64,000 bases of DNA. It comes from a virus. Its lineage: Duplodnaviria; Caudoviricetes. Below the pieces are notes generated by a model. The model searched no databases and was not told where the DNA came from. It saw nothing but the letters and a program-made list of their open reading frames with translations. The position numbers and the translations under genes are program-made. Of the stretch, positions 1-64,000 are shown one piece after another. Positions within the stretch are counted from its first letter, which is position 1. Every line of letters starts with the position of its first letter. The stretch covers positions 1,847 through 65,846 of the IMG/VR virus record IMGVR_UViG_3300044695_005677; one strand, 5' to 3'.

Positions 1-2
1 CA

Positions 3-2282
3 GTCCAGCAATCCCAAAGCATAGCTACAGCCATCCCAGCGGTAGTCTCTCAAGACGACCAGACGCTGATCAAACGCGGACGAGTGAAGTCTCCAGCGGA
101 CATTGCCAGAATTCATCAGACATTATTTAATGAAGACCTGCTTTCTTCGCAGAAGCGGGCAATGGTCCAAGCTGCCATCGACGGTGAAGCACCTTATTCC
201 AACCAGAAGGAGCGTCTAGCTGGGCAGTCTGGGCGGAGCAATATCAACTTCGGGCAGCTTGCCCAAGCGGTCGAAGAGGCGCAGATGCCTTATTTCCGTC
301 TCCTTGAGTCTCTGGACGTGCTTTGCTCGACGCCGACTAAGTATGGCGACACAGAGACCCGCACGAACCTTGAGCCTGTTCTGGCCGAAGAGATCACTCG
401 GATGATCAAGAACTGGTCTGGCTTCCTCCCGTTGTGGGGGCAGTTGTCTTTGCTATATGTGTCAGAAGGAATCGGGTTTTCCTTGTTCTCGGACGCTATC
501 GATTGGCGCTGGCAGGTGAAGGGTCTTCAACACCTCAAGTTCCCTAGGCGCATACGTGCGGATGTGAACTACCTCGACATAGTAACGTGTGAGGATACTA
601 TGCGTCCTGATGAGTTGTATTCCAAGATCACCGCCGAAGAGCCTCTTGAGGACGAGCAGAAGTATTGGAACAAGGAAGCGATCCTAAAGACGATCAAGGA
701 GACGGCACGTTCCCAAGGGCTGAATGCAAACGATCCTCAAGAAGTTGCAGAGACGTGGAAAGACAACGATCTTTCCCAAGGTCTGACGGCAAACACTGTG
801 CGGGTCATCCATGCGTATGTCCGAGAACTGGATGGAACTGTAAGCCACTATCTGGCACGGTATGATGGTGAGGGCGAATGGCTCTACAAGTGTGAGGGCA
901 AGTTCAAGGACATCTCTTCACTGATCACATCATTTATCGGGAGCGTTGGCAGTAATGGTGACTTCCAGTCCATCCGCGGGCTTGGGTATCGCCTGTTCCC
1001 AGCAACTTCTGGGCAGAATCGTCTGCTCAACAAGTTCCTTGACCAAGCCTGTATCGCGTCGACCCCTCACTTGTCTACCAGCAACGAGGACGCGAACGTC
1101 GAGCAGATGATCAGGCCGATGGGTCCATACATGCTCATGGCCGATGGGACAGCGTTCCAAGAGATTCAGACTCCTGACTTCAGCAAGAACCTCATCCCCG
1201 CAATCGATGCATTGAACGGTATTGCCAGTTCGCGTGCAGCGGCGTCTGCCCCTTCTGCGGCTGGAGGAATGTCGAGGACTCAGAAGACCAAGTATCAGGT
1301 GCAGACGGAGACGGAGCAGTCGGGGGCGTTGCAGTCGAGCGGGTTCTCGATGTTTATGGCAGCGTGGGAGCGGCACCTGAGGTGTGTGCTCTCCCGAGTG
1401 TCGCGGGAGGATTACCTGATTACGGACCCGGGCGGTAAAGAAGTCCACGAACTCCGTCTTCGTCTCGTTGCCCGAGGAGTGCCCCTTGAAGCTCTCTACA
1501 AGCTGGACGTAAGGGCTGTTGAAGTGAATACGGGACTCGGGAAAGGCAGTGCAAGTGAGCGTCGATCCGTGACCAGTATCCTGAACGAGACCCTTTGGCC
1601 TCGACTCGATGCCAAGGGCAAGAATATCCTCGACCGCATGACAGCGGCTAGCTACGCTGGAACGCAGATTGCGAAGATGCTAGTCCCCGACATTACCGGA
1701 GGCAGGCCACCTATTGATGCTCAGGTCGCACAGCTTGAGAATAGTCTCATGTCACTTGGCAAGCCGCCAGCCTTTGAGCCGAATCAGGACCATGTGGTGC
1801 ATATCGACAAGCATCTGGAAGACCTCTACCAGATCAACACGCAGCTTACCCAGATGCAGATCGAACTGCGTCCGGCCATTGACCAGATGCAACCAATCTG
1901 GGAGCACTGCATCAATCAGCATCTCCCTCTCATTGACCCAACTAATCCCGACTACCGCAGGTTCAAGGAAGCCTTGCAGCAGCTTGGTGAACTCATCAAG
2001 AACAGCCGCAAGCACCTTGATGCGGAAGATCAGCATGAAGCAGAAGCACAGGCTGAAGCCCAAGGGCAAGAGGCTCCGCAGCAGGATGCACAGTATGGCG
2101 GAACGCCCGCTGGCCTGTTTGCCGCAGCGGTCGATGCCAATGCCAGAGCCGCGAGCAAGGATGATGCGATCATCCAGAAGACCAAGGCAGAGACTCAGAT
2201 CATGCTGGAGAAGCACAGGCAGCAACTGGCGGCAAACGATGTGAAGCTCGCGCTGGACGTTAAGAAGAGCCAGAGCAGGTAA
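3..2282 (+). CDS. Probable portal (head-tail connector) protein, 5'-truncated
   Basis: The frame is open from nt 3 (VQQSQSIATAIP...) into the listed 732-aa ORF. Size, helical Q-rich C-terminus and position ahead of scaffold and capsid fit a podovirus portal. Confidence 0.7.
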   Translation, partial: VQQSQSIATAIPAVVSQDDQTLIKRGRVKSPADIARIHQTLFNEDLLSSQKRAMVQAAIDGEAPYSNQKERLAGQSGRSNINFGQLAQAVEEAQMPYFRLLESLDVLCSTPTKYGDTETRTNLEPVLAEEITRMIKNWSGFLPLWGQLSLLYVSEGIGFSLFSDAIDWRWQVKGLQHLKFPRRIRADVNYLDIVTCEDTMRPDELYSKITAEEPLEDEQKYWNKEAILKTIKETARSQGLNANDPQEVAETWKDNDLSQGLTANTVRVIHAYVRELDGTVSHYLARYDGEGEWLYKCEGKFKDISSLITSFIGSVGSNGDFQSIRGLGYRLFPATSGQNRLLNKFLDQACIASTPHLSTSNEDANVEQMIRPMGPYMLMADGTAFQEIQTPDFSKNLIPAIDALNGIASSRAAASAPSAAGGMSRTQKTKYQVQTETEQSGALQSSGFSMFMAAWERHLRCVLSRVSREDYLITDPGGKEVHELRLRLVARGVPLEALYKLDVRAVEVNTGLGKGSASERRSVTSILNETLWPRLDAKGKNILDRMTAASYAGTQIAKMLVPDITGGRPPIDAQVAQLENSLMSLGKPPAFEPNQDHVVHIDKHLEDLYQINTQLTQMQIELRPAIDQMQPIWEHCINQHLPLIDPTNPDYRRFKEALQQLGELIKNSRKHLDAEDQHEAEAQAEAQGQEAPQQDAQYGGTPAGLFAAAVDANARAASKDDAIIQKTKAETQIMLEKHRQQLAANDVKLALDVKKSQSR

Positions 2283-2336
2283 CTACGGATATTCCCGCTA
2301 GACAGACCAGCATATTTCGATAAGTTGAAAGGGTAA

Positions 2337-2699
2337 ATGACAACTACTCATCTTCAAGCGTCTAAAGAAATCTACAGGTTCAGGCAAAATAAAGAAGCTG
2401 TTGGAAGACTCCAAGAACTTTTGTCTGACCCTGTCATGAAGTCAGCCATGACGATGGTCGAGAATTTGTCCAGACCGTCGGTGCTGCCCGAATTGACTCC
2501 CACGGTGCATCACGACACTTCGATTGCACACTATATGCACATGCTCATCGGAGTGAACAAAGCCTTTTCTATGCTTAAACGTATGGCTATCGATGTGGAT
2601 AGCGAAGACGACAGGGATTTTAGCGAGGACGAGGTCGGTGATTTCGAGGCTTACGGTCACGAAATTAAGGCAATCAAAATCCCTAAAATCAAACCATAA
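2337..2699 (+). CDS. Hypothetical protein between portal and scaffold
   Basis: 120-aa ORF tightly packed in the head operon. Confidence 0.7.
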   Translation: MTTTHLQASKEIYRFRQNKEAVGRLQELLSDPVMKSAMTMVENLSRPSVLPELTPTVHHDTSIAHYMHMLIGVNKAFSMLKRMAIDVDSEDDRDFSEDEVGDFEAYGHEIKAIKIPKIKP

Positions 2700-2704
2700 C
2701 ACCT

Positions 2705-3955
2705 ATGTCAGAACCAATCACGGCACCAGCGCCAGCATCCGCACCTTCATCCCCCGCTCCAGCGGCACCATCGTCCAGCCCATCAGTCAGTTCATCGGCA
2801 CCACCGCCTTCCGGAGGCATGGACCTGATGAGCGAACTCTCGGACAGTATTTCAGAGGTGAAGAACGGCAAAGCCCCTCAAAAGGCAAAAGCAGCTTCGC
2901 CAAAGGCTCAAGAGAAAAAGCCCGAGATCGCGGCTAAGGAAGCAGCAAGCGGCGAGAAGACTCCTGAGAAGCAACCTTGGGAAGTTGATGCTGCCTCTGA
3001 GAAAGAGGAGCCAGCTACTGAAGAGGTTGCTACCGAAGAGAAGGTTCCTGAAGATGTCCGGACTCCAGAAGCCAAGGCACGGTGGACTGAGCTAAAGAAA
3101 AGCCAGAACGAACTCAACAAACTCAAGCCCGAGTATGAGGCTTTGAAGGAAGAAGTTGAGAAGCTGAGGGCCACACCGGAGAAGGTTCCTGCGGAGATCG
3201 AGAGTGAACTCAATGAACTGCGTCAGTTCCGTGCGGCCTATAAGGTCGAAGAGTCTCCTGAGTTCAAACAGTATGTCACTGAACCGTGGAATGAACAGGT
3301 AACCGCGATTCAAGAAGTCGCGGAGTTTGCGGGTATCGATGTAGACGCTTTGCTCAAAGCAACGGATGAGCCTAATACGCTTCGTCGGGCGCAAGCGATC
3401 AAGGCGGCTCTGGCAGAGTCCGTAGAAGAGGTTGATTCTCATGCCATCGAGATCGTGATGCGTGCAGCGGACAAACTCCACAAAGAGGTGTATCCGAATC
3501 AAGCGCAGCTCAAAGCGCAGGCTTTGGAAATTCAGAACGCCTTCAAGGGCAAGGAAGAACTGGAGAAGAGTCAGAAGGCTCAAGAGATTGAACAGAAGTT
3601 CAATTCTTCAGCACAGGAAATGTATGCCACCCTTGAGGCAAAACTCAAGGCAACTGGGCTATTTAATAATAAGGAACTAGCTGAACGGGTGAAGGCAGCA
3701 AAACCGTATGACGTTTCCGAGAAGCCAATGGAGGCGGCATATCAGGCACAGGCCAGTGCCCTCTTGCCCGGCTTCATTACCAAGTACAACGAGGTAGTCG
3801 CCGAACTCAAGACCGTAAAAGCCTCCCTCGCAGCCCGTGGGAAAGCCGTTGCTTCGCCTTCGGATAGCGCCGAGGCACCTAAGTCTACCAGCAATGAGTA
3901 TGACGGTGGGACCAACTTGGAAGATGAGCTTCGGGCAGTTACCCGTCGTTACTAG
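2705..3955 (+). CDS. Probable capsid scaffolding protein
   Basis: P/S/A-rich disordered N-terminus, acidic coiled-coil body, directly upstream of the capsid gene. Confidence 0.65.
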   Translation: MSEPITAPAPASAPSSPAPAAPSSSPSVSSSAPPPSGGMDLMSELSDSISEVKNGKAPQKAKAASPKAQEKKPEIAAKEAASGEKTPEKQPWEVDAASEKEEPATEEVATEEKVPEDVRTPEAKARWTELKKSQNELNKLKPEYEALKEEVEKLRATPEKVPAEIESELNELRQFRAAYKVEESPEFKQYVTEPWNEQVTAIQEVAEFAGIDVDALLKATDEPNTLRRAQAIKAALAESVEEVDSHAIEIVMRAADKLHKEVYPNQAQLKAQALEIQNAFKGKEELEKSQKAQEIEQKFNSSAQEMYATLEAKLKATGLFNNKELAERVKAAKPYDVSEKPMEAAYQAQASALLPGFITKYNEVVAELKTVKASLAARGKAVASPSDSAEAPKSTSNEYDGGTNLEDELRAVTRRY

Positions 3956-3971
3956 GATAAAGGGTGATTAG

Positions 3972-4013
3972 GAGTGAGCCTCTTTGCTAAAAGCAGAGAG
4001 GCTCATTCTTTTT
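3972..4013 (+). terminator. Rho-independent terminator after scaffold gene
   Basis: Stem GAGTGAGCCTCTTTGC / GCAGAGAGGCTCATTC followed by a T-run. Confidence 0.75.
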
Positions 4014-4014
4014 A

Positions 4015-4043
4015 TTGACACATGCCTAGAAAAGGAATATAAG
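4015..4043 (+). promoter_or_regulatory. Sigma70-type promoter for major capsid gene
   Basis: TTGACA (4015-4020), 17-nt spacer, TATAAG (4038-4043). Confidence 0.8.
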
Positions 4044-4083
4044 TGTCGACGAGTATAAACAGCGCGGTTTGTCGCAAGGAAAC

Positions 4084-4190
4084 GCTCGATCCTTAGAACA
4101 GGCAAAAAGAGCTTAACAAGAGTTGGGGTCGCTCCCCCGATGCACGCAACGAGACCCAATCTCGCCTTTTGCTGTATCGGACAATCGAGC
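4084..4190 (+). ncRNA. Putative structured 5' leader of capsid mRNA
   Basis: Nested complementary segments GCTCGAT/ATCGAGC, ACAGGCAAAAAG/CTTTTGCTGT and GAGTTGGGGTC/GACCCAATCTC within a ~185-nt leader. Confidence 0.45.
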
Positions 4191-4231
4191 ATCAGGGGCG
4201 AAAACCAAACCCCCCAAAACCCCCGACTAAT

Positions 4232-5404
4232 ATGGCTAACCTCAATGAAATCTTCGCCCGCGATGCTGAACGTATCCAAGGCGATATCTACCACATCCAG
4301 CGTGACCAAGGTCGCGTTTCCGCGCTCATCAAGAAGGAAGTCCTTCCTGAAGGCATGGGCTATAACTTCACCACTCCTGTCGTCCAGCGGTCTAATCGCT
4401 CTGACGGTGCAGGCTGGGTGGCTGTTCAGGCCGAAGACGGCACAGGAAATAACTGTACGCCTACACCCGGCATCACCACCTCGGCCATCGACATCCTTTC
4501 TTGGTCCGCTGAAAAGCGCGTCGAGAAGTCCGATACGATCTGTCTTGATGACGCTTGGAGCGCCTACAACTTCACCGAACAGGTGACTCGTAAGCGCGAA
4601 GAATTCGTCGCCACCATCGTTGACCTTTGGGAAGACGCTGACAAGGCTCACTTCTTCAGTGCCGCCGGACACAAAATCGTGTTCAATAGTTCCCTCACCG
4701 AAGGTAACTCCACGACCATGCCTGCTAGCGCAGCCACCTACCAGATCAATCAGGATCTTCTTGATTCGATCCGTTCCCGTGGTCTTCGCGACGGTATGGG
4801 CAAGGAGCCTTACGCTATGCGTGACGGTGGTCCAGTCCTTCCGCTCATCCTTTCGGACGAAGCTCACCGCACTCTTATCAAGGGCGACTCTTCGATCCGT
4901 GAAGACTTCCGCTTCGCGGAAATGGGCAAGGGCGTTGAAGGTGCTACCCTGCTCAAAGCATGGTCCGTCGACAAGTCGTATGGTGGCTTTATGCACATCA
5001 TCGACACGAAAATGCCTCGTTTTAACTTCACTGGTGGCGCATGGGTCGAAGTTCCATTCTACACCACTGCTTCCGCCTCTATCGGCACGAAGCTGATCCT
5101 CAATCCGGCCTACCTCACCGCCGAATACGAAGACGCCTATGTCTGGCATCCAGACGTGGTGCATCGTATGACTCCGAAGACCCGCTCTTCGGTTGGCGCT
5201 GACACCAAGTTCGCTGGTTTCGGCTACAACGGCGAAGTCGTGTGGCGCAACATCCCGAACGTGGATGACAACCTGATGGAAAATCAGGGCTTCTGGGCCG
5301 CCCAGTTGTATGCCGCTTGGAAACCTATCAAGGTCCAATACGGCTACGTCGTCCGCTTCAAGCGTTGCCCGAACATCGTCGGCTCCGCTTGCCCCGCCTA
5401 CTAA
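4232..5404 (+). CDS. Major capsid protein
   Basis: About 390 aa from the ATG at 4232 (MANLNEIF...). Strong codon bias, own promoter and terminator, follows the scaffold gene. Confidence 0.8.
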   Translation: MANLNEIFARDAERIQGDIYHIQRDQGRVSALIKKEVLPEGMGYNFTTPVVQRSNRSDGAGWVAVQAEDGTGNNCTPTPGITTSAIDILSWSAEKRVEKSDTICLDDAWSAYNFTEQVTRKREEFVATIVDLWEDADKAHFFSAAGHKIVFNSSLTEGNSTTMPASAATYQINQDLLDSIRSRGLRDGMGKEPYAMRDGGPVLPLILSDEAHRTLIKGDSSIREDFRFAEMGKGVEGATLLKAWSVDKSYGGFMHIIDTKMPRFNFTGGAWVEVPFYTTASASIGTKLILNPAYLTAEYEDAYVWHPDVVHRMTPKTRSSVGADTKFAGFGYNGEVVWRNIPNVDDNLMENQGFWAAQLYAAWKPIKVQYGYVVRFKRCPNIVGSACPAY

Positions 5405-5417
5405 TGTAGGCTAAACT

Positions 5418-5454
5418 AGGGCAGGGGTTGCTAATCACAGCCCCTGCCTTTTTT
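5418..5454 (+). terminator. Rho-independent terminator after capsid gene
   Basis: GGCAGGGGTTG / CAGCCCCTGCC stem followed by TTTTTT. Confidence 0.85.
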
Positions 5455-5478
5455 ACTTAAACCAACTACTCTAAGACT

Positions 5479-5835
5479 ATGCCACCAATGGAAATGGGTA
5501 AGCCCGCAATGGGCATGCAAAAAGGAAAGCACATGGCAGAGGCTATGGATGAAGCCATGGGAGAAGAAGACACGGATGACGTGTTCTCTTTTGCTCCACC
5601 TGAAGGTTTTACTCCTCCTGATGACATGGAAGAAGGAAAGCCTTTTGATATCGTCGCCTCTATGGTGATGAAAGACGGGAAACTCGCGATTAAATCGATC
5701 AACGGGACAAAAGTCTCTCAGACGAAAGAAGAGCCTGAAACGATGGAGGAGGAGTCAAGCGGACCTCCTGAACCTACTGAAGATGGCGGAGCTACCCTTG
5801 CCTCCGAAATCAAGAAAGCCGGATACGGACGATAA
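5479..5835 (+). CDS. Acidic hypothetical protein
   Basis: 118-aa ORF, E/D/M-rich. Confidence 0.6.
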   Translation: MPPMEMGKPAMGMQKGKHMAEAMDEAMGEEDTDDVFSFAPPEGFTPPDDMEEGKPFDIVASMVMKDGKLAIKSINGTKVSQTKEEPETMEEESSGPPEPTEDGGATLASEIKKAGYGR

Positions 5836-5837
5836 GT

Positions 5838-6080
5838 ATGACTGCATCTCCCTACGCATCAGCAGCTAAGATTACCGAAGCCCTTGCGGTGATCGGTCAA
5901 TCCTATGTAGATACCAAAGAATACGGTCTGTATGTTCAGATCGCGATGGCTTTGGCAAACCGAAATGCGGTTGGAGGAGACCCAATGCAGAATACCGTCG
6001 ACGCCCTTGGTGGTAGCATCTTGGCTACCACCAAGCAGGGCATCTTGTCTCAGATTTTTGTCCTTGCTGCCACTGCATGA
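5838..6080 (+). CDS. Small hypothetical virion-region protein
   Basis: 80-aa ORF beginning MTASPYASAAKI. Confidence 0.65.
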   Translation: MTASPYASAAKITEALAVIGQSYVDTKEYGLYVQIAMALANRNAVGGDPMQNTVDALGGSILATTKQGILSQIFVLAATA

Positions 6081-6214
6081 CCGCTTCTCCCTACGCCTCC
6101 GATGCAAAGATTGCCGAAGCCGTTGCGGTTATCGAAGCGGAATACGTGGGCACTCGGGAGCAGACTCTTTTGCAACAGATATTGATCGCAATCGCGGTGA
6201 ATACGACCCCCTAA
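6077..6214 (+). CDS. 45-aa paralog of the preceding gene (not in ORF track)
   Basis: ATGA overlap. MTASPYASDAKIAEAVAVIEAEYVGTREQTLLQQILIAIAVNTTP aligns with the N-terminus of 5838..6080. Confidence 0.7.
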   Translation: MTASPYASDAKIAEAVAVIEAEYVGTREQTLLQQILIAIAVNTTP

Positions 6215-6245
6215 ACGACTACTCCCAGCCCCCTTTCTAGAGAAA

Positions 6246-6602
6246 ATGCTCCCCGGACAATCCACAGTGCTCAACGACCAGCTTGCCTTTGTCCAAGGAG
6301 ACACTTGGGGAGGGATACCATCTATCGCACTCGTCCCTGCGCCGAACTACAACGTAGCGTCGGCTGAAATGCAGTTCAGAGAGTCCAAGGTGGCTGTACT
6401 CCCATCTGCGACTCTATCCACAGCAGACGGATCAATCGTCATCAATAACGCTGGGACATGGAGTTTCACAGTTCCAGTGCAAAACCTTCCCCTGACTGCC
6501 GGAACCTACGACTGGCAGTTTCAAACCACAGACGTTGAAGGCAGTGTGCAGACCTATCTGCAAGGAACCATCCAAGTCTATCTCGACATCGTTCGCCCAT
6601 GA
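6246..6602 (+). CDS. Beta-sandwich virion protein (fibre adaptor-like)
   Basis: QGDTW...GTYDWQFQ...YLQGTIQV pattern typical of small Ig-like proteins ahead of fibre genes. Confidence 0.55.
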   Translation: MLPGQSTVLNDQLAFVQGDTWGGIPSIALVPAPNYNVASAEMQFRESKVAVLPSATLSTADGSIVINNAGTWSFTVPVQNLPLTAGTYDWQFQTTDVEGSVQTYLQGTIQVYLDIVRP

Positions 6603-9181
6603 GCACTACCGTCAACGTAACCACTGAAGGAGATGTCACCGTTGGTGTCGAATATAACCCTGTCGCAGGATCGGGAACCGATACCAACATCGGAATAACT
6701 CGGACATCTTCGACGGTTGTCGTCACCTCAAGTTCAGGTACGGACGGGACAATCCTAGCAGCAGACGGCACGAACGCAGGGGTTTTCACTTCTGCCAATT
6801 ACACCAAGCTGGCGGGGATCAGCGGCACCAACACAGGCGACCAGAACATCTTCAAGAACATAGCTGTAGCTGGGCAAGACACTGTAGTCGCTGACACAAC
6901 AACCGACACGCTCACACTCGTAGCAGGAACCAATATCACCCTCACGACGGACGCTGCTACCGATACCATCACAATCACAGCATCAGGAGGTGGAGGCACT
7001 GGAGATGTAGTTGGGCCAGCTAGCGCGACAGATGGAGCTTTCGCTCTGTTCGACACGACCACAGGCAAACTGCTCAAGAACGGATCAATCCCCGGCGGCG
7101 CAGCCACACTCAACGTAGGCACCACCGCAGGCACTGTTGCCGCCGGAGATGACTCTAGGCTCACAAACGCCCGCACACCCACGGCTCACGCCTCTACGCA
7201 CGTCACAGGAGGCTCCGACGCAATCCAGTCGGCTACGTCTTCCCAGAACGGCTTGGCTACTTCCACGCAGATCACTAAGCTCGACGGTATCGAAGCTGGA
7301 GCCGATGTCACAGATGCTACCAATGTATCTGCGGCTGGAGCCGTGATGAAGACCTTGGCTGATGCTAAAGGCGACCTTTTTGCTGCGACTGCTGCCGACA
7401 CAGTGACTCGCTTGCCTATTGGGGTATCGAATGGGCATGTGCTGACCGTTGATTCGGCGGAAACCACGGGGATGAAGTGGACGGCACCTTCCGGCTCCGG
7501 TGGTGATGTCGTCGGGCCAGCAAGCTCAACGGACAATGCTTTTGCACGGTTTGACTCCACGACAGGTAAACTTCTCCAGAACAGCACTGCGACTTTGGAC
7601 GATGTGGGTCTTGCATCTTTGGACGCCGTTCAGTTTGCCACAGCCCCTACAACAACCGAAGGAGTAGCCAAAGCTGTTTGGGATACAACCAATAGCTGCC
7701 TGAGCATTGGCCTCAACTCTTCAGTCACTAGCTTCGTCGGGACTGATCTTCATGTGAAGGTCTATAACCCAACGGCAAGCACCATGACCGTGATGCAGGT
7801 CGTTCGACAGAGCGGAGCTTCTGGCACTCGTCTCAACGTGCAGTTAGCTTTAGGGGATTCCGATACAACTTCCGCAACCTCTATCGGGGTCATTGCCCAG
7901 ACGATAACAAGCCATGCGGAAGGTTTCATCCAGATGGCAGGGTTGCTTCAAGGGGTGAATACGAACGCTTTTGAGGAAGGAGACACCCTTTGGCTATCTC
8001 CGACTACCGCAGGTCTGATTACCAATGTCCGACCCACTGCTCCAAACCATAGTGTTCGGATTGGTTACTGCATCAAGAAAGCCGTTGGAGCAGGAATTAT
8101 CCTTATCGACATCCTCAATGGGTTTGAAATTGGGGAACTGCATGATGTTGTTATCACCGAGCCAGTAGCCGACAATAGTTTCCTCACCTATGATACTGCA
8201 TCCTCAGTATGGATAAACGAAGCCCCCTCCGCAGCAAAATCCTCCATCGGCCTTGGCAGCGTGACCAACGATGCACAGACCAAAGCAGCGATTGTTCCGA
8301 ATACTGCACCGACAGCGGGACAACTTCTTGTGGGGAATGCAGGCGGAACGGCATACGCTCCAGTGTCACTCAGCAGCGACGCTACCGTAGCCAGCACAGG
8401 CGCACTGACTTTGGCGACCGTGAATAGCAACGTTGGTTCCTTTGGCAGCGCAACTCAGTCAGCAGCAGTCACGGTCAATGCCAAAGGCTTAGTGACCGCT
8501 GTCAGCACATCCACGATCACTCCAGCAGTAGGCTCAATCACAGGACTTGGCACTGGAGTGGCAACCGCTCTTGCAGTCAATGTTGGCACCGCAGGAGCGC
8601 CCGTTGTCAATGGTGGAGCACTTGGCACACCATCGAGTGGAACGCTCTCAAGCTGCACTGGACTGCCAATCTCTGGCCTCACTAGCTCCACAAGCACCGC
8701 TCTTGGAGTCGGCACGCTTGAACTTGGTGCAGCTTCAGACACAACCTTGGCTCGTAGTAGTGCCGGAAACATCACCGTCGAGGGCAATCTCATCTACCGT
8801 GCAGGAGGCAGTTTTGTGGGGATGCCTGTTGAGCTTGCTTATGCTTGCTCAGACGAAGGCACTGCTCTGACTACAGGGACTGCCAAGGTGACGTTCCGAA
8901 TGCCGTTTGCCATGACACTGACAGGAATCCGTTCAAGCGTCACGACAGCTCCAACTGGCAGCACTCTTGTTGTTGACCTCAATGAAGGTGGAACATCTGT
9001 CTTGAGCACCAAACTCAGTATTGATGCTACCGAGAAAACTAGTGTCACTGCTGCAACTGCTGCTGTTATCTCAGACAGCGCTTTGGCGGACGATGCTGAG
9101 ATGACCATCGACATCGACCAGATTGGCTCAACCGTCGCAGGAACAGGGCTGAAAGTGACCCTTATCGGGACTCGCGCATGA
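6599..9181 (+). CDS. Fibre or spike protein
   Basis: 860 aa, T/A/G/S-rich, with a duplicated GDVVGPAS.TD.AFA.FD.TTGKLL module and HASTH motif. Confidence 0.75.
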   Translation: MSTTVNVTTEGDVTVGVEYNPVAGSGTDTNIGITRTSSTVVVTSSSGTDGTILAADGTNAGVFTSANYTKLAGISGTNTGDQNIFKNIAVAGQDTVVADTTTDTLTLVAGTNITLTTDAATDTITITASGGGGTGDVVGPASATDGAFALFDTTTGKLLKNGSIPGGAATLNVGTTAGTVAAGDDSRLTNARTPTAHASTHVTGGSDAIQSATSSQNGLATSTQITKLDGIEAGADVTDATNVSAAGAVMKTLADAKGDLFAATAADTVTRLPIGVSNGHVLTVDSAETTGMKWTAPSGSGGDVVGPASSTDNAFARFDSTTGKLLQNSTATLDDVGLASLDAVQFATAPTTTEGVAKAVWDTTNSCLSIGLNSSVTSFVGTDLHVKVYNPTASTMTVMQVVRQSGASGTRLNVQLALGDSDTTSATSIGVIAQTITSHAEGFIQMAGLLQGVNTNAFEEGDTLWLSPTTAGLITNVRPTAPNHSVRIGYCIKKAVGAGIILIDILNGFEIGELHDVVITEPVADNSFLTYDTASSVWINEAPSAAKSSIGLGSVTNDAQTKAAIVPNTAPTAGQLLVGNAGGTAYAPVSLSSDATVASTGALTLATVNSNVGSFGSATQSAAVTVNAKGLVTAVSTSTITPAVGSITGLGTGVATALAVNVGTAGAPVVNGGALGTPSSGTLSSCTGLPISGLTSSTSTALGVGTLELGAASDTTLARSSAGNITVEGNLIYRAGGSFVGMPVELAYACSDEGTALTTGTAKVTFRMPFAMTLTGIRSSVTTAPTGSTLVVDLNEGGTSVLSTKLSIDATEKTSVTAATAAVISDSALADDAEMTIDIDQIGSTVAGTGLKVTLIGTRA

Positions 9182-9846
9182 ACCTTGTAAATCCATACTT
9201 GTTCGCGCCCGCTGGAAATACTGATCCGTATTTCGCAGATGTTAAGCTCCTGTTGCATCTAGATGGCTCAAACGGCGGCACATCAGCCACGGACTTCAGT
9301 CCTATCGCCAGAGCGATCACCTTTTACGGTAACGCCCAGTTGACCACCACTGATCCAAAATTTGGCACCGCTGCGTTGCTGCTCGATGGTAATGGTGACT
9401 ACATCGACACGCCCAGTAGCGCAGATTTCGAGTTCTCGGGAGATTTTACGCTTGAGGCGTGGGTGTACCTCACAACCACAAGTGGTAGTTACAAGACTAT
9501 TTTTGGGAGCGGGACGTATGGACTATACCACATCTCCAACACACTTGTCTGGTATAGCACAGTTGGTGGTCTGACCACGTTCGGGACGATCACGAATAAT
9601 GCGTGGCACCATGTTGCGATCAGTCGCAGTGGCACCTCGTTAAAATGCTTTGTGGACGGTGTGCAGAGTGGGTCAACGCTCACATCGAGCACGAGTTTCA
9701 CCTGCACCACAACGTGGAAAATCGGGTATGATGCCATCGGGGCGGCCTACCTCACCAGCAAGGTGGACGATGTGCGAGTAACAAAAGGAGTCGCTCGATA
9801 CACTGCTGATTTCACTGCACCAACTGAGGCATTCCCTAATTCATAA
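9178..9846 (+). CDS. LamG/concanavalin A-like lectin domain protein
   Basis: LLLHLDG...KFGTAAL.LDG.GDY...DFTLEAWVY...WHHVAISR...DDVRVTKGVARY. Confidence 0.85.
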   Translation: MNLVNPYLFAPAGNTDPYFADVKLLLHLDGSNGGTSATDFSPIARAITFYGNAQLTTTDPKFGTAALLLDGNGDYIDTPSSADFEFSGDFTLEAWVYLTTTSGSYKTIFGSGTYGLYHISNTLVWYSTVGGLTTFGTITNNAWHHVAISRSGTSLKCFVDGVQSGSTLTSSTSFTCTTTWKIGYDAIGAAYLTSKVDDVRVTKGVARYTADFTAPTEAFPNS

Positions 9847-10331
9847 TGAGACTTCTCTACAACACACTCACCGAACGACTGCAACCCTATCCCCGCGCCG
9901 ATGACGAGGATGTAGTTGGACTGTCACCTGAATACCTCATCATGCAGGTAGTCAATACCGCCAAACCAGTCTTCGACGAAGCAACAGAGGTTCTTGTCCC
10001 TGCACAGACAGTCAACACTACCACGCAAACCGTGACTAACGGCTGGACAATTGCACCAAAGCCTGAGCCAGTTTCATTGCCTATTGCAGTCTCTATGCGT
10101 TCTCTCCGACTCGCTTTAATCGACGCTGGACTCTATCAGTCTGTTGTCGCTGCGATCAACGGCATACCTGATGCTACGGAAAAGCTCAAAGCGCAAATCT
10201 GGTGGGACACTTCCCCTACAGTTTATCGCGACAACGGCTACGTCATATCTTTTGGTTCTGCTCTTGGGAAAACTACCTTAGAAGTTGACCAAATCTTCTC
10301 AATGGCTAGGGTATATGATCTACCACAATGA
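9846..10331 (+). CDS. Fibre-associated hypothetical protein (assembly chaperone-like)
   Basis: 161 aa with SMRSLRLAL...AQIWW...EVDQIF C-terminal domain, a pattern common after phage fibre genes. Confidence 0.55.
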   Translation: MRLLYNTLTERLQPYPRADDEDVVGLSPEYLIMQVVNTAKPVFDEATEVLVPAQTVNTTTQTVTNGWTIAPKPEPVSLPIAVSMRSLRLALIDAGLYQSVVAAINGIPDATEKLKAQIWWDTSPTVYRDNGYVISFGSALGKTTLEVDQIFSMARVYDLPQ

Positions 10332-10720
10332 TTGACCGTTTTCTTATGCTTTGTGACGACACCCCAAACTTAGTTTTGGCGAGTATGGTGTCCGCAGCGG
10401 TATCCACCTGCACGCTCATCGGTAGCGGCTTGATGGCAATGTTGGGGCAAGTCCCAACGCCAACAGAAGCTGGCATGTGGCCTTTTTATGGGGTGCTGAT
10501 CGTAGCCGTAATCACTCTGTTTTGCTCCCTAGCATACGTGATTAGGTGGATGATGACCACTGGAGTTACCGCGATTGCCTCAGTAAAAGAAGCGGTTGCA
10601 GTTTTAAGCACCAGCAACGATAGTGTCAAAGAAGCCTTGGAGAAACAATCCGCTTTCTTCGACTCCATTGGAAAAGATGCCATCAGGCAATCCCTAACCC
10701 AGCACAACTCGAAACCATGA
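10328..10720 (+). CDS. Membrane protein, holin-like
   Basis: Two hydrophobic segments, upstream of the endolysin. Confidence 0.5.
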   Translation: MIDRFLMLCDDTPNLVLASMVSAAVSTCTLIGSGLMAMLGQVPTPTEAGMWPFYGVLIVAVITLFCSLAYVIRWMMTTGVTAIASVKEAVAVLSTSNDSVKEALEKQSAFFDSIGKDAIRQSLTQHNSKP

Positions 10721-10932
10721 AAAAGAAACTCCTACTCTGGCTCTCACTCATCACCAAAGCCGCCTCCGTAGCGACAGGTGTTGCCTCGCTACCAATCGTC
10801 GCGATGCTGCCTGCCCAGTATGCTGGCTATGCTGCGCTCGCCTTTGCTGGTGCCTCCCTCGCAAAAGACACCGCGAACCGGATTGCCGACCTCGCTGACG
10901 ACGGGATTGCAAACAACAGCTATAAAGGTTGA
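10717..10932 (+). CDS. Small membrane protein, holin-like
   Basis: 71 aa with two hydrophobic stretches. Confidence 0.5.
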   Translation: MKKKLLLWLSLITKAASVATGVASLPIVAMLPAQYAGYAALAFAGASLAKDTANRIADLADDGIANNSYKG

Positions 10933-11030
10933 TGCTCCGTTGCCTCCAGATTGCGCTCATGGGACTAGGGGCAATTCTCCTTAGCCTTATTGGCTACATC
11001 ATCTACCTCTATCTGCGCTTCGGGTTATGA
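10932..11030 (+). CDS. 32-aa single-TM peptide (not in ORF track)
   Basis: TGATG overlap; MLRCLQIALMGLGAILLSLIGYIIYLYLRFGL. Confidence 0.45.
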   Translation: MLRCLQIALMGLGAILLSLIGYIIYLYLRFGL

Positions 11031-11112
11031 GCTTTGTGGTTGATGCTTTAGGTTGGGGATCATTGGCAGTTGCCGTTGTGATCTTCGCGATACTGTCAAT
11101 CCCCCGAAATAT

Positions 11113-12087
11113 ATGACCAAGACCCAGATTGCTAGAGACTTCATTTCGCGCTTTCCCGACGCTGAAAACAGGACTATCGCAAGGGCGATGAATAGAGAAA
11201 TGCCCAAGGTTTTCACAACTGTTGATAGAGCTAGAGAAATTGTCCGAATTCTGCGAGGCGCATCAAAAGGGCACTATTCATCGGATAAAACCGCAATTCG
11301 ACCCCTCGGTTGGCAGAAGAACCTTATCCCAAAGACTCAGGCTACAAAACGCGATCCTATTGTGTTAAGCGGAGCCTTGAGAACCTTGATTCTTTCGGAC
11401 ATCCACATCCCTTACCACGACGAGACTGCCCTATCAGCAGCTATTGCTTACGGAAAGAAAAAGAAGCCGGATGTGATTATTTTGAACGGCGATATTGGCG
11501 ACTTCTATGGAGTCAGCAGGCACGACAAAGACCCAAGGCGATCACTCGCAGATGAACTCGATGCCATCCGCCAGTTCCTCTTCTTCCTCCGCCAGCAGTT
11601 TCCCAAGGCCCGAATCCTCTATAAAATTGGGAACCACGAAGCACGCATGGAAATGTTCCTCGTCAAGAACGCCCCCGTCCTTCTTGGTGTGAGTGATTTT
11701 GAACTCCCTGTTCTTCTCAAGTTTGACGAGCTTGGCATCGAATTGGTGCCATCGCTGACCCTGATTCGTCTAGGGGATTTGCCTATCTATCACGGGCATG
11801 AACTGCCTCAAGGTATGTCCTCCCCCGTGAACCCCGCCAGAGGTATTTGGATGCGCGTTCAAGAGTCCCTCATCTGTGGGCATTGGCACCGCACCTCTGA
11901 GCACACCGAAAGCACTGGACTGAACAAGAAACTTTCGTCATGCTGGTCAACAGGTTGTCTCTGTGATTTGAGTCCCGACTATGCCATCGTAAACCGCTGG
12001 AACCACGGATTTGTTATGGTTGACACACAGGCAGACGGCAACTACGAAGTCACGAATCACAAAATCATCAATGGTCGAGTTTATTGA
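11113..12087 (+). CDS. Calcineurin-like metallophosphoesterase
   Basis: Motifs DIH, GDIGD, GNHE, HGH and GHWH; probable start MTKTQ at 11113. Confidence 0.9.
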   Translation: MTKTQIARDFISRFPDAENRTIARAMNREMPKVFTTVDRAREIVRILRGASKGHYSSDKTAIRPLGWQKNLIPKTQATKRDPIVLSGALRTLILSDIHIPYHDETALSAAIAYGKKKKPDVIILNGDIGDFYGVSRHDKDPRRSLADELDAIRQFLFFLRQQFPKARILYKIGNHEARMEMFLVKNAPVLLGVSDFELPVLLKFDELGIELVPSLTLIRLGDLPIYHGHELPQGMSSPVNPARGIWMRVQESLICGHWHRTSEHTESTGLNKKLSSCWSTGCLCDLSPDYAIVNRWNHGFVMVDTQADGNYEVTNHKIINGRVY

Positions 12088-12088
12088 T

Positions 12089-12697
12089 ATGTCGCCACTA
12101 GAATTTACAAAGACAGTTCAGACACGTTTGGGGGTGGATGCGGACGGTCAGCCGGGGACACAGACCTTGGCTGCGCTCGACAAAGCCCTGCCTTTGAAAA
12201 CCAATTCTGAGCCTCCGACTGTTCTCCTGACGGGGGAAAAGGTCGATGAGCGCAGCGAGAAAGTCATCGCGACTCTCCACCCTAACCTACGGGAAAAAGC
12301 CCGTGAGCTAGTGCGTAAAGCAGCCACAAGCGGCATCACCATCAAACTGATCTCCGGTCTTCGCACCTACGACGAGCAAAACTCGTTGTATGCCCAAGGG
12401 CGCTCTTCTTCTGGCAAGGTCGTGACCAACGCTCGAGGGGGTTACTCCAACCACAACTTTGGCGTCGCCTTTGACGTGGGGGTGTTTGTGCATGGGGCTT
12501 ATATTGATGAGTCCCCCGCTTATAAGACCGTTGGGCAACTTGGCAAGAACCTCGGTTTTGAATGGGGCGGCGACTGGTCAAGTATTCAAGATCAACCCCA
12601 CTTCCAGCTTCGCCCAGCGTGGGCTAGAGGGATGAAGGAGAGCGAAATGCTCGCAGAAATGCGTGCGCGTAAGGCTTCGGGTAAGGATGTCTTCTAA
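12089..12697 (+). CDS. Endolysin, M15 family L-Ala-D-Glu peptidase with N-terminal peptidoglycan-binding segment
   Basis: Q.RLGV.ADG.PG..T; GLRT..EQ..LYAQGR; S.HNFGVAFD; EWGGDW...D.PHFQ. Confidence 0.9.
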   Translation: MSPLEFTKTVQTRLGVDADGQPGTQTLAALDKALPLKTNSEPPTVLLTGEKVDERSEKVIATLHPNLREKARELVRKAATSGITIKLISGLRTYDEQNSLYAQGRSSSGKVVTNARGGYSNHNFGVAFDVGVFVHGAYIDESPAYKTVGQLGKNLGFEWGGDWSSIQDQPHFQLRPAWARGMKESEMLAEMRARKASGKDVF

Positions 12698-12709
12698 TAT
12701 AAAACACAA

Positions 12710-13246
12710 ATGTCAAAACCAGTTCTTATTGCTTTTACGGGCCTTGCTCAAGCAGGCAAGACCACAGCAGCACAAGCCTTTTTGTCCCTAGGCTATGATC
12801 GAATGTCGTTTGCCGACCCGATCAAGGCAATGGTTCGATGTTTGACCCCGGTGGCGGATAAAGAAGCTCGCCCTGATGAGCTTTGTGGAAAAACTCTCCG
12901 AGAAGTTTATCAGTCCCTCGGGACCGATTGGGGGCGTAACATGGTTGGCGGCGACATTTGGATTCGCGCAGGGCGTTTTCGGATCGAGACTTTACTCAGT
13001 GATGTCTTGAGCGGAGTCATCCGTGGGGTCGTGATTGACGACATCCGCTTTGACAATGAAGCCGAGCTAATCCGTAACATGGGAGGCACGGTAGTTGAGA
13101 TTACCCGCCCAAACTCAGTCCAGATGGATCACGCATCCGAGGCTGGAGTATCCCGTCACCTGATTGACCACACGTTCTCCAACCACACGGACATCGACAG
13201 CTTGAAGTGCCAAGTCTTGGGAAAGCTCTACTACGGTGCGCCTTGA
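12710..13246 (+). CDS. Deoxynucleoside monophosphate kinase
   Basis: GLAQAGKTT P-loop, SFADPIK, R...Q.LGTDWGR, DDIRF.NE, H.SE. Confidence 0.9.
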   Translation: MSKPVLIAFTGLAQAGKTTAAQAFLSLGYDRMSFADPIKAMVRCLTPVADKEARPDELCGKTLREVYQSLGTDWGRNMVGGDIWIRAGRFRIETLLSDVLSGVIRGVVIDDIRFDNEAELIRNMGGTVVEITRPNSVQMDHASEAGVSRHLIDHTFSNHTDIDSLKCQVLGKLYYGAP

Positions 13247-13280
13247 TTGTTAGTTGAAAAAAGAGTAGGCTATTCTCAAC

Positions 13281-16200
13281 ATGGCTACTGCAAACTCTGC
13301 CCCTAATCTGCTGCCTTCGCAGAGAAGTCCTTTTACGCCTCTATCGACAGATGTGTTCGTAGTGGAGAACTTCAATGTTGTCCAGTCGCCCAATGATTCG
13401 ATTCCAGCTTATGGGACTCCACATGACACTCTTTCCAAGCTCAAGTCTTGGCCGAACCATAAGTTCTGTCTCCAGACTCAGCCGGACGAAAAAGGGAACT
13501 ATCAGAGATGGTATGTAGCTGATCAGGCGACACAGAACCTTTACAACTGGGAGATTAGCGATTCTGGGCCTTGGCCTGCAATCAACCAGACGTTCATCAT
13601 CCCTCGCGCTGATTATCGTGCGCTCCCAGCCAACCCTTCCACGACCTATCCCGCACCGCCGAATCCGCCGTTAAATACAACGGATTACGAGATTACCGCG
13701 ACCCAAGAACAGCGCATTGGGGAACCCAAACTCGACAGTCTTTATGTGTCCGTTCAGGTAACACGGGAAAAGGTCAGCACTATCAATACGGCGTATGCTG
13801 TCGATTTGGATACCAACACGGTTCAGGCAACCCAGACCCAAAAGGTAGCCGCAGGCACACAAGCTTCTGGAGTGGCAGCAGATGGGACTTATAGCAATGT
13901 CGCGGTTCAGAACTCGCTGTGGTCGGTAAAGACGACCCAGAAGGCAGCAGGATTGGCTGGGAAGTCGGTTAACGGGGTATCCACCCGTATTCTCTACTAC
14001 CGAGACAACTACACTTGGCCGAGAGTCCTGAACTACATCAATATTCAGGCAATCCAGAGCGATCCACGGAACATCTATTCCCCGATTTCTTCTTTCTCTT
14101 GGTCACCAGTCTGGCTCGCAGACGCTTTTGACGGGCCTTGCGACTACACTCTTGTAGAGCGGTGGACACTGGCAAAACCCGTATTTGGTGGCGACCCAAA
14201 CTGGAACACAGGTACTGTCTGGGCAGCGTCTACCGCGTATGCCGTGGATGCCTACGTCACCCGTGTTGTAGGGGACTCGCCAACCTATTACCGATGCATC
14301 ACCGCACACACCTCTGGTGGCTCGTTTAACGCCTCCTATTGGACGCAAGTTTCCCCACTGATCCCGCAGGAAACTCCCATGCTCAAGACGGAGATCGTGT
14401 TCAACGGAGCTAACTTACGTATTAGTATTCCTGCATGCTTGCATGAGCGATACAATCTCTGGGATACGCAGTTCTCACAGACATACCCAGCGACCAATCC
14501 TACCCGCTGGCCCGCAACGGTGCTTTCCCGTGTCACGGTAGTTCCCGACCAAGGCGGCTATCTGACTCGGATGTTCTACGTCAAGTCTCCGAGCACCGCT
14601 GGGAACCCGACAGACATTTCGTTGAGCTTGACGGCTGAAGCTGCGACAGGGTTCACGCTCTCAGGAGTGGTAGCAGCCACGGTTCCGACAGGGACGATGT
14701 ATCTATCTATCGCGACTGATCCAAATTTTGGTGGCGGGTTCTTGGGGACGTACAGTTCTCTGGCAATCGGGAGCCACACTCAAAGCCTAGTCGCCAATGC
14801 GCCCCCAACTTCGACCACAACTGCCGTTACTGGAGCCACTCGCGGCGTAACCTATTACGCGAAGCTGGTTTGTGTGCCAACTAACCCTGCACTGCCATCC
14901 GTCACAAGCAATCTCTGCATCGCGTTCACTGATCCGCAGCCTGAACTCTTAGTGTCTACGACTGGAGGTGATAACCTTGTCAGCGGTGCTCCCGTATCTA
15001 GTGCCAGCACAGCCAACGCTGTTTCGGTTGGGGGCCAGTCTACTTTAGACCTACGGTTGACCAATATTGGACTTGAGTCCTTATCTGGGTTTTCCACGAC
15101 TAAGACTTCAGGCGTGGCGGAGGATGCCGCCATGTTCACGGTGCAGCAATTCCCTGCTTCCATCGCCCCTTCTAATTCGGCAGAATGGAGCATCTACTTC
15201 AAGCCAACATCCCCCGGCTACAAGAGTGCCACTATCACGATCACAAGCAACGCTTCCACAACCTACGACCTGAACGTGGCGGGAACGGGAGTTGCTGCTG
15301 ACATCCAAGTGGAGCAGCCAGAGAACACGATTCTGGTAAATGGGGCGAACACCATCAACTTTGGTACGGTCACGACTGGAACGGCGGATAAGACCTTCTG
15401 GATTCGCAATGTCGGCAACGACTCGGTGCCTCTCAGGGACTTGGCTGTGTCTGTCAGTGGAACCAATGCCTCCGACTACACCCCTTCCGCGCTCTCTGTC
15501 ACTGAACTGGACAGCGGCACTTACACGATGTTCACGGTGACATTCGATCCTGTGTCTGAGGAAACAGCCTCAAGCACCCGCACGGCTACTCTTTCCATTG
15601 CGAGCACAGACACGGATGAGAACCCGTTCACGGTCAACCTGACAGGCGTTTCACAGAATCCGACAGCGCCGGGCGCAGTCGATCTGACTTGGGATGGAAA
15701 CGCGAATGGCACAGTTTACGGGATTGCCCACCAAGCCGATGGGCAAGCTATACTTGTGGGGGTATTCACTCAAATTGGAGCCACTGCACGTAACCGTATT
15801 GCGCGAGTGGATGCTTCTACAGGAGCCGTTGACGCAACTTTCAACCCAAATGCAGACGCTGCCGTAAACTGCGCATTGGTGCAGCCAGACGGCAAAATTG
15901 TTGTTGGGGGGGGTTTTGCCAATATAGTCGCTACTGCCAGAAACTACATCGCACGTCTCAACTCAGACGGCACCATTGATGCAGGCTTTGACCCTGACGC
16001 AGATGGGGCTGTTCGTTGCATGGCACTACAAGCTGATGGCAGTATCATCGTAGGGGGCGACTTCGCCAATATCGGTGGAGGGGCAAAAGCATGGCTAGCA
16101 CGCATCGACTCTTCGGGCGTTCTCGACGCTTCGTTCACAAGCGAGATTGATACTGTGACATCTCCGGGTCAAGTCTACGGGGTGACACTGCTTGAGGATG

Positions 16201-16556
16201 GACGGGTGGCAGTAGTTGGAAATTGGTCAGACACAGGGAACACGACCACTACGACAACCACGACCTCAACGACAGTTCCTCCTACAACGGCTCCTCCGAC
16301 GACAGTTCCTCCGACGACAGTTCCTCCTACAACGGCTCCTCCTACAACGGCTCCTCCGACGACTGCTCCTCCGACGACTGCTCCTCCTACAACGGCTCCT
16401 CCTACAACGGCTCCTCCTACAACGGCTCCTCCGACGACTGCTCCTCCGACGACTGCTCCTCCGACGACTGCTCCTCCGACGACTGCTCCTCCGACGACTG
16501 CTCCTCCGACGACTGCTCCTCCGACGACTGCTCCTCCTACAACTCCTCCACCGTAA
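13281..16556 (+). CDS. Tail/receptor-binding protein: Ig-like (ASH/choice-of-anchor D) domains, 3.5 delta-60 repeats, mucin-like Pro/Thr tail
   Basis: TIRNVG-type Ig domains, Q.DG.I.VGG.F...IARLN.DG..D..F repeats and a terminal PPTTA array. Confidence 0.8.
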   Translation: MATANSAPNLLPSQRSPFTPLSTDVFVVENFNVVQSPNDSIPAYGTPHDTLSKLKSWPNHKFCLQTQPDEKGNYQRWYVADQATQNLYNWEISDSGPWPAINQTFIIPRADYRALPANPSTTYPAPPNPPLNTTDYEITATQEQRIGEPKLDSLYVSVQVTREKVSTINTAYAVDLDTNTVQATQTQKVAAGTQASGVAADGTYSNVAVQNSLWSVKTTQKAAGLAGKSVNGVSTRILYYRDNYTWPRVLNYINIQAIQSDPRNIYSPISSFSWSPVWLADAFDGPCDYTLVERWTLAKPVFGGDPNWNTGTVWAASTAYAVDAYVTRVVGDSPTYYRCITAHTSGGSFNASYWTQVSPLIPQETPMLKTEIVFNGANLRISIPACLHERYNLWDTQFSQTYPATNPTRWPATVLSRVTVVPDQGGYLTRMFYVKSPSTAGNPTDISLSLTAEAATGFTLSGVVAATVPTGTMYLSIATDPNFGGGFLGTYSSLAIGSHTQSLVANAPPTSTTTAVTGATRGVTYYAKLVCVPTNPALPSVTSNLCIAFTDPQPELLVSTTGGDNLVSGAPVSSASTANAVSVGGQSTLDLRLTNIGLESLSGFSTTKTSGVAEDAAMFTVQQFPASIAPSNSAEWSIYFKPTSPGYKSATITITSNASTTYDLNVAGTGVAADIQVEQPENTILVNGANTINFGTVTTGTADKTFWIRNVGNDSVPLRDLAVSVSGTNASDYTPSALSVTELDSGTYTMFTVTFDPVSEETASSTRTATLSIASTDTDENPFTVNLTGVSQNPTAPGAVDLTWDGNANGTVYGIAHQADGQAILVGVFTQIGATARNRIARVDASTGAVDATFNPNADAAVNCALVQPDGKIVVGGGFANIVATARNYIARLNSDGTIDAGFDPDADGAVRCMALQADGSIIVGGDFANIGGGAKAWLARIDSSGVLDASFTSEIDTVTSPGQVYGVTLLEDGRVAVVGNWSDTGNTTTTTTTTSTTVPPTTAPPTTVPPTTVPPTTAPPTTAPPTTAPPTTAPPTTAPPTTAPPTTAPPTTAPPTTAPPTTAPPTTAPPTTAPPTTAPPTTAPPTTPPP
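16242..16553 (+). repeat. 15-bp coding tandem repeat (about 18 x PPTT[AV])
   Basis: Units CCTCCGACGACTGCT and CCTCCTACAACGGCT. Confidence 0.95.
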
Positions 16557-17278
16557 TGAGTCTGCCTAAAGTTAGCTGTATCTGCCCTACTTTCGCACGA
16601 TACCATCTGCTGAATGAGTCGGTAGAAAGTTTTCTTCGGCAGGATTACTCAGGAGAGTTAGAACTCATAGTTCTGAATGATTTTGCCCCCCAAACACTAC
16701 ATTTCACCCACCCAAGAGTAAAAGTCGTAAATGTCGAAAGTCGTTTTCCAACACTAGGAGAAAAAAGGGATGCAGCCTACCGACTCGCCACAGGTGATGT
16801 GTTTATCACTTGGGGGGATGATGACATCCATCTTCCACACCGAGTCAGCCGAATGGTGTCGTTCTTGGGGGAAGACCCAATGGCTTTTGAAGGATGGTTT
16901 TATGTGATACACGAAAATGGTATTTACTTAGAAAGACGCTCCACAGCGGGAGCGCATGTAATTACCTCAGAGGCGTATGCAACTTTGGGAGGCATACCTG
17001 CGCTGGATAAAGGTGAAGACGTGGCATTCAACGATCTCGCTCAAAAACATTTCAGCAGCATACGTGTATGCAAAAATGCTCCAGCCTTTATCTACCGATG
17101 GCATGGGACAAATCGTTTGCACGTATCAGGAACGGGATCAAAAGACCCCTATAAAGCAGTTTATGATAGAGCGATTGAGCTTGTGTCAGCAGGTAAGGAG
17201 CCTCAAGGCAGTTTACAGATCAAACCAGAATGGGTAGATAATTACTCAGAGATAGTGAAAGGTGCAAAACTCCGATGA
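16556..17278 (+). CDS. Glycosyltransferase family 2 (GT-A)
   Basis: TAATG overlap at 16554-16558. VSCICPTFAR, S.LRQDY, ELIVLND, WGDDD, GED motifs. Confidence 0.9.
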   Translation: MSLPKVSCICPTFARYHLLNESVESFLRQDYSGELELIVLNDFAPQTLHFTHPRVKVVNVESRFPTLGEKRDAAYRLATGDVFITWGDDDIHLPHRVSRMVSFLGEDPMAFEGWFYVIHENGIYLERRSTAGAHVITSEAYATLGGIPALDKGEDVAFNDLAQKHFSSIRVCKNAPAFIYRWHGTNRLHVSGTGSKDPYKAVYDRAIELVSAGKEPQGSLQIKPEWVDNYSEIVKGAKLR

Positions 17279-18105
17279 AACTCACCATCTCAATGGCGTG
17301 CTACGATGACTACGACGGTGTGTTTTTCACCGTCCAGTCGCTTCGTATGCACCACAAACTCCCCGCCGATACGGAGTTCTTGGTGCTCGACAACAGCCCG
17401 AAAGGCGACCACTTGGAGGCGACGAAGCACTTCCTGACAGCAGTCCCAAACAGCCGATGGATTCACGTCGAGGATCGTCAAAGCAGCTTCGTCAAATACG
17501 ACGCTTTCAAGCACGCAACAGGCGATGTCGTCCTCGGGCTAGACTGCCATGTGCTGCTTGAGACAGGTTTCATCGACAGACTCTTGGAGTGGTGGGGAGC
17601 AAACCAAGGATCGAAGAACCAACTCACAGGCCCGCTCGTCTACAACTGCCTGAAGTCCCGCTCAACCCACATGGAGCCTGCTTGGCGTGGTCAAGATTTT
17701 GGCACTTGGGGAACAGATGCAGTTGGAGTCAAAGGCACTGAGCCTTTTGAAATTCCTATGCAGGGGATGGGCTGCTTCTCCTTCTGGCGAGAACATTTCC
17801 CCGCAAACCTACCTGATTTCCAAGGTTTCGGGGCCGAAGAGTGGTTCTTTGCCGAGAAGGTGAGGAAGCAAGGCGGAAAGGTTCTCTGCCACCCCGCAAT
17901 GGGTTGGATGCACCGATTCTGCTGGCCGAAACGCTCCTATCCAAGCTGCAATGACGCACGGGTGATGAACTACTACCGAGGCTGGCTTCACCTCTACAAG
18001 TATCTCGACCATCCGATGATCCGAGTGATGACCCAGCACTGGCTTACTGTCATGCCGCAGAGCAAACTAGACGAACTGATTCAAAAGGCTATATTACCCG
18101 CATGA
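17275..18105 (+). CDS. Glycosyltransferase family 2-like (GT-A)
   Basis: LTISMACYDD, FLVLDN, A.GDVVLGLDCH, GFGAEE motifs. Confidence 0.8.
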   Translation: MKLTISMACYDDYDGVFFTVQSLRMHHKLPADTEFLVLDNSPKGDHLEATKHFLTAVPNSRWIHVEDRQSSFVKYDAFKHATGDVVLGLDCHVLLETGFIDRLLEWWGANQGSKNQLTGPLVYNCLKSRSTHMEPAWRGQDFGTWGTDAVGVKGTEPFEIPMQGMGCFSFWREHFPANLPDFQGFGAEEWFFAEKVRKQGGKVLCHPAMGWMHRFCWPKRSYPSCNDARVMNYYRGWLHLYKYLDHPMIRVMTQHWLTVMPQSKLDELIQKAILPA

Positions 18106-21100
18106 TTCCTGACCGCATCGCCATTCTCAATTCTGACGGGACAACTGACACGTCTTTTGCCGTAGGGGCAGGCTTGGACAGTGTGGGCTACGCCGTTACA
18201 GCCTTGCCCTCAGGAGAGATTGTAGCCGGAGGACAGTTCAGCTTCATCAGCGGAGCGGTGAGATCAAAACTCGCAGTCCTCAACGCCGATGGTACGCTGG
18301 TGCCAGATGTGCCGACACCGTCAGCCGTCGTATACACTGCGAACCTTCAGACAGATGGTAGCGTTGTTTTCGGGGGCGACTTCACCACTGTTAGCGGGAC
18401 GACACGCAACCGACTCGCCCGACTTCTACCTGACCTGACACTGGAAGCAGCCTTCAACCCGAACGTCAATGGGGTTGTCCGAGCTTTGGCTTTGCAGCCT
18501 GATGGGAGGATTCTGGCAGGGGGTCAGTTCAGCACAGTTGGCAGCACCACACGCAACAATGTCGCACGACTCTACAACGGCACCGCAGCCAACAGCCTCT
18601 ACGCCGTTAATGCCGACCTCATCAAGTGGGACAGGACAGGCACCAGTGAGGAGACTCAACGAGTCGAGTTTGAGATCGACACGGGTTCGGGTTATGGCCC
18701 GTTAGCTGGGGTCATCTCCCGCACGTCATCAGGTTGGCAGATTATACCGACAGTCTCTCTGTCCGGCTCCACAAACGACCTGAGAGCAACAGCTTTCCCA
18801 TCAGACTCACACAGTGAAGGTATCCAGCAAGCTACAGCCTCCGCCCCCATCCTCCCAGAGATCGAAGTTGAGATTGACGGAGTGATCCTGACTTCAGGAG
18901 TTGGCACGATCTACTTCCCAAGCACTCAGGTAGGCTCAAACTCGTCTAAGACGGTAACTGTCAGGAACATTGGCCTTGCCAGCCTGACGCTTGACGCGAC
19001 CCCTGTGACCTTCTCTCCGACAGGGCAATATGATGTGGTAACACAACCTTCTTCCCCAGTTTTGTCGGGGCAGTCAGTGACATTCACCATTGATCTGACT
19101 CCAACGTCCGCAGGGACGAAGACAACCACGATGACGATTCATTCCGATGATGCCGATGAAGCCAGCTTCACTGTCGCTCTTTCAGGTGTCGCTACCCCCG
19201 GCCAAGGGTCACAGGATTCGTCGTGGCAACCCGGAGTCTCTTCATTCGTGTACGCCTTATCCCAGAGGACAACTGGAATTACAGGCATTGGCGGTAGCTT
19301 CACCTCCGTAGGAACACAGACCCGAAATCGCTATGCCTTCGTTGATTCGCTTGGAGCAGTTCAAGCACAGTCAGGAGCGGGGGTGAATAACAACGTGATG
19401 TGCATGGCGCAACTGCCTGATGGGAAGGCACTTATTGGTGGAGACTTCACAACGCAGTACATTCGCAGACTCAACGCAGACGGGTCGATTGATGGCACCT
19501 TTACGTTGACCACCAATGGTGCGGTTCGGTGCATGTCCTTGCAGGCTGACGGTTCTGTGCTGATCGGGGGAAACTTTAGCACCGTCACGCTAGGGGCAGT
19601 AAACGTGCGTCAGCGAATCGCTAAAATTGACTTCTCTTCAACAGGGGTTGCTTCGGTGAACGCTTTTTCCTGCCCGTGCAACGCCTCAGTAGTGTCCACT
19701 CTGCTAACCCAAACAGACGGCAAGATAATTGTGGTAGGGGACTTCACAGCTATCGCGGGATCAACGCAGTACTACGTAGCTCGGCTAAATGCAGATGGGT
19801 CTATTGACAGCGCTTTTGCAGCTAACATCACAGGTAAAGCGTGGGTGGCAGCTTTGGATGCTTCAGGAAGAGTACTGTTAGGCGGAGGCGTGTTATACAT
19901 CGCAGGAGCAGATAAGCGCGGAGTCGTACGCCTGACTTCAGCGGGTGCGCTTGATGGGACATTTACCCTTGTAGCTTCAAGTGCTGACACCCTCATCCCT
20001 CAGACAGACGGGACTTTGGTTATCGGCTCTACCACGGCGTACCCCGCAAGCACCTCGCGAGTCGAACGTGTGACTTCAGCGGGTGCAAACGACACCACGT
20101 TCATAGCAGCAGCAACTGGGAATGTGTTTGCGCTGTGCATTCAGGAAGACGGTTCCGCGTTAGTCGGAGGTGAGTTCCAGCTAGCTGGTGGGCCTGTGAC
20201 TTACGCAGCCAAGCTCATCAACGGCACAGGGGCTAGCACCCTGTCTGTCGTCAGCCAAACAGCCGTTCAGTGGCTCAGAGGTGGCACGCTTCCTGAGACT
20301 CAGGTTGTCGTGTTCGACCTTAGCCAAGATGGTGGAACGACATGGGCACGTCTCGGACAAGGCACACGTATTTCAGGCGGGTGGACTCTGACAGGCATCT
20401 CTCTCCCTACAGGGGGGTTGCTCAGAGCAAGAGCATACGTCCAATGCGGGTATATCGGCGGTTCAGTATCCATTCAGGAGGATCAACTCACCTTCTCAGG
20501 TGTGCTTGCCCCCGACCTGATGCTCCAAGTTGCCGACGGCTCCTCTATTCCCGCAGATGGACTAACAGGATATTTCCCTGTGTCAGACGATGGATCAACT
20601 CGATACTTTACCGCAATCGGTGGAGCTTTTATCGACATTCTTGTCAAGCTGACCAACGCAGGCACGGCAACGCTCTCAAGCATTGCAGCGACGCTCACAG
20701 GATGGTCAACTGAGTTCTCCATCGCAAGTTCCCCACCAACCAGTCTTTCAGCGGGAAACTCGGACACGATGGTTGTTCGTTTCTCTCCTGCCACTGGAGC
20801 AAAGGGCTATCGGAACCCGACTCTTAACATCGCGTCCAATAATCCCGGAACCAAAAGCACCTACACGATTCAGGTCAACACAGCAGCCGTAGCTGTGCCT
20901 GCTGCAACCACTGGGGTCGCAAGTGCAATCGGGGGAGGCTCCGCTACACTTGCGGGAACCTTTACGCCAAACCACATCGCGGCTACCTGCTATTTCCAAT
21001 ACAAGCTAGTGGCTTCCTCGACATGGCTCACATCCAGCACGAACACCGTAGCAGGATTTAGTCCGACCCCCTCAACCAAAGTTATCTCTGGGCTTACCGT

Positions 21101-21224
21101 TGGGCAGAATTACCACTTCCGCGCAGTTGTGTACAACTCCATCAACACGATCACTTCCATCCCGACTACAGGAACGACAAGCACCGATCCTTGGATTGGG
21201 GCAGTCGTTGCCTTCACCGCTTAA
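18102..21224 (+). CDS. Delta-60 repeat beta-propeller/Ig-like fibre protein
   Basis: Starts mid-repeat (RIAILNSDGTTDTSF): 3.5 repeats, Ig domain, 7 further repeats, Ig and FN3-like C-terminus. Confidence 0.85.
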   Translation: MIPDRIAILNSDGTTDTSFAVGAGLDSVGYAVTALPSGEIVAGGQFSFISGAVRSKLAVLNADGTLVPDVPTPSAVVYTANLQTDGSVVFGGDFTTVSGTTRNRLARLLPDLTLEAAFNPNVNGVVRALALQPDGRILAGGQFSTVGSTTRNNVARLYNGTAANSLYAVNADLIKWDRTGTSEETQRVEFEIDTGSGYGPLAGVISRTSSGWQIIPTVSLSGSTNDLRATAFPSDSHSEGIQQATASAPILPEIEVEIDGVILTSGVGTIYFPSTQVGSNSSKTVTVRNIGLASLTLDATPVTFSPTGQYDVVTQPSSPVLSGQSVTFTIDLTPTSAGTKTTTMTIHSDDADEASFTVALSGVATPGQGSQDSSWQPGVSSFVYALSQRTTGITGIGGSFTSVGTQTRNRYAFVDSLGAVQAQSGAGVNNNVMCMAQLPDGKALIGGDFTTQYIRRLNADGSIDGTFTLTTNGAVRCMSLQADGSVLIGGNFSTVTLGAVNVRQRIAKIDFSSTGVASVNAFSCPCNASVVSTLLTQTDGKIIVVGDFTAIAGSTQYYVARLNADGSIDSAFAANITGKAWVAALDASGRVLLGGGVLYIAGADKRGVVRLTSAGALDGTFTLVASSADTLIPQTDGTLVIGSTTAYPASTSRVERVTSAGANDTTFIAAATGNVFALCIQEDGSALVGGEFQLAGGPVTYAAKLINGTGASTLSVVSQTAVQWLRGGTLPETQVVVFDLSQDGGTTWARLGQGTRISGGWTLTGISLPTGGLLRARAYVQCGYIGGSVSIQEDQLTFSGVLAPDLMLQVADGSSIPADGLTGYFPVSDDGSTRYFTAIGGAFIDILVKLTNAGTATLSSIAATLTGWSTEFSIASSPPTSLSAGNSDTMVVRFSPATGAKGYRNPTLNIASNNPGTKSTYTIQVNTAAVAVPAATTGVASAIGGGSATLAGTFTPNHIAATCYFQYKLVASSTWLTSSTNTVAGFSPTPSTKVISGLTVGQNYHFRAVVYNSINTITSIPTTGTTSTDPWIGAVVAFTA

Positions 21225-21230
21225 CCCATC

Positions 21231-21428
21231 ATGCCCGATGTCGATCCCGAAGCCGAAGACCGAGTTGCCACTCTCCAAGGAGAGAATGGCGATGACGCAC
21301 AGTTCTTGGCTACGCGAGATCGAACAAAGGAGGTCATTGATCAGCGGTTTGATCTGTATCGCTTCATCTCAGGCGAAGGGGCAACCGTTCACAACTGCCA
21401 AGAATCCCTGATCTCTTCCTCCGAATGA
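21231..21428 (+). CDS. Hypothetical protein
   Basis: 65-aa ORF coupled to the next gene. Confidence 0.5.
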   Translation: MPDVDPEAEDRVATLQGENGDDAQFLATRDRTKEVIDQRFDLYRFISGEGATVHNCQESLISSSE

Positions 21429-21610
21429 TCCCGCAAGAAACTTGGGAAGCCATGTCCCCTGAGCAACAAGCAGGAGCTTGGTGGGCGGAGTTAGATGGGA
21501 TGCTCACTGCGGCTTTGGATGACGTGGTGTATCAGGCGGATAACGAGGACACCATCGTTCTCTCCGGCCTGACTTTTATCGTTGGAACCCGTGTTGCTGT
21601 GACCCCATGA
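21425..21610 (+). CDS. Hypothetical protein
   Basis: 61-aa ORF with ATGA overlaps on both sides. Confidence 0.55.
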   Translation: MIPQETWEAMSPEQQAGAWWAELDGMLTAALDDVVYQADNEDTIVLSGLTFIVGTRVAVTP

Positions 21611-22170
21611 CCTACGATCAATACCAGCAAATCTACAACGCAGCAAAGGCTCAGATCGCAGATCGAGTCAGCAAACTCCAGCCTAGAGCGGGCAATAATG
21701 CCAGTGTCAACGGTATGGGTATATCCATCGAAGTAGGGGGTGCAGAAGAAGCTGCTGCGGAAGAGACTTGGCGGTATGTTCTACTTGGGCGAGTTGTTGG
21801 GAGCACTACCATTAGTGGAGCCTTTGACGTGGGGCCGGAGAATGCCGCAGTTGTCTTCCGAGACGGGTTTGTTTCCAGCACCTCATTTTGGCAGGAGACA
21901 CAACTGGAGCAAAGCGAGACGTATTCCCGCAACTACACCCTCTTTTTGACTTCAGCCTCCGTGAACGAAGATAGCAGCGAAGGAGACTTCAAGTTTCCCA
22001 CCAAAGTGACTCTTGAGCTTTACCCGACAGACGAAGACGGGCTTCCGCTCGACCCTGTGGCTGAATATGATTTTTACGTGGGCTACGATGGAGACTCCCG
22101 TGCCTTTATTGCCCCAGCCCCAGACACCATCTACGGATTGCGAATCAAGACCATCGAGCGCACAGCATGA
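21607..22170 (+). CDS. Hypothetical virion-region protein
   Basis: 187-aa ORF in the operon. Confidence 0.65.
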   Translation: MTYDQYQQIYNAAKAQIADRVSKLQPRAGNNASVNGMGISIEVGGAEEAAAEETWRYVLLGRVVGSTTISGAFDVGPENAAVVFRDGFVSSTSFWQETQLEQSETYSRNYTLFLTSASVNEDSSEGDFKFPTKVTLELYPTDEDGLPLDPVAEYDFYVGYDGDSRAFIAPAPDTIYGLRIKTIERTA

Positions 22171-22174
22171 ACCT

Positions 22175-22203
22175 TTGACATAAGGCCCATCGTCAAGTAA
22201 AAT
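22175..22203 (+). promoter_or_regulatory. Sigma70-type promoter, nearly leaderless
   Basis: TTGACA, 17-nt spacer, TAAAAT, ending 10 nt before the ATG at 22214. Confidence 0.8.
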
Positions 22204-22213
22204 CCTCCTTATT

Positions 22214-23701
22214 ATGGCTACTGCTAAACCCTTCTCGCGTAACGGTAATCTCCTTGCCCCTCCTCCGCCTACTAGGGGGAAAAAGATTATGGGAGTCAGT
22301 GCGGGACCAAATAAGTTCCAAGAAGCTGGGCGTAACCTTGAAGAGGCTGGGTTTAAAGTCCAAAATGGCCAGCTTACCCCGACCCAAGACTACGGGGCAA
22401 TGACGGGCCTTGCCTCTGAGCAAAGGAATTCTCTGTCCCTCGGGTCCAAGCCGGGCAGTGTCTCCACGCTCGGTAGCCCGATGAACTCGATGTATGCGGC
22501 GAACCCGGGGTTTTTCCAACGTAGTGGCGGCGGTGGTGCCGCTGCTGTATCTCCCGAAGTCGCCCGAGCACAGAATATCGCCGCAGCTAAGAAAGCGGGA
22601 ACCTTTGATATCATTCGGGACCAATACAATGCAAAGGGCGGTGCCCAGATGAACGAGCTTGGGACAATCGGAGCGGCGGCTGCTGCTGCTGCTCCTGCGG
22701 CTACGGCTGAAAGCGTTGCCGCCCAACGTGCCAGCATACAAGGTGCTGCTGCTCCTGATATTCCTGCTGCTCCTGCGGCGGAAACTGGCGGATATGAGTA
22801 TGACCCAAATGCCGAAGCGGTGAATACGCTAGCAGACTACAGCAAAGGAGCGACAAACGCGGAGATGGCGGCTGGACCAAAACCTGCTACTCCTGCGGCT
22901 GCTGCTCCAGTCGTTCCTGCTCCTGCTCCAGCTGCTCCGGCTGCTCCTTCCCAGATGGACCTAAACCGTCAGGCTCTTGAGCAGGGCGCTGCGGGCATCC
23001 GTTTACGGCGTGAAGCCTTGGGCCAGATGCCCCAGTCAATTACTTCGGATAGAGGCTACAAAGTAGTTACTGATGCCAAGGGTAATATCGTCGGCACAAA
23101 TGCTCCTGTTGCCCCTGTATCGAGTGCTGTTGGTGGTTTTGCTGACCAGCGTGCTGCTTTCAATATGGGTAAAGGCACATCCGCTGAAAAAGCCGCCCTT
23201 GGCCCAAATATCCGTAGCGCAGCCCTTGCCGAGCTATCTAGGCCAGCGCCAAAACCGATGGCTGCAACTGCGCCAAATGCGGGCGCACAGATGGGTCCGC
23301 CTCTTCAGGGATCGGCACAGATGGGTCCGCCTCTTCAGGGATCGGCACAGATGGGTCCGCCTCTTCAGGGATCGGCACAGATGGGTCCACCTAGTGTGCC
23401 TAACAAGCCTATTCTATCTACCTCTGCTCCTCCCAAGATGTTTGAGTCCGCGACAACTAATAGGTTTGATCTTGTTGGGCCACCGTCAAATATGTCTCGC
23501 CCAATCCAAGGGCCACCCAATGCGGCTGCGACTACTCCTTATGAGCGCATGCAGAAGACTACCCTTGGTCCGGCAAAACCGAATGGGCCTATTCTATCTA
23601 CCTCTGCTCCTCCCAAAATGATGGCGGCGGCTCCTGCATCTATTCCGACTAAGGACGATATCACCAAACAACGTGCTTCTCTTGCCTCCACTAAACGCTA
23701 A
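22214..23701 (+). CDS. Low-complexity A/P/G-rich protein, possible internal virion protein
   Basis: 495 aa, looks disordered, carries internal repeats. Confidence 0.6.
   Translation: MATAKPFSRNGNLLAPPPPTRGKKIMGVSAGPNKFQEAGRNLEEAGFKVQNGQLTPTQDYGAMTGLASEQRNSLSLGSKPGSVSTLGSPMNSMYAANPGFFQRSGGGGAAAVSPEVARAQNIAAAKKAGTFDIIRDQYNAKGGAQMNELGTIGAAAAAAAPAATAESVAAQRASIQGAAAPDIPAAPAAETGGYEYDPNAEAVNTLADYSKGATNAEMAAGPKPATPAAAAPVVPAPAPAAPAAPSQMDLNRQALEQGAAGIRLRREALGQMPQSITSDRGYKVVTDAKGNIVGTNAPVAPVSSAVGGFADQRAAFNMGKGTSAEKAALGPNIRSAALAELSRPAPKPMAATAPNAGAQMGPPLQGSAQMGPPLQGSAQMGPPLQGSAQMGPPSVPNKPILSTSAPPKMFESATTNRFDLVGPPSNMSRPIQGPPNAAATTPYERMQKTTLGPAKPNGPILSTSAPPKMMAAAPASIPTKDDITKQRASLASTKR
23285..23391 (+). repeat. 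30-bp tandem repeat (AQMGPPLQGS, about 3.6 copies)
   Basis: Exact GCACAGATGGGTCCGCCTCTTCAGGGATCG units. Confidence 0.95.
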
Positions 23702-24642
23702 TGGATACTCGTCTCACCGTCTCCGATTGTCGCAACGCCCTCTACACAGAGGTCGATGCAACGGACATTAACTCTGCTCTTTTTATCCCTCAACTCAATG
23801 AGGTGTGTGAGCGGTTTATCAATTCGGGCAGATGGAAAGGCGTAACCCCAAAAGTCACTATCCCGTCCCCCACGGGCTTTTTCACTCTCCCACGGTGGTA
23901 TCAGTCCGTCTTGGTGATGCGTTATCGGAAAGCCCCTTATCCGACCTTTACACCGTTCTACGAGTTTTCGGAATCGGGACCGGGCGAGATGGACGACACG
24001 CGGGCCTTCCCGGGCGTTCTCATCGACCTTGGCGACGGTTTCTGCACCCAGTCGGACATTGACACTGCTGGGACTCTCCGCATCACTGTAGGCGGTGCAG
24101 GAGACGCCGGAAAGACTATCCGACTTTTTGGCGAGGACGCTTCAGGGAATGTGGTCTACTCGACCGCAGGCGTTCAAGGTATTTCCATCACAACCACCAC
24201 TACGACAGTGGATACTTCTCAGGTTTTCTCAAAAGTGACAGGTATTCAGGCTCCGGCGAACATGTTGTCCCCGTGGACGCTAAGTGTGGTCAATGGCGCA
24301 ACGGTCACGCAGATAGGTCGGTATTACCCAAGCGAGACCCGTCCTACCTACCGACGTTACCAAACTGGGACGACCGATGAGGCGATTCAGACCATCTGCT
24401 ATCGCAGGTTTATTCCGTTGGTGGCGGAGACGGACTGGGTCATGCCGGGCAATTTGAGTGCGCTCCGTTACGGTCTTAAGGCTCTTGCCTTTGAACGTGC
24501 AGGGCAACTTGACTTGGCACAGGCGTCTCTTACTACTGCCATTTCCTACCTTAATCAGGAGGCAAAAGCATCCAGAGGTGGAGCTATTCCTTCTCTCAAC
24601 ATTCATTCAGAGTTCTCTAGAGGAGTCCATATCGGAGCGTAA
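23701..24642 (+). CDS. Probable head-tail adaptor / tail tubular protein
   Basis: Helical termini around a beta-rich core, 313 aa, ahead of ejection-type genes. Confidence 0.5.
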   Translation: MDTRLTVSDCRNALYTEVDATDINSALFIPQLNEVCERFINSGRWKGVTPKVTIPSPTGFFTLPRWYQSVLVMRYRKAPYPTFTPFYEFSESGPGEMDDTRAFPGVLIDLGDGFCTQSDIDTAGTLRITVGGAGDAGKTIRLFGEDASGNVVYSTAGVQGISITTTTTTVDTSQVFSKVTGIQAPANMLSPWTLSVVNGATVTQIGRYYPSETRPTYRRYQTGTTDEAIQTICYRRFIPLVAETDWVMPGNLSALRYGLKALAFERAGQLDLAQASLTTAISYLNQEAKASRGGAIPSLNIHSEFSRGVHIGA

Positions 24643-24644
24643 AT

Positions 24645-26123
24645 ATGCCAGCCCCCCGCACCCCAACCCCCGAAGAAATGTTTGGTTTTGGCAGCGTGCC
24701 TTTGACCAGCTATTTTGGTGCCCCAGAAGGGGGTTCACAGAATACTATGTTCTCTCCGACTGCTCGGGCAATGCTCCAGCAGGGCGAGAACTATCAGTAT
24801 CAGCAGGAGGCTATCCAGCGTCAAAGGCAGGCGGAAGAAGAGGCTTACCAAAGGCAACAGCAACAGCAGGAAGCCGAGCGGGTAGCTTCACAGGCGTTTA
24901 GTGGAGCACCACAGATGACCGATGAGCAGATCACTCAGCAGTTCGTGCAGAACCCTGCCTACCTACAGACCAAACAAGGGCAGAACGCACTTGGGTATCT
25001 TCAGTTCCGCCAGTCGGTAACCCCTGCTGCGGACAAAGTTTTGGCTCCCCAAATGCTCAAGAAGATCGAAGACCCACGTCATCGTGCGGCTTTCCAAGAA
25101 CGTATCCAGAGCGGCGTGTCAGCAAACGATGCCTATGATGCGTATCGCAAGGATACATTCAACGAGAAGCATGCGCTAGACTTAGCCGCAGCGGGTGTTC
25201 CAGAAGAAGAGTATGATAAACTCCGTGATGAAAATGGCTTGTTCAAGCCAGATGCGGTGGCTCGAAGCACCACTCGGGCAAGGGCGGACCTCAAGTCCCG
25301 AGAAAGTGTAGCGGATCAACGAATTGGGGCATTAAGTAAAGCCCTATCGAACCGCATGAAAATGCTCAAAGACATGGGCAAAGAGCCAGCGGTCATAGCC
25401 GCTGATCCGCTCGTCAATACCTACTCGTCGGATCTCGAAACTGCTCATGTAGATAAGCTGAATGCCTTGTCGGCAAAACAAGCGGCTGAAGCGGCTAAGT
25501 TTGCCAAAGAGCGTCCATCTGAGGCTACAGAACGTCCAAAAAGTCGTGAAGTTACCCCTCAAACAGCACCTGCCCCCGCAGAAGACTTGACTCAGGCTCC
25601 TGAATACCGAGCTGCGGCCAAAGCTCTGGCTGAAAGACAGGCTGAAGCTAACAACGCTCAAGCGGCTATTGATAAAGAGATTGCGTCAGCATGGACTGAG
25701 AAGAAAAATGAGCTTCAGACAGATATTGAGAAGGCGTATAGCAAAAAAGATTTGCTAGGGATTGCTTCGGCAATTGCTAGGGGGGATATATCCCCTCAGA
25801 CAGCCACGGGGGATACGGCAAAGGCCACATCCTACGCTGCTTATAGCCAGCCTACGATCTCGTATGCCGAGTATCTTCTTAGCAAACTTGGAAAAGATGT
25901 TTCTTCTCCTGCCTTTAAAGAGCCTCAGAATAAACGCTGGGGTACGCAAGATGTAAGTCAAAGTGAACTGCTTCGACAATGGGCAGAGCAGTATGTTCGG
26001 GAACACTCCGAGGGAAAAGATGGGCAAATACCCGCCCAGAATCCGCAAGCGACAGGTGGACAACTACCAGCAAGTAGTGGTAAGATTGTAGTAGGTACGC
26101 CTGTAGAAATTGGCGGGCCATAA
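24645..26123 (+). CDS. Probable internal virion (ejection) protein
   Basis: Q/A/E-rich helical 492 aa directly before the giant gene. Confidence 0.55.
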   Translation: MPAPRTPTPEEMFGFGSVPLTSYFGAPEGGSQNTMFSPTARAMLQQGENYQYQQEAIQRQRQAEEEAYQRQQQQQEAERVASQAFSGAPQMTDEQITQQFVQNPAYLQTKQGQNALGYLQFRQSVTPAADKVLAPQMLKKIEDPRHRAAFQERIQSGVSANDAYDAYRKDTFNEKHALDLAAAGVPEEEYDKLRDENGLFKPDAVARSTTRARADLKSRESVADQRIGALSKALSNRMKMLKDMGKEPAVIAADPLVNTYSSDLETAHVDKLNALSAKQAAEAAKFAKERPSEATERPKSREVTPQTAPAPAEDLTQAPEYRAAAKALAERQAEANNAQAAIDKEIASAWTEKKNELQTDIEKAYSKKDLLGIASAIARGDISPQTATGDTAKATSYAAYSQPTISYAEYLLSKLGKDVSSPAFKEPQNKRWGTQDVSQSELLRQWAEQYVREHSEGKDGQIPAQNPQATGGQLPASSGKIVVGTPVEIGGP

Positions 26124-26135
26124 CCCCTCTAGTTT

Positions 26136-29100
26136 ATGCCTTGGGAAATACCAATTACATTCGGAAAAACAACGTATCCTGTCCGTTTTAATACAGAGGG
26201 AGAACCGACGCAGGCAGATATCGACGAGGCAATAGCTATTATTCGCCAACAGCGGGAAGCTCCGCAGACAGACCTTGATAAAGCGTTAGCTCTTATTCGT
26301 CAGCAACAGGAAAATCCTCAGCCTGATGCTACAGGACAAGGGCGGCTATCAAGTGCGGCATCCAATGTTGGGCGTGGAGCGTTGTCGGTTATCCCGGGGA
26401 CTATCGGTGGCGTAGGATATGTCACCGGATCAGATACCCTGACTGGCGCAGCTAAAGACGTTGAGCAGGGCATTGAGAAGATGCTTCCCGTGAATCCCGC
26501 TTATCAAGAGGAGTTTAGCCAAAAAGCCGCAAACGTATTAGGTCAAGCAGGTGGTATGTTTCTGACAGGCGGAGCAGCGGGCGCAATCGGTAAAGGTCGT
26601 GCTCTAGCCAAGGGTTTAGAAGCCGCAGCAGCAGCCGCTAAAGGCACCAAAGCCGCTCAAGCAGCATCGCTAGGGACAGGAATACTGCAAGGAACCTATA
26701 GCGGAGGGCAGGAAGCCGAGAAATACGGCATGACTGGGGGCAGTGCTTATGCGCGTGCCTTACTCGGTGGAGCACTTGAAGGTGCCACTGAAAAGTATCT
26801 ATTCGGTATGGGCACAGAACTTGCCCCAGTGCGTAAGTTCCTTGGAGACACCGTGGAACGCGGAGTCGGGGGTATCCTAAAAGCCACTGGAACTGAGGCA
26901 GGCGAAGAAGCCGCTTCTCAGATCGGTGGCAACATCGCCACAACGGCTCTTGCCCCTAAAGGGGTAGTTACGCCAGATGTGATGTCCGGAGTCGGAGAAG
27001 CCGCACTCCTTGGGGGTATTGCAGGAGGAGCACTTGGCGGAGTTAATAACCTGATGCTAGGTAGTCAAGATACTGCTGAAACTCCCCCTGAATCGGGAGC
27101 TACTGAACCGAAAGACCCATTAGTCGCAAACCTCAATGCGGCGATAGAAGCAGCTACGGCTAACAATACTGGCGAAGAGGTAACTGTGGAAGACCTTGTC
27201 CAAACGGCTAAAGAGCGTTTTGGGGTTCTTCAGACTAAAGCTGCCGACCAGACGACGCCTCTGACACAGGAAGAAGCGGACGAGATGGATGCCCTGACAA
27301 CGGCTTTCACCGACCCAACGAATATCGATCATGCGGGTCTGGCCGATCTGTATAATCTTCGCATCACGGAGCCTGTTGCTGACGAAGTAGCTCCTGTGGC
27401 TCCTGTTGAGGACGAGCTTACACCTGCGGAGAGCTACCGCTTAGATGCGTTGCAGGAGATAAAAGATCGGCTACGGGCTGGGGAAATCACTGTTTCTGAG
27501 TACCAACAGGAAGTGGCACAACTAGAAAAGGATTCTGCCGCCGCCTTTTCTACCCCAGAGGAACTTCAATACCTAGAGCAAATTCAACCACTCAAAGACC
27601 GCTTGGTTGCGGGGGAAATCACCATTCCTGAGTACCAGAAAGCTATTGAGGAAATTAAAACAGGGGTAGCTCCTGCTCCTGTGGTTCCTGCTGCTACTGC
27701 TCCTGTGGTTCCTGCTGCTACTGCTCCTGTAGTTCCAGCTCCGGTAGCCGATCCTATTATCGATGCTGCGGTCGTCGCGGTAAATAAGCCTGATGCCAAT
27801 CTTCCGATTGTTGCTGCTCTCGTAAATGATGGGGCGCTCAATCCTGCTCCGATACCAACCCCAACAGAACCCCCAGCCAATGCCCCTACCCAAGAACGTG
27901 AAGTCGAAAGCCCAAGTGGGACTCCTCCTGTCCAAGGCCAGCCCGCTGACCAAGGCGCAAATCGCCAAGCTCCGGAGGGAACTGCACAGCGGGAAGGTGA
28001 AGGTGCAGAAGTAGCCCCTGCTCCTGCTCCTATCGAACGCAAGAAGATCGACGCAATTTTTGAGCGTATCTTGAAGCGAAAGTCCACGGTGCCGTTGATC
28101 AATGGGATGTTCCAAGTACCGTACGCAGTAGCTCTCAAAGACCCTAGCTTGCGTCCAACCAATAGGAATGAGCAAAGCCTTCGTTATCGCACCAGCACGA
28201 AAGGAGAAGTCACTGGAGACTTCAATGCTAGCGACTCACGGGACACAATTATTTTTGATGAACGTGTTCGAGGTGCCAGAGCGCCCGTAGCACCCGTAGA
28301 AGTCGCTGCGGAGAAGGAACAGCTTACTCCAGAAAAAGGAGATGAAGTGTTTGTAAAAGGTGGTGATGCTAGAATCACTCGCCGTATTGACAATATCTTT
28401 ACCGCCGAAGGCAAGCAGATGGTTCTGTTACAAGGACTTCGCGACCCAATACCTTTGGAGAATACCACGGTTGATCCTAAATCGGATTATCGTAGACGAA
28501 AACAGAAAAAAGCTGAACAAGCGGCACCAGTAGTTAAAGCAACGCCCCAACTAGTTCGACAAATGGGCGATATAGCTGTGAAAAATAGGACGCCTATTGA
28601 TCAAAGATACGTCGAAGACTACCTTGGGGGGCTTGCGCCGGAAGGATACGCCCTTAACGAAAAGGGTGATCTTTATATCTATTCTCCGAGTCGAGGTCCG
28701 CAGTTCAGTCAAGGTGGTCAGGCAAACACAGCGCAGGATACCGAGTATCTTGAGCTTGCCAAGAATCCTGAAAAGAACCGCTCACTGCTGCAAAAGATGG
28801 TGGATAAGGCGGCGAAAATGGCGGGATATAATGTGGGGCCGGTTTATCATGGAACCGCTCCAAGTTCATGGAAATGGGACGATGGATTAAAACTATTTGG
28901 AGTTTTCGGCAGGGATTGGACAGCGTTTAATGGACCTGCTTATTTTGCGGCAAACAAAACCTATGCAGACGCATTTGCTAGCCATCGCTCTGGAGAGCGC
29001 GCACTTGGGAATGATCCAATAACGCTTTCAGTCATGCTTTCTGGAAAGTTTAAGGACATGCGAAGTGTTAATGGTTTCTGGAAAGAGTTAAGGAATAACC

Positions 29101-32100
29101 CAAAAACATTAATAGAATCAGCATCAAGTGAGGGATTTACAGGATTTATCCTGACTGAAGCGGACACTTCAAAAAGACCTGAGTGGGCTGGTGACATTTA
29201 TTTTGTATTCAACCCCAACCAAATCAAATCCGCCGACCCAGTCACCTACGATGCCGCTGGCAACGTCATTCCTCTCAGCCAGCGCTTTAACGAGGCGACA
29301 CCTGATATTCGGTTCAGCCAAGCTCCGCAAACCCCTACTCGAAACCAAAGCCCCGAGTCCCTGCGTCACGCAGAGCTAGAAGCCAAGTTTAAGGCTGGCA
29401 CGATCACTCCTGAAGAAACTGCGGAAGCTGAGAAGCTAGTGGCGGACAGGTCTGAAAAAGGCGGGTGGAACATTGCGGCAAAGCATGGCACGACCCACAA
29501 CTTCTTCACTTTCACAAGGGCTAATGCGAATATTGAAAACAACCTTGGAGCAGGCTTCTATCTGAGCAATACGGAAGATGACGTCACTGAAAACTACGCG
29601 GGAGTCGGTCCTGACCTAACCAACCGTATCGAAAAAAGAGCGGAGCAGATCCTAAACGATCTGGAAGACCAACCTGCTTACGGCACTCCTGCGTATAAAA
29701 AGAAGATGGAGGCAGCGAAGAAGAAAGCTGCTAAAGAACTGTCTGGCGGAAAACAGCGTGTCATATCTGCCAAAGTTCGATTCACCAACCCAGTTATACT
29801 CGATGGAAACGGCGCACGACCAAGTGGCACCATCATTGAGCTAGCTCCCGATATTGAGCAATATCGCGCAGAAGCTATTGAGCGGGTAAAGGAAAATAAT
29901 CCCGAAGTTACAGACGAAAATATCGATGCTTATTCTGACGAAGTGCAGGATGCGATGTATGAACTCCAAAGCGAGGACTATAACGCGGATGGACCGATGG
30001 AGAAAATCCGTGGCGTTGTGGACTCCTTTGAAGAAACAGATTGGGGTCGGCTATCTGAAGAGCTTTCTGGAGAAGAGAGTCTTCCCGCATACCGTCTTGA
30101 GCAACTTCTACGCGAGAACGAAGGCACTGCGTATGCCACAGACAGTGAGAGCGGAGACTCGGCAGTTGGAGAGCTTATTCGTCAAGTTTTTGAGGCTCTG
30201 GGCTACGACGGCATCATCGACAAAAATGTAAACGCCAAGTTCGGATCAAAGTCAAAAGGCAAGCCAATGGCGGGAATGCGTGAAAGCACCATTCACTATA
30301 TTGCCTTTGATCCTAACCAAATCAAATCCGCAGAAACGTTTACCGGAGTCCCTTTAGATCAACGGTTCGACCCTAAGTCCGAAGACATCCGGTTCAGCCA
30401 AGCTCCGCAAACGCCAACGGGTCTCCCAGCCGCAAAGGTAAAGACCGTAGTCGACCAAGTGATGGCGAAGAACAAGTCTCCGCTTCAGGTCAGAGTTATT
30501 ACCCGAGACGAGTTGGACAACGCTGACGAGTTTCAGGATATCCGTGACTCCCTTCAGAGCCAAGGAGCCGATAGCCAATTCACCGAAGCGTGGGTTGATG
30601 GTCGCACGCAGACCGTGGTTGTTGTCGCTGACAGCTTCTCAAGTGCTGCCCGTGTTCGTGAAGTCCTTGTCCATGAGATCATCGGTCACGCTGGCGTGGA
30701 TGCCTTTGCTTCCGAAGCGGACATTTCCAGAGTCCTCAAGATTCTTGATCGCCGAGTTCCCGACCTCGTTAATCAGGTCAGAGCAAGGTATCCGAATCTG
30801 GACGATGCGGGTATCGCGAGAGAAGTGATTGCCAAGTTTTCTGAGCAATACCAGTCTGCTGACTTTGCTTCTCAACCCTCCGGTGTGAAAGCCCTGTGGC
30901 GTGAACTCAAGGCATGGTTGGGTAGTATCCTTCAACGCCTGAACGTAAGTGTCGCAGCCTTCGATGACCTGACCCTTCATTGGTTCTACACGAATGCCGT
31001 CAACGCCGCAGCAGGTATTACTGCTCTTCCGGCACCAACAGTTACAGCGACTGCTGCTCCCGTAGCTGCGACTGCTGCTCCCGTAGCTGCGACTGCTGCT
31101 CCCGTAGCTGCGACTGTTGCTCCCGTAGCTGCGACTGTTGCTCCTGCCCCTACCCCTGCGGCTACTGCTCCGACTGCTGCTCCTGCCCCTGCGGCTAAGA
31201 AAAAATTTGTCCTGCCTCCTGCTCGTCCTCGCGCAAAAACTGCTCCTGCGGAAGCGGAAAATGCATTTGGTGTTGCCAATGCTGTTGTGGACGCAGCCCG
31301 TGCAAAGCTCGGTCTTCCCCCAGTATATGCTCCCGCTCGTCAATCCTTTGGTACTTTGTGGGATCGAGCTTTGCGTGCCCTTTCTATAGATCCGAAAAAA
31401 GGAGAAAAACTCGTCGCAGAGCTAAACGAAAAACCCCGCGAGATAAGTGATGTAGATACAGCCATTCTGACTCATGAATTGGTCACCAGAACTCTTGACT
31501 TTGATAGGGCGACTGAGGCGTTAAATAAGGCCACAGAAAGTGAAAAAGAGGCGGCTCGTCAGGATTATGATTCTGCGATGACCCGTCTGCAAGAAGCATG
31601 GAATGCCAGCGACGTTTCTGGGACTGAACAAGGTCGCTCTTTGAATGCCAGAAAGATGCTTGTCGCGTTGGACTATACCCTATCGAAGATGGTGTCCATG
31701 AGAACTGCTGCGGCTGAACGTCCTCTTACCGACGCTCAACGCATTCAGACCGAAGAACTCTATAACAAGATCGACGCCCTCCAAAAGAAACTGGACGAAC
31801 TTGAGAAGTCAGGGAAGACATCTGGTGAAGAAGCCCGTCTCGAAGACCTTTTGGCGAGTGCCCGTGAAGAGGGTAAACTTGAAGCTCAGAAGGAAGCCAA
31901 GCTCCTTGCAGAAGCTGATGCCATCCTGAAAGCTGAAGAGGCTGCGCGAGCATCAAAGGTGAAGAAAGGAGCCGACCCAGCCAAGGTGCTAGAAGACAGC
32001 GTAGACGCTGCTAGGGCACGCCTACGCGCACGCAAAGGACTCTTTGGTGCAAAGACACCAGAGGTGGCCCAAGAAGAAGCTGGAGACATCAAATTCAGTA

Positions 32101-34988
32101 TTGCGGACGCGGGCATTGTCGGACTGTCTGCCCAAGATATTGCCGATCTTACCCTTGTCGGAAAAAGCTATATTGCCGAAGGGGCATCTACCTTGGAAAG
32201 CTGGTCTGAGAAGATGGTCGCAGAGTTCGGTGAAGATATCACAGAATACCTTGAGCCTCTCTATGAGACCTCGAAAGCCCCTGTAGCAGCCGCTCCAGCG
32301 GCTAAAGCTGCGAAAGCACCGAAAGCCGCTCCGGCTGCAAAAGCTCCCAAGGAAAAGAAACTCAAAGCCTCACCGATGGCCCGCGTCAAAGCGGATGCCA
32401 AAGAAGGTAAAGAGCTTAGTCCGAAACTGATCTATGAACTGGTGAAGCAAAAGCTGGAAGAAGGTATTTCTGGAGTTGAGAACGTCTTCAAAGCAGTCAC
32501 TAAAGACCTTCAAGAGGAGTTTCCTTTGATGACCGAACGTGAAGTTCGCGATATTTTCTCCGGCTACGGCAAAGCTAAATTCCCTTCCCAAGAAGAGTTA
32601 GCAAAGAAGGTTCGCGAGCTTCGCAGACTTTCGCAACTTACCTCTGCGCTTGAAGACGCAAAAGCGTTTATAGTTCCCCTGCGCTCAGGTCAACAGCGTG
32701 ACCCAGTATCCGACGCTATCCGCGATATCCAAAAGGAGATCACACGGATCATGCAGGAAAACAATCTAGTTCAGGCCACCACATCGAAGCAGATTAAGTC
32801 CACCTTGGACAGCATCAAGACACGCCTGAAAAATCAGATCACCGATCTTAATGTCCAGATCAAGAAGAAGGAAAAAGCACCAAAGAAAGCAGGAGTGGTG
32901 TATGACCAAGAAGCGAACGACCTCAGAGCGAAACGTAATCGCCTTCAGGAAATTTTAGACGGTATTGTTGGTCCTTCTCAGCCTTCGCCTTCTCAGCGTA
33001 TCCGCCAAAGGGTGAACCAGCTGCAAAAGGAAATCACAGACTTGGAGAAGAAAGTCGCAACGCGTGACATCAGCAGACCCTCCTCACAGCCTGTCCCAGA
33101 GACTCAACTTATCCAAGTCCTCAAAGATCAAAGGGATGCGCTGCGTGAGCAACTCCATGTTATCCGTGTTGAGATCGAAGGCGAACCGTCTTTGACTCAA
33201 GAGCAGGTCAACGAGCGTGCCGTGAAAGCGATTCAACGCAATATCGACGACCTTACTCGTCGTATTCAGGAGCAAGACTTTTCCAAAAAGTCGGGCAATG
33301 TCGCTTCTGGTCCTATCATCGATCAACTCCGCGCCCAACAAGAGGCGCTACGTGAGCAGTATGATATCCTGCGGGAAACTATCCAAGGCAAACGCGAGAA
33401 GACAGACCAGCAGAAAATCAAGATGGCGAACGACGCTTTGGATAAATCCATTGAAGAGCTTCAGCGCCAGATAGATACAGGGGATACCGCTGCAAAACCA
33501 AAAGGTGCCCCTATCGTAACGCCCAATCTTACCGCAAAACGCGCTCAACGTGATGCGCTTATAGCGGTGCGTAAAGGCATGCGTGACGCAGTCAAAGCTG
33601 CTCTTGCTGATCCTGTGGCAAAGCAGTTGGCTAGAGATAAAAAGAACATCACTCGCCAGATTGAGAAGCTGCGGACTAAAATTGCCAACAGGGATTTCAG
33701 CAAGCCAACGAAGATCGCTCATACGACCGATAACGAAAAAAGGACTCTGGAAGTCAAGCTCAATATGCTCAAAGCAGACTGGGCTAAAATCCTGTTTAAT
33801 GAGAAGCTCGCTAACCGGACTACCACGCAGAAACTTATCGGTGGTGGAGCGCAGACCTTGAATACAGCCCGTGCAGTCCTAACTAGCTTTGACTTCAGCG
33901 GAGTCCTTCGCCAAGGTGGCTTTATCGTGTTTGCTAATCCACTTCGGGCGATCAGGAACCTTGGCTCTATGATTGCGTCCTTCAGGTCACTTGAAGCTGC
34001 TACAAAAGCCAAGATTGATTTGGAGAATCGCCCAAACTTTAATCTCTATAAACGCTCAAAGCTGTTCCTTGCGGATATCAGTGCATCTTCCGCTATGGTA
34101 AAGCAGGAAGAAGCCTATGCCTCTCTCTGGGTTGATAAGATTCCAAAGCTGCTGGGCGGTGGCCTGATTCGCGGGTCTCAGCGGGCCTACGTTACTTTCC
34201 TGAATAACCTTCGGGCAGATAGCTTTGATGCGATGATGCTCGGGTTCCGCAAAGGACCAGTGGCTACTGAAGAAGAGATAAACGCTATTTCCAAATTCAT
34301 CAATATCGCCACTGGTCGTGGTGATCTAGGTAAGTTCAGCCAAGCTGCTGAAGGTCTAAACACCGTGTTCTTTGCCCCGCGTCTTGTGGCTAGCCGATTC
34401 CAACTTCTGCTCGGTATGCCTTATTTTTCGGCATCCGGACGGACTAAAAATCTTGTTCTCCAAGAGTATGCAAAATTCCTCACAGGAATCGCTATTGTCT
34501 ACATGCTCGGAATGCTTGCTCAAGAAGACGAAGACAAGCCTATTGAAACAGACCCGCGCTCTACGAATTTCGGTAAGATTCGTTTTGGTAACTCACGCGT
34601 CGACCCGTTGTCCGGATTGCAACAGGTAACCGTCCTTCTTGCTCGTCTGACTTCTGGCCAAACCAAAACTGCGACAGGAAAAATTATCGATATCCGTGGT
34701 GAAAAAGTTCCTTACGGTGGTGCGACTCCGGTCAGCCTCATCTCCAAGTTTGCCCGATCCAAGTTCAGTCCCGTGCTTGGGTCTGTTACAAACATGCTTC
34801 AAGGCGAGAATGTGATCGGTGAAAAAGTTACCACCTTTGGTGAAGCCCAACGCATGGTTATCCCGATGTCGTTTGGTGAAGTCCGCAAGATCATGGAGGA
34901 ACAAGGAATTCCGAAAGGGATGGCATTGTCTACACTTGCCTTGTTCGGCATGGGAGTCCAAACCTACGACGAAACTAAAAAGAGATGA
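26136..34988 (+). CDS. Large polyvalent virion protein with two ADP-ribosyltransferase-like domains, an HExxxH metallopeptidase-like domain and coiled coils
   Basis: VYHGT...YFA...A..FA and AKHGT...GAGFYLS...A domains, each closed by F.PNQIKSA...QRF...DIRFS; HEIIGH motif; G/A-rich membrane-like N-terminus. Confidence 0.8.
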   Translation: MPWEIPITFGKTTYPVRFNTEGEPTQADIDEAIAIIRQQREAPQTDLDKALALIRQQQENPQPDATGQGRLSSAASNVGRGALSVIPGTIGGVGYVTGSDTLTGAAKDVEQGIEKMLPVNPAYQEEFSQKAANVLGQAGGMFLTGGAAGAIGKGRALAKGLEAAAAAAKGTKAAQAASLGTGILQGTYSGGQEAEKYGMTGGSAYARALLGGALEGATEKYLFGMGTELAPVRKFLGDTVERGVGGILKATGTEAGEEAASQIGGNIATTALAPKGVVTPDVMSGVGEAALLGGIAGGALGGVNNLMLGSQDTAETPPESGATEPKDPLVANLNAAIEAATANNTGEEVTVEDLVQTAKERFGVLQTKAADQTTPLTQEEADEMDALTTAFTDPTNIDHAGLADLYNLRITEPVADEVAPVAPVEDELTPAESYRLDALQEIKDRLRAGEITVSEYQQEVAQLEKDSAAAFSTPEELQYLEQIQPLKDRLVAGEITIPEYQKAIEEIKTGVAPAPVVPAATAPVVPAATAPVVPAPVADPIIDAAVVAVNKPDANLPIVAALVNDGALNPAPIPTPTEPPANAPTQEREVESPSGTPPVQGQPADQGANRQAPEGTAQREGEGAEVAPAPAPIERKKIDAIFERILKRKSTVPLINGMFQVPYAVALKDPSLRPTNRNEQSLRYRTSTKGEVTGDFNASDSRDTIIFDERVRGARAPVAPVEVAAEKEQLTPEKGDEVFVKGGDARITRRIDNIFTAEGKQMVLLQGLRDPIPLENTTVDPKSDYRRRKQKKAEQAAPVVKATPQLVRQMGDIAVKNRTPIDQRYVEDYLGGLAPEGYALNEKGDLYIYSPSRGPQFSQGGQANTAQDTEYLELAKNPEKNRSLLQKMVDKAAKMAGYNVGPVYHGTAPSSWKWDDGLKLFGVFGRDWTAFNGPAYFAANKTYADAFASHRSGERALGNDPITLSVMLSGKFKDMRSVNGFWKELRNNPKTLIESASSEGFTGFILTEADTSKRPEWAGDIYFVFNPNQIKSADPVTYDAAGNVIPLSQRFNEATPDIRFSQAPQTPTRNQSPESLRHAELEAKFKAGTITPEETAEAEKLVADRSEKGGWNIAAKHGTTHNFFTFTRANANIENNLGAGFYLSNTEDDVTENYAGVGPDLTNRIEKRAEQILNDLEDQPAYGTPAYKKKMEAAKKKAAKELSGGKQRVISAKVRFTNPVILDGNGARPSGTIIELAPDIEQYRAEAIERVKENNPEVTDENIDAYSDEVQDAMYELQSEDYNADGPMEKIRGVVDSFEETDWGRLSEELSGEESLPAYRLEQLLRENEGTAYATDSESGDSAVGELIRQVFEALGYDGIIDKNVNAKFGSKSKGKPMAGMRESTIHYIAFDPNQIKSAETFTGVPLDQRFDPKSEDIRFSQAPQTPTGLPAAKVKTVVDQVMAKNKSPLQVRVITRDELDNADEFQDIRDSLQSQGADSQFTEAWVDGRTQTVVVVADSFSSAARVREVLVHEIIGHAGVDAFASEADISRVLKILDRRVPDLVNQVRARYPNLDDAGIAREVIAKFSEQYQSADFASQPSGVKALWRELKAWLGSILQRLNVSVAAFDDLTLHWFYTNAVNAAAGITALPAPTVTATAAPVAATAAPVAATAAPVAATVAPVAATVAPAPTPAATAPTAAPAPAAKKKFVLPPARPRAKTAPAEAENAFGVANAVVDAARAKLGLPPVYAPARQSFGTLWDRALRALSIDPKKGEKLVAELNEKPREISDVDTAILTHELVTRTLDFDRATEALNKATESEKEAARQDYDSAMTRLQEAWNASDVSGTEQGRSLNARKMLVALDYTLSKMVSMRTAAAERPLTDAQRIQTEELYNKIDALQKKLDELEKSGKTSGEEARLEDLLASAREEGKLEAQKEAKLLAEADAILKAEEAARASKVKKGADPAKVLEDSVDAARARLRARKGLFGAKTPEVAQEEAGDIKFSIADAGIVGLSAQDIADLTLVGKSYIAEGASTLESWSEKMVAEFGEDITEYLEPLYETSKAPVAAAPAAKAAKAPKAAPAAKAPKEKKLKASPMARVKADAKEGKELSPKLIYELVKQKLEEGISGVENVFKAVTKDLQEEFPLMTEREVRDIFSGYGKAKFPSQEELAKKVRELRRLSQLTSALEDAKAFIVPLRSGQQRDPVSDAIRDIQKEITRIMQENNLVQATTSKQIKSTLDSIKTRLKNQITDLNVQIKKKEKAPKKAGVVYDQEANDLRAKRNRLQEILDGIVGPSQPSPSQRIRQRVNQLQKEITDLEKKVATRDISRPSSQPVPETQLIQVLKDQRDALREQLHVIRVEIEGEPSLTQEQVNERAVKAIQRNIDDLTRRIQEQDFSKKSGNVASGPIIDQLRAQQEALREQYDILRETIQGKREKTDQQKIKMANDALDKSIEELQRQIDTGDTAAKPKGAPIVTPNLTAKRAQRDALIAVRKGMRDAVKAALADPVAKQLARDKKNITRQIEKLRTKIANRDFSKPTKIAHTTDNEKRTLEVKLNMLKADWAKILFNEKLANRTTTQKLIGGGAQTLNTARAVLTSFDFSGVLRQGGFIVFANPLRAIRNLGSMIASFRSLEAATKAKIDLENRPNFNLYKRSKLFLADISASSAMVKQEEAYASLWVDKIPKLLGGGLIRGSQRAYVTFLNNLRADSFDAMMLGFRKGPVATEEEINAISKFINIATGRGDLGKFSQAAEGLNTVFFAPRLVASRFQLLLGMPYFSASGRTKNLVLQEYAKFLTGIAIVYMLGMLAQEDEDKPIETDPRSTNFGKIRFGNSRVDPLSGLQQVTVLLARLTSGQTKTATGKIIDIRGEKVPYGGATPVSLISKFARSKFSPVLGSVTNMLQGENVIGEKVTTFGEAQRMVIPMSFGEVRKIMEEQGIPKGMALSTLALFGMGVQTYDETKKR
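31047..31145 (+). repeat. 21-bp coding tandem repeat (ATAAPVA)
   Basis: About 5 units of GCGACTGCTGCTCCCGTAGCT. Confidence 0.9.
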
Positions 34989-35572
34989 GACGAATACTAG
35001 ACACTTCCCGACCAGTTGGCGGCATGTGGACATACACTCAGCCTGAGACAGGTGTGGTGTTCTCCGCATGGAGCTACCCTGCGCTTCTTACCCGCATCAG
35101 CGCCCACCGCAGTGCGTGCAATATCCCCATGTCCGGAGGCTGGACTGCGGAAGTCCAAGAAGCGATGATCGCGGCTAATCCCTCCATCCCGCACGAAGAG
35201 ATTGGGGCTATTAAGCGTTTCTATAACGCTGACGATGTGCATCGGTTTATCTCGACCATGATGGAGATGCGCGGAGGCGAGAAACTGGTCAGTCCTGAAG
35301 AGCAGGCTCGACGGATCGATATCTGCGCTGCATGCCCAAAGAAGGGCGTGATCGGCTGTAAATGGTGCGGCTGGCTTGCGTCAAAGGTCACCGAAATCAT
35401 GGGCGGACGAAAAATCCACAGGGCACCAGAAGTGTTCAAGCACTCCTGCATGGCGTGTGGGTGTGATATCCCTTCCAAGACCGCTATTTCTCTCGACCTG
35501 TTAAAGAAGGTCGATGAGAAACTTGGTGAGTCTCCTGCCTATGCCGAAGGCTGCTGGATGACCGAAGTCTGA
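34985..35572 (+). CDS. Cys-rich hypothetical protein
   Basis: CAAC, CKWC and CMACGC motifs. Confidence 0.7.
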   Translation: MRRILDTSRPVGGMWTYTQPETGVVFSAWSYPALLTRISAHRSACNIPMSGGWTAEVQEAMIAANPSIPHEEIGAIKRFYNADDVHRFISTMMEMRGGEKLVSPEEQARRIDICAACPKKGVIGCKWCGWLASKVTEIMGGRKIHRAPEVFKHSCMACGCDIPSKTAISLDLLKKVDEKLGESPAYAEGCWMTEV

Positions 35573-35790
35573 GGAGCTTCTACCTGCTCGGCGCTCACAT
35601 CGATTCCGGTTGTATCGACGGAGATGGTGAATTTGAGATGGCCGACGACGCCGGGGAACGGGTTGAGGCTATTGAGCGCATCTTCGATAGCCTTTGCTAC
35701 CTTTTTCTCGGCCATAAAGCTCTGGGCATTACGGACGATTAGGTCTTTGTGCTTGGGTTGTAGCACTTCTAAGAATTCTTGAGTTTTCAT
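35539..35790 (-). CDS. Hypothetical protein
   Basis: 83-aa ORF, last gene of the leftward operon. Confidence 0.5.
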   Translation of the reverse strand: MKTQEFLEVLQPKHKDLIVRNAQSFMAEKKVAKAIEDALNSLNPFPGVVGHLKFTISVDTTGIDVSAEQVEAPQTSVIQQPSA

Positions 35791-35805
35791 ACTGGAGTTG
35801 CTTGG

Positions 35806-36819
35806 TTACTTTTTCTCGATCCATCCTGCGGCTTTGATTTTGTAGCCTATTTTCGGGAGGATAGTCAATACATCCTCCCTCGTTACGCCTGTGGACATGA
35901 TGACGCTGCTAAGGCGTATCTTGCCTGAAGACAACACACATTGTAGCACTTTTTGATACTTAGCGTGTTGTTCACCTTGGGCAGGCACGCTGGGTGCGGG
36001 AGTAGCCACTGGTGTTATAACGGGCTTTTTGGGTTCCTCGGGTGCCCCAATGATCAGACGGTGTAGTGACCCGTCTTTGCATCCGTGAGCGATGACGGCT
36101 TCAGGCTCGATGACTCCTATCTCATCTTCATCATCGCAGCTTTGGAAGACAATTTGTCCATTCTCTTTCCGAGAATACTTCTGAGTTTTCCAGTGGTCGC
36201 GGAACAGCATAGAGTTCGCTACACCGCGTTTAAACATCAACCAGCGTAAATACACATCCCACGGGTCTGGCGCATGGCTACGAGGGTCTGGATGGCCCAG
36301 ATCGGTCAATAGCGGGGATATGTTCTGGTCCCGAGAGAGCATCGGTGGGTATACCGCATTCCCGAGAAGCATGTTGTCTCCATCTTTTGTGAAAGTGCTG
36401 CCATCGGTATTCTTCCACTTGGTCAGTCTGACATGCCCCATGAAAGCCTTCCCGCTTGCTTGATAAGCGTTGGCAAGGGAGTCGAGCCAGCCTGCCTTTA
36501 ACGGGCAGCAGTCCGGCTCCATCCAAAACCAAGGTGAGTTATTCTCTTCACTGTCGAGATGAAGGACAGTCCATCTCCACATTCTATTGCACCCGACGAA
36601 CCAGCCTCCGGAAAGCTCGTCTTCGGTAGATACACAAGTGACTTGATCACAGGCTTTGCGTATCTTCTCCGCTGCTTTCTCTGCCTGATCTAGCAGGGAT
36701 GGGATAGACACAATCTTGATCGAGTGATTCCCGACATTGCCGAGAGTCACGATAGCGGAAGACAGCAATTCCAGATTTGCTTCGTCGGACTTTGACCCGA
36801 CAGGGATAATAACGAGCAT
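35806..36819 (-). CDS. Putative GT-A fold glycosyltransferase
   Basis: WFWMEPDCCP.KAGWLD.L (ExD motif), GNAVYP, HGCKDGS. Confidence 0.55.
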   Translation of the reverse strand: MLVIIPVGSKSDEANLELLSSAIVTLGNVGNHSIKIVSIPSLLDQAEKAAEKIRKACDQVTCVSTEDELSGGWFVGCNRMWRWTVLHLDSEENNSPWFWMEPDCCPLKAGWLDSLANAYQASGKAFMGHVRLTKWKNTDGSTFTKDGDNMLLGNAVYPPMLSRDQNISPLLTDLGHPDPRSHAPDPWDVYLRWLMFKRGVANSMLFRDHWKTQKYSRKENGQIVFQSCDDEDEIGVIEPEAVIAHGCKDGSLHRLIIGAPEEPKKPVITPVATPAPSVPAQGEQHAKYQKVLQCVLSSGKIRLSSVIMSTGVTREDVLTILPKIGYKIKAAGWIEKK

Positions 36820-36824
36820 AGGTG

Positions 36825-38402
36825 TTAGCGTTTTTTGGCGTTAGCCAGAGCTTTGTTGAAAAGTGTGAGGTCGATAGTGCCTTCGCTAAAGTGCTCGGGC
36901 AAGCGTCTGCACTGGTAGTCGTAGACTTTCTTCTCCGCTTCCGCGTAGCTGATACCTTCTTTTGCGGCTACGCGAGATACGATTGTTCGGAGGATGTTCT
37001 CTGACTTTTCGTTGGGGTAGCGCCATGAGCCGGGCGGAACAAGGGATCGGTTAATCGATTGAAACCTCGGACCAAGGCTGGGGATAACCGTCGAAGGAAT
37101 ACCGTCCGTTGCTGGCAAGACTACGTCTCCGTCCACAATATGCTGGACTGAAGGCAAGTTATCGGCTTGGGGATATACACAGTCTGGGTATAGCACCGAA
37201 GTTTCCAGTATTCTTGGGTGCTTTAAACCTTCAGCAACCGCAAAGGGGCTGGACTGGTTACCAATAAAAAGATCTGATCCGGCGATAATCTCAGCTATCT
37301 GAAGGAAATTCTGGGTTGGAAAATGCTCTACATTCCCAAACTTCGCGCAGAAGTCTTTGTGGTCGTCGGGTAAGCCAAGGAATATGGCTTTCGGGCCATA
37401 GTGCTCAACTAACCCTTTCCACGGGAAGTAGGGGTTATGGTATCTTGCGCTTCTAGAAAAGACCACCTTCCCCGAGGACTCCTTGGAAGGATTCGCGTAA
37501 AGCCATTGCTTATCCCCTAATGGGATATCAAGGCCGTATTTTTGCTTGGCCCATAGTGCCTGACTATAGAGTAGCGTGTTTGGGTTGGTATGGACACCGC
37601 GAAAGGGGGAGAGGTCTAGAATCCCTTCTCCACCAAAGCTCACCATACTGATATAGGGTTGAGCGCGTAACAAGGGAGCTATAGAATCAAAATAATGCCT
37701 GAGAGGACGAGTCCAAGGTCGGTCGTATAACCACAAGCAGTTCTCCCCCTCCATCTGCTGAATGATAGGGAGAAGATAGATGATATCCCCTAAATCGCCA
37801 GACGAACCAAAATGGTTCGCCTTTGGGTTGATCAAGGTCTGGCACTGATCCTTATGAAATACGATTGCTTCTGCGCGTGGTTTTGGCTTTTGGTGCAGCG
37901 TAACCCTTCCGTTATCCGCATATTCTCCATAGGAGTGATGAATGATGCGCGTCTTGTGTATCTTCTCAGAATGATTTTTGTGCAGATAGCCATCGAAGCC
38001 ATCGTTAAACCCCGCTATGCTGATGCTGTCAGGGACTAGATCGAGTATGTTCTCCCCGTAAACACCAATGCCCCCACACATGTCGAAAGGTATAGTAGAA
38101 TCGGAAGACCATACCACTTGCTTCCCGTAGCTCTTGGCGAGCAGCCATTCTTTAGTGAGTTCCTCCACCCATCCGGCTTTGAGGGGTATGGCGTCGGCTT
38201 CCAGCCAGATGAAGGGCTTTCCGTTTGCTTCCCGACATACTTCTAGAAAGGCGTAATTACAGATCGCCGGATAAGGCAGCTTTGGCTCCGGTTTATTGAC
38301 CAGAATGAGCTTAGTCCCATCAAGGTCGAGACAATGCTTGGCAAGTCGAGCATAAGCCCCCCGCTGGGTTTCTGCCTCGTAGGCGTAGACGGGAAGAGTC
38401 AT
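36825..38402 (-). CDS. Two-domain glycosyltransferase (GT-A-like plus GT9/heptosyltransferase-like)
   Basis: N-domain FIWLEADAIPLKAGW is paralogous to the previous gene; C-domain has SGDLGDII..LP and IA..DLFIGNQSSP.AVAEGL. Confidence 0.7.
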   Translation of the reverse strand: MTLPVYAYEAETQRGAYARLAKHCLDLDGTKLILVNKPEPKLPYPAICNYAFLEVCREANGKPFIWLEADAIPLKAGWVEELTKEWLLAKSYGKQVVWSSDSTIPFDMCGGIGVYGENILDLVPDSISIAGFNDGFDGYLHKNHSEKIHKTRIIHHSYGEYADNGRVTLHQKPKPRAEAIVFHKDQCQTLINPKANHFGSSGDLGDIIYLLPIIQQMEGENCLWLYDRPWTRPLRHYFDSIAPLLRAQPYISMVSFGGEGILDLSPFRGVHTNPNTLLYSQALWAKQKYGLDIPLGDKQWLYANPSKESSGKVVFSRSARYHNPYFPWKGLVEHYGPKAIFLGLPDDHKDFCAKFGNVEHFPTQNFLQIAEIIAGSDLFIGNQSSPFAVAEGLKHPRILETSVLYPDCVYPQADNLPSVQHIVDGDVVLPATDGIPSTVIPSLGPRFQSINRSLVPPGSWRYPNEKSENILRTIVSRVAAKEGISYAEAEKKVYDYQCRRLPEHFSEGTIDLTLFNKALANAKKR

Positions 38403-38977
38403 GCGATTTTTCTGAATAGAAAGGCAACTTGGGCTTGGGCTTTTCCGAAGGTCTGGTCAAGAGACAGATTCCACGTCTGGGCAAGATCATAACCGTCTAG
38501 TTCAAGGCGTGCGTCAATCAACTCAAGGCTATACTTCAATCCGAGTCCCCGCATATCCTTGAACCCGTAGAAGGGGTGAGTGTCAGGACGGTTCTCAGGA
38601 TCGAGCAGATCGAAAGATGCCTTGTGATCTGGGTTGTATCTGGAAGGCCACCTTCTGCGCTCATAGAAGGTCCAGCTTGGAACATAGATAAGCATGTGAC
38701 CATTCGGCTTAAGAACTCTGGCCCAATTTTTCAAAGATGTTGGGACATCGACCATGTGCTCAAGGCAGTGCGAAGACACAACTGTATCGAAGCTATTGTC
38801 TTTCAGGCTCTCCAAGTATTGAGCATCCCCATCTGGTTGATCCCAGCCTTGGACTACCGCAGGAGCAGGAAGTTTGATCGGGTCTTTTCCACACCCGATG
38901 TCCAATACCTTCCCAGTTAGTAGGAGATAATCCCGATTACGGAAGCGGGCGTTATGAGATTTTGTTTGCTCGTCCAT
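38399..38977 (-). CDS. Class I SAM-dependent methyltransferase
   Basis: VLDIGCG, FDTVVSSHCLEH, RVLKPNG. Confidence 0.9.
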   Translation of the reverse strand: MDEQTKSHNARFRNRDYLLLTGKVLDIGCGKDPIKLPAPAVVQGWDQPDGDAQYLESLKDNSFDTVVSSHCLEHMVDVPTSLKNWARVLKPNGHMLIYVPSWTFYERRRWPSRYNPDHKASFDLLDPENRPDTHPFYGFKDMRGLGLKYSLELIDARLELDGYDLAQTWNLSLDQTFGKAQAQVAFLFRKIA

Positions 38978-39168
38978 TATGCCTTCTCCTTTTCGAGCAC
39001 CGCGATTTTAGCCCTTTGGTTATACCCTTCCGCGAAGCCTTCATTTCTGCCCGCTCTTTTAGCGGCATAGATGCAGGCGATGCAGCTTTGCTCACATCGC
39101 CAAATGATAATAGCCGCTAAGATGGATGCGGAAATAAACCCTTCTAGAAAGCAAATGATGTCGTCCAT
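38977..39168 (-). CDS. Small membrane-anchored protein
   Basis: N-terminal hydrophobic helix followed by G.AEGY. Confidence 0.5.
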   Translation of the reverse strand: MDDIICFLEGFISASILAAIIIWRCEQSCIACIYAAKRAGRNEGFAEGYNQRAKIAVLEKEKA

Positions 39169-39176
39169 GTAGTTTC

Positions 39177-39205
39177 ATATTACCGAAACTACCTGCCTAC
39201 GTCAA
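39177..39205 (-). promoter_or_regulatory. Sigma70-type promoter for the MTase/GT operon
   Basis: Minus strand TTGACG, 17-nt spacer, TAATAT. Confidence 0.7.
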
Positions 39206-41100
39206 CTCCAACTTTCTCCCCACCCGCTGCCTTTTCCCCCGAACCCGAAGTCTCCGCCAAAGTCGTCTTTATAGGAAGGTTTTTTCACTGGTGGCGGGTC
39301 AAACCAATTGGTGGTCTTTGCTGCGCTAGTCGATATTTTTGCTGATCGGGACGCGGCTACAAAGTGGTGCCTTCGACGCGCAACTTCGATCAGCCCTACC
39401 CATGCGTCAGCCCTATCCGGACTTCTCCCGCTGGTTCGTTTCTTCATCTCGTCTTTCGGCTCGACGACTACCTTATTTCCCCGATCCGAATACGTTCTGG
39501 CGCAAAGCTCAATCATAGTGGCGTTATCGAGTCCCCTGATTTGACCTGCTGCCATAAACTCTTTTCCAATATACCAGAGTTCTGAAACACGATTGGCAAA
39601 ACGCTCTTTGCCTTTCCGCTTATCAGTCGCACTTACCAGCATATCCGAAGCTGATCCGGCGAAGCTGACCATCTGGAATCCCTGCCCCATCTTCATGGCA
39701 AGAATAGTGGCAAACGGGTCGCCACCACCTGTGGCATCCACACCTCGATCCTGCACCGATACGTTGCGCTTTACGCACTCCTCGATGTAGAGTTCGGCAA
39801 GCTGTTCGTTCCTGTCTTTCGTGCGGTGCCGTGCATTTACCTGCTGCATAAGGTCTAACGTCTCAGTCTTCTCCAGCACCTTCATTGTTTTTCCGTTGAT
39901 CTGGGCAACCCCCAGAAGGCCAAAAGCCGCAGCAGCCGCATCACCACCTTTGGAGAAGGATGGGTCTAGGAAGGCGATAGGTATGGGTCGCTCAAGCCAA
40001 GGGGTGCCTTTTTGACCCGCTAGGCTTTTGGTAAGTTCTGGTTCTGAGTAGACGGTATCGATGGCTCCGGTAGGGCATGGGAAACTTTTCACCATGCGGT
40101 AATAGCCGGGCGAACGGGGGCCGAACTTTTCCCGAATTTCGCGGAGACCTTCCTGAGTGAGAAGACCGGGGTAGAGGGTCTGCCCCGCCACTACGTTTGG
40201 CGATTTTTCCCCATCGAACCGTGAACAGTATCCTCCTACTTTTGTTTCCCATCCTGTCATCTCCTCGGTCACACTATCCCATCCGTTCTTGGGTTCTGTG
40301 AACAGGCCAAATGGGTCGAAGATAGACGTGAGATTTCCTGTCCCAATCATCTGGAAACCGTCATTTGCCAGAAGGTTTGTCACCGCATCATAGAGTTTAT
40401 GTGTGAGCAATGGAAGCTCATCAGCAATGAGTATGAGTCTACCTGCTTTAAACCCGATCTTTGTAGATGCATCCCCATCATTGCCTTTGCCGCCCGCGAT
40501 GAGCGCAATGCCAACAAGGTCGTCAGGTTTGCCTTTAAGGTAGCCTGTGATTTTACCGGACGAGGATACAAGTTTACCGGGCAAGCCCCCAAAAGGCGCA
40601 AAATACGTATCCGCTTCACCCCAGTATTTCTCGACAACACCCCATGCCCTCATTCGTGACTCGGTAAGAGACGTTGAAGTGATGAGCACTTTGGTGTGGC
40701 TAGGATCGATCAGGAACATCGCAATTGCCCAGATCGCACCAAACTGCGTCTTGCCGCTGGAAGCGTGTCCTGACGCAGCGTAGAGCTTGTGCTGGCGTGC
40801 CTGACGCAGCATCTCCTCGGCGTATGGGTTCCATGTGAACTTGTAGACGCAGTCTTTCCTTCCCCAGATCAAGGATACGAAATTCTTGAAATGCTCCTCC
40901 CAGTCTAGGATTTGGTTTCCTGATACCCGCTGATAGAACGAATACTTCCTCAAGATATCCATCTCTATGCGGACATCAGGCATCGGCAAAGCAGGACGGT
41001 TACGACTGTCCATCATGGGTAACCATGTGATGCCGTATTTTACCCTTTTGTATTTATCAGGTATCTGCGAAGGCTGTAGTGGTGGCATATCTATAAGCAA
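39202..41100 (-). CDS. terL: Terminase large subunit
   Basis: Walker A GHASSGKT, Walker B LILIADE, motif III GTGN, RNase H-like FLDPS..GGD and SPDRADA. Confidence 0.9.
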   Translation of the reverse strand: MLIDMPPLQPSQIPDKYKRVKYGITWLPMMDSRNRPALPMPDVRIEMDILRKYSFYQRVSGNQILDWEEHFKNFVSLIWGRKDCVYKFTWNPYAEEMLRQARQHKLYAASGHASSGKTQFGAIWAIAMFLIDPSHTKVLITSTSLTESRMRAWGVVEKYWGEADTYFAPFGGLPGKLVSSSGKITGYLKGKPDDLVGIALIAGGKGNDGDASTKIGFKAGRLILIADELPLLTHKLYDAVTNLLANDGFQMIGTGNLTSIFDPFGLFTEPKNGWDSVTEEMTGWETKVGGYCSRFDGEKSPNVVAGQTLYPGLLTQEGLREIREKFGPRSPGYYRMVKSFPCPTGAIDTVYSEPELTKSLAGQKGTPWLERPIPIAFLDPSFSKGGDAAAAAFGLLGVAQINGKTMKVLEKTETLDLMQQVNARHRTKDRNEQLAELYIEECVKRNVSVQDRGVDATGGGDPFATILAMKMGQGFQMVSFAGSASDMLVSATDKRKGKERFANRVSELWYIGKEFMAAGQIRGLDNATMIELCARTYSDRGNKVVVEPKDEMKKRTSGRSPDRADAWVGLIEVARRRHHFVAASRSAKISTSAAKTTNWFDPPPVKKPSYKDDFGGDFGFGGKGSGWGESWS

Positions 41101-41146
41101 TAAAGCACATGTTATGCGCCTATGCTATCGCGGTTCGTCAAACTAT

Positions 41147-41746
41147 TTATTGGTGGTACGCCTCATAGAGTTCTAAGTCTACTGGAGATGCTTCTGCCAA
41201 GCAGTTGTCGCCGCATCGCGGACAACCCGTTTGCCAAGCCGCATCCCCAAGCTCTTCAAGAGTGTAGGACACACAATCTGCATAGCACCAACGCTGCTCC
41301 TCATCCTGTTCGGAGTCTGGCCCTATATAAAGGTCTACAGGGCAACTGTGGATATTAGGATTCCCAACTGACAGCATCTGGAAAGCGGGGTTGTCCAAGA
41401 GTTCCTGTGAAATCTCAGGGCAAGGGGGCGTGGGTTCGTCCAGAACAAAGCGGATTGGGGTTGCATTATCTTTGGGTATCTCCCGTCCCGGTGAGCAGCA
41501 ACCATCACACTTATGAACCCAATGGTGGTCATCCTTGGGCCAATGCTGGTCGGGGTCGGGATGCCCAACTCCGTGCGAGCAAATGCGCTCTGTGACCTTG
41601 GTATCAAGGCGATAGTGCTGGGGCCAGTCGCGCATGTGATGGTCGCTGGGGTTATGGACGCAGCAGGGTCTGCCCTCACATAGGGCTGGATCATGCGCGA
41701 TAAATACTTGGTCGGACTTATGTGGTTTCCAGTTTCTTGTTTTCAT
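41147..41746 (-). CDS. Cys/His-rich hypothetical protein
   Basis: C.VHNPSDHHM..WP...ERIC.HGVGHPDPD module plus a C-terminal CxxC pair. Confidence 0.65.
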   Translation of the reverse strand: MKTRNWKPHKSDQVFIAHDPALCEGRPCCVHNPSDHHMRDWPQHYRLDTKVTERICSHGVGHPDPDQHWPKDDHHWVHKCDGCCSPGREIPKDNATPIRFVLDEPTPPCPEISQELLDNPAFQMLSVGNPNIHSCPVDLYIGPDSEQDEEQRWCYADCVSYTLEELGDAAWQTGCPRCGDNCLAEASPVDLELYEAYHQ

Positions 41747-41750
41747 TTTA

Positions 41751-41924
41751 TTAGTTGGGGTCAAAGGTAAAGTTCTCACAGATTTGCTCCATGATAGCGT
41801 CCTTGATTTTCTCTTGGATCACTTCGGCATCGGGGTCGTGGGTATGTTTGTGTGCTCGTTGGTAGCCCAGCGCGGTTCCGGTGTCAACGCAGTCGGTGAG
41901 TATCTTATAATAGTTGGGTTTCAT
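41751..41924 (-). CDS. Small hypothetical phage protein
   Basis: MKPNYYKILTDCVDTG...GYQRAHKH. Confidence 0.6.
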   Translation of the reverse strand: MKPNYYKILTDCVDTGTALGYQRAHKHTHDPDAEVIQEKIKDAIMEQICENFTFDPN

Positions 41925-41936
41925 GGTTGGTTGTTT

Positions 41937-41989
41937 TTTGAACGTGCGCTGCACCGAACGCTGCGCGTTGGTGAGCTATTTGTTGTGCC
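41937..41989 (+). mobile_element. attC-like site 1
   Basis: GAAC...GCT(G)CACC(G)AACG-loop-CGTTGGTGAGC...GTTGTGCC, a hairpin with extrahelical bases. Confidence 0.7.
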
Positions 41990-42317
41990 GAATTGAATGC
42001 GTGCAGTTGACGTAAGAGCACCATCGGTCGCCCACGTTGTTTTTGAGCATCCGGGCGTGGCATTTTGGGCATTTCTCCAATGTCCATTGGCCCTCGTCGT
42101 TCGCAGAATTTTCCGCTTCGTTCCAGCCTTGGATGATTTCGAGCGCGGCCCACTCGCTGCGTCTCCAGCATTCAGCCGACGGGAACATCACCTTGCCGCA
42201 CACGTCGCGGACGCTTCGGCGTGTCCCACATTCGTATTGTGGTGCCTTGCATCGCGGGCAGTCTCCATCTGGGATTTCTAGCGCGATTCCAAGTCTTTCA
42301 GCTTCGTCTACGTTCAT
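41976..42317 (-). CDS. Cassette 1 cargo, Zn-finger-like protein
   Basis: MNVDEAERL... with CPRC and CPKC; its stop codon lies inside attC1. Confidence 0.6.
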   Translation of the reverse strand: MNVDEAERLGIALEIPDGDCPRCKAPQYECGTRRSVRDVCGKVMFPSAECWRRSEWAALEIIQGWNEAENSANDEGQWTLEKCPKCHARMLKNNVGDRWCSYVNCTHSIRHNK

Positions 42318-42370
42318 GGGATTTTTTCTTTTCTGCGTTCTTTTCTGCGCGTCAGCCTCAAAAATTAAGA

Positions 42371-42461
42371 GGCACAACAAGACGTGGGATCTAACCGCCG
42401 GAAGCGTCTTGTTTCCAGTTCGGACCACTGCGCGGCGGTAGATCCACATCGGCGTTCAGCC
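42371..42461 (+). mobile_element. attC-like site 2
   Basis: R'' GGCACAAC; stem GTGG(G)ATCTA(A)CCGCCG / CGGCGGTAGATCCAC; R' GTTCAGCC. Confidence 0.85.
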
Positions 42462-42668
42462 AATCACAAGAACTCCCGATTCGCGGAGGTCTGCGCGTTG
42501 AATTAGCAAGTTTTCTTGGCTGGCTAAGTAGCCCTCAATGAACTCAGCATAGGCGCGGCCTGTCCTGCCTTCTGAGGCAGTGATCGTGCTGGTAACATTT
42601 TTCTGGAAGTCGGCGACTCCGCGATTCCATCCGCATTGGTAGTCTTCTGAGCAGGGTTCGGTTTTCAT
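42456..42668 (-). CDS. Cassette 2 cargo, hypothetical protein
   Basis: 70 aa filling the gap between attC2 and attC3; its TGA lies in the R' core site. Confidence 0.65.
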   Translation of the reverse strand: MKTEPCSEDYQCGWNRGVADFQKNVTSTITASEGRTGRAYAEFIEGYLASQENLLIQRADLRESGVLVIG

Positions 42669-42958
42669 GGTCGTGTGTGGTTTCGGGCTGAACCATCGGC
42701 TGGTGCCAACGGCTCGAAGTTGATCAATCGTGTTGGCGGTGGCGCTGTGCTCGCCGTCGGCACATCCTGAGCGTTCTCTGACTTACGTTTACCTCTCGGC
42801 CTGCGGAGCGACTGAATCGCTAGGACTGCCTCGTTGGTGATGGTCATGGTGCCGTTTTCCCGCTTTGCGACAGTCACGCGGTTTACACCGAGGAGGCGAG
42901 CAACATCGGCTTGTGTGCCGAGGTGCTCGCGTGTGGCTTTGTATTCGGCGGCGGTCAT
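42665..42958 (-). CDS. Xre-family HTH protein (cassette 3); C-terminus reads through attC3
   Basis: MTAAEYKATREHLGTQADVARLLGVNRVTVAKRENG. Confidence 0.85.
   Translation of the reverse strand: MTAAEYKATREHLGTQADVARLLGVNRVTVAKRENGTMTITNEAVLAIQSLRRPRGKRKSENAQDVPTASTAPPPTRLINFEPLAPADGSARNHTRP
42686..42782 (+). mobile_element. attC-like site 3
   Basis: R'' GGCTGAAC; stem GGCTG(G)TGCCAACGGC / GCCGTCGGCACATCC; R' GTTCTCTGAC. Confidence 0.8.
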
Positions 42959-43056
42959 GGCATTGCGTGCAGAATATCGAAGGTGATGCGAACCCAAGCC
43001 AGAAAGCACGCTGACAGGACAGCGAACCCACACCACCAAAGAAGGCGCTCTTTCAT
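42955..43056 (-). CDS. 33-aa hydrophobic peptide (cassette 3, not in ORF track)
   Basis: MKERLLWWCGFAVLSACFLAWVRITFDILHAMP with ATGA overlaps at both ends. Confidence 0.55.
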   Translation of the reverse strand: MKERLLWWCGFAVLSACFLAWVRITFDILHAMP

Positions 43057-43334
43057 TTTGCCTCCTTTGCTTGGCACATGATACAGCCGTGCTTTTGTTC
43101 AGTTTCATGGAGCCACGCCCCGCATTTTCCGCAGCGTGGTGCTGGAGCTTTTGGCGTTTCACCCACATAACAGCAAGCCACATGCGGACAACCCAGCTTG
43201 CCGTCGAGTGGGTTTATTCCCATCGCGGTGCCGCAAGCGGGACATTCCATTTCCCCCTCGTAAGGAGGCGAGCACTCGTTTCCGAGGCATGATGATTCCC
43301 CACAGAGGGGGCAGGCGTTACTTGATGGCGTCAT
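43053..43334 (-). CDS. Cys-rich Zn-ribbon protein (cassette 3)
   Basis: CPLC, CPAC, CGKC and CIMC motifs. Confidence 0.55.
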   Translation of the reverse strand: MTPSSNACPLCGESSCLGNECSPPYEGEMECPACGTAMGINPLDGKLGCPHVACCYVGETPKAPAPRCGKCGAWLHETEQKHGCIMCQAKEAK

Positions 43335-43584
43335 AGTAGGCGGCGGCTGATTCTGCGGAGACATAGAGGGGATGCTCTGGCATACGGGTGCGCTGAGTCT
43401 GCTCGGTGAGCATTTCGGTTGCCTGCTCATAGCGAGCGGCAGCTTCCGCGAACTGCGGTGATTGTGTGCCGTAGTCGGCTTGAGCGGCCTGCATCGCCTC
43501 ATCTGAGCGGCGGCGCATTGCGCTGATTGCGAGGATTGCCTTTTGGCGTGAGGTGGTGAGTTCTGCGAATGGGATGATGGTCAT
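43318..43584 (-). CDS. Hypothetical protein, first gene of cassette 3 operon
   Basis: MTIIPFAEL... immediately after the cassette promoter. Confidence 0.6.
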   Translation of the reverse strand: MTIIPFAELTTSRQKAILAISAMRRRSDEAMQAAQADYGTQSPQFAEAAARYEQATEMLTEQTQRTRMPEHPLYVSAESAAAYYDAIK

Positions 43585-43608
43585 ATGTTTGGGATTGGTT
43601 ACGTTTCT

Positions 43609-43637
43609 ATTGTGTAGCATAAAGCTACACCGTGCAA
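43609..43637 (-). promoter_or_regulatory. Cassette-internal promoter with palindromic operator
   Basis: TTGCAC, 17-nt spacer, CACAAT; GTGTAGC-N5-GCTACAC inverted repeat at 43612-43630 over the spacer and -10 box. Confidence 0.7.
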
Positions 43638-43663
43638 CTCTTATTTGAAGATTTTTCACCAAC

Positions 43664-43738
43664 GTCAGAGAACACGGCGCTGCTGCCAATTCGCAGAGCC
43701 TCATGGCAGAGCCTCATGGCAGAGCTTGGTCGTTCTGC
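43664..43738 (+). mobile_element. attC-like site 4
   Basis: R'' GTCAGAGAAC; GCT(G)CTGCCA...TGGCAGAGC; TTGGTC then GTTCTGC; contains a 13-bp tandem duplication. Confidence 0.8.
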
Positions 43739-44184
43739 TGAAAAAATCCAACTGGCTCAATTCTCCGTCCGCAGTAGGGGCACCACTTCGCCCGGTTTTC
43801 GGTCGGGCCTCCAGTCTCGAAGACGAAGCACTCGCCGCAAGCGGTGTCCCAGTTTCCATCTTCATCCTCGGACCACCGGCACAAGATGAGAACCGATTTC
43901 GGGTTTGCTGTCCGATACGACCACAGATGTGCTTTTAAGTCAGCAATAATTAACTCAGCAGGTAGTTGTAGGGTAGATGATAGTATTTGAGCAAGTGAAT
44001 AATCATTAATCGGGCCGAGCGGTCCAATACTTTGCTCTACTTCTCGTATCTGTTTAATACAATTAGTAATAGCATCTACTCCCCACTGAGAGACAATTAC
44101 ATGTTGGAGATTCTTTCTGATATTTCGCTCATACTCAGCATCACGGAGAGCATTGTCTAGCTTCTTCTCAAGTTCTGATATCAT
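43714..44184 (-). CDS. Hypothetical protein with C-terminal Zn-ribbon (cassette 4)
   Basis: W.EDEDG.W.TACG...CPYCG; AT-rich N-terminal half. Confidence 0.6.
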   Translation of the reverse strand: MISELEKKLDNALRDAEYERNIRKNLQHVIVSQWGVDAITNCIKQIREVEQSIGPLGPINDYSLAQILSSTLQLPAELIIADLKAHLWSYRTANPKSVLILCRWSEDEDGNWDTACGECFVFETGGPTENRAKWCPYCGRRIEPVGFFQQNDQALP

Positions 44185-44218
44185 AAGTTAAAAGGAAGAA
44201 ATAAATCCGATTCTGTAT

Positions 44219-44542
44219 TCATGATTTTGCCCCGCCCTCATCGCGGGATGCCTCCGTGTTCTGAGTCTCGCAGTCCGCCAGCAGTTGCTCGATGGCCTGC
44301 TTGAGTGCTGGCCATTCCTCCGGCGATACTTGGATGGTCTGCGACTTCGCATCTGTGCGCCCGCTTTGCTGCTCGATTTCCAAGAACTCTCCAGCGGCTT
44401 CGTCCACGATGGATACGTTCGTGCATTGTTCCGAGAACAGCGGCTCTTTCGCCGGAAGCACTGAGAGTCGAGTGATTCGCACACGGAACTCAGAACCATG
44501 TGCGGCTGCCAACGAGGCGGGGCGGGAGTCGTTCGTGTTCAT
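44219..44542 (-). CDS. Hypothetical protein whose N-terminus is encoded by an attC half-site
   Basis: MNTNDSRPASLAAAHGSE then RITRLSVLP..EPLFSE..T.VSIVDEAAGEFLEI.Q. Confidence 0.7.
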   Translation of the reverse strand: MNTNDSRPASLAAAHGSEFRVRITRLSVLPAKEPLFSEQCTNVSIVDEAAGEFLEIEQQSGRTDAKSQTIQVSPEEWPALKQAIEQLLADCETQNTEASRDEGGAKS

Positions 44543-44560
44543 CGTGCGTCTTTCTGCCCT
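44491..44560 (+). mobile_element. Truncated attC-like site 5 (left arm only)
   Basis: CAGAAC-CATGT-GCGGCTGCCAACG; CAGAAC complements GTTCTG of site 4; right arm not recognisable. Confidence 0.5.
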
Positions 44561-44818
44561 CCATACTCCACGTCGTCAATAGTGTTGTTTTTCAGGTGGT
44601 CAAGTGCGTGCGCTATGAAGGTTCGCTCCTTATTTGTTAGCTTCATTTTGTTTCTTTCCATCTAAACTCTGTGCTGTCTTGACCGAGGACGTGCCACTCA
44701 GCAAAGCCTCGTCTGATAGCCTCTTCTTTGAGATTGCCTAGCTGTATAACAGCGGCAAAAGCGGCGATCAGGGCGAGGACGAACATGAAGGCACCTAACT
44801 GTGCTGCGTGGTTTTCAC

Positions 44819-45085
44819 TCATGGTTGCGTGTGCAAAAAGTTCTGGATGTCCTCATACAGTCCAATCTCCATACGTCCCGCTGAATCGCGGCAACGGGTC
44901 AGGAGTCGGATAGCGTTTTGAATCTTGACGGCTTGGAGCATCAACGTCTGCTGACGGTCAATGAGTCGGAAGCTGAGTTCTGAGATGTCGCGCTCAAGTT
45001 GGCGGGCGAAGTCTGGAGCGATGCAAGGATCACCTTCTTTACAGGTGATGCTTTCGTTTGCATCTGTTCGTGGTGTTGGTGTCAT
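44819..45085 (-). CDS. TPRTD...FARQLERE family small protein
   Basis: Motif shared with two neighbouring genes. Confidence 0.7.
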   Translation of the reverse strand: MTPTPRTDANESITCKEGDPCIAPDFARQLERDISELSFRLIDRQQTLMLQAVKIQNAIRLLTRCRDSAGRMEIGLYEDIQNFLHTQP

Positions 45086-45432
45086 GGTTTTCCTTTCACT
45101 TTAGTGATGGCTGCCTTAGCTTTCATCAACGCTGCATTTTGGTTACGGGCTTCTATTGTCGGCATTACAGCTATACCGCCGTTTGCTGCCACCATTGATT
45201 CCAAAGCCTCCAGCAAGACATCCACTTCTGCGCCGCGCTTGCCAGCTACATCTGCCCACTCGGAGCAACGGATGCGGACTTTATGTAGCTGCTCGTTTGC
45301 GTCGTTGAGTTCACGTTCAAGTTGGCGGGCAAAGTCTGCTAGCACTACATGGTGATATGTATTTTCAAAGCAACTCGGGACTTGTAGAATTTCTGCATCT
45401 GTTCGTGGTGTTGGTGTCGGTGTCGGTGTCAT
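45082..45432 (-). CDS. TPRTD...FARQLERE family small protein
   Basis: Shared motif; ATGA overlap. Confidence 0.7.
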   Translation of the reverse strand: MTPTPTPTPRTDAEILQVPSCFENTYHHVVLADFARQLERELNDANEQLHKVRIRCSEWADVAGKRGAEVDVLLEALESMVAANGGIAVMPTIEARNQNAALMKAKAAITKVKGKP

Positions 45433-45556
45433 GGCGTAATGAGTTTTCCGTTGGTTAGGGTGTAGATGATGGCGTCTGCGATGTCGGGATCTCCAGCGAA
45501 GAGAACTACTAGGAGGAAAAAGGCGATAATGCTTGCGGTGTCGGAGTCGATGAGGG

Positions 45557-45949
45557 TCATGGTTGAACTCCTTTCGCTTTGGTTATCACTGCAAGAGCGG
45601 GTTTCCAAGGCACCTTTGTGTCGCCTTCAATATACGGCAGGATGCTTTCCAATACCCCTAACATCTCAGCATTTTCGCGCTCAAGTTGGCGGGCGAAATT
45701 GGGGTCACACCTCTCAAAGTCCTCGCGGTATTCCCTGTGCTTGTCTGTTCGTGGTGTTGGTGACGAATCTGGTTTCGTTACCAACTCCGCAAGCACCGCC
45801 TCCTTGACCGCTTGCGCGAATGCTTGGCGTTGCTCTTCGTCGTGGAACCAGCCGGGGTGATTCCGTGTCACCGCTAGGGTGCCGCATCCTTTGTTGAGTA
45901 GTGCTGCGGCTTTTGCCCCGATGTTTGCTAGTTGTTTGAGTGTTTTCAT
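45557..45949 (-). CDS. Hypothetical protein with internal TPRTD...FARQLERE module
   Basis: Shared motif in the C-terminal half. Confidence 0.7.
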   Translation of the reverse strand: MKTLKQLANIGAKAAALLNKGCGTLAVTRNHPGWFHDEEQRQAFAQAVKEAVLAELVTKPDSSPTPRTDKHREYREDFERCDPNFARQLERENAEMLGVLESILPYIEGDTKVPWKPALAVITKAKGVQP

Positions 45950-46212
45950 AGTGTTTCAAGTTTGACGTTTGCTGTAATTGTTGGTTGTACTGTGCGGATG
46001 ACTTTGACGATGTGGAGAGGCTGGCACCAGTCGGTACTCTTATCGGTTTGCAGGCAGGCACAGGAGTCCTCCCACAATTCCGCTGTGTTCTTGATGATGA
46101 GTGCCTCCGCTTCGCGCTGCGTTTTATATGGGCCGAGAGCGGTGAAGGTTCCGATGCTTGTGCCGGGAGTATCCATGTCAATCACCCAGTAGTCGTGCGA
46201 TGGTTTTTTCAT
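45946..46212 (-). CDS. Hypothetical protein
   Basis: 88 aa with coupled overlaps. Confidence 0.6.
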   Translation of the reverse strand: MKKPSHDYWVIDMDTPGTSIGTFTALGPYKTQREAEALIIKNTAELWEDSCACLQTDKSTDWCQPLHIVKVIRTVQPTITANVKLETL

Positions 46213-46508
46213 TTTCTGCGTTTTGGTTTGTTATTCTTGATTCGGTATTCTCTGACGGATGTTGTGGAGCACCCCAAGACTTGGGCGAGGCGGGCGTTGC
46301 CGAGTTCCTGCCACACCAAGTCCTTGCAGTCACCCAGCACCATCTGCACCCAAGACGGGTCTTTCTCCTTGGGCGGGGCAAATGGAAGCCCCCTGACCCT
46401 GCGAGCGTTGCGGACGGTGCGCTCGTCACACCCAAACTCCTCCGCGATGACGTTGTTGGGGCGATTCCAATCGGTTACGAAGTCGAAGTTGAATTTCACT
46501 TTTTGCAT
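46209..46508 (-). CDS. Tandem HTH-like small DNA-binding protein
   Basis: DW..PN..IAEEFGCDERTVRNARR and N.RLAQVLGCSTTSVREYR. Confidence 0.65.
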   Translation of the reverse strand: MQKVKFNFDFVTDWNRPNNVIAEEFGCDERTVRNARRVRGLPFAPPKEKDPSWVQMVLGDCKDLVWQELGNARLAQVLGCSTTSVREYRIKNNKPKRRK

Positions 46509-46903
46509 TTGAGTGTTTTGCGGAAGCGTTGGACTTGGGCGAGGCAGCAACCGATGCGGAGAGCAATGTCCTTGTCGGACTTTTCCCAATCCTTCTTGGT
46601 CAACTGGCGCATCTGGAAGGTGTAGCTGAGTTTCTGATCCTTGGTGGGGGTCGCTGCCTCCCAAACCTTCATCACTTCTTCACCTGTCAGGCAATGGGTC
46701 ATGTTGCCCCAGAACAGGTTGACCAGTGTCGGGTAGGGAACCCCCGAACGCTGGGAGACGGTGGCAATGGTGGAGCCGTTGCGTTTGACGTGAGCCTTGA
46801 CCCGCTCCGCGATTTCAGTGGAGAGTTCGCGGGCAAGGGCATCCTGCTTTTTGGCTTCGGATCGGGCTGCTTTTAGTTTTCGGATGTGGTTGTGTATTTC
46901 CAT
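46496..46903 (-). CDS. HTH-containing protein
   Basis: TIATVSQRSGVPYPTL and DW.KSD.DIA..IGC....V.RFRK. Confidence 0.65.
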   Translation of the reverse strand: MEIHNHIRKLKAARSEAKKQDALARELSTEIAERVKAHVKRNGSTIATVSQRSGVPYPTLVNLFWGNMTHCLTGEEVMKVWEAATPTKDQKLSYTFQMRQLTKKDWEKSDKDIALRIGCCLAQVQRFRKTLKCKK

Positions 46904-46963
46904 GACCCCAAGTCTACCGAAACCGTATTACCGTGCAAGGCTTATTTGATAAAAAAGACGCTT

Positions 46964-48385
46964 TTAACAAAAATCTTCTTCTCGTATCAGCTTATTTACC
47001 TTTTTTCCTTTGCTCGCTCGGTAGCTTTCCAGCAGTTTCAGCGCCTTTAATAGTCGGTCTTCAGTGCTTTTCTTTTCTTCGATCACCGTTGCTACCGCAT
47101 AGTCCACCGTGTTGGTACACATGAGCCTGTAAACACGCACGATGTCTTCCTGCCCACGTCGGGACAGTCGTGCGATCATCTGCTCGTAGTCCTCTCGACT
47201 GAATGTCAGAGTAAACCAGACCAGTGTTCTACCACCGTGCTGTAGGTTTAGCCCGTGTCCTACCGACTTGGGGTGTGCCACTAGCATTGGTATCTCCTTT
47301 GCGTTCCATTTTCTGAGCAGTTCCTTTTGGGCCGATTCCGTTTTGGCATCTGCGAAAAAGTGCGCTTTTGGAAACGCTTTTCTCATTCTCTCCTGCTCAT
47401 GTTTAAATGCACAGGCTACCAATACAGGCTCACCAGCTTTTTGCATGATAAGCTCAAGGGCTTTTATCTTCAGCGGATGCACATCGTGCCAAACGCTCTC
47501 GGTATCATACACGGCTCCTGAAGTGAACTGTAGCAGTTTCCCAACCAGCACTGCGGCATTAGACGCGGTGATCTCTTCTCCGGATGCAACCTCTAAGATT
47601 AGCTCTTCTTCAAATTCCTTGTATTTACTTAGACCATCCTTGCTTAAAGGAACCTCGATATCGATGACTTCAGTATCCGGTATGTCCAGCCAGTCTTTCG
47701 ACCTGAGCGTCAGCGTGATATCTGATAACCTGTTTTGGATAGCTTCCTGAGCATGAGGCTTTTCCTGCCAGATGTAGTTGTTATACCCGCTTGGAGAAAA
47801 GTAAGTCTGCTGAAACAAGCTAAAGGATCGACCAAGGCGAACTCCACCGTCCACGAATCGAGTTTGTGCAAACAGGTCCATCAGCGAGTTGGGTGCTGGT
47901 GTCCCTGTTAATGCCCAGATGCGCTTGTGCTTCTCATGGGGGACTACCCGTCGATATGCGTTGGGTCTTTTAGCAGAATGATTTTTTATTTTTGTGCTTT
48001 CATCAATGACTAGCGTATCATAGGGCAAAGTCTTTTTTGACTCGATCAGGGTTACGAGATTTGGTATCCCCTCAAAGTTACACAAGTAGATATGTGCTGA
48101 TCCCTGAAGGAACGCTCTTTTGCCTGCTTGGTTACGTAGATTAGCTACCTTCATCCACGAAAAGTCGTCCCACTGTTCAATCTCCATCGGCCAAGTCAGG
48201 TTGATTACCCGCATCGGTGCCAGAATAAGAACTCCCTTTGTTTCTCCAGAAGCGAACAGTTGGTTAATCGCGCTCAAGGTAGCCGCTGTCTTGCCAATAC
48301 CAACCCCCACAAACCCAAGGGCGTGGGGGTGGTTGAGAAGGTGCTGCGTGAGCAAGTCTTGCGGTTCTGAAGATGGGAACTTCAT
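46964..48385 (-). CDS. SNF2-family helicase
   Basis: GVGIGKT, LVIDES, LTGTP, S.GHGLNLQ, Q...RL.RRGQ. Confidence 0.95.
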   Translation of the reverse strand: MKFPSSEPQDLLTQHLLNHPHALGFVGVGIGKTAATLSAINQLFASGETKGVLILAPMRVINLTWPMEIEQWDDFSWMKVANLRNQAGKRAFLQGSAHIYLCNFEGIPNLVTLIESKKTLPYDTLVIDESTKIKNHSAKRPNAYRRVVPHEKHKRIWALTGTPAPNSLMDLFAQTRFVDGGVRLGRSFSLFQQTYFSPSGYNNYIWQEKPHAQEAIQNRLSDITLTLRSKDWLDIPDTEVIDIEVPLSKDGLSKYKEFEEELILEVASGEEITASNAAVLVGKLLQFTSGAVYDTESVWHDVHPLKIKALELIMQKAGEPVLVACAFKHEQERMRKAFPKAHFFADAKTESAQKELLRKWNAKEIPMLVAHPKSVGHGLNLQHGGRTLVWFTLTFSREDYEQMIARLSRRGQEDIVRVYRLMCTNTVDYAVATVIEEKKSTEDRLLKALKLLESYRASKGKKVNKLIREEDFC

Positions 48386-48697
48386 TTAGCAAAATTCAGT
48401 TTTTCTATCCAGCAACTTAGTGACGAATAAGCATCCTTTTTCCACAGTGTCACACCAGTCGGCTGTGCAGCCTTGGACCTGTAGCCGTTCAATCTCTATC
48501 CTCTGCAAAGCAGTTGGTTTTTTTCCTTGTGCCTTTATCTCCAAGAACCCGATTACGCCTTCTGGTGTGATGATCATCCTGTCGGGCACGGCACGTTTGG
48601 CTGGAGAAGTAAATTTGTAGTATAGGCAACCCCGCTTTTTGGCAAAGTCACCGATCTTACTTTCGACATCCCTTTCGAGCATGGGTCTAGGTTTCAT
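48386..48697 (-). CDS. VRR-NUC domain nuclease
   Basis: LERDVE...KF.SP...VPDR...FLEIK..G.KPT.LQ. Confidence 0.9.
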   Translation of the reverse strand: MKPRPMLERDVESKIGDFAKKRGCLYYKFTSPAKRAVPDRMIITPEGVIGFLEIKAQGKKPTALQRIEIERLQVQGCTADWCDTVEKGCLFVTKLLDRKTEFC

Positions 48698-48921
48698 GGT
48701 TCTTTTTTGGCTTGTTGATTTAGTGCTTCTACACACTTGTCATGCAATGCCGCGAGCATAGCCGCCATATCTTCTTTGTTAGACGCGTTGACAGCTATCT
48801 CAACGTAGTTCTGCCCATCATCTATGTTGTGCAGAACGACAAGTAGATATTGCTTATTACCTGCGTCCAAATGCTCGACGGCAAAAGTTGCGTGGATGTC
48901 CGGTTTGCGGGGAGTGCTCAT
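48694..48921 (-). CDS. Hypothetical protein
   Basis: 75 aa with coupled overlaps. Confidence 0.6.
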   Translation of the reverse strand: MSTPRKPDIHATFAVEHLDAGNKQYLLVVLHNIDDGQNYVEIAVNASNKEDMAAMLAALHDKCVEALNQQAKKEP

Positions 48922-51038
48922 TTTTTGTAGAATTTTACGATGTCACCGTCTGCTGCCAGAGGCATGCCCTCGGCCCATTCTGGTAGCTCCACAAGGAGCT
49001 TTGTGAACTCTTCAAGGCTTTGACCCTTTTCGGGGTAGAAGTGCGCCAGAGCCTCATCGTGGATCAAAGCGACGATCTCGTAGCCCTTGGACTCGGCGTT
49101 GATCGCTCCATGCGCCATGAAGTCAGCAGCAATACCCTGAATACAGTTTTCAACGAACACGCCACCGTGCGTCGATATCGATCCCCAGTGGGCGCTGTTG
49201 GGTATCTTGCCGTAGAAGGTGATGACATCGGCAATCCTCGCCTCTGGGTAGATCGCCATAACCTTCTGGACCTGAGCCTCGCTTGGCATAAGGATTTTCT
49301 TCCAGTCGCCTTTTTCAATCTTGATACCCTCAGGAGTTTTGGTCTTTTTGACCTCTTGCCATACCAGTTGCTGTTTGATGTCGGGCCTTGGATAAGCAAT
49401 CAGTCTTTGGCTAGGCAGGGACATAAACAAAAACCGCTCACCAGATATCTTTTTGGTGCGGAAACTGCAACCGACCCCAAAGGTAAACTCACGGGAAGGA
49501 AACTTTATCGCGCTCTTGGCAGCGGTCTCACACTGTTTCCACAGGCCAACGATTTTGGGACTTGCCTCTCTCCATGCCTTTACGATCTCGGGCAGTTCCT
49601 TCTCGATGAGACCCTGTTTGATAGCGCCCATCTTTACCATTGCCCCGACACCACCTCGATAAGCCAATGCAAGTTCGGCCACCTTCCCTTTTTGACGCAG
49701 GGGATGATGCTTTCCGTTCTTTTTCCTGTAGTCATCGAACTCGGAAAGAGGGACGTTGAACATCGTCGATGCAGAGGCTTCGTAAATCCGGCCATGCGTG
49801 TTGAACACATCCAGTCTCCACTGCTCTCCCGCCTGCCAAGCAATGATGCGTGCCTCGATGGACGAATAGTCCACATCGAGCATCGGTGAGTCATGCTGAA
49901 TGAAGTGCCTGATGCAGGAGGATATGACCTCTAGAGGTGGGCCATAGACAAGCTCCAGCCAGTCCGATGAGCATCCGTCGCAGATGTCCTTGTAGGCTTG
50001 CTCAGAGAGGCTTTCCATGAAGGCTGCGGGTCTCTTAAAGTTCTGGGGCTGCACAAGCGAAGCAGACCATCTTCCTGTCCCTGCACCGTGGTAGGTGAGA
50101 GTTCCACGGACTCGGTTATCGTGTGGACCCGCGCAGGCCAGCATCGACTTGATCTTGGCAAGGCTGGCAAAGGTGATGAGCTTCTTGATCTTCAAGGCTT
50201 TCCCAAGCTCGGTGTCTTCCTCAAAAGACTCATCGGCTAAGACTTCATCCAGTGTAGCGGACTGAAGGTTGTCCGGCTTAAAACCGCGCTCCTTGAGCCA
50301 CCCCATGAACCGTTCACGCTGCGTGTGCTTTAAGCCTGTGAGTTCGGTGAATATCTTCCCCAGTCTTTCTGTCTCCTCATCGACGAGGATATCGGCCTTG
50401 CGTAACGCATCAAGGTTTACGGGGAACCCGCGTGAGTTGATCGCCATGTCTAGGGCAAAGACTTGCTCCGCGCTATCGGAGGAAAAGAAGCCGATCTTTT
50501 TGTGTATCTCCTGCTCGACCCGAACGTCCTGAAGACAGTAGTCACAGAATTGCTGGAAGGCTTCTGCGTCATCTTCCGGATCGATAAACTCTCCGGTGCT
50601 CTTCTGCGGTATCGAGAATTTGCGTATCAGGTCCATCCCTTTGCTATCCTTCTGGTTCTTCAGTTGCAGGAACTCAGCAAGGTTCTTGAGAGACGCTGGC
50701 AAAGCGGCACGCCTGCCCATTGCAGCGGTGCAGCGCCATTTACTGTGGGCGGGTGGGGATATACCAAAAGTCTTTCGGAAAAGAGCGTCTGAGATCGCTA
50801 CCTCAAACGGCGCATTGTGGGCATAGATAACGGCATCCGGATTGCCCGTCATAAGATGCAGCAGGTCTACGACCTCTTGCGTCATGGCTTGATCACAGCG
50901 CCAGATGACTGGCTCATTATCACCTTCAGCGATAGCCGCGCAGAGAATCTCAGTGCTTGGATCATTGGCATATCGGTATGCACCAACGTCCTGCAAGTCT
51001 GCCCGTGAGCGTGTTTCGTAATCTAGGTGTATGTGCAT
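48918..51038 (-). CDS. Family A DNA polymerase with 3'-5' exonuclease (APSE/Bcep-type)
   Basis: DYETRS, AHNAPFE, GTGRWS, motif A DYSSIEAR, motif B RQKGKVAELALAY, motif C HDE. Confidence 0.95.
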   Translation of the reverse strand: MHIHLDYETRSRADLQDVGAYRYANDPSTEILCAAIAEGDNEPVIWRCDQAMTQEVVDLLHLMTGNPDAVIYAHNAPFEVAISDALFRKTFGISPPAHSKWRCTAAMGRRAALPASLKNLAEFLQLKNQKDSKGMDLIRKFSIPQKSTGEFIDPEDDAEAFQQFCDYCLQDVRVEQEIHKKIGFFSSDSAEQVFALDMAINSRGFPVNLDALRKADILVDEETERLGKIFTELTGLKHTQRERFMGWLKERGFKPDNLQSATLDEVLADESFEEDTELGKALKIKKLITFASLAKIKSMLACAGPHDNRVRGTLTYHGAGTGRWSASLVQPQNFKRPAAFMESLSEQAYKDICDGCSSDWLELVYGPPLEVISSCIRHFIQHDSPMLDVDYSSIEARIIAWQAGEQWRLDVFNTHGRIYEASASTMFNVPLSEFDDYRKKNGKHHPLRQKGKVAELALAYRGGVGAMVKMGAIKQGLIEKELPEIVKAWREASPKIVGLWKQCETAAKSAIKFPSREFTFGVGCSFRTKKISGERFLFMSLPSQRLIAYPRPDIKQQLVWQEVKKTKTPEGIKIEKGDWKKILMPSEAQVQKVMAIYPEARIADVITFYGKIPNSAHWGSISTHGGVFVENCIQGIAADFMAHGAINAESKGYEIVALIHDEALAHFYPEKGQSLEEFTKLLVELPEWAEGMPLAADGDIVKFYKK

Positions 51039-51094
51039 ATTATTGTTAAATTAAAGCGGCAACCCGTTTCCGAATTACCGCATAACCGTATAGG

Positions 51095-51319
51095 TTAGGA
51101 GTTAAACACCCTTTTATTCCTCCTGAACACAATAAAAGCAAGCCCAATAAGAGCTAACAAAAAAGTAGTCGGTTCTGGAGTGCACAAATGGTGGTCGTCC
51201 TTTTTGCGGTGATCGCTGGCTATAGAACTATAGTCGAGCGTATACCCATTATTAAGGCGTATAGGCTCGGCAAAGTCATTTCCGCAATCGTCTTCATTCT
51301 CGTCGTCAGGTATGGTCAT
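51095..51319 (-). CDS. Small PEP-CTERM sorting-domain protein
   Basis: C-terminus TPEPTTFLLALIGLAFIVFRRNKR = PEP, TM helix, basic cluster; ATGA-coupled start at 51319. Confidence 0.75.
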   Translation of the reverse strand: MTIPDDENEDDCGNDFAEPIRLNNGYTLDYSSIASDHRKKDDHHLCTPEPTTFLLALIGLAFIVFRRNKRVFNS

Positions 51320-51549
51320 GATAAGTTGGAAAAGTGGTCTTTTATCTTTACCCATTCTGCCCGCAAAATAAAGTAAATAGGCATCAAAAAATAGAAGGGT
51401 ATCAGATTTAAGATAGCTTCTTTTTTCTTATGGAAGAACTTATCGCTGCAATGACCTGCATCGAGCACATCTAAGCAAAAGAATAGCGCGATGCAGGATA
51501 CCTGCATTCCGTAAATAAGCAGAACGCTTTTTATGGCTATAGAGTCCAT
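51316..51549 (-). CDS. Small two-TM membrane protein
   Basis: Two hydrophobic segments; AT-rich; TAATG overlap. Confidence 0.6.
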   Translation of the reverse strand: MDSIAIKSVLLIYGMQVSCIALFFCLDVLDAGHCSDKFFHKKKEAILNLIPFYFLMPIYFILRAEWVKIKDHFSNLS

Positions 51550-51791
51550 TAGCACTTCCAGCGTTTTCTTGCGGCGACTCCACGTTCGCCCGTCCATGAG
51601 GAACTGCGAGCGCAGAAGCTGGCCTTGCGACCTTTCTCTGCGGGTGTCTTTGGGCTGGGTGCTGGTGCCTTCAGGTTTGACCCTGTGGCTGCGTTGTATT
51701 TGGCTCTGCCCTTGGCAGTGAGTCCGGCACCTTTCGATACTGGGAGCTTTTCACCTCGTCCGACTGATAAGTTTGGCTTCTTTTTAGGCAT
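51549..51791 (-). CDS. Basic phage protein (DUF6321-like)
   Basis: GLTAKGRA.YN..TGSNLKAP...RKASFCAR...ARKRWKC. Confidence 0.75.
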   Translation of the reverse strand: MPKKKPNLSVGRGEKLPVSKGAGLTAKGRAKYNAATGSNLKAPAPSPKTPAEKGRKASFCARSSSWTGERGVAARKRWKC

Positions 51792-51862
51792 GGTAGTATT
51801 GGGTTTGGTTTCACTGAAAAGGCATGTTTTACTGTGCAGTAAAACAAGGGGTTTGAGTAAAT

Positions 51863-51986
51863 TGGTGAGTATGGCAGAAATCGAATCTGCGAGCGTCTTG
51901 TAAACCTGTAAAGGTGTGATGTGTCTAGCGCATCATTCCAACCCGCTTTTCCTAGTGTCAAACTTAAACCTCTCGTTCACATACTC
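51863..51986 (-). ncRNA. tRNA-like RNA (124 nt) with abnormal anticodon/variable region
   Basis: Acceptor GAGTATG/CATACTC plus A-CCA; U8; D-arm AAC-GAGAGGTTTAA-GTT; T-arm GCAGA-TTCGATT-TCTGC; 70 nt between the D and T arms. Confidence 0.65.
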
Positions 51987-52131
51987 AGATGGTGCTCGTC
52001 GTTACAGTGACGAAGCCGAGGCTGGCAGGTGCAATAGACTCTACATTCTGCGATTACGCTGGAGTAACAGCGGTTCCCATGTCTGGTGCTCCTTGACCTC
52101 TCGGTATTCAGAACGCTAACCCAGTCTTGTC

Positions 52132-52365
52132 TTACATGGAAAGTCTTTCGCCCTTATCGGTGTGCAGAGGTTCAAGGGGAACCCGCCACACTTCCAAGGC
52201 TCCGCCCACTTTGTATTGGACGAGCGCCCAGATGGTGCCTTTGACCCTCTGCATGTCCTTGACGACATTCTGAAGGAAAGGCTCTTCTGGATTGGAGGGA
52301 ATGGTCAGGGGCTTCATGCCCTGTGCAACTGCTTCGGCGCGGGAGATAGTTTTGAATGTGCTCAT
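52132..52365 (-). CDS. Hypothetical protein
   Basis: MSTFKTISRAE..., 77 aa. Confidence 0.55.
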   Translation of the reverse strand: MSTFKTISRAEAVAQGMKPLTIPSNPEEPFLQNVVKDMQRVKGTIWALVQYKVGGALEVWRVPLEPLHTDKGERLSM

Positions 52366-52456
52366 AGATAAAAGAAGAAAAGAGAAGGGGTCGCTCCGCC
52401 CCCTGTTGCCCCGTGCTTTGTGGAATCGCATGCGCCGCCACACGGTCTCAGATTTG

Positions 52457-53047
52457 TTACACGTCGTCCTCGTCGAGTTCTTCGACCTCAAACACGTCTT
52501 CGGCTTTCACGCCTCCGCCACCAAATGGTGTGCCGTGCCCCTTGAACTGCACCGCATCAAGAGATGCGAAGCAGCCGTTGCCGCCTTTGTCCTTGTCCTT
52601 GATCGCGTAAATCGTGATCTGGACATTCACATAGCATCCATTATAGGGCTTGCCATCTTCGGCGCTGAGGGGAGTTAGGTCGCAATCAACGATAGGGAAT
52701 TTCTTCCCGTTGGTGACGCTGACGATAATCATCCCCGCGTAGCCATCATACGGCTCGCCAGTCTTCTCGGAGATTTGGTCGTCCCCTTTCTTGATGCAAA
52801 GACGCTTTGGGTCTTTGTATTCCATCTCGCGCCCGAACTTCTCGATCTCAACGTCCTTGCGGGCTTTGAGGAGCAGTTTCAGGTTGTTCTTCCCTTCGAC
52901 CGTGTTCGGGTCGATGATCAGGTTGGCGCGATACTTGAGAGGACCGTCTTTAACGGACGCGCTCTGAGTGAACAGCGACGAGAAGCTGAGACGGACATTG
53001 CGAAGGCGGACCTTTGCAGGGTTAGTTTGGGTGGGTGTAGTAGACAT
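52457..53047 (-). CDS. Single-stranded DNA-binding protein (DUF2815-like)
   Basis: LRNVRLSF..LF, YNGCYVN, L.AVQF...G.PFGGG and an acidic tail. Confidence 0.9.
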   Translation of the reverse strand: MSTTPTQTNPAKVRLRNVRLSFSSLFTQSASVKDGPLKYRANLIIDPNTVEGKNNLKLLLKARKDVEIEKFGREMEYKDPKRLCIKKGDDQISEKTGEPYDGYAGMIIVSVTNGKKFPIVDCDLTPLSAEDGKPYNGCYVNVQITIYAIKDKDKGGNGCFASLDAVQFKGHGTPFGGGGVKAEDVFEVEELDEDDV

Positions 53048-53145
53048 TTGTCGGTGGTTTTGTGGGTTTTTGGTTGAAGACCGTTGGGTTGCCCTTCGAT
53101 CTGAATGAGACTCTATTCTGTTTCCAGAAGAGAGTCAAAGTGTTT

Positions 53146-54327
53146 TTAGCAGATATCTGAAGATTCATCTTCAAATGATTCGGTAGCGAGGATGTATTCA
53201 GGGCGAGTATCGTCCTCTGAGGCCAGTGTCGGGCCACCTTCCGGCTTAATGATAAGCGTCTGAATCTTGGCCCATGTTTCTTTTGGGAAATCAAATTCAA
53301 ACTCGCTGACCTTGCTTGGGGAAATGAGTTCTTCAGTAATCACGTCTTCGCGTTTGCAGTTCTCAAGCAGTAGCTCCTTGGCCTTGTCTTTATCAATCCA
53401 CTTGCGGTGACCACCTTTGCCTTGAACGAGCTTCATGTTAGGCAGTGTTTTGCCATCAAGCGCCATCTCAAGAGCATACTCTTCAAGTTTAGATAGCCAT
53501 TTCTTGATTTCAGAAGCCTTGAGCAGCATCCTCGACAAGATGTCTGGAGTGATGTCTGCGGCTTTCGGCAATGCCTTTGGCTCGGCTTTGCCCTTCACTA
53601 CTTTCTCAAGCGGTGTATCACCAAGCATCCACGCCACACGGGCTGTGCAAAACGAGGATGCCGGACAAAACTGACACGTGTCACTGCTTGGTGCGAATTT
53701 CAAAGTCATGGCTTTGGCCTTGATATCTTCTGCTGGGCCGAGAATTCTGTCATCAGTGAACTGAACCAGTTCGGAGTAGCTGACTGTCCATGTGGATACC
53801 TTGTCTCCTTGACGAACCCTTGGCTGCACAATGTGCATACTGATTTTGAAATCTTTCGGTGGGTTGAGCTTCTGCTGTTTGATCATACTGCGTGCGTAGA
53901 TCGCCATTTGCAGATTCTCAAAAGCGTTGACTGCCACACCGACACCATACTTGTAGTCGATGATGTGGATGTCCGTTTCGCTGACAGAGCAGTAGTCGAC
54001 GTAGCCGTTGCGACCACTCATGTAAAAGAGGTCCACCTTCAACTCCGAGCACCAGAACACTGCGTCACCCTGACGTTCGCGACAGAACTTCACAAAGTCT
54101 TTGGCATGTCCGATCATCTCCGCCGTTGCTTTTTCGGGGAGACCCCTAAAGTCATTCTGGTCATCGCGCTTCAGGAATGCTTCGACCACGGTGTGAGCGA
54201 TAGTTCCTTCAACCGAGTATTCAGTATTCTGCGGAGGTATACGGTCGGCATTCTCTGCGACGTATTGGGGTTGTGCGGTGCATTCTGTCCATGTTTTTGC
54301 CGCTGAGGCATTGAGGTTTATTTTCAT
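53146..54327 (-). CDS. Cas4-like PD-(D/E)xK exonuclease (DUF2800-like)
   Basis: W..C, EGT.AH, GYVD, IIDYKYG.G, N.Q..IYA, CQFCPA..FC. Confidence 0.9.
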   Translation of the reverse strand: MKINLNASAAKTWTECTAQPQYVAENADRIPPQNTEYSVEGTIAHTVVEAFLKRDDQNDFRGLPEKATAEMIGHAKDFVKFCRERQGDAVFWCSELKVDLFYMSGRNGYVDYCSVSETDIHIIDYKYGVGVAVNAFENLQMAIYARSMIKQQKLNPPKDFKISMHIVQPRVRQGDKVSTWTVSYSELVQFTDDRILGPAEDIKAKAMTLKFAPSSDTCQFCPASSFCTARVAWMLGDTPLEKVVKGKAEPKALPKAADITPDILSRMLLKASEIKKWLSKLEEYALEMALDGKTLPNMKLVQGKGGHRKWIDKDKAKELLLENCKREDVITEELISPSKVSEFEFDFPKETWAKIQTLIIKPEGGPTLASEDDTRPEYILATESFEDESSDIC

Positions 54328-54389
54328 AGGGTGATACCGCCAAAGGGCGATGACCCGAAGATCATCGCCCGATTGCGGGGTTGGCTCGA

Positions 54390-54872
54390 CTATGCCTGCT
54401 GACGCTCCAAGAGTTCCTGAATCTTTTCGTGGAACTTGGCCCGCATGGCTGGATCAGTCATCGTGCGTGCTGGTGCCTGATAGTTCAGGACGTCCTTCTT
54501 GAACGCGATGAGTTCGGCGATGAGTTCCTTGCTCGGGCGGAGAGGCTCCATGATCTCCACAAGCTCTTCGCCTGTTGGCACCCACTCTCCCTCGTCGTCA
54601 TCTTCTTCGGAGTCTGGAGCGGAGACGACTGCCACAGGCTCAGGAGCGGCTACAGGAGCCTCTACAGGAGCCGCAGCAGGGGTCGCCTTGGTCTTCTTAC
54701 CCTTTTCCTTTTTGCCTGCGTCTGGGAGCGTTTCTGGCGCTGTTTCAGGATACGGCGTGGTTGGTGCGGAAGCAGGCTGGCAGAAGCCGCTGACCGCCGA
54801 TGTGTTTCGATCAATCGCTGCGATAAGGGGAGCGATGAGTGTGGAGAATACTGCGTTTAGGAGGTCTTTCAT
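54390..54872 (-). CDS. Hypothetical replication-module protein with A/P/E-rich linker
   Basis: 160 aa in the usual position upstream of a DUF2800-like gene. Confidence 0.7.
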   Translation of the reverse strand: MKDLLNAVFSTLIAPLIAAIDRNTSAVSGFCQPASAPTTPYPETAPETLPDAGKKEKGKKTKATPAAAPVEAPVAAPEPVAVVSAPDSEEDDDEGEWVPTGEELVEIMEPLRPSKELIAELIAFKKDVLNYQAPARTMTDPAMRAKFHEKIQELLERQQA

Positions 54873-54926
54873 TGGTTTATTGGGGTGGGTTTGTTTTGTT
54901 TTCTTTCGCCTTATGGCTACAGGAAA

Positions 54927-55106
54927 TTATCGACGGACTAGCCGTGGCTTTTCAAGCTCGAAATGGTGTTTGAGGGCTAACTTTCGCAGGACTTTCATCT
55001 CTGCTTTGCAACGCTTTTCAGTGAGTGTGATCGAATAGCCTGCGTCAAGTATGCTCTTCGCTCGTTTTAATAAATCAAGCTGTTCTTTGTCTGTTTTCAT
55101 TTCCAT
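54927..55106 (-). CDS. Small basic hypothetical protein
   Basis: MEMKTDKEQLDLLKRAK... Confidence 0.5.
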   Translation of the reverse strand: MEMKTDKEQLDLLKRAKSILDAGYSITLTEKRCKAEMKVLRKLALKHHFELEKPRLVRR

Positions 55107-55113
55107 TTTGTGC

Positions 55114-57744
55114 TTAACAGATGTCTTCATCTCTGGGTTCATTTTCTGTGTCGTTCGGTTCTTTGTTGTGTCGTTGCTTTGCCACTTCACGGACCTGATC
55201 AGGACTAAGCCCGACGAGTTCACCACACTTGACCCAGAGGTGTTCGCGTGTTCCGTTAATGTAAGTCCCTTTGCCCTCGACGCGGATGTAGTTCTCATCC
55301 CGCAGTCTCTTGGCAATACGTGGTGCGCTCTCGCGTATTCCCTCAAACTCAAGGGCTGCTTTCAAGACGCTTGAAGAAATCAGGTCGCGCTGGATCAAAG
55401 GATGATCTCCTTCAAAGACCAGTTGCCTTATGGTGGCTGTGAGTTCATCAGCACTGTCTTCGACTACCTCGTCGAGATACTTGGTCTTTGGTGCCCTACC
55501 ATCGCACGGGAAGTCGTCGGAAATTTCATGGGTCTCAAAGAAGTAGCGCAGACCTGCTGCGTTCTCCGTGATCATGTCGAAGAGTTCATTGAAGTAGTTT
55601 TCACCAAGGTCTTTGACCTGCTGCTCAGTTTGCAATGCGGACTTCACAACGAAGTAGCGGCGACTGCCACTCATGAGCGCCAGAGCGTCATGGAAGTTCG
55701 TAAACATCACGTAGTTGGTCGTGTTGTCCACGGTTCTAACCGAGCGATTCCTCTGGGTGATGGCAATCCGGTCATCAGTGACCAAGTCCTTCAACCTGTT
55801 CATCACATCGTGACGGTTATGCCCTGCGACACGGATTTCCCCGATGATGATGATCTGCGAACCGTAGCTCCAGTCGTTCCACGGGGACCGGATGGCATCG
55901 TTGTTGACGTAGTTGACGTTCTCGGCACCGACGATGGCCGACATCATCTTCGCGAAGAAAGTTTTACCGCATCCTTCAGCCCCTTGGATAAGCAATGACC
56001 AGCGTATCTTTTTCCCCGTGAACTGGACGACATGCGCGATGTAGTCGGTGATGACTCGACGGTATTCAGGCTCATGGACGAGATGCTCCATGTGCCTGTT
56101 CCAGAGTGCTCCGGCCTTGTCCGCGTTCGTCTTGTCTGCCTTCGGGTATGACCGACGATACGTGTTCACATACTTGACCCCTTCCGGAGTCTCGATGTAG
56201 ATGTCCTTCGGATTCGTCGGGTCGTAAGTGTAGTCTTCCACGATCAGGCACTGCTTGTGGTGGAGCAGGTAGTTTCGAGGCAGGTAGAGCGGCTTGTTGA
56301 GTTCAGCCTGCGTGACTTCACGTCCTGCGGCAATGATCTGTTCTTCTGTCGGTAGCAGGTATCGACCGAAGGCTGAGTCGAGGGCTTCAGCAGAGAGCTT
56401 CTGATGGGTTGAAGCCTTGTAGAACATCTCCTCTGAGGTGACATAGCACCATCCTTTTGACCATGCTGGCTCGTCTTTCTCCTCTGTGTCCTGCTTGCGC
56501 TCACGGTGGTCCCTGAGCTTCTTGAGGTCTTTACGCAGAGCGATTACCGTGACGGTCTCCTGACGCTTCTCACGCAGTGTAGAGCGTATGGCTGTGAGTA
56601 GCATGTCCTCCTCAACCGATGTCAGCAGGGGCAAGCCCGCGACTTTGCTCAGAGCGGTATTGGAGAAATCGTAAAGCGTCCTCGCTGTTTCAGTGATATA
56701 GGTCATCACCGAATTAAAGCAGGCTTCCTTGACCTCTCCGGCGCTGTATCCTGCGTCTGATGCCCGCTTGATCAGGGTGCGGATCGTGACGGGAATACGA
56801 CCTTTCGGGCTGGGCTTCGCGCTGTTCCATTTTGCCCGTGTATCTTCCTGCGATACATACTTGCTCCCCTTTGCTGACCACTGGTCGAACATCGTGTAGG
56901 CTTCCTCCTCTTCAGGAGTGAAGCTGAACTGGTGCTTGAGAGCAGCGCAGACCTCAAACCACTCTGGGTAGGACATGTCTGGACTGAGTGAATACAGGAC
57001 AGGTCGAGTCGCCTCGATGGTCATCCCCTCAAGCTGGGCACGCAGGTATTCAAGACCATCGTCATCATCCGACGCCTTATTCGGGGCTTTCTTTTGCGGC
57101 TTCGACGGGTCGGTCTCTTCGATGTGCGCTGTTGTGAACGGCTCCCCCTTGACGTTGCTGTAGACCATCGGGTGCTCGATGTCTGGGTCTTGATCGAGGA
57201 ACAGACTCGGGCAGATCATCGGCTGGTTAGGAACCATCGACTCGCGTGTCACGTTGACCAGCCCCACGTTTTTAGCTATGGTTCGGACTGCCCTAGGATA
57301 GTCAGCCAGAGAGATGCCTTCAGCATCGACGACGATACGCATCCTCGGTTTTGCCTTGGTCGATGAGGCGGTCTCAAACGCGGCGAAGGAGAAGGGGGCC
57401 AGCAGTCGGGCCAAGCTGGATGGGTTTGCGACAAACGGCGCTGCCGGACACAACCCATCCTTCTCTTCATCGAGATCAAGGAATAGGACATTGCAGCAGT
57501 CGTTCGCGTTCTCGATTGCCCTGCTTGTCTGTAGCTCCTTGAAGGTGCAGGCCACCAAGTAGGGTGAGTCCTTTGCGTCCAGCTTGTCTGCCTTGGTTGT
57601 CAGACCAAGGTAGTGCTCCCGTGTCACGTTCAGCTTGAACGCTGGCTCAAGATGACGTTGCACCAATTCGCGGAAGTTGCGGGCCGATGAGGCACCTACT
57701 CGGCTGGTCTTTACCGAATTACCAAAGAAATATCTGTTGGGCAT
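55114..57744 (-). CDS. Primase-helicase (primase-polymerase, PriCT-2, SF3/DUF5906-like ATPase)
   Basis: FLDLD, YPEWFEVCAALKH...FDQWS.KGSKY, GAEGCGKT, SRRYFVV. Confidence 0.9.
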   Translation of the reverse strand: MPNRYFFGNSVKTSRVGASSARNFRELVQRHLEPAFKLNVTREHYLGLTTKADKLDAKDSPYLVACTFKELQTSRAIENANDCCNVLFLDLDEEKDGLCPAAPFVANPSSLARLLAPFSFAAFETASSTKAKPRMRIVVDAEGISLADYPRAVRTIAKNVGLVNVTRESMVPNQPMICPSLFLDQDPDIEHPMVYSNVKGEPFTTAHIEETDPSKPQKKAPNKASDDDDGLEYLRAQLEGMTIEATRPVLYSLSPDMSYPEWFEVCAALKHQFSFTPEEEEAYTMFDQWSAKGSKYVSQEDTRAKWNSAKPSPKGRIPVTIRTLIKRASDAGYSAGEVKEACFNSVMTYITETARTLYDFSNTALSKVAGLPLLTSVEEDMLLTAIRSTLREKRQETVTVIALRKDLKKLRDHRERKQDTEEKDEPAWSKGWCYVTSEEMFYKASTHQKLSAEALDSAFGRYLLPTEEQIIAAGREVTQAELNKPLYLPRNYLLHHKQCLIVEDYTYDPTNPKDIYIETPEGVKYVNTYRRSYPKADKTNADKAGALWNRHMEHLVHEPEYRRVITDYIAHVVQFTGKKIRWSLLIQGAEGCGKTFFAKMMSAIVGAENVNYVNNDAIRSPWNDWSYGSQIIIIGEIRVAGHNRHDVMNRLKDLVTDDRIAITQRNRSVRTVDNTTNYVMFTNFHDALALMSGSRRYFVVKSALQTEQQVKDLGENYFNELFDMITENAAGLRYFFETHEISDDFPCDGRAPKTKYLDEVVEDSADELTATIRQLVFEGDHPLIQRDLISSSVLKAALEFEGIRESAPRIAKRLRDENYIRVEGKGTYINGTREHLWVKCGELVGLSPDQVREVAKQRHNKEPNDTENEPRDEDIC

Positions 57745-57745
57745 G

Positions 57746-57994
57746 TTATGCTCCTGTGAGTACTTTTAACGAGACTTCTAACACTTCAGCCAAGGCCACA
57801 AGCGTGCTTGTGTTTGGCATTCTTAGCCCTCTTTCAAGTTCAGATATGGTCCCGATGCCAACACCGCTTTCTGCCACCATTTGCTCCAAGGTCATGCCCT
57901 TTTCAAGGCGTGCAGAGAGTAGCTTTTCCCCGAGTAGCTTCGCATCTTTCATGCGCTTCTGTCGGGACTTGGTGGCTTTGGCTTTGTCGATCAT
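57746..57994 (-). CDS. Xre-family HTH transcriptional regulator
   Basis: RLEKGMTLEQM..ESGVG.GTISELERG.R.P...TL..LA.VL.VSL. Confidence 0.9.
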   Translation of the reverse strand: MIDKAKATKSRQKRMKDAKLLGEKLLSARLEKGMTLEQMVAESGVGIGTISELERGLRMPNTSTLVALAEVLEVSLKVLTGA

Positions 57995-58029
57995 CGGTTT
58001 CCACAAACTGAAACATGAAAGCCAATGCG

Positions 58030-58317
58030 TCAAGCTATATCGTCCGCCCGAAACCTGCGCTTGAGCATGTTCGCGTAGCCAATACAGCACCCAATCCGGT
58101 CAGCATTGCCCTTGTCATCGAGCAGTGGAGAGAACAAGGTCAGGTCATACTTCGGGGGACGACCACTTCCCGCTTTGCGCGGGCCTTTGGGCAGACCCTT
58201 GGTGCGCCTGTAGTAGCGCACCGCTGTCTCCTTCAGCCCGTTGTTTTTAGCTAGGTCGTGGTCCGAATAAGTGACCCAGTCCTCTTGCGATATAAGTTTC
58301 AGTGTATCTTTGCTCAT
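58030..58317 (-). CDS. Small HTH-like protein
   Basis: DW...SD..LA...G.....V..YRR, similar to the 46.2-46.9 kb genes. Confidence 0.6.
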   Translation of the reverse strand: MSKDTLKLISQEDWVTYSDHDLAKNNGLKETAVRYYRRTKGLPKGPRKAGSGRPPKYDLTLFSPLLDDKGNADRIGCCIGYANMLKRRFRADDIA

Positions 58318-58319
58318 GA

Positions 58320-58553
58320 CTATTGCTGTTGCTGGTTGATGCTGTTGATTTTGTGGCGGAGCCGGAAGTTTTTCGACAACATGCGGTTGACGTGATCGTG
58401 GAGTGCTTCGATGCAGTCGTCATCGATCTCGTCAGGGCCATCCTTCATTTCCTGCATACGGGATGCAAGGTGTTCCAGATGACCGAGAAGGGTCAGGTAG
58501 GCGAACTCCACCTGTTCAGGTAGTGTTCGTTCTTGGTGGGTGGGATTACTCAT
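58320..58553 (-). CDS. Hypothetical protein
   Basis: MSNPTHQERT..., helical. Confidence 0.55.
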   Translation of the reverse strand: MSNPTHQERTLPEQVEFAYLTLLGHLEHLASRMQEMKDGPDEIDDDCIEALHDHVNRMLSKNFRLRHKINSINQQQQ

Positions 58554-58743
58554 GTGCGGGGGCAGGGGCTGGGATAACGATGGCTGGGACTGGGATAACG
58601 ATGGCTGGGAATCGGGTTGTGGAGACAATCGGGGTAACCCCCTCAACGTGCTCGCTGAAGCGGATCACTACGTTGGGATGGTTGCCAAGTTTGGCGTGTG
58701 CCTCTTGGAGGCGTTGGATGAGGTCGATGGCGAAGAGGTTCAT
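58546..58743 (-). CDS. Hypothetical protein with PAIVIP duplication
   Basis: 65 aa containing a 21-bp tandem duplication. Confidence 0.5.
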   Translation of the reverse strand: MNLFAIDLIQRLQEAHAKLGNHPNVVIRFSEHVEGVTPIVSTTRFPAIVIPVPAIVIPAPAPAHE

Positions 58744-58991
58744 GGCTTTACCTCCCGCGCTTTGAGCATGGCATCTGCGTAGTCATAAGCTGTTGCGGCT
58801 ACATGATCCGCTTCAAAAAACTGAGGAGAGCTATCGGTTGTCCATGATGACAACCAGCCCACCATTGCCTGCCCTGCAAAGTAGTCGCGGAGGGACATGC
58901 CTTCGTGATAAGTATAATTTGGTGGGGCGAAGTTGTCGCCGCCCTTGCAGGTGATTGAGTGAAAGGCTGGCCCCCCGTCTTTAGTTTTCAT
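58740..58991 (-). CDS. Conserved small phage protein (GGPAF...GMSLRDYFAGQA family)
   Basis: Motif continues ..AYDYADAMLKAR. Confidence 0.8.
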   Translation of the reverse strand: MKTKDGGPAFHSITCKGGDNFAPPNYTYHEGMSLRDYFAGQAMVGWLSSWTTDSSPQFFEADHVAATAYDYADAMLKAREVKP

Positions 58992-59042
58992 AGTGTTTGT
59001 GTGTTCCGCGTTGGTTATGGATGCGCGGCCCCCAAGGTTGGT

Positions 59043-59807
59043 TTACTGAGCGAAGGTGCTGGCGATCTCCCAGAGGGACTTGTTCAGGCGGACGTTTTCA
59101 GCTAGCGACTTGACTCCGCGAGTGGCTCGGAAGCGGTTGCCGGACACCGTGCGGCGGGAGTCATCATGCTGGCCCCCACGGATCACGTTTTCCTGAATCC
59201 GGTTGAAGACCGTCCATAGGTCGTTGCCGACATCCGCCTCACGATTCACGCCAAGGATCACTTGGGGTGTCACAGGTTGCTTGTCAGCCTCCGGCCAGCG
59301 GAGCTTGATGCCCTGCTCTGCAAGGTGGAAGGCATCCTCCTTGCTGATCTGGGTTCCTTTCCAGCACTCGATCACGTCTGACACCTTCTCGGCCTGACCA
59401 AGGATGGTATGGGCGGAGTTGAGCACCGTGTCGATGTCCAGCTTGTGATGCCCAAGGCGGATGCTGGCAACCGTGTTGTCAGCGATGACAATGCCGTTGG
59501 CGCAAGCCATGCGGAAGATTCCAGCGCCAATCTGGAGGCTGGAAGTGCCATCGTGGGAGTTCACCAAGATGGTTTCGATGCGCTCACGGGCACCAAGCTG
59601 AAGCTGGGACTCATGGGCGAAGCGCAGCAGGTGACGCTGCAGCCCTTGGCGGGACTGGTGGCGGACTTTGGCCTCGCTGGCCGATGTGATGACCCAACCA
59701 TCACGGCTGAAGGCGTCGACGATCTCCGTTGTCGGGATGAACCCGTAGCGGGCAGAGAGACGATTGTGGGCGTGGGTGGAGAGGGCGGATTGTGGGAGTG
59801 CGATCAT
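59043..59807 (-). CDS. DUF932-family protein
   Basis: S.RY.FIPT, LVNSHDGTSSLQ..AG.FR..CANG, DLWTVFNRIQEN.IRGG, N..LW. Confidence 0.9.
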   Translation of the reverse strand: MIALPQSALSTHAHNRLSARYGFIPTTEIVDAFSRDGWVITSASEAKVRHQSRQGLQRHLLRFAHESQLQLGARERIETILVNSHDGTSSLQIGAGIFRMACANGIVIADNTVASIRLGHHKLDIDTVLNSAHTILGQAEKVSDVIECWKGTQISKEDAFHLAEQGIKLRWPEADKQPVTPQVILGVNREADVGNDLWTVFNRIQENVIRGGQHDDSRRTVSGNRFRATRGVKSLAENVRLNKSLWEIASTFAQ

Positions 59808-59920
59808 ACTGTTTGTGTGTTGTTTGTTTTCGACTGACAGGGGTTACTTTGGAGCTTCTGCTTTCAGAATCAAGTTCTTTTTCGTTTTTAGCTTTGGTTT
59901 GTTCTCGGTGAGCGGCGTTG

Positions 59921-59983
59921 TGTCGTTCTCCGTCCTACCAACGCCCACAGAGTAGACACTGGCAGACCGGAAGACGTTCTCAG
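59921..59983 (-). repeat. Intergenic hairpin element, copy A
   Basis: CTGAGAAC..TTCCGGTCTGCCAGTG..ACTCTGTGGGCGTTGGTAGGACGGAGAAC. Confidence 0.85.
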
Positions 59984-60216
59984 GCTCGCGCTTTCCTGAC
60001 TTGCTCGCATGCGTCCAGCCATGCGTCCCCATTGAAGGGGCTGTTCTCCATTGCCTTGCGTGTCGCGTCCGGATCAGCGAGGCAGGCGTCGGTGTATTTG
60101 TCGCAGGCGGTCAGGATGACCATCATCGCCATCAGGTTGCCATCGGCCAGCTTGGTAAGGCGTTTGATGGGGGAGAGAAGTGCGAGTGTTCTGGGTGTTG
60201 TTTTGGTGGGTTTCAT
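59980..60216 (-). CDS. Small early protein
   Basis: 78 aa between repeated elements. Confidence 0.65.
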   Translation of the reverse strand: MKPTKTTPRTLALLSPIKRLTKLADGNLMAMMVILTACDKYTDACLADPDATRKAMENSPFNGDAWLDACEQVRKARA

Positions 60217-60251
60217 GGGCGTGTCGTTTTTAGCTTTGGTTTGGGGTGAAG

Positions 60252-60488
60252 TTACAGGGTAGCCGCGTAGTCACTAAGAGCACTGGCGACGTCGTAGCCG
60301 CGTGCGCTCCTTTTCCAACGGTGCGGGAAATGTGTCGCTAGCCACATGCCGTAAAAGATAGCGGTGCGCCCGCCAATCTGCTCGATGAGGGCATAGACGT
60401 CGACATGCTTGTGAGAGGGTGAAGCTGGGGCATTGCGAAATGAGACCGCAAGCTGAAGGGTTCTTGTTTTTAGTGTGTCGGGGTTCAT
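60252..60488 (-). CDS. Small early protein
   Basis: 78 aa preceded by the AAACCAAAGCTAAAAACGA motif. Confidence 0.65.
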   Translation of the reverse strand: MNPDTLKTRTLQLAVSFRNAPASPSHKHVDVYALIEQIGGRTAIFYGMWLATHFPHRWKRSARGYDVASALSDYAATL

Positions 60489-60521
60489 GGGTGTGTCGTT
60501 TTTAGCTTTGGTTTGGGGTGA

Positions 60522-60722
60522 TTAGTTGATGGTGATGACCTGCTCTCCACCTGTGCGGTATTCTTGAGCGGTAGCCTGTGCCGACCAGAGGAAGAAAAAG
60601 CCCCCTTCGATCAGTCGCGGGCCTCGGTAGATGCCGAACATGCGCGACCTGTTCTCTGTCATCTGGCGCACGATCAGCGCCCGATGCAGGACGGTTTTAT
60701 TGACGATGGTTTGCGTGTTCAT
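60522..60722 (-). CDS. Small early protein
   Basis: 66 aa; G.LIEGGFF....A motif. Confidence 0.6.
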   Translation of the reverse strand: MNTQTIVNKTVLHRALIVRQMTENRSRMFGIYRGPRLIEGGFFFLWSAQATAQEYRTGGEQVITIN

Positions 60723-60742
60723 GGGCGTGTGGGTGGGTTCGT

Positions 60743-60943
60743 TCAGCCTTCGCCGATGACCGGAGGCTCGGCGTTTCGGTAACCTTCCTTTTCAAGGTGC
60801 GCGTCCAGTCGGTCGGCTACGTAGTCGAGGGCTTCGCTGAGAGTGTCAAAGCGGAACACGTCCAGCGTGTCGCCTTGGTGGTCATTTTCAGTGACTGCCC
60901 ACTTGTCTGTGTTGTCATCGTATGATGGTATCGGGTCGATCAT
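60743..60943 (-). CDS. Small acidic early protein
   Basis: 66 aa preceded by the leader motif. Confidence 0.65.
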   Translation of the reverse strand: MIDPIPSYDDNTDKWAVTENDHQGDTLDVFRFDTLSEALDYVADRLDAHLEKEGYRNAEPPVIGEG

Positions 60944-60984
60944 AGGTCGTTTTTAGCTTTGGTTTTATTTTGGATTGTGGCTGT

Positions 60985-61048
60985 GTGCCGTTCTCCGTCC
61001 TACCAGCGCCCACAGAGTGACCACTGGCAGACCGGAACCCGTTCTCAG
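60985..61048 (-). repeat. Intergenic hairpin element, copy B
   Basis: Near-identical to copies A and C. Confidence 0.85.
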
Positions 61049-61509
61049 CGTATGGCGGTGATATTCGTGAAGCTGATGGCCTTGAACGCCACCTGCCCTG
61101 CCTTCGGTTCCTGCTTTTTCGTTTCACTGGCAAGCGCCTTCTCGGCGATGACATCACGGGAAACCTGTTCCCCTGTCGCGGACAGGTAGACACTCTGGGC
61201 ACGGTTCCCGCCCGTCGGCATTGCGAGGTAGTGCTTCTCACCCTTCACCCATACTCGGCACGCTCCGACACGCTCCACCCGCTCCACCCATTCAGGCGTC
61301 TCAGGATCGGCACGCTCACCTTCCGACACTGCGCGTGCGACCTCTGCCCGTCTGGCGTAGTCACACGCCTGCGCCTGCATGGTGGAGCGTTTCGTGATGC
61401 TTTCCAGCTTGTGAATGGCCCGCATCTTCACCGGACGCTCCACGTCGAGCGTGAAAAAAGTTCCGGCCTTGATGGTTTCCAGCTTTGTGATGATGTCTTG
61501 ATGTGTCAT
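61045..61509 (-). CDS. Early hypothetical protein
   Basis: 154 aa flanked by hairpin copies B and C. Confidence 0.75.
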   Translation of the reverse strand: MTHQDIITKLETIKAGTFFTLDVERPVKMRAIHKLESITKRSTMQAQACDYARRAEVARAVSEGERADPETPEWVERVERVGACRVWVKGEKHYLAMPTGGNRAQSVYLSATGEQVSRDVIAEKALASETKKQEPKAGQVAFKAISFTNITAIR

Positions 61510-61556
61510 GGGTAGTGTCGTTTTTAGCTTTGGTTTACTTGTTTAGAGTGGCTTGA

Positions 61557-61625
61557 TGCCGTTCTCCGTCCTACCAGCGCCCACAGAGTGACCGTGACCA
61601 CTGGCAGACCGGAACCCGTTCTCAG
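61557..61625 (-). repeat. Intergenic hairpin element, copy C
   Basis: As copy B with a 6-nt duplication in the loop. Confidence 0.85.
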
Positions 61626-61873
61626 CTTTCGTATAGGTGCAGGCGCATGGCGTCGATGTGTAGACTGATCGCCTCCATGTGCTTGAAGACTTCCTGCCGC
61701 TCCTTGGTGGCCTTCGTGAATGCTTCCTCGCCGAGCGGGTAGAAGTCCCGCCCGTGGTGCGTGGTGGCACAGAATGCAGCCTTGAATGCTTCGAGCGCAT
61801 CGTGCGCGTGGTTATACTCTGCTATGAGTGTGTCGCGGCCTGTGCCGTTATTGTGGATGAGTGGAAAGGTCAT
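61622..61873 (-). CDS. Small early protein
   Basis: P.IH.NGTG...L...Y...HGRDFYP motif. Confidence 0.7.
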   Translation of the reverse strand: MTFPLIHNNGTGRDTLIAEYNHAHDALEAFKAAFCATTHHGRDFYPLGEEAFTKATKERQEVFKHMEAISLHIDAMRLHLYES

Positions 61874-61907
61874 GATGGGTTGGGTGCTGGTTTGCGTGTT
61901 GATGCCA

Positions 61908-62156
61908 TTAAGACTGCTTCGGTTGCACGTAGTATGTGCGGTGAATATAACGTGTCGTGTCGCGCCTTGGCGTGTCGATGACGTAGCCGACACCAAAGCG
62001 CCCGCGGTACTCGAGAACACGCCCGGGAGACTTCCTGCTGACGTAGCCCTGACAGGCTGCTTGATGGTGGACATGGAGCGCTCCGGATAGGCGCATGGCT
62101 ACAACGTCCATGATGGTGGTGCTGGTGCGCTTCGTCGTGTTGCGTTGATGTGTCAT
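61908..62156 (-). CDS. Small early protein
   Basis: HH.A..GYVSRK....Y.GRFG.GY motif. Confidence 0.65.
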   Translation of the reverse strand: MTHQRNTTKRTSTTIMDVVAMRLSGALHVHHQAACQGYVSRKSPGRVLEYRGRFGVGYVIDTPRRDTTRYIHRTYYVQPKQS

Positions 62157-62203
62157 GATAGGGGGTCGTTTTTAGCTTTTATTTGTTTTTAGAGTCTGGC
62201 GTT

Positions 62204-62267
62204 GTGCCGTGCTCCATCCTGCCAACGGCCACAGAGTGACAATTGGCAGATTGGAAACCGTTATCAG
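62204..62267 (-). repeat. Intergenic hairpin element, copy D (diverged, compensatory changes)
   Basis: CTGATAAC..TTCCAATCTGCCAATTG.CACTCTGTGGCCGTTGGCAGGATGGAGCAC. Confidence 0.8.
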
Positions 62268-62268
62268 C

Positions 62269-62394
62269 CTAGCGAGTGAAGAGTAGCCAAAGTGCCCCGG
62301 CGATGGCTAGCCATACGATGATGGCTTCAAGGATCAGAGCGCGTCGACGCCTAGCGCGTGCGTTGGGAATGTTGCGCTTGATGAATAGTTTCAT
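62269..62394 (-). CDS. 41-aa membrane peptide
   Basis: Basic N-terminus plus one TM helix. Confidence 0.5.
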   Translation of the reverse strand: MKLFIKRNIPNARARRRRALILEAIIVWLAIAGALWLLFTR

Positions 62395-62420
62395 GGGTGT
62401 GTTTGGGTGAAGGGGTAAAA

Positions 62421-63125
62421 TTACGCGAGTGTTGCGGCAGTTGCTTTTTTGACCTGATACCCATGCACCTTGATCCATACGCTAGGCAATGGTTTAGCGC
62501 GGGAATTGGAGCGTGCCGTGCCATCACATAAGCCACAATCCTTGCACTGAGTCTTATGCGTATCAGAAAGGCACTGCATGCCAGCGCCCACGACATCGCT
62601 GGCATCCGTGCAAGTAGTGAAGGTGCGAAGGCCAAGAGCTTGGGCTTGTCTCCAGTTTTTAGTTTCGCAAGATGCCATGAGGAAGCGCCCATAAGATTTA
62701 GCACGTTCGGCAGGCATTAAATGCCAATCATGGAAATACCCAGTGACACGATCCGCCAAAGCTGAAATGCTTTCAATCATCGCTATAGGCAGCAGGCTAG
62801 GATTGCCATATGCGCCAAGTCTAACGTACTGCCCACGAAAAAACTTATTCCAGTTTTTTGACCCCATCTCGAGCGGCTGGTACTTGCCAGCTTTCCACGC
62901 TTTGTAAATGCCAGCGATAGCAAAAGCGCCGACGTAGCAGCCCCCGTAGCTAGCAAGCGGACAACCCTTGCATTGGTTGTCGGCATCATCGCCGGATGTC
63001 CGGCTTTGGTGTGGATGCTGGCGAGCATCAAGAATCCACACTTGGATGCCTTTCCCCGTCTTGGGGTTGTCTGAATTGTCGGTGGCGATAGTGACGGTTT
63101 TTTCGGTTTGGTGAAGTATGTACAT
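62421..63125 (-). CDS. Cys-rich early protein, possibly Fe-S binding
   Basis: S.NPKTG, CKGCPL...CYV, VRLGAYGNP, GYFHDW, C.DCGLC.G, I.VHG. Confidence 0.7.
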   Translation of the reverse strand: MYILHQTEKTVTIATDNSDNPKTGKGIQVWILDARQHPHQSRTSGDDADNQCKGCPLASYGGCYVGAFAIAGIYKAWKAGKYQPLEMGSKNWNKFFRGQYVRLGAYGNPSLLPIAMIESISALADRVTGYFHDWHLMPAERAKSYGRFLMASCETKNWRQAQALGLRTFTTCTDASDVVGAGMQCLSDTHKTQCKDCGLCDGTARSNSRAKPLPSVWIKVHGYQVKKATAATLA

Positions 63126-63165
63126 ATTAGGTTTGGCTTTTTTGTTTTTATTTAGCTAACAGAGT

Positions 63166-63387
63166 TTAGAAAGAGAACACTTTGCCAGAAGGCAGGATGA
63201 CCGAATCGACATTGGATGGGATGAATCCCATTTCGCGAGCGTCAAAAAGAGCGGCGCGAAGGTGTTTAAGGTTTGGTCGCGGATAGCTAATAACATCGAT
63301 GTCGCCACCGGGGTACCGGTAGAGCAATTCGTCTCCGTGGAGGGTAAGACATCCGTCATCATTAGTTAGTTTAATTGGCGAGTTCAT
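63166..63387 (-). CDS. First early gene, hypothetical
   Basis: MNSPIKLTND... downstream of the early promoter; the longer listed start overlaps the promoter. Confidence 0.6.
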   Translation of the reverse strand: MNSPIKLTNDDGCLTLHGDELLYRYPGGDIDVISYPRPNLKHLRAALFDAREMGFIPSNVDSVILPSGKVFSF

Positions 63388-63437
63388 TTTTGTCTTTGTT
63401 TTTGATTTAATTTTCCGAGGCCCCTTGCGGGACGTCA

Positions 63438-63466
63438 AGTTTACCAGATTTAAATTCATCTGTCAA
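63438..63466 (-). promoter_or_regulatory. Strong sigma70-type early promoter
   Basis: TTGACA, 17-nt spacer, TAAACT with an extended -10 TG. Confidence 0.8.
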
Positions 63467-63746
63467 ACTGAGTTCTGTTTATTTTGTTTTATATTTTTTA
63501 AATAGTTGGATATCAAGCATTTACAAATCGCACAAAAGCACCTTTTGCACAATAATATCTCATTCACACCACAAAAATGGGAAAATAAACAGGCTAAAAA
63601 GGATAAAAAGAGGATAAATAGGGAAAAATACAGGAGGCTGGGAAAAACGAATAGCCAAAAAAGGTGTTTTTTGTGCTTTTGTGCGATCATCGCGGCCCCG
63701 TAGGGCCATGGTCTAAAATGCGCCTTTTTAAAAATAAAAAACGAGG

Positions 63747-64000
63747 GTGAGCTGGTGAGCTGGTGAGCTGGTGGTCCAGTGAGCTGGTGAGCTGGTGAGC
63801 TGGTGAGCTGGTGGTCCAGTGAGCTGGTGGTCCAGTGAGCTGGTGGTCCAGTGAGCTGGTGGTCCAGTGAGCTGGTGGTCCAGTGAGCTGGTGGTCCAGT
63901 GAGCTGGTGAGCTGGTGGTCCAGTGAGCTGGTGAGCTGGTGAGCTGGTGAGCTGGTGGTCCAGTGAGCTGGTGGTCCAGTGAGCTGGTGGTCCAGTGAGC
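63747..64000. repeat. Octamer array of GTGAGCTG and GTGGTCCA running off the window end
   Basis: About 32 octamer units next to an AT-rich non-coding tract. Confidence 0.95.

Follow-up and report, generated by a model that had tools for sequence, protein, structure and literature searches.

A putative phage fibre gene divided inside a propeller blade by a mucin-like tail and two glycosyltransferase genes

We report that a beta-propeller gene in phage DNA is cut into two open reading frames, genes A and B, inside its fourth DUF5122 (delta-60) repeat, and that a Thr/Pro-rich tail and two glycosyltransferase genes, GT1 and GT2, occupy the gap. The explanation that we favour, at a probability of about 0.6, is that A and B together represent a single fibre or adhesin gene in two halves, with the propeller reassembling non-covalently and the tail being glycosylated by the gap-encoded enzymes. 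An earlier note, made by a model from the DNA letters, had described a propeller gene split by a Thr/Pro tail and two enzyme genes, and we found every element of that anatomy where the note had placed it (Table 1).

Anatomy of the locus

The window analysed here, 64,000 nt in length, carries a split putative fibre gene from an uncultured lake-water phage. Gene A matched Pfam DUF5122 over three stretches (E = 7e-26) as well as HYDIN/ASH-type Ig domains. With membership defined as repeated matches above the gathering score of the 36-residue Pfam profile (DUF5122/delta-60, PF17164; cut-off 27 bits), A scored 90.6 bits and B 185.6 bits, and ten matches were found genome-wide, eight of them exceeding the cut-off. 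We built a repeat HMM of 49 profile positions from six repeats of the window, which resolved three full units in A (aa 801-850, 851-899 and 900-948) and a partial one (aa 949-992) covering profile positions 10-36. Four residues close to the break (V979, G980, W982 and D984) are invariant in seven sequences. At the DNA level the tail consists of 19 tandem copies of a 15-nt unit that match at 90% (16269..16553), and a T/P- or S/P-rich tail is present in every relative despite differing repeat units.

In B, residues 4-15 match profile positions 39-48, weakly (E 0.26) because the match is short, and are followed by full units at residues 16-66, 69-114 and 115-162. A complete seven-repeat set in one polypeptide is thus absent for the first propeller, with three repeats and a partial one in A and a partial one and three in B. 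The earlier note had read A as three and a half repeats running into about 100 residues of Thr/Pro, and B as opening with the missing half-repeat and three more; both descriptions agree with the HMM results and with the tail length in Table 1. Its sum of 3.5 + 3.5 = 7 repeats, the count of the second propeller of B, was likewise borne out by seven HMM units there, one of them weak, and the similar W.R.G...ETQ.V.F domain that it saw after both propellers is indeed found after each.

The coupling that the note had proposed for two GT-A glycosyltransferase genes was recovered as TAATG at 16554-16558 (A stop/GT1 start) and ATGA at 17275-17278 (GT1 stop/GT2 start); GT1 was assigned by PF00535 and GT2 by structure. 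A further ATGA at 18102-18105 joins the GT2 stop to the B start. As A, GT1, GT2 and B overlap stop-to-start, they are probably expressed from one late transcript with translational coupling. Contig pieces from four of four further lake-water runs span the gene boundaries (A/GT1, GT1/GT2 and GT2/B) and show neither joints nor indels there. To judge by their domains and their gene neighbourhood, A and B would be fibre parts of the virion; the N-terminal domain of A also occurs in proteins with other distal modules, and comparison of A and B with PHROGs returned no functional name.

Table 1. Positions of the genes, repeats and tail of the split locus in the window
Feature	Position	Strand	Description and basis
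Gene A, putative proximal fibre half, 1091 aa	13281..16556	+	Phage-specific N-terminal domain, two HYDIN/ASH-type Ig domains, 3.5 DUF5122 repeats, Thr/Pro tail
Propeller 1 repeats 1-3, A aa 801-948	15681..16124	+	Repeat HMM full-length, E 1e-25 to 1e-29; DUF5122 in 3 stretches
Repeat 4, first part, A aa 949-985, ending VAVVGNWSD	16125..16235	+	Repeat HMM and complex prediction
Mucin-like Thr/Pro tail, about 106 aa (A about 986-1091)	16236..16553	+	Mostly PPTTA/PPTTV units; putative O-glycan acceptor
GT1, family-2 GT-A glycosyltransferase, 240 aa	16556..17278	+	DDD motif; PF00535 E = 1e-12; putative elongating enzyme
GT2, ppGalNAc-T-like GT-A enzyme, 276 aa	17275..18105	+	Catalytic domain only; putative initiating polypeptide O-glycosyltransferase
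Gene B, putative distal fibre half, 1040 aa	18102..21224	+	Half-repeat and 3 repeats, W.R.G domain, Ig, 7-repeat propeller (aa 372-709), second W.R.G domain, Ig, C-terminal beta-rich domain
Repeat 4, end, B aa 1-15, MIPDRIAILNSDGTT	18102..18146	+	Complement of the A half-repeat (repeat HMM, complex prediction)
Propeller 1 repeats 5-7, B aa 16-162	18147..18587	+	Repeat HMM and complex prediction

The enzymes and their neighbourhoods

GT2 reached 20.5 bits against PF00535, under the cut-off of 23.3, and its GT-A fold was assigned from a structural model (pLDDT 91.8, pTM 0.91). Among the Foldseek matches listed from the PDB (ranks 1-50), all are polypeptide GalNAc-transferases, with E values of 4e-14 to 5e-11, and include 6nqt, 6pxu, 2ffu, 2d7i, 6h0b, 6iwr, 6e4q, 6s22 and 1xhb. 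The TMq values were 0.62-0.76 and the TMt values just 0.37-0.48, the latter being low because the targets have 436-546 residues against 276 in GT2. Full-length PDB sequence matches were GalNAc-T4, T12 and T7 only. Sequence similarity to GT27 is remote, with E values of 0.011 and 0.044 for the single sequence and 0.0025-0.0096 for a 63-sequence profile.

The DxH and distal His of ppGalNAc-transferases are Mn ligands, and GT2 keeps this DxH...H metal motif as D90, H92 and H213, which together with D39 and E188 are invariant in 63 sequences. HMMER aligns the DCH and distal His of GT2 with LDCH and GHVF of GalNAc-T4, and a G-x-E-E stretch was aligned with the WGGEN stretch of GT27 enzymes. As judged from its sequence and model, GT2 looks like the animal enzymes that start mucin glycosylation, and the Thr/Pro-rich tandem repeats beside it resemble mucin acceptors. 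It differs from GT27 enzymes in its marginal sequence similarity (E 0.002-0.04), its small size, the lack of a C-terminal ricin-type lectin domain or any further Pfam domain in its 276 residues, and its expected place of action, which would be the bacterial cytoplasm rather than the Golgi. Acceptor Thr with Pro at +3 is preferred by ppGalNAc-transferases, and both Thr of the PPTTA unit have Pro at that position. GT1 has a 66% identical orthologue in L013, and a GT1-like gene adjoins the GT2-family gene in five of 80 loci.

We then compared the neighbourhoods of the GT2 family. A T/P/S-rich ORF, defined as at least 80% T+P+S over 40 aa, lies within 2.5 kb in 22 of the 80 loci, nearly always directly upstream and always on the same strand, and these 22 loci span about 8-10 independent phage backgrounds. 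Such ORFs made up 23 of 430 near ORFs versus 1 of 443 far ones, and in other phage lineages GT2 relatives are found directly downstream of poly-Thr proteins. The earlier note had named as an alternative that the glycosyltransferases act on DNA or host LPS; the fold and motifs of GT2, together with this enrichment, make them look like protein O-glycosyltransferases instead.

The 58 loci without a nearby T/P-rich ORF nevertheless favour a reading in which the propeller reassembles but the enzymes are morons or auxiliary genes in a permissive slot, directed at host envelope glycans, phage DNA or other virion proteins, while the tail is an unmodified spacer or whisker. In one such locus that was read (L048) the neighbours of the GT2-family gene are helicase and primase genes; the ORF-size pattern of this locus recurs in about 35 others, which suggests the same placement beside replication genes. 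A run of at least eight Thr codons occurs in just one of four whole records without a nearby T/P-rich ORF (records 42-74% complete). The gap also takes unrelated cargo, as we read an HNH_3 endonuclease gene in the gap of L009, with the same gene likely in the gaps of about 600 nt in L010 and L011.

The cargo of the other relatives bears on this reading from both sides. A tail with Thr runs (APP, VPP or EEP units) is in every case paired with GT2, a PDVSPT tail with a GT8-like gene and a methyltransferase-GT29-like fusion, and an SP tail with a GT9-like gene and a Capsule_synth-like gene. Glycosyltransferases, in some cases with methyltransferases, make up all four cassette types, and every type has its own kind of tail, which argues for action on the tail; the joint variation of the tail and the first cassette gene may be no more than physical linkage, which alone could account for it. 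Between L020 and L024 the A body is 96%, B 93% and GT2 97% identical, yet L020 combines an EEP tail with a 204-aa methyltransferase and L024 an APP tail with a 423-aa protein, and each of these modules has a counterpart of 78-87% identity in a fibre whose own identity is just 55-63%. The earlier proposal of a self-contained cassette of acceptor and enzymes thus stands in that the enzymes are encoded beside the putative acceptor tail, but the single fixed insert has to be replaced by a variable slot with at least four enzyme sets. Since the nearest structures of GT2, among the matches listed, all act on peptides, T/P-rich ORFs are enriched beside its family, and translational coupling ties the enzyme genes to late structural genes, we consider enzymes that bypass the tail unlikely, if still a serious competitor to glycosylation of the tail.

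Conservation of the break and predicted reassembly of the propeller

The same break, after G-x-W, was seen in every one of the 10 related phage contigs that we examined, namely all seven loci found with A plus L020, L024 and L099. In addition, among the 19 proteins read that bear the N-terminal domain, collected in an exhaustive search, six that are more distant likewise stop directly after G-x-W/F and continue into a T/S/P tail. The break, kept in all ten contigs and in all four runs, is therefore neither chance, decay nor assembly error. The fused gene for which the earlier note had suggested a search does exist: three uninterrupted homologues of 1928-2050 aa align end to end with A and then B, with the fourth repeat intact. 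By BLASTP, A175-980 and B9-1019 correspond to residues 299-1037 and 1051-2037 of P0015, A45-982 and B7-1026 to 40-954 and 964-1936 of P0064, and A57-970 and B6-1030 to 48-896 and 928-1928 of P0052. The repeat HMM gave 7 + 7 matches in P0015, including the whole fourth repeat, although two matches of the second set are very weak (E 1.4 and 0.0028), and seven in the first propeller of P0064, the fourth being weak (E 0.027). The tree leaves both insertion into an intact gene and later re-fusion standing.

Complex prediction of A with B, using our own shallow alignments of seven rows, gave ipSAE values of 0.91, 0.91 and 0.92 versus 0.00 for the best control; of the 80 solved complexes 58 reached that mark, and of the 110 mismatched pairs 2 did. 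The runs share at least 95% of contacts, with a partner pLDDT of 88, and the contacts of lowest predicted error are A976-980 with B5-9 and A808-812 with B140-154. In the predicted complex the last strand of A (A977-980) pairs with B5-9 to complete the broken blade, and repeat 7 of B touches repeat 1 of A to close the ring. These are the contacts expected of one propeller, and the prediction thus favours the earlier suggestion that it reassembles from two chains.

The test tends to pass halves of split genes through likeness to solved, single-chain propellers, and the binding of A to B is a predicted one, which leaves some room for A and B being separate fibre proteins whose half-propellers are open or closed by homo-oligomerisation. 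However, the partial repeats are complementary (profile positions 10-36 and 39-48), so that two copies of A or two of B complete no blade, and the break keeps its position across deeply diverged sequences, with the fused homologues collinear across it. The N-terminal half-repeat is also the most conserved part of B: 13 of its first 19 residues (68%) are invariant in seven sequences, versus 24% for aa 163-1040 and 24-33% for the rest of B. Taken with the margin in ipSAE over the controls, these observations make separate half-propellers improbable. Phage split genes are sometimes repaired, but rejoining of these halves by split-intein trans-splicing, an enzyme-carrying intron or ribosomal bypassing, or a decaying pseudogene or assembly error, is highly improbable, as a Pfam search of A and B found no intein/Hint match (neither an N-intein ending A nor a C-intein starting B, A ending in low-complexity repeats and B beginning with the missing strand), no Rfam family matched 13000..21500 at E<=1, the genes in between are conserved and intact and show translational coupling, the arrangement recurs in ten other contigs and four independent runs, and the tail protein stays T/P-rich although the DNA units that encode it vary.

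A model of the split fibre and its relation to known systems

In the model that we propose, the first seven-bladed DUF5122 propeller is interrupted within blade 4, at the hairpin linking the second strand of that blade to the third. Following coupled translation, probably from a single late transcript, the two 3.5-blade pieces would rejoin without a covalent bond, through the last strand of A with the first strand of B and the seventh repeat of B with the first of A, so linking a virion-proximal part (A) to a distal part (B). The break would leave A with a free C-terminus in mid-fibre, bearing the mucin-like tail of about 100 residues, which the gap-encoded enzymes would glycosylate in the host cytoplasm, GT2 starting the glycan on Thr and GT1 extending it; in relatives, methyltransferases or other glycosyltransferases may modify it. 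The outcome would be a lateral glycan "whisker" on the fibre, with a possible role in adsorption, shielding or solubility. The tail repeats and enzymes lie between conserved flanks (G-x-W-x-D with a Thr run before them, GT2 with the start of B after them) and could therefore be exchanged together by recombination, which would generate glycan diversity.

We found no published description in the literature of a split propeller combined with a tail and enzymes, but parts of the arrangement have precedents. Phage nrdA is split into two ORFs by the mobile endonuclease gene mobE, and its products reassemble non-covalently without RNA or protein splicing, with the tails at the split serving as interaction domains (Crona et al. 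2010, PMC3045599). Our locus is alike in that coding DNA cuts a phage gene into two ORFs, with reassembly predicted, and in the HNH gene in the gap of some relatives. It differs from nrdA in its insert, which comprises a tail and glycosyltransferases or methyltransferases rather than a homing endonuclease alone (that of the window holds two glycosyltransferase genes and no homing endonuclease gene). The cut protein is a structural beta-propeller and not an enzyme, the C-terminal tail gained at the break is a long Thr/Pro repeat of low complexity, and the slot varies in content and is kept throughout a broad group of phages. That the coding region is interrupted and both its pieces are conserved is observed at the locus; that both pieces may be functional is suggested by the complex prediction.

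In mycobacteriophages the C-terminal regions of structural proteins are the presumed targets of phage-encoded glycosyltransferases (Freeman et al. 2023, via PMC12619734); this case concerns capsid and tail-tube subunits of actinobacteriophages and is reported to have been demonstrated experimentally. Here, too, glycosyltransferase genes adjoin a structural gene whose C-terminus is the putative acceptor; it would belong to a fibre, the acceptor being a long mucin-like repeat that arises from a gene split and is known from sequence and models. The Sec13 propeller has six blades and is completed in trans by one inserted blade of Nup145C, Sec31 or Sec16, which come from separate genes unrelated to that of Sec13 (PMC2922654). 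The predicted A-B ring is likewise a seven-bladed ring of two polypeptides in which strands of one chain complete a blade of the other. It differs in its 3.5 + 3.5 division, with the break inside a blade and the two chains being halves of one ancestral gene that lie adjacent in an operon.

Architecture and conservation of the divided propeller locus

The putative fibre genes A (proximal) and B (distal) flank two glycosyltransferase genes, GT1 and GT2, and share between them a propeller of DUF5122 (delta-60) repeats (propeller 1) that is broken in its fourth repeat. Using a repeat HMM seeded with six window repeats (profile length 49 positions), we located full units in A at residues 801-850, 851-899 and 900-948, followed by a partial unit (A949-992) covering only profile positions 10-36 of 49. 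B starts with MIPDRIAILNSDGTT, which fits profile positions 39-48, the end that the partial unit of A lacks, and continues with three full units; its second propeller (propeller 2) is intact with seven units, and the same W.R.G..ETQ.V.F stretch follows both propellers. The tail that ends A is about 106 residues long and consists mainly of PPTTA units; in the DNA it is a 15-nt tandem repeat present in 19 copies. The stop codon of A overlaps the GT1 start (TAATG), and ATGA overlaps are found at GT1/GT2 and at GT2/B. An earlier note, made from the sequence alone, had described the locus as three repeats plus a partial one, then a partial one plus three, with TAATG/ATGA coupling, a seven-unit second propeller and a repeated W.R.G stretch, and this description was borne out in every detail. 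A comparison of A residues 1-560 with the Protein Atlas gave no usable match.

Location of the genes and sequence features discussed, and the tail types found at the junction of A and B (L numbers are viral-contig loci of relatives; G002 is the record of L074)
Feature	Location	Strand	Description
Gene A	window 13281..16556	(+)	1091 aa; N-terminal domain unnamed in Pfam and PHROG, two HYDIN/ASH-type Ig domains, DUF5122 repeats
GT1	window 16556..17278		glycosyltransferase gene between A and B
GT2	window 17275..18105		glycosyltransferase gene between A and B
Gene B	window 18102..21224	(+)	putative distal fibre half
Thr-run tail with APP, VPP or EEP units	window, L012-L015, L020, L024		gap genes: GT2 plus GT1-type enzyme, or FkbM-type 423-aa protein, or small methyltransferase-like proteins
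PDVSPT tail	L009-L011		gap genes: GT8-like enzyme and methyltransferase-GT29-like fusion
Ser-Pro tail	L099		gap genes: GT9-like and Capsule_synth-like proteins
HNH_3 homing-endonuclease gene	L009 5912..6457	(-)	E=2e-11; between glyco-cassette and B start
Poly-Thr proteins	L025 4082..4750, L044 2465..5963	(+)	upstream of GT2-family gene; unrelated phages
Long poly-Thr coding runs	G002 (106 kb), about 26984..28596		about 19 kb from GT2-family gene
222-aa protein	window 9178..9846	(+)	concanavalin-A-like lectin/glucanase domain, Laminin_G_3 E=8e-20
ORF holding GSAQMGPPLQ repeat	window 22214..23701	(+)	Ala/Pro-rich, 495 aa, no family match
30-nt tandem repeat	window 23285..23392		3.6 copies, 98% matches; encodes GSAQMGPPLQ units
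2950-aa ORF	window 26136..34988	(+)	structural region; ART-PolyVal ADP-ribosyltransferase domain aa 903-1034, SHOCT domain
287-aa ORF (MLAVVTCFFNFGNFKRP...)	L010 8574..9437, L012 8577..9440, L013 5187..6050	(+)	no Pfam match

A search of viral contigs with A returned seven loci at 55-93% identity, and all seven have the same architecture: A ends a few residues past an invariant G-x-W-x-D, entering a low-complexity tail, two or three small genes lie between A and B, and B starts with M(S)IP(D/N)(R/S)IA(I/V)LNS(D/N)GTTD. Three more contigs (L020, L024 and L099) carry the same arrangement. Across seven B sequences the first 19 residues are 68% invariant, compared with 33% for the rest of the first half-propeller and 24% for the remainder of B, a pattern that an interface strand would be expected to show. 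A homologue search with B residues 1-260 was swamped by bacterial delta-60 proteins and gained only close B orthologues. The best non-phage matches to the B half-propeller are bacterial delta-60/Ig surface proteins (34-48% identity), many of them labelled Verrucomicrobia (Opitutaceae, Puniceicoccaceae), which may be a faint clue to the host or to the origin of the module.

The IMG/VR record is 65.8 kb long, is rated complete by CheckV and is covered almost entirely by the window; few genes of the genome have PHROG matches. Near-identical DNA is present in many lake-water metagenomes from different studies. Contig pieces from each of four other lake-water runs examined span every gene junction with zero joints and zero indels, which rules out assembly error and decay, and in two of these four runs the tail repeat (16224-16431) has no cover. 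The listed sequencing runs with near-identical DNA include none of RNA, and a promoter and terminator scan stayed at chance level (5 versus 4.8 expected and 9 versus 9.0 expected). Close relatives are lacking among deposited phages: megablast of 13281..21224 against the phage collection gave zero matches, and the tblastn matches of B were confined to two jumbo phages of Stenotrophomonas, at 31% identity over 15% of B.

Predicted reassembly of the propeller and its uninterrupted relatives

In order to assess whether the halves join, we predicted the complex of A795-992 with B1-170, using a 7-row alignment for each and three controls. The ipSAE values were 0.91, 0.91 and 0.92 versus 0.00 for the best control, the runs share at least 95% of contacts and the partner pLDDT is 88; of 80 solved complexes in a benchmark, 58 reached the same ipSAE mark, as did 2 of 110 mismatched pairs. 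The contacts with the lowest error lie between A976-980 and B5-9, the strands flanking the break, and between repeats 1 and 7 (A808-812 and B140-154), so that the model has the shape of one ring with two seams. The halves are thus predicted to join, as the earlier note had proposed. As split-gene halves pass by likeness to solved folds, we take the prediction as support and not as proof. Pairs of A with A, or of B with B, would not be expected to supply complementary strands. Altogether, the split and the reassembly of the halves are well supported in silico and, in our judgement, very probable, and the finding is real, conserved and unusual.

Searching exhaustively without a profile, we obtained 3872 matches to A residues 1-800, mostly Ig repeats, and examined 19 of the listed proteins whose match took in the N-terminal domain, leaving out about 10 shorter rows that are probably fragments. 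Three of the 19 are uninterrupted, namely P0015 (2050 aa), P0052 (1928 aa) and P0064 (1937 aa). In BLASTP each aligns end-to-end with A (minus the tail) and then with B, with about 9-31 residues between the alignments, so the fused homologue sought since the earlier note exists as three collinear proteins. The repeat HMM found 7 + 7 units in P0015, the fourth being whole and two of the second seven very weak, and 7 units in the first propeller of P0064, the fourth being weak. Viral-contig scans with P0015 and with P0064 gave zero matches, and a metagenome scan with P0015 returned Ig-domain matches only.

Split forms account for six of the 19 (P0003, P0013, P0014, P0022, P0029 and P0056), with the end directly after G-x-W (G-x-F in P0056); the tail kinds among them are PTPSPSPPPP, TTEPPP, TASDSPSPPP, TTTTTEE, TTTTPEP and ITDPP. 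Scanning viral contigs with P0022 led to L099 and L100, and the same scan with P0014 gave zero matches. The Thr/Pro tail of P0029 closes with a small Cys-containing motif (GGCMDISASNYDSSATFDDGSCIYPP), and P0056 has, besides its terminal tail, a Pro/Thr-rich insertion in an earlier blade (aa ~1090-1140). The remaining ten proteins have a different distal module, which by eye looks like NHL-type repeats. Judged from these sequences, the N-terminal domain is conserved and anchors distal parts that can be exchanged, an arrangement also seen in receptor-binding proteins, and on this basis we infer that A and B form a fibre.

We built a tree from 16 rows that covered the Ig domain and the first 3.5 repeats, with the aberrant P0056 excluded. 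A branch with 100/99 support sets the three fused forms apart from all others, so that one state change suffices. Rooting with the paralogous Ig-plus-propeller-2 module left the base unresolved, and an all-split clade was not rejected (p-AU 0.415). At some depth an intact propeller must have existed, since a single repeat array is divided between the two pieces in complementary parts.

The variable tail and the neighbouring enzymes

At least four enzyme sets occupy the gap between A and B, each with its own tail type. L020 and L024 are 96% identical in the body of A, 93% in B and 97% in GT2. L020 combines an EEP tail with a 204-aa methyltransferase sharing 78% identity with that of L014, whose A is only 55% identical to that of L020. 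In L024 the tail is of the APP kind, and the accompanying 423-aa protein shares 87% identity with that of L012. As the L020 and L024 modules match those of other fibres, tail and first enzyme travel jointly between fibre backgrounds, which fits functional coupling, and physical linkage alone could produce the same result. The window lacks the HNH_3 gene of L009; a corresponding gap of about 600 nt is found in L010 and L011.

GT1 is an ordinary family-2 GT-A enzyme (PF00535, E=1e-12), and its sequence has no PDB match at E<=0.01. GT2, which has no lectin domain, adjoins B in every relative with a Thr-run tail, and its only full-length PDB sequence matches are the polypeptide GalNAc-transferases T4, T12 and T7 (E 0.002-0.04). 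The GT2 fold, predicted from a 63-sequence alignment, has a pLDDT of 91.8, and all Foldseek matches listed against the PDB (ranks 1-50) are polypeptide GalNAc-transferases from human, fly and Toxoplasma (E 4e-14 to 5e-11; TMq 0.62 to 0.76). D90-x-H92 and H213 are invariant in 63 sequences, and HMMER pairs them with DCH and GHVF of GalNAc-T4. Polypeptide GalNAc-transferases favour acceptors with Pro at +3 of Thr, and the PPTTA unit places a Pro at +3 of both its Thr residues.

The GT2 family spans at least 284 viral-contig stretches, the best 80 loci of which were used for neighbourhood counts. Of these 80 loci, 22 have within 2.5 kb an ORF in which Thr, Pro and Ser make up at least 80% of a 40-residue stretch, nearly always just upstream of the GT2-family gene and always on the same strand; such ORFs number 23 of 430 near versus 1 of 443 far (Fisher p about 1e-6, the loci not being independent). 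About 8-10 separate phage backgrounds stand behind the association, short fibre-like and unnamed proteins included, and a GT1-like gene is also adjacent in 5 of the 80 loci. After their repeats, the poly-Thr proteins of L025 and L044 have a Cys-containing domain in common (…YTANSTFNSS…GYFIYG.TTY.YTNG…), and L025 also has homologues of the 191/195-aa and 423-aa cassette genes of the fibre clade.

Glycosylation of the tail by the cassette enzymes is the best reading of these sequences, with a probability of about 0.6 to 0.65. The main rival accepts the split as real and has the enzymes act elsewhere than on the tail, its basis being the 58 of 80 GT2-family loci with no Thr/Pro/Ser-rich ORF within 2.5 kb. 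In one of these (L048) the GT2-family gene lies beside helicase and primase genes, and in the whole records of four such loci an eight-Thr-codon run occurs in only one. L048 and, judged by ORF sizes, about 35 of L031-L096 have the GT2-family gene after a conserved series of ORFs (about 490, 340, 247 and 343 aa); in L048 these by eye resemble DnaB-like helicase, primase, dNMP-kinase-like and nuclease-like proteins and would be non-structural. The GT2-family gene of G002 is likewise beside replication genes.

If the tail is the acceptor, the system would centre on a compact relative of the animal ppGalNAc-transferases, one that lacks the lectin domain and initiates glycans on the poly-Thr/Pro tracts of virion proteins. 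Cutting the propeller in two would allow an exchangeable module of acceptor tail plus enzymes to sit mid-fibre, and one recombination event could then change the surface glycan and leave the receptor-binding parts untouched. It is tempting to speculate, at slightly less than even odds, that tailed phages own a mucin-type O-glycosylation system and that the propeller was cut to seat such a swappable module. The fibre would be held together by fragment complementation only; covalent rejoining of the halves has no support, as A and B have no intein match in Pfam, 13000..21500 matches no Rfam family (introns included) at E<=1 and the intervening genes are intact and coupled.

Precedents, significance and other genes

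The nearest precedents are nrdA of a T4-like phage, which is split by mobE (PMC3045599), Sec13-type propellers closed in trans (PMC2922654), the virion glycosylation of mycobacteriophages and the GT27 enzymes. To our knowledge, none of the four brings together a cut within a propeller blade, a new terminus that bears a mucin-like tail and an enzyme cassette open to exchange. In the open-access literature searched, neither a split fibre propeller nor a ppGalNAc-T-like phage enzyme nor mucin-like tails on phage fibres are described.

If correct, the fibre would contain a conserved natural beta-propeller working as two non-covalent 3.5-blade pieces, and with fused and split forms both at hand it offers a ready system for studying fragment complementation and repeat-protein evolution. 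Virion glycosylation would be extended from actinobacteriophages to freshwater phages and tied to a kind of enzyme hitherto linked with mucin biosynthesis in eukaryotes, which would open the question of the origin of GT27-like enzymes. The co-transfer of tail and enzyme suggests a route to diversify phage surface glycans, which is relevant to adsorption, to evading recognition by host or grazer and to designing glyco-decorated phage particles. A 276-aa putative cytoplasmic peptide O-glycosyltransferase with a simple repeat acceptor could also serve bacterial glyco-engineering.

Among the other genes, the 287-aa ORF, absent from the window, lies between endolysin and dNMP-kinase genes in several relatives. 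In the window, the product of the 2950-aa ORF is probably a polyvalent internal or ejected virion protein. The 222-aa Laminin_G_3 protein, whose gene directly follows an 860-aa ORF without a family match, may be another adhesin module.

Follow-up and report, generated by a model that had tools for sequence, protein, structure and literature searches.

In a lytic-looking freshwater phage, a row of folded recombination sites and small genes (positions 41937-44545) lies among the accessory genes, with the replication genes on one side and the terminase on the other; it is probably an integrase-less integron-type gene-cassette array (CALIN), exchanging cassettes at G|TT with an enzyme supplied in trans, most likely a host integrase of the IntI type. 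The window, meaning the whole stretch of DNA analysed, spans 64 kb and was the scope of our site scan; recombinases were searched for in the entire 65,846-base (65.8 kb) phage record. No relatives of this phage were found among GenBank phages. CALINs are defined as at least two attC sites within 4 kb with no integron integrase nearby (Cury et al. 2016, PMC4889954); here, four sites lie within 1.8 kb, and the 65.8-kb record has no TIGR02249 or PF00589 match. Phage CALINs as such are known: a screen of 10,705 NCBI phage genomes with IntegronFinder and HattCI reported 17, in virulent phages without an integrase, and IntI1 recombined 5 of the 6 phage attC sites tested (Qi et al. 2023, section 3.4, PMC9892861). 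New here are the reversed polarity of the genes, a shifted core and turnover that is visible in natural populations.

A preliminary description of this DNA had claimed four complete hairpin sites and one half-site, bounded by AAC and GTT and carrying extrahelical bases. All of these are present, and the eight core strings it listed (8 of 8) lie where it placed them. On the + strand, sites A-D share a common layout: xxxxAAC, 5 nt, a stem whose 5' arm has an extra base, a loop, the returning stem, 6 nt and GTTxxxx.

41937..41988, + strand: site A; R'' TTTGAAC, 5-nt spacer, stem with two extra 5'-arm bases, 3-nt loop, 6-nt spacer CTATTT, R' GTTGTGC; scanner score 8.0
42372..42460, + strand: site B; R'' GCACAAC, spacer AAGAC, stem with two extra bases 6 bp apart, spacer ATCGGC, R' GTTCAGC; scanner score 9.0
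42687..42779, + strand: site C; R'' GCTGAAC, spacer CATCG, stem with one extra G and one mismatch, spacer CTGAGC, R' GTTCTCT; scanner score 6.5
43667..43738, + strand: site D; R'' AGAGAAC, spacer ACGGC, stem with one extra G, loop with a 13-nt tandem duplication, spacer TTGGTC, R' GTTCTGC; scanner score 7.5
44486..44545, + strand: half-site E; R'' CAGAAC, spacer, 5' stem arm and part of a loop with the g9 start codon; 3' arm and R' absent

Site A, the leftmost, is a hot spot of cassette insertion; its spacer provides a TAG stop for the adjoining cassette gene, and a 20-mer from it has exact matches in 7 viral stretches. Site C falls within the C-terminal tail of g4, that is, inside a reading frame, and its pattern was absent from the bacterial genomes searched. 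Its structure is conserved in the related record L004, where compensatory stem changes distinguish the homologous site. L050 s4 and L052 s2, both complete sites from other phage contigs, align with half-site E over their 5' half. Folding energies are unremarkable (z -0.2 to -2.7); the evidence for the sites is their shared geometry rather than their stability. Among 18 family sites, the first L pair, taken in a fixed register, is Watson-Crick in 14, and two sites have 6/6 spacing.

The right core of each site had been said to complement the left core of the next site. This holds for three pairs, of 8, 8 and 10 bases: GTTGTGCC/GGCACAAC for cassette 1, GTTCAGCC/GGCTGAAC for cassette 2 and the 10-base GTTCTCTGAC/GTCAGAGAAC for cassette 3. 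Each has a single partner in the following 3.5 kb, and outside the fixed triplets the three pairs have 17 matched bases in total. With only 6 bases, and with GTTCTG present 6 times in 41000-45500, the fourth match (GTTCTG/CAGAAC) is not significant by itself. Chimeric cores of this kind, with R' complementary to the next R'', are the signature of integron cassettes. They recur in other records: 5 of 8 records chained from site A hold 9 cassettes with 8-10-base offset matches, each unique in the next 3.5 kb; two further offset-matched cassettes lie in L001 and L003, and L134 also has chimeric sites. Nine sites found by offset match only have hairpin scores that are each attained by 0.1-2.6% of the 1,523 AAC positions in the window.

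AAC and GTT are present in 4 of 4 window sites and in all 18 distinct family sites. One additional L004 site carries CAC/GTG instead of AAC/GTT. G precedes AAC in 17 of the 18 phage sites and C follows GTT in 15, giving a core of GAAC/GTTC. Bacterial matches on the array strand (n=81) have T (53), C (19), G (5) or A (4) before AAC and A (47), G (26), T (6) or C (2) after GTT, that is, YAAC/GTTR. The phage cores deviate from the integron consensus RYYYAAC/GTTRRRY, which we count against our preferred explanation.

Run over the 64-kb window, the layout scanner matched sites A-D exactly and nothing else on the + strand, and only site B read backwards on the - strand; Markov-shuffled windows gave 0-2 matches per strand in 10 runs. 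The scanner was written post hoc, after the sites had been seen, and was therefore tried on bacterial integrons. In 50 kb, the top match of this phage-derived scanner was the aadA1 attC of plasmid R100; across 80 IntI1-like bacterial loci, it made 2.8 matches per 10 kb inside the array zones (92 in 329 kb) compared with 0.23 per 10 kb outside them (35 in 1,549 kb). A covariance model, R1, was derived from 28 bacterial attC sites picked by the phage-derived scanner and a core filter, and was run on the whole window with filters off. This check, similar in kind to the one that the preliminary description had proposed (IntegronFinder or the attC covariance model), clearly supported sites D and B, supported A in part and missed C. 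The best two of 8 window hits were D (19.3 bits, E 0.011, top of the whole window) and B (14.5 bits, E 0.18 for the whole window), both on the + strand with exact ends; at site A only the L stems (inner stems) were found, with 6.4 bits, and site C gave no hit. Sites in relatives scored 18.7 (L049), 16.4 (L003) and 14.6 bits (L001), and two sites in a metagenome contig with a g2 homologue scored 30.1 and 21.7 bits. R1 scores of 8-19 bits are modest and weigh against our preferred explanation. A search of Rfam returned no match.

Between the sites lie cassettes 1 to 3 and a degenerate fourth unit, flanked on the left by g1:

41751..41924, - strand: g1, 57 aa, flanking the array on its left; Pfam and PHROG gave no match
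41983..42454, + strand: cassette 1, 472 nt, g2 and site B
41976..42317, - strand: g2, 113 aa, Cys-rich zinc-ribbon-like C-terminal domain; weak zinc-ribbon-type matches below cut-off
42455..42773, + strand: cassette 2, 319 nt, g3 and site C
42456..42668, - strand: g3, 70 aa, no family; stop codon in the first bases of the cassette
42774..43732, + strand: cassette 3, 959 nt, g4, g5, g6, g7 and site D
42665..42958, - strand: g4, 97 aa, helix-turn-helix; Pfam HTH_3 E 5.6e-6 (above cut-off); PHROG transcription regulators
42955..43077, - strand: g5, possible small membrane protein of 33-40 aa, from the open-reading-frame list only
43053..43334, - strand: g6, 93 aa, Cys-rich; Zn_Ribbon_1 E 0.004, below cut-off
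43318..43584, - strand: g7, 88 aa, no family
43733..44545, + strand: degenerate fourth unit, g8, g9 and half-site E; offset match of 6 bases only
43714-44184, - strand: g8, phrog_10312, E 1.8e-10
44219-44542, - strand: g9, start codon in the loop of half-site E

Several genes run into the neighbouring site. The g2 product ends in ...HNK; the core encodes this HN, and the stop codon is inside site A. Seven g2 homologues were found, none in a named genome. Four of them (P0001, P0004, P0005 and P0007) diverge no more than 2 residues from the core-encoded point, three directly after HN and P0007 (PN) one or two residues later; the product of L134 likewise terminates directly after HN. Site C, together with the last part of cassette 2, encodes the final ~40 residues of g4, and the final 8 codons of g8 lie inside site D. 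No relatives of g3 were found in viral contigs. In the closest relative, g1 and site A are kept together (window 41724-41984 is 95% identical to L004 8832-9090). Single-gene cassettes are small (251-472 nt), and cassette GC is ~55% in two unrelated phage backbones of 52% and 63-66% GC. An AT-rich stretch, 43928-44220 (37% GC), is joined to different sequence in L001 and in run X7.

As the preliminary description had noted, every cargo ORF lies on the bottom strand, antisense to attC polarity: the genes are on the - strand and the sites on the +. Among nine cassette bodies, the - strand is fully open in seven and over 235 of 239 nt in an eighth, and the + strand is fully open in one. In a gene-strand control, bacterial cassettes gave 17 top, 4 bottom and 7 ties, and phage cassettes 0 top, 5 bottom and 4 ties. 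The units do not have the classical cassette plan of an ORF on the top strand, upstream of its own attC, and start codons often lie inside the hairpin loop. Owing to the reversed polarity, all cargo is co-directional with phage transcription. All-antisense cargo is unusual for integron cassettes, a further point against our preferred explanation. None of 5 terminator-like sites coincides with a hairpin site.

We propose that each unit comprises a small gene or gene group together with one folded attC-like site, and that units come and go by site-specific recombination at the right-core G|TT. Recombination there would leave each site chimeric, its right core matching the next left core. The sites may fold as single strands, and units may pass through circular intermediates. 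Opposite to bacterial cassettes, the genes lie on what would be the bottom strand in recombination; each hairpin precedes its own gene and often holds the start codon, and the gene runs out into the preceding site, which can act as stop donor. The recombinase would be supplied in trans and would have a preference for GAAC/GTTC cores, unlike class 1 integrons.

Cassette gain and loss exactly at GTT junctions, as had been anticipated, is visible in a metagenome contig, in a pair of near-identical phages, at the L004 breakpoint and at the start of a body shared by L001 and L004. In an independent lake-metagenome contig (run X6; the metagenome read evidence consists throughout of assembled contigs, possibly chimeric), 41981 is joined to 42454 with 3 shared letters, such that cassette 1 is missing from GTT to GTT (472 nt) and hairpin A is retained. 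L049 and L051, with 99.94-100% identity across 8.8 kb, are set apart by a single 251-nt cassette, which sits at the G|TT of site A. Homology between the window and L004 ends at 41984, the position at which three contigs from two runs leave the window with differing continuations. In relatives and metagenome contigs, the GTT of site A has at least 5 different continuations.

Other breaks fall elsewhere. The body shared by L001 and L004 (98%), which begins at the TT of L004 site b, stops one base past AAC and is followed by unrelated hairpins; loose contig ends lie at 41935, 41939 and 42688. Left-core (AAC) breaks count against our preferred explanation because classical bottom-strand recombination predicts breaks at right cores only. 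Joints are also present away from the sites (42943>43611, 45081>45810 and 41130>44645), so ordinary mosaicism is active in the region too. A bolder reading, possible but in our view doubtful, is that the cassettes form a pool owned by phages: back-to-front units with a leading hairpin that holds the start codon and a borrowed stop, a GAAC/GTTC core and a base composition of their own would circulate among unrelated backbones, exchanged at both cores by a recombinase other than a classical integron integrase.

The claimed absence of an integrase from the window extends to the whole 65,846-base record, in which a six-frame search found no integron integrase and no tyrosine or serine recombinase (no match to IntI, PF00589 or PF00239). 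PF00589 likewise had no match in 9 of 10 related records (10 of 11 including the window's own, three of them 90-100% complete), and no short recombinase adjoins the array in the 11 records with this array type. The exception is record G008, in which a 385-aa Xer-like gene lies ~10 kb from the array and scores 26.6 bits against an IntI cut-off of 265. It adjoins an ORF read by eye from its translation as an endolysin, and a pattern scan found no relatives of it in the viral collection. A complete integron combines intI, an adjacent attI and Pc; here there is no integrase, and no promoter-like site was found in 41500-45000.

In aggregate, the earlier interpretation stands as to the attC-type array, offset cores, integrase absence, antisense cargo and turnover at GTT junctions. 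Its choice of a host integron integrase as the enzyme fared less well: we found no link from the array to any IntI or host, the core is GAAC/GTTC, and breaks also occur at left cores. We continue to regard a host integron integrase as the most likely enzyme, with a phage-type Xer-like recombinase as its main rival.

Under that rival, which we consider unlikely though worth weighing, the array belongs to a phage-specific integron-like system in which a shorter Xer-type tyrosine recombinase acts on the same folded sites; its gene would be absent from this lineage, and the array would either depend on an enzyme provided in trans, from the host, a prophage or a co-infecting phage, or be freezing. 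The GAAC/GTTC core in place of YAAC/GTTR, reversed gene polarity in every cassette, breaks at left and right cores alike, a phage-like cargo with no homologues in named bacterial genomes, and a steady ~55% GC in two unrelated backbones of differing GC all agree with it, and one of those backbones, G008, encodes an Xer-like recombinase far below the IntI cut-off. That recombinase, however, sits ~10 kb off the array beside the by-eye endolysin ORF, as a lysogeny integrase might, and has no relatives in the viral collection, and 10 of the 11 array-bearing records lack a PF00589 match. Moreover, the site geometry is exactly of the IntI-substrate type, including the 6-bp distance between the two extra bases of site B, and a model of bacterial attC sites (R1) clearly detects two of the four window sites, as well as sites in relatives.

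Far less probable is passive capture of a piece of a bacterial chromosomal integron by illegitimate recombination, now inert. The window's own record does lack an integrase, in keeping with this account, but near-identical phages differ by a single cassette at site A, the GTT of that site has at least 5 continuations, all of the cargo follows the direction of the phage genes and runs antisense to the sites, and searches gave no bacterial match to site C or to the g2 family. Finally, we judge refuted the notion of ordinary intergenic regulatory hairpins or terminators with chance core matches: folding energies are near those of shuffled sequence (z -0.2 to -2.7) and inverted 8-mers are frequent (131 inverted pairs in 3 kb), but 17 matched bases beyond the triplets, the same rule in 5 other records, exact cassette-sized indels, 0 of 5 terminator-like sites coinciding, no promoter-like site, no Rfam match and the position of site C inside a reading frame all speak against it.

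Compared with the phage CALINs of Qi et al. 2023 (PMC9892861), the array is alike in its row of attC-type sites, small cassettes and integrase-less virulent phage; several ORFs between sites and divergently oriented sites are also described there. It is set apart by cassette genes that are all antisense, the GAAC/GTTC core, loop start codons, and cassette turnover resolved to single bases in near-identical phages and metagenome contigs. The words 'antisense' and 'opposite' are absent from the main text of that paper. With classical integron cassettes (Cury et al. 2016, PMC4889954) the array shares R''/L''/L'/R' boxes, 5- and 6-nt unpaired spacers, extrahelical bases in the top-strand 5' arm, a variable loop, G|TT crossover and chimeric sites. 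Read by eye from the R100 record, the aadA1 attC runs in the same order: a core of 7 nt, a 5-nt spacer, a stem bearing two extra 5'-arm bases, a 6-nt spacer and a core. Unlike classical integrons, the array has no intI or Pc promoter, carries its genes on the bottom strand, has a different fourth core base and consists of small cassettes. Cassette insertion outside att sites, at attG, is described for E. coli with IntI1 by Loot and co-workers (bioRxiv 10.1101/2022.09.11.507474); in this way an integrase provided in trans can place a cassette, along with its attC, in an integron-less genome, and the first site of the phage array may have such an origin.

These findings indicate that cassette traffic is ongoing in wild phage populations, in which otherwise identical genomes stand one unit apart. 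To our knowledge, integrons have been regarded as bacterial devices, with phage examples few and recent. One site type serves two unrelated phage backbones, and as a result of the reversed design every gene that is captured shares the transcription of the phage genes; the accessory cargo probably includes genes for host takeover or counter-defence. If the enzyme is a host integrase, phages draw on the gene-capture machinery of their hosts to vary accessory genes; if it is another recombinase, there would be a second, phage-borne form of integron-like shuffling, and were the pool indeed owned by phages, they would have an integron-like shuffling system of their own for accessory genes. With either enzyme, the small cassettes, encoding zinc-ribbon proteins, a helix-turn-helix regulator and proteins of unknown function, represent a defined exchangeable set of phage genes.

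The reading of this phage region as an integron-type attC array is supported by the layout of its sites, by the offset matching of their cores and by cassette turnover among relatives. The array region lies between replication genes and the large terminase gene, and the ORF list places all of its genes on the - strand. The window covers positions 1847 to 65846 of an IMG/VR virus record whose length is 65,846 bases and whose completeness is rated at 100%.

41937-41988, + strand: site A, shared attC-like layout
42372-42460, + strand: site B, shared attC-like layout
42687-42779, + strand: site C, shared attC-like layout
43667-43738, + strand: site D, shared attC-like layout
39202-41100: large terminase gene (PHROG 2)
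46964-48385: SNF2-type helicase gene, on the replication side of the array

On the + strand, each of sites A-D opens with a left core of 7 bases that ends in AAC; 5 unpaired bases come next, then a 5' stem arm with one or two extra bases. Beyond the variable loop and the 3' arm, a further 6 unpaired bases precede the right core, which starts with GTT. Every core string quoted in the preliminary description was found at its coordinate. Run over the + strand of the 64-kb window, a dynamic-programming scanner for this layout matched sites A-D and no other place. Its single - strand match was site B read backwards, and ten Markov-shuffled windows gave 0-2 matches per strand. Site folding energies were unremarkable (z -0.2 to -2.7); as site finders, a duplex-energy search proved too noisy and a relaxed-core scan was noisy as well. 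An Rfam search returned no match, and a reading of the hairpins as terminators was rejected. The half-site at 44486-44545 is real: complete sites of two other phage contigs align with its initial ~45 bases, and it lacks the 3' arm. Within the loop of site D, a 13-base tandem duplication (43690-43725) offers two alternative registers for the 3' stem arm. Two lone + strand matches of our first, looser site pattern, at 53669-53769 and 669-744, are probably due to chance, though they could be solitary sites; the former, located within a 393-aa gene, has a conserved counterpart at 2653-2755 of L026, the closest relative.

We compared this layout with bacterial attC sites, using the aadA1 attC of plasmid R100 as control. 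On the gene strand this site reads GTCTAAC, 5 bases, stem, 4-base loop, 6 bases and GTTAGAT, and its 5' arm, like that of phage site B, has two extra bases separated by 6 bp. Across 50 kb of R100, the scanner, which had been designed on the phage sites, placed its best match on the aadA1 attC and gave one weak background match. Among 80 bacterial loci with IntI1-like genes, it returned 92 matches, 79 of them distinct, across 329 kb of array zone, versus 35 in 1,549 kb elsewhere, a twelve-fold enrichment.

Covariance-model support, proposed earlier as a check on the array, was obtained for part of it. Our own model, R1, was built from an alignment of 28 diverse bacterial-array sites picked by our scanner and a core filter, a bias that it carries; no model was built from the phage sites, because one of 7 3' ends fell out of register in their MAFFT alignment. 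With filters off, R1 made 8 matches on both strands of the whole window, of which site D ranked first at 19.3 bits (E 0.011) and site B second at 14.5 bits (E 0.18), each on the + strand, at full length and with exact ends. When the search was confined to a small region, the stems alone of site A matched (6.4 bits) and site C was not found. Sites in relatives scored 18.7 (L049), 16.4 (L003) and 14.6 bits (L001), and three in L050 scored 9.4-10.6 bits. A scan of a genome collection with a degenerate pattern of site C and its homologue in L004, the closest relative, gave 0 matches, which is weak evidence given that the pattern demands exact bases. Weak R1 matches on both strands of 23398-23480 (about 10 bits) arise from a pair of integron-like cores, GCCTAAC ... 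GTTGGGC, which are inverted, near-perfect and have no inner stems. The phage cores differ from those of bacterial arrays at two flanking bases: G precedes AAC in 17 of 18 phage sites, versus T or C in bacterial arrays, and C follows GTT in 15 of 18, versus A or G.

As the preliminary description had reported, the right core of each site pairs with the left core of the next: A with B over 8 bases, B with C over 8 and C with D over 10. Cores of the same site do not pair beyond the AAC/GTT triplets. A 20-mer from site A recovered seven further viral stretches, and chaining from site A by the offset rule yielded 9 cassettes in 5 of the 8 records, the remaining 3 ending at site A. These matches span 8-10 bases each and are unique within the next 3.5 kb; L001 and L003 each hold one additional offset-matched cassette. 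For the 9 sites found via the offset match alone, each hairpin score is reached by only 0.1-2.6% of the 1,523 AAC positions in the window, so that hairpin and offset match support each other independently.

Gain and loss of units at GTT junctions was borne out in relatives. A single 251-nt unit, placed exactly between G and TT of the site A right core, distinguishes contigs L049 and L051, whose sequences otherwise agree at 99.94% over 3.3 kb and at 100% over 5.5 kb. In a 498-nt contig of metagenome run X6, from a different study, 41981 is joined to 42454 with three shared letters; the 472 nt skipped are cassette 1, from GTT to GTT. Because hairpin A is kept in this contig and hairpin B lost, a unit comprises a gene together with the hairpin on its right side (+ strand), with crossover at the right core, the position used in integrons. 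Homology to L004 (terminase 98.8%) ends at 41984, the position at which three contigs from runs X3 and X7 also depart from the window, with differing continuations. A body common to L001 and L004 (98%) starts at the TT of a right core and ends one base after its AAC, a break at the left core; the hairpins that follow are unrelated. Six of the ten loose contig ends listed inside the array lie in or beside core boxes; where runs X3, X5, X6 and X7 have no contig covering the window, this was not counted as evidence. Some loose ends also fall at left cores (41935, 41939 and 42688). Top-strand recombination, observed at lower frequency by Qi et al. 2023 (PMC9892861), could explain such left-core breaks.

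Several contig joints in the region are unconnected to sites and represent other mosaicism. The AT-rich stretch 43928-44220 (37% GC in a 52% GC genome) codes for the N-terminal half of gene g8. L001 has it with 100% identity, and a contig of run X7 contains it too; each of them joins 43928 to a different C-terminal part ending in a different site, which looks like a domain swap within the gene. A gene for a 59-aa membrane protein (44643-44822) has two copies in L004 (7234-7416 and 9589-9771), one adjoining the terminase gene, and a run X7 contig shows the same rearrangement, with 44824 joined back to 41150. Just upstream of the terminase gene, a 210-aa Cys/His-rich ORF (41147-41779) without a family match has only its C-terminal half conserved in L001 and L004, and is thus mosaic or may be two genes.

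Every cassette gene runs opposite to site polarity, in agreement with the antisense cargo first noticed. Of 9 cassettes, 7 have a - strand that is open over the full body and an eighth has one open over 235 of 239 nt; the + strand is open over the full body in 1 of the 9. A crude bacterial control (28 sites) showed the opposite polarity trend. Genes and sites also overlap. At several sites the start codon of a cassette gene lies within the hairpin loop, the 6-base spacer of site A supplies the TAG stop of whichever gene adjoins it, site C is traversed by the tail of g4 (a helix-turn-helix protein), and site D contains the end of g8. Viral-contig scans with g2, the gene of cassette 1, and with g3 found no relatives. 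Scanning a metagenome collection with the g2 family gave one locus, contig L134, where a g2-like cassette is flanked by sites of 30.1 and 21.7 bits (R1). Elsewhere, g2 homologues begin to diverge at the two residues that the core encodes or no more than two residues from them.

Among GenBank phages, we found no relative of 41000-46000 (blastn) or of the terminase protein (tblastn), and neither a cultured relative nor a host clue. The stretch is present in 24 metagenome runs from 20 studies, 6 of which contain at least half of its sampled words; the labels of the runs containing most of it name lake water, freshwater and estuary. Distant relatives reached via the SNF2 helicase (L027-L046, 67-71% identity) have no arrays, just scattered background matches; L026, from the same scan, is the L004 contig (99%) and has the array. 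In relatives with ~70% terminase identity (L006 9179-10004), just two genes and no array lie between helicase and terminase, one small and HNH nuclease-like by eye, the other with three 17-residue tandem repeats in its product. A match at L006 9109-9219 spans a gene junction and was taken for chance.

Clusters of attC sites lacking an integron integrase, defined as CALINs by Cury et al. 2016, who also described the chimeric nature of sites, have been reported from phages: Qi et al. 2023 counted 17 among 10,705 phage genomes, and five of six virulent-phage sites were recombined by IntI1. Loot and co-workers have shown cassette insertion outside att sites. A literature search at the level of titles and abstract openings yielded no paper on cassettes of reversed polarity, on a core of GAAC/GTTC type or on near-identical phages that differ by cassette turnover; the Qi et al. 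supplement may list gene orientation. Core bases, gene polarity, gene boundaries, left-core breakpoints and the other mosaicism are at odds with the classical picture.

The absence of a visible tyrosine recombinase extends from the window to the whole record, where six-frame searches found no integron integrase, tyrosine recombinase or serine recombinase. Of 10 related records, 9 gave no tyrosine recombinase; two of these 9 are 90% and 98% complete. The exception, G008 (stretches L050 and L135), is a GC-rich phage contig with terminal repeats and an unrelated backbone (63-66% GC). It holds the same array type, at 55% GC like the array in the window, with 3 complete cassettes, one site bearing the exact site A 20-mer, and a run of GAATGAG repeats before the first site. 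Its 385-aa Xer-like gene adjoins an ORF resembling an endolysin by eye, lies ~10 kb from the array and scores far below the integron-integrase cut-off; it is not supported as the array enzyme. On these results, the enzyme must act in trans. The geometry of the sites argues for an IntI-type enzyme; given the shifted core, the reversed gene orientation and cargo confined to phages, a different recombinase may be involved.
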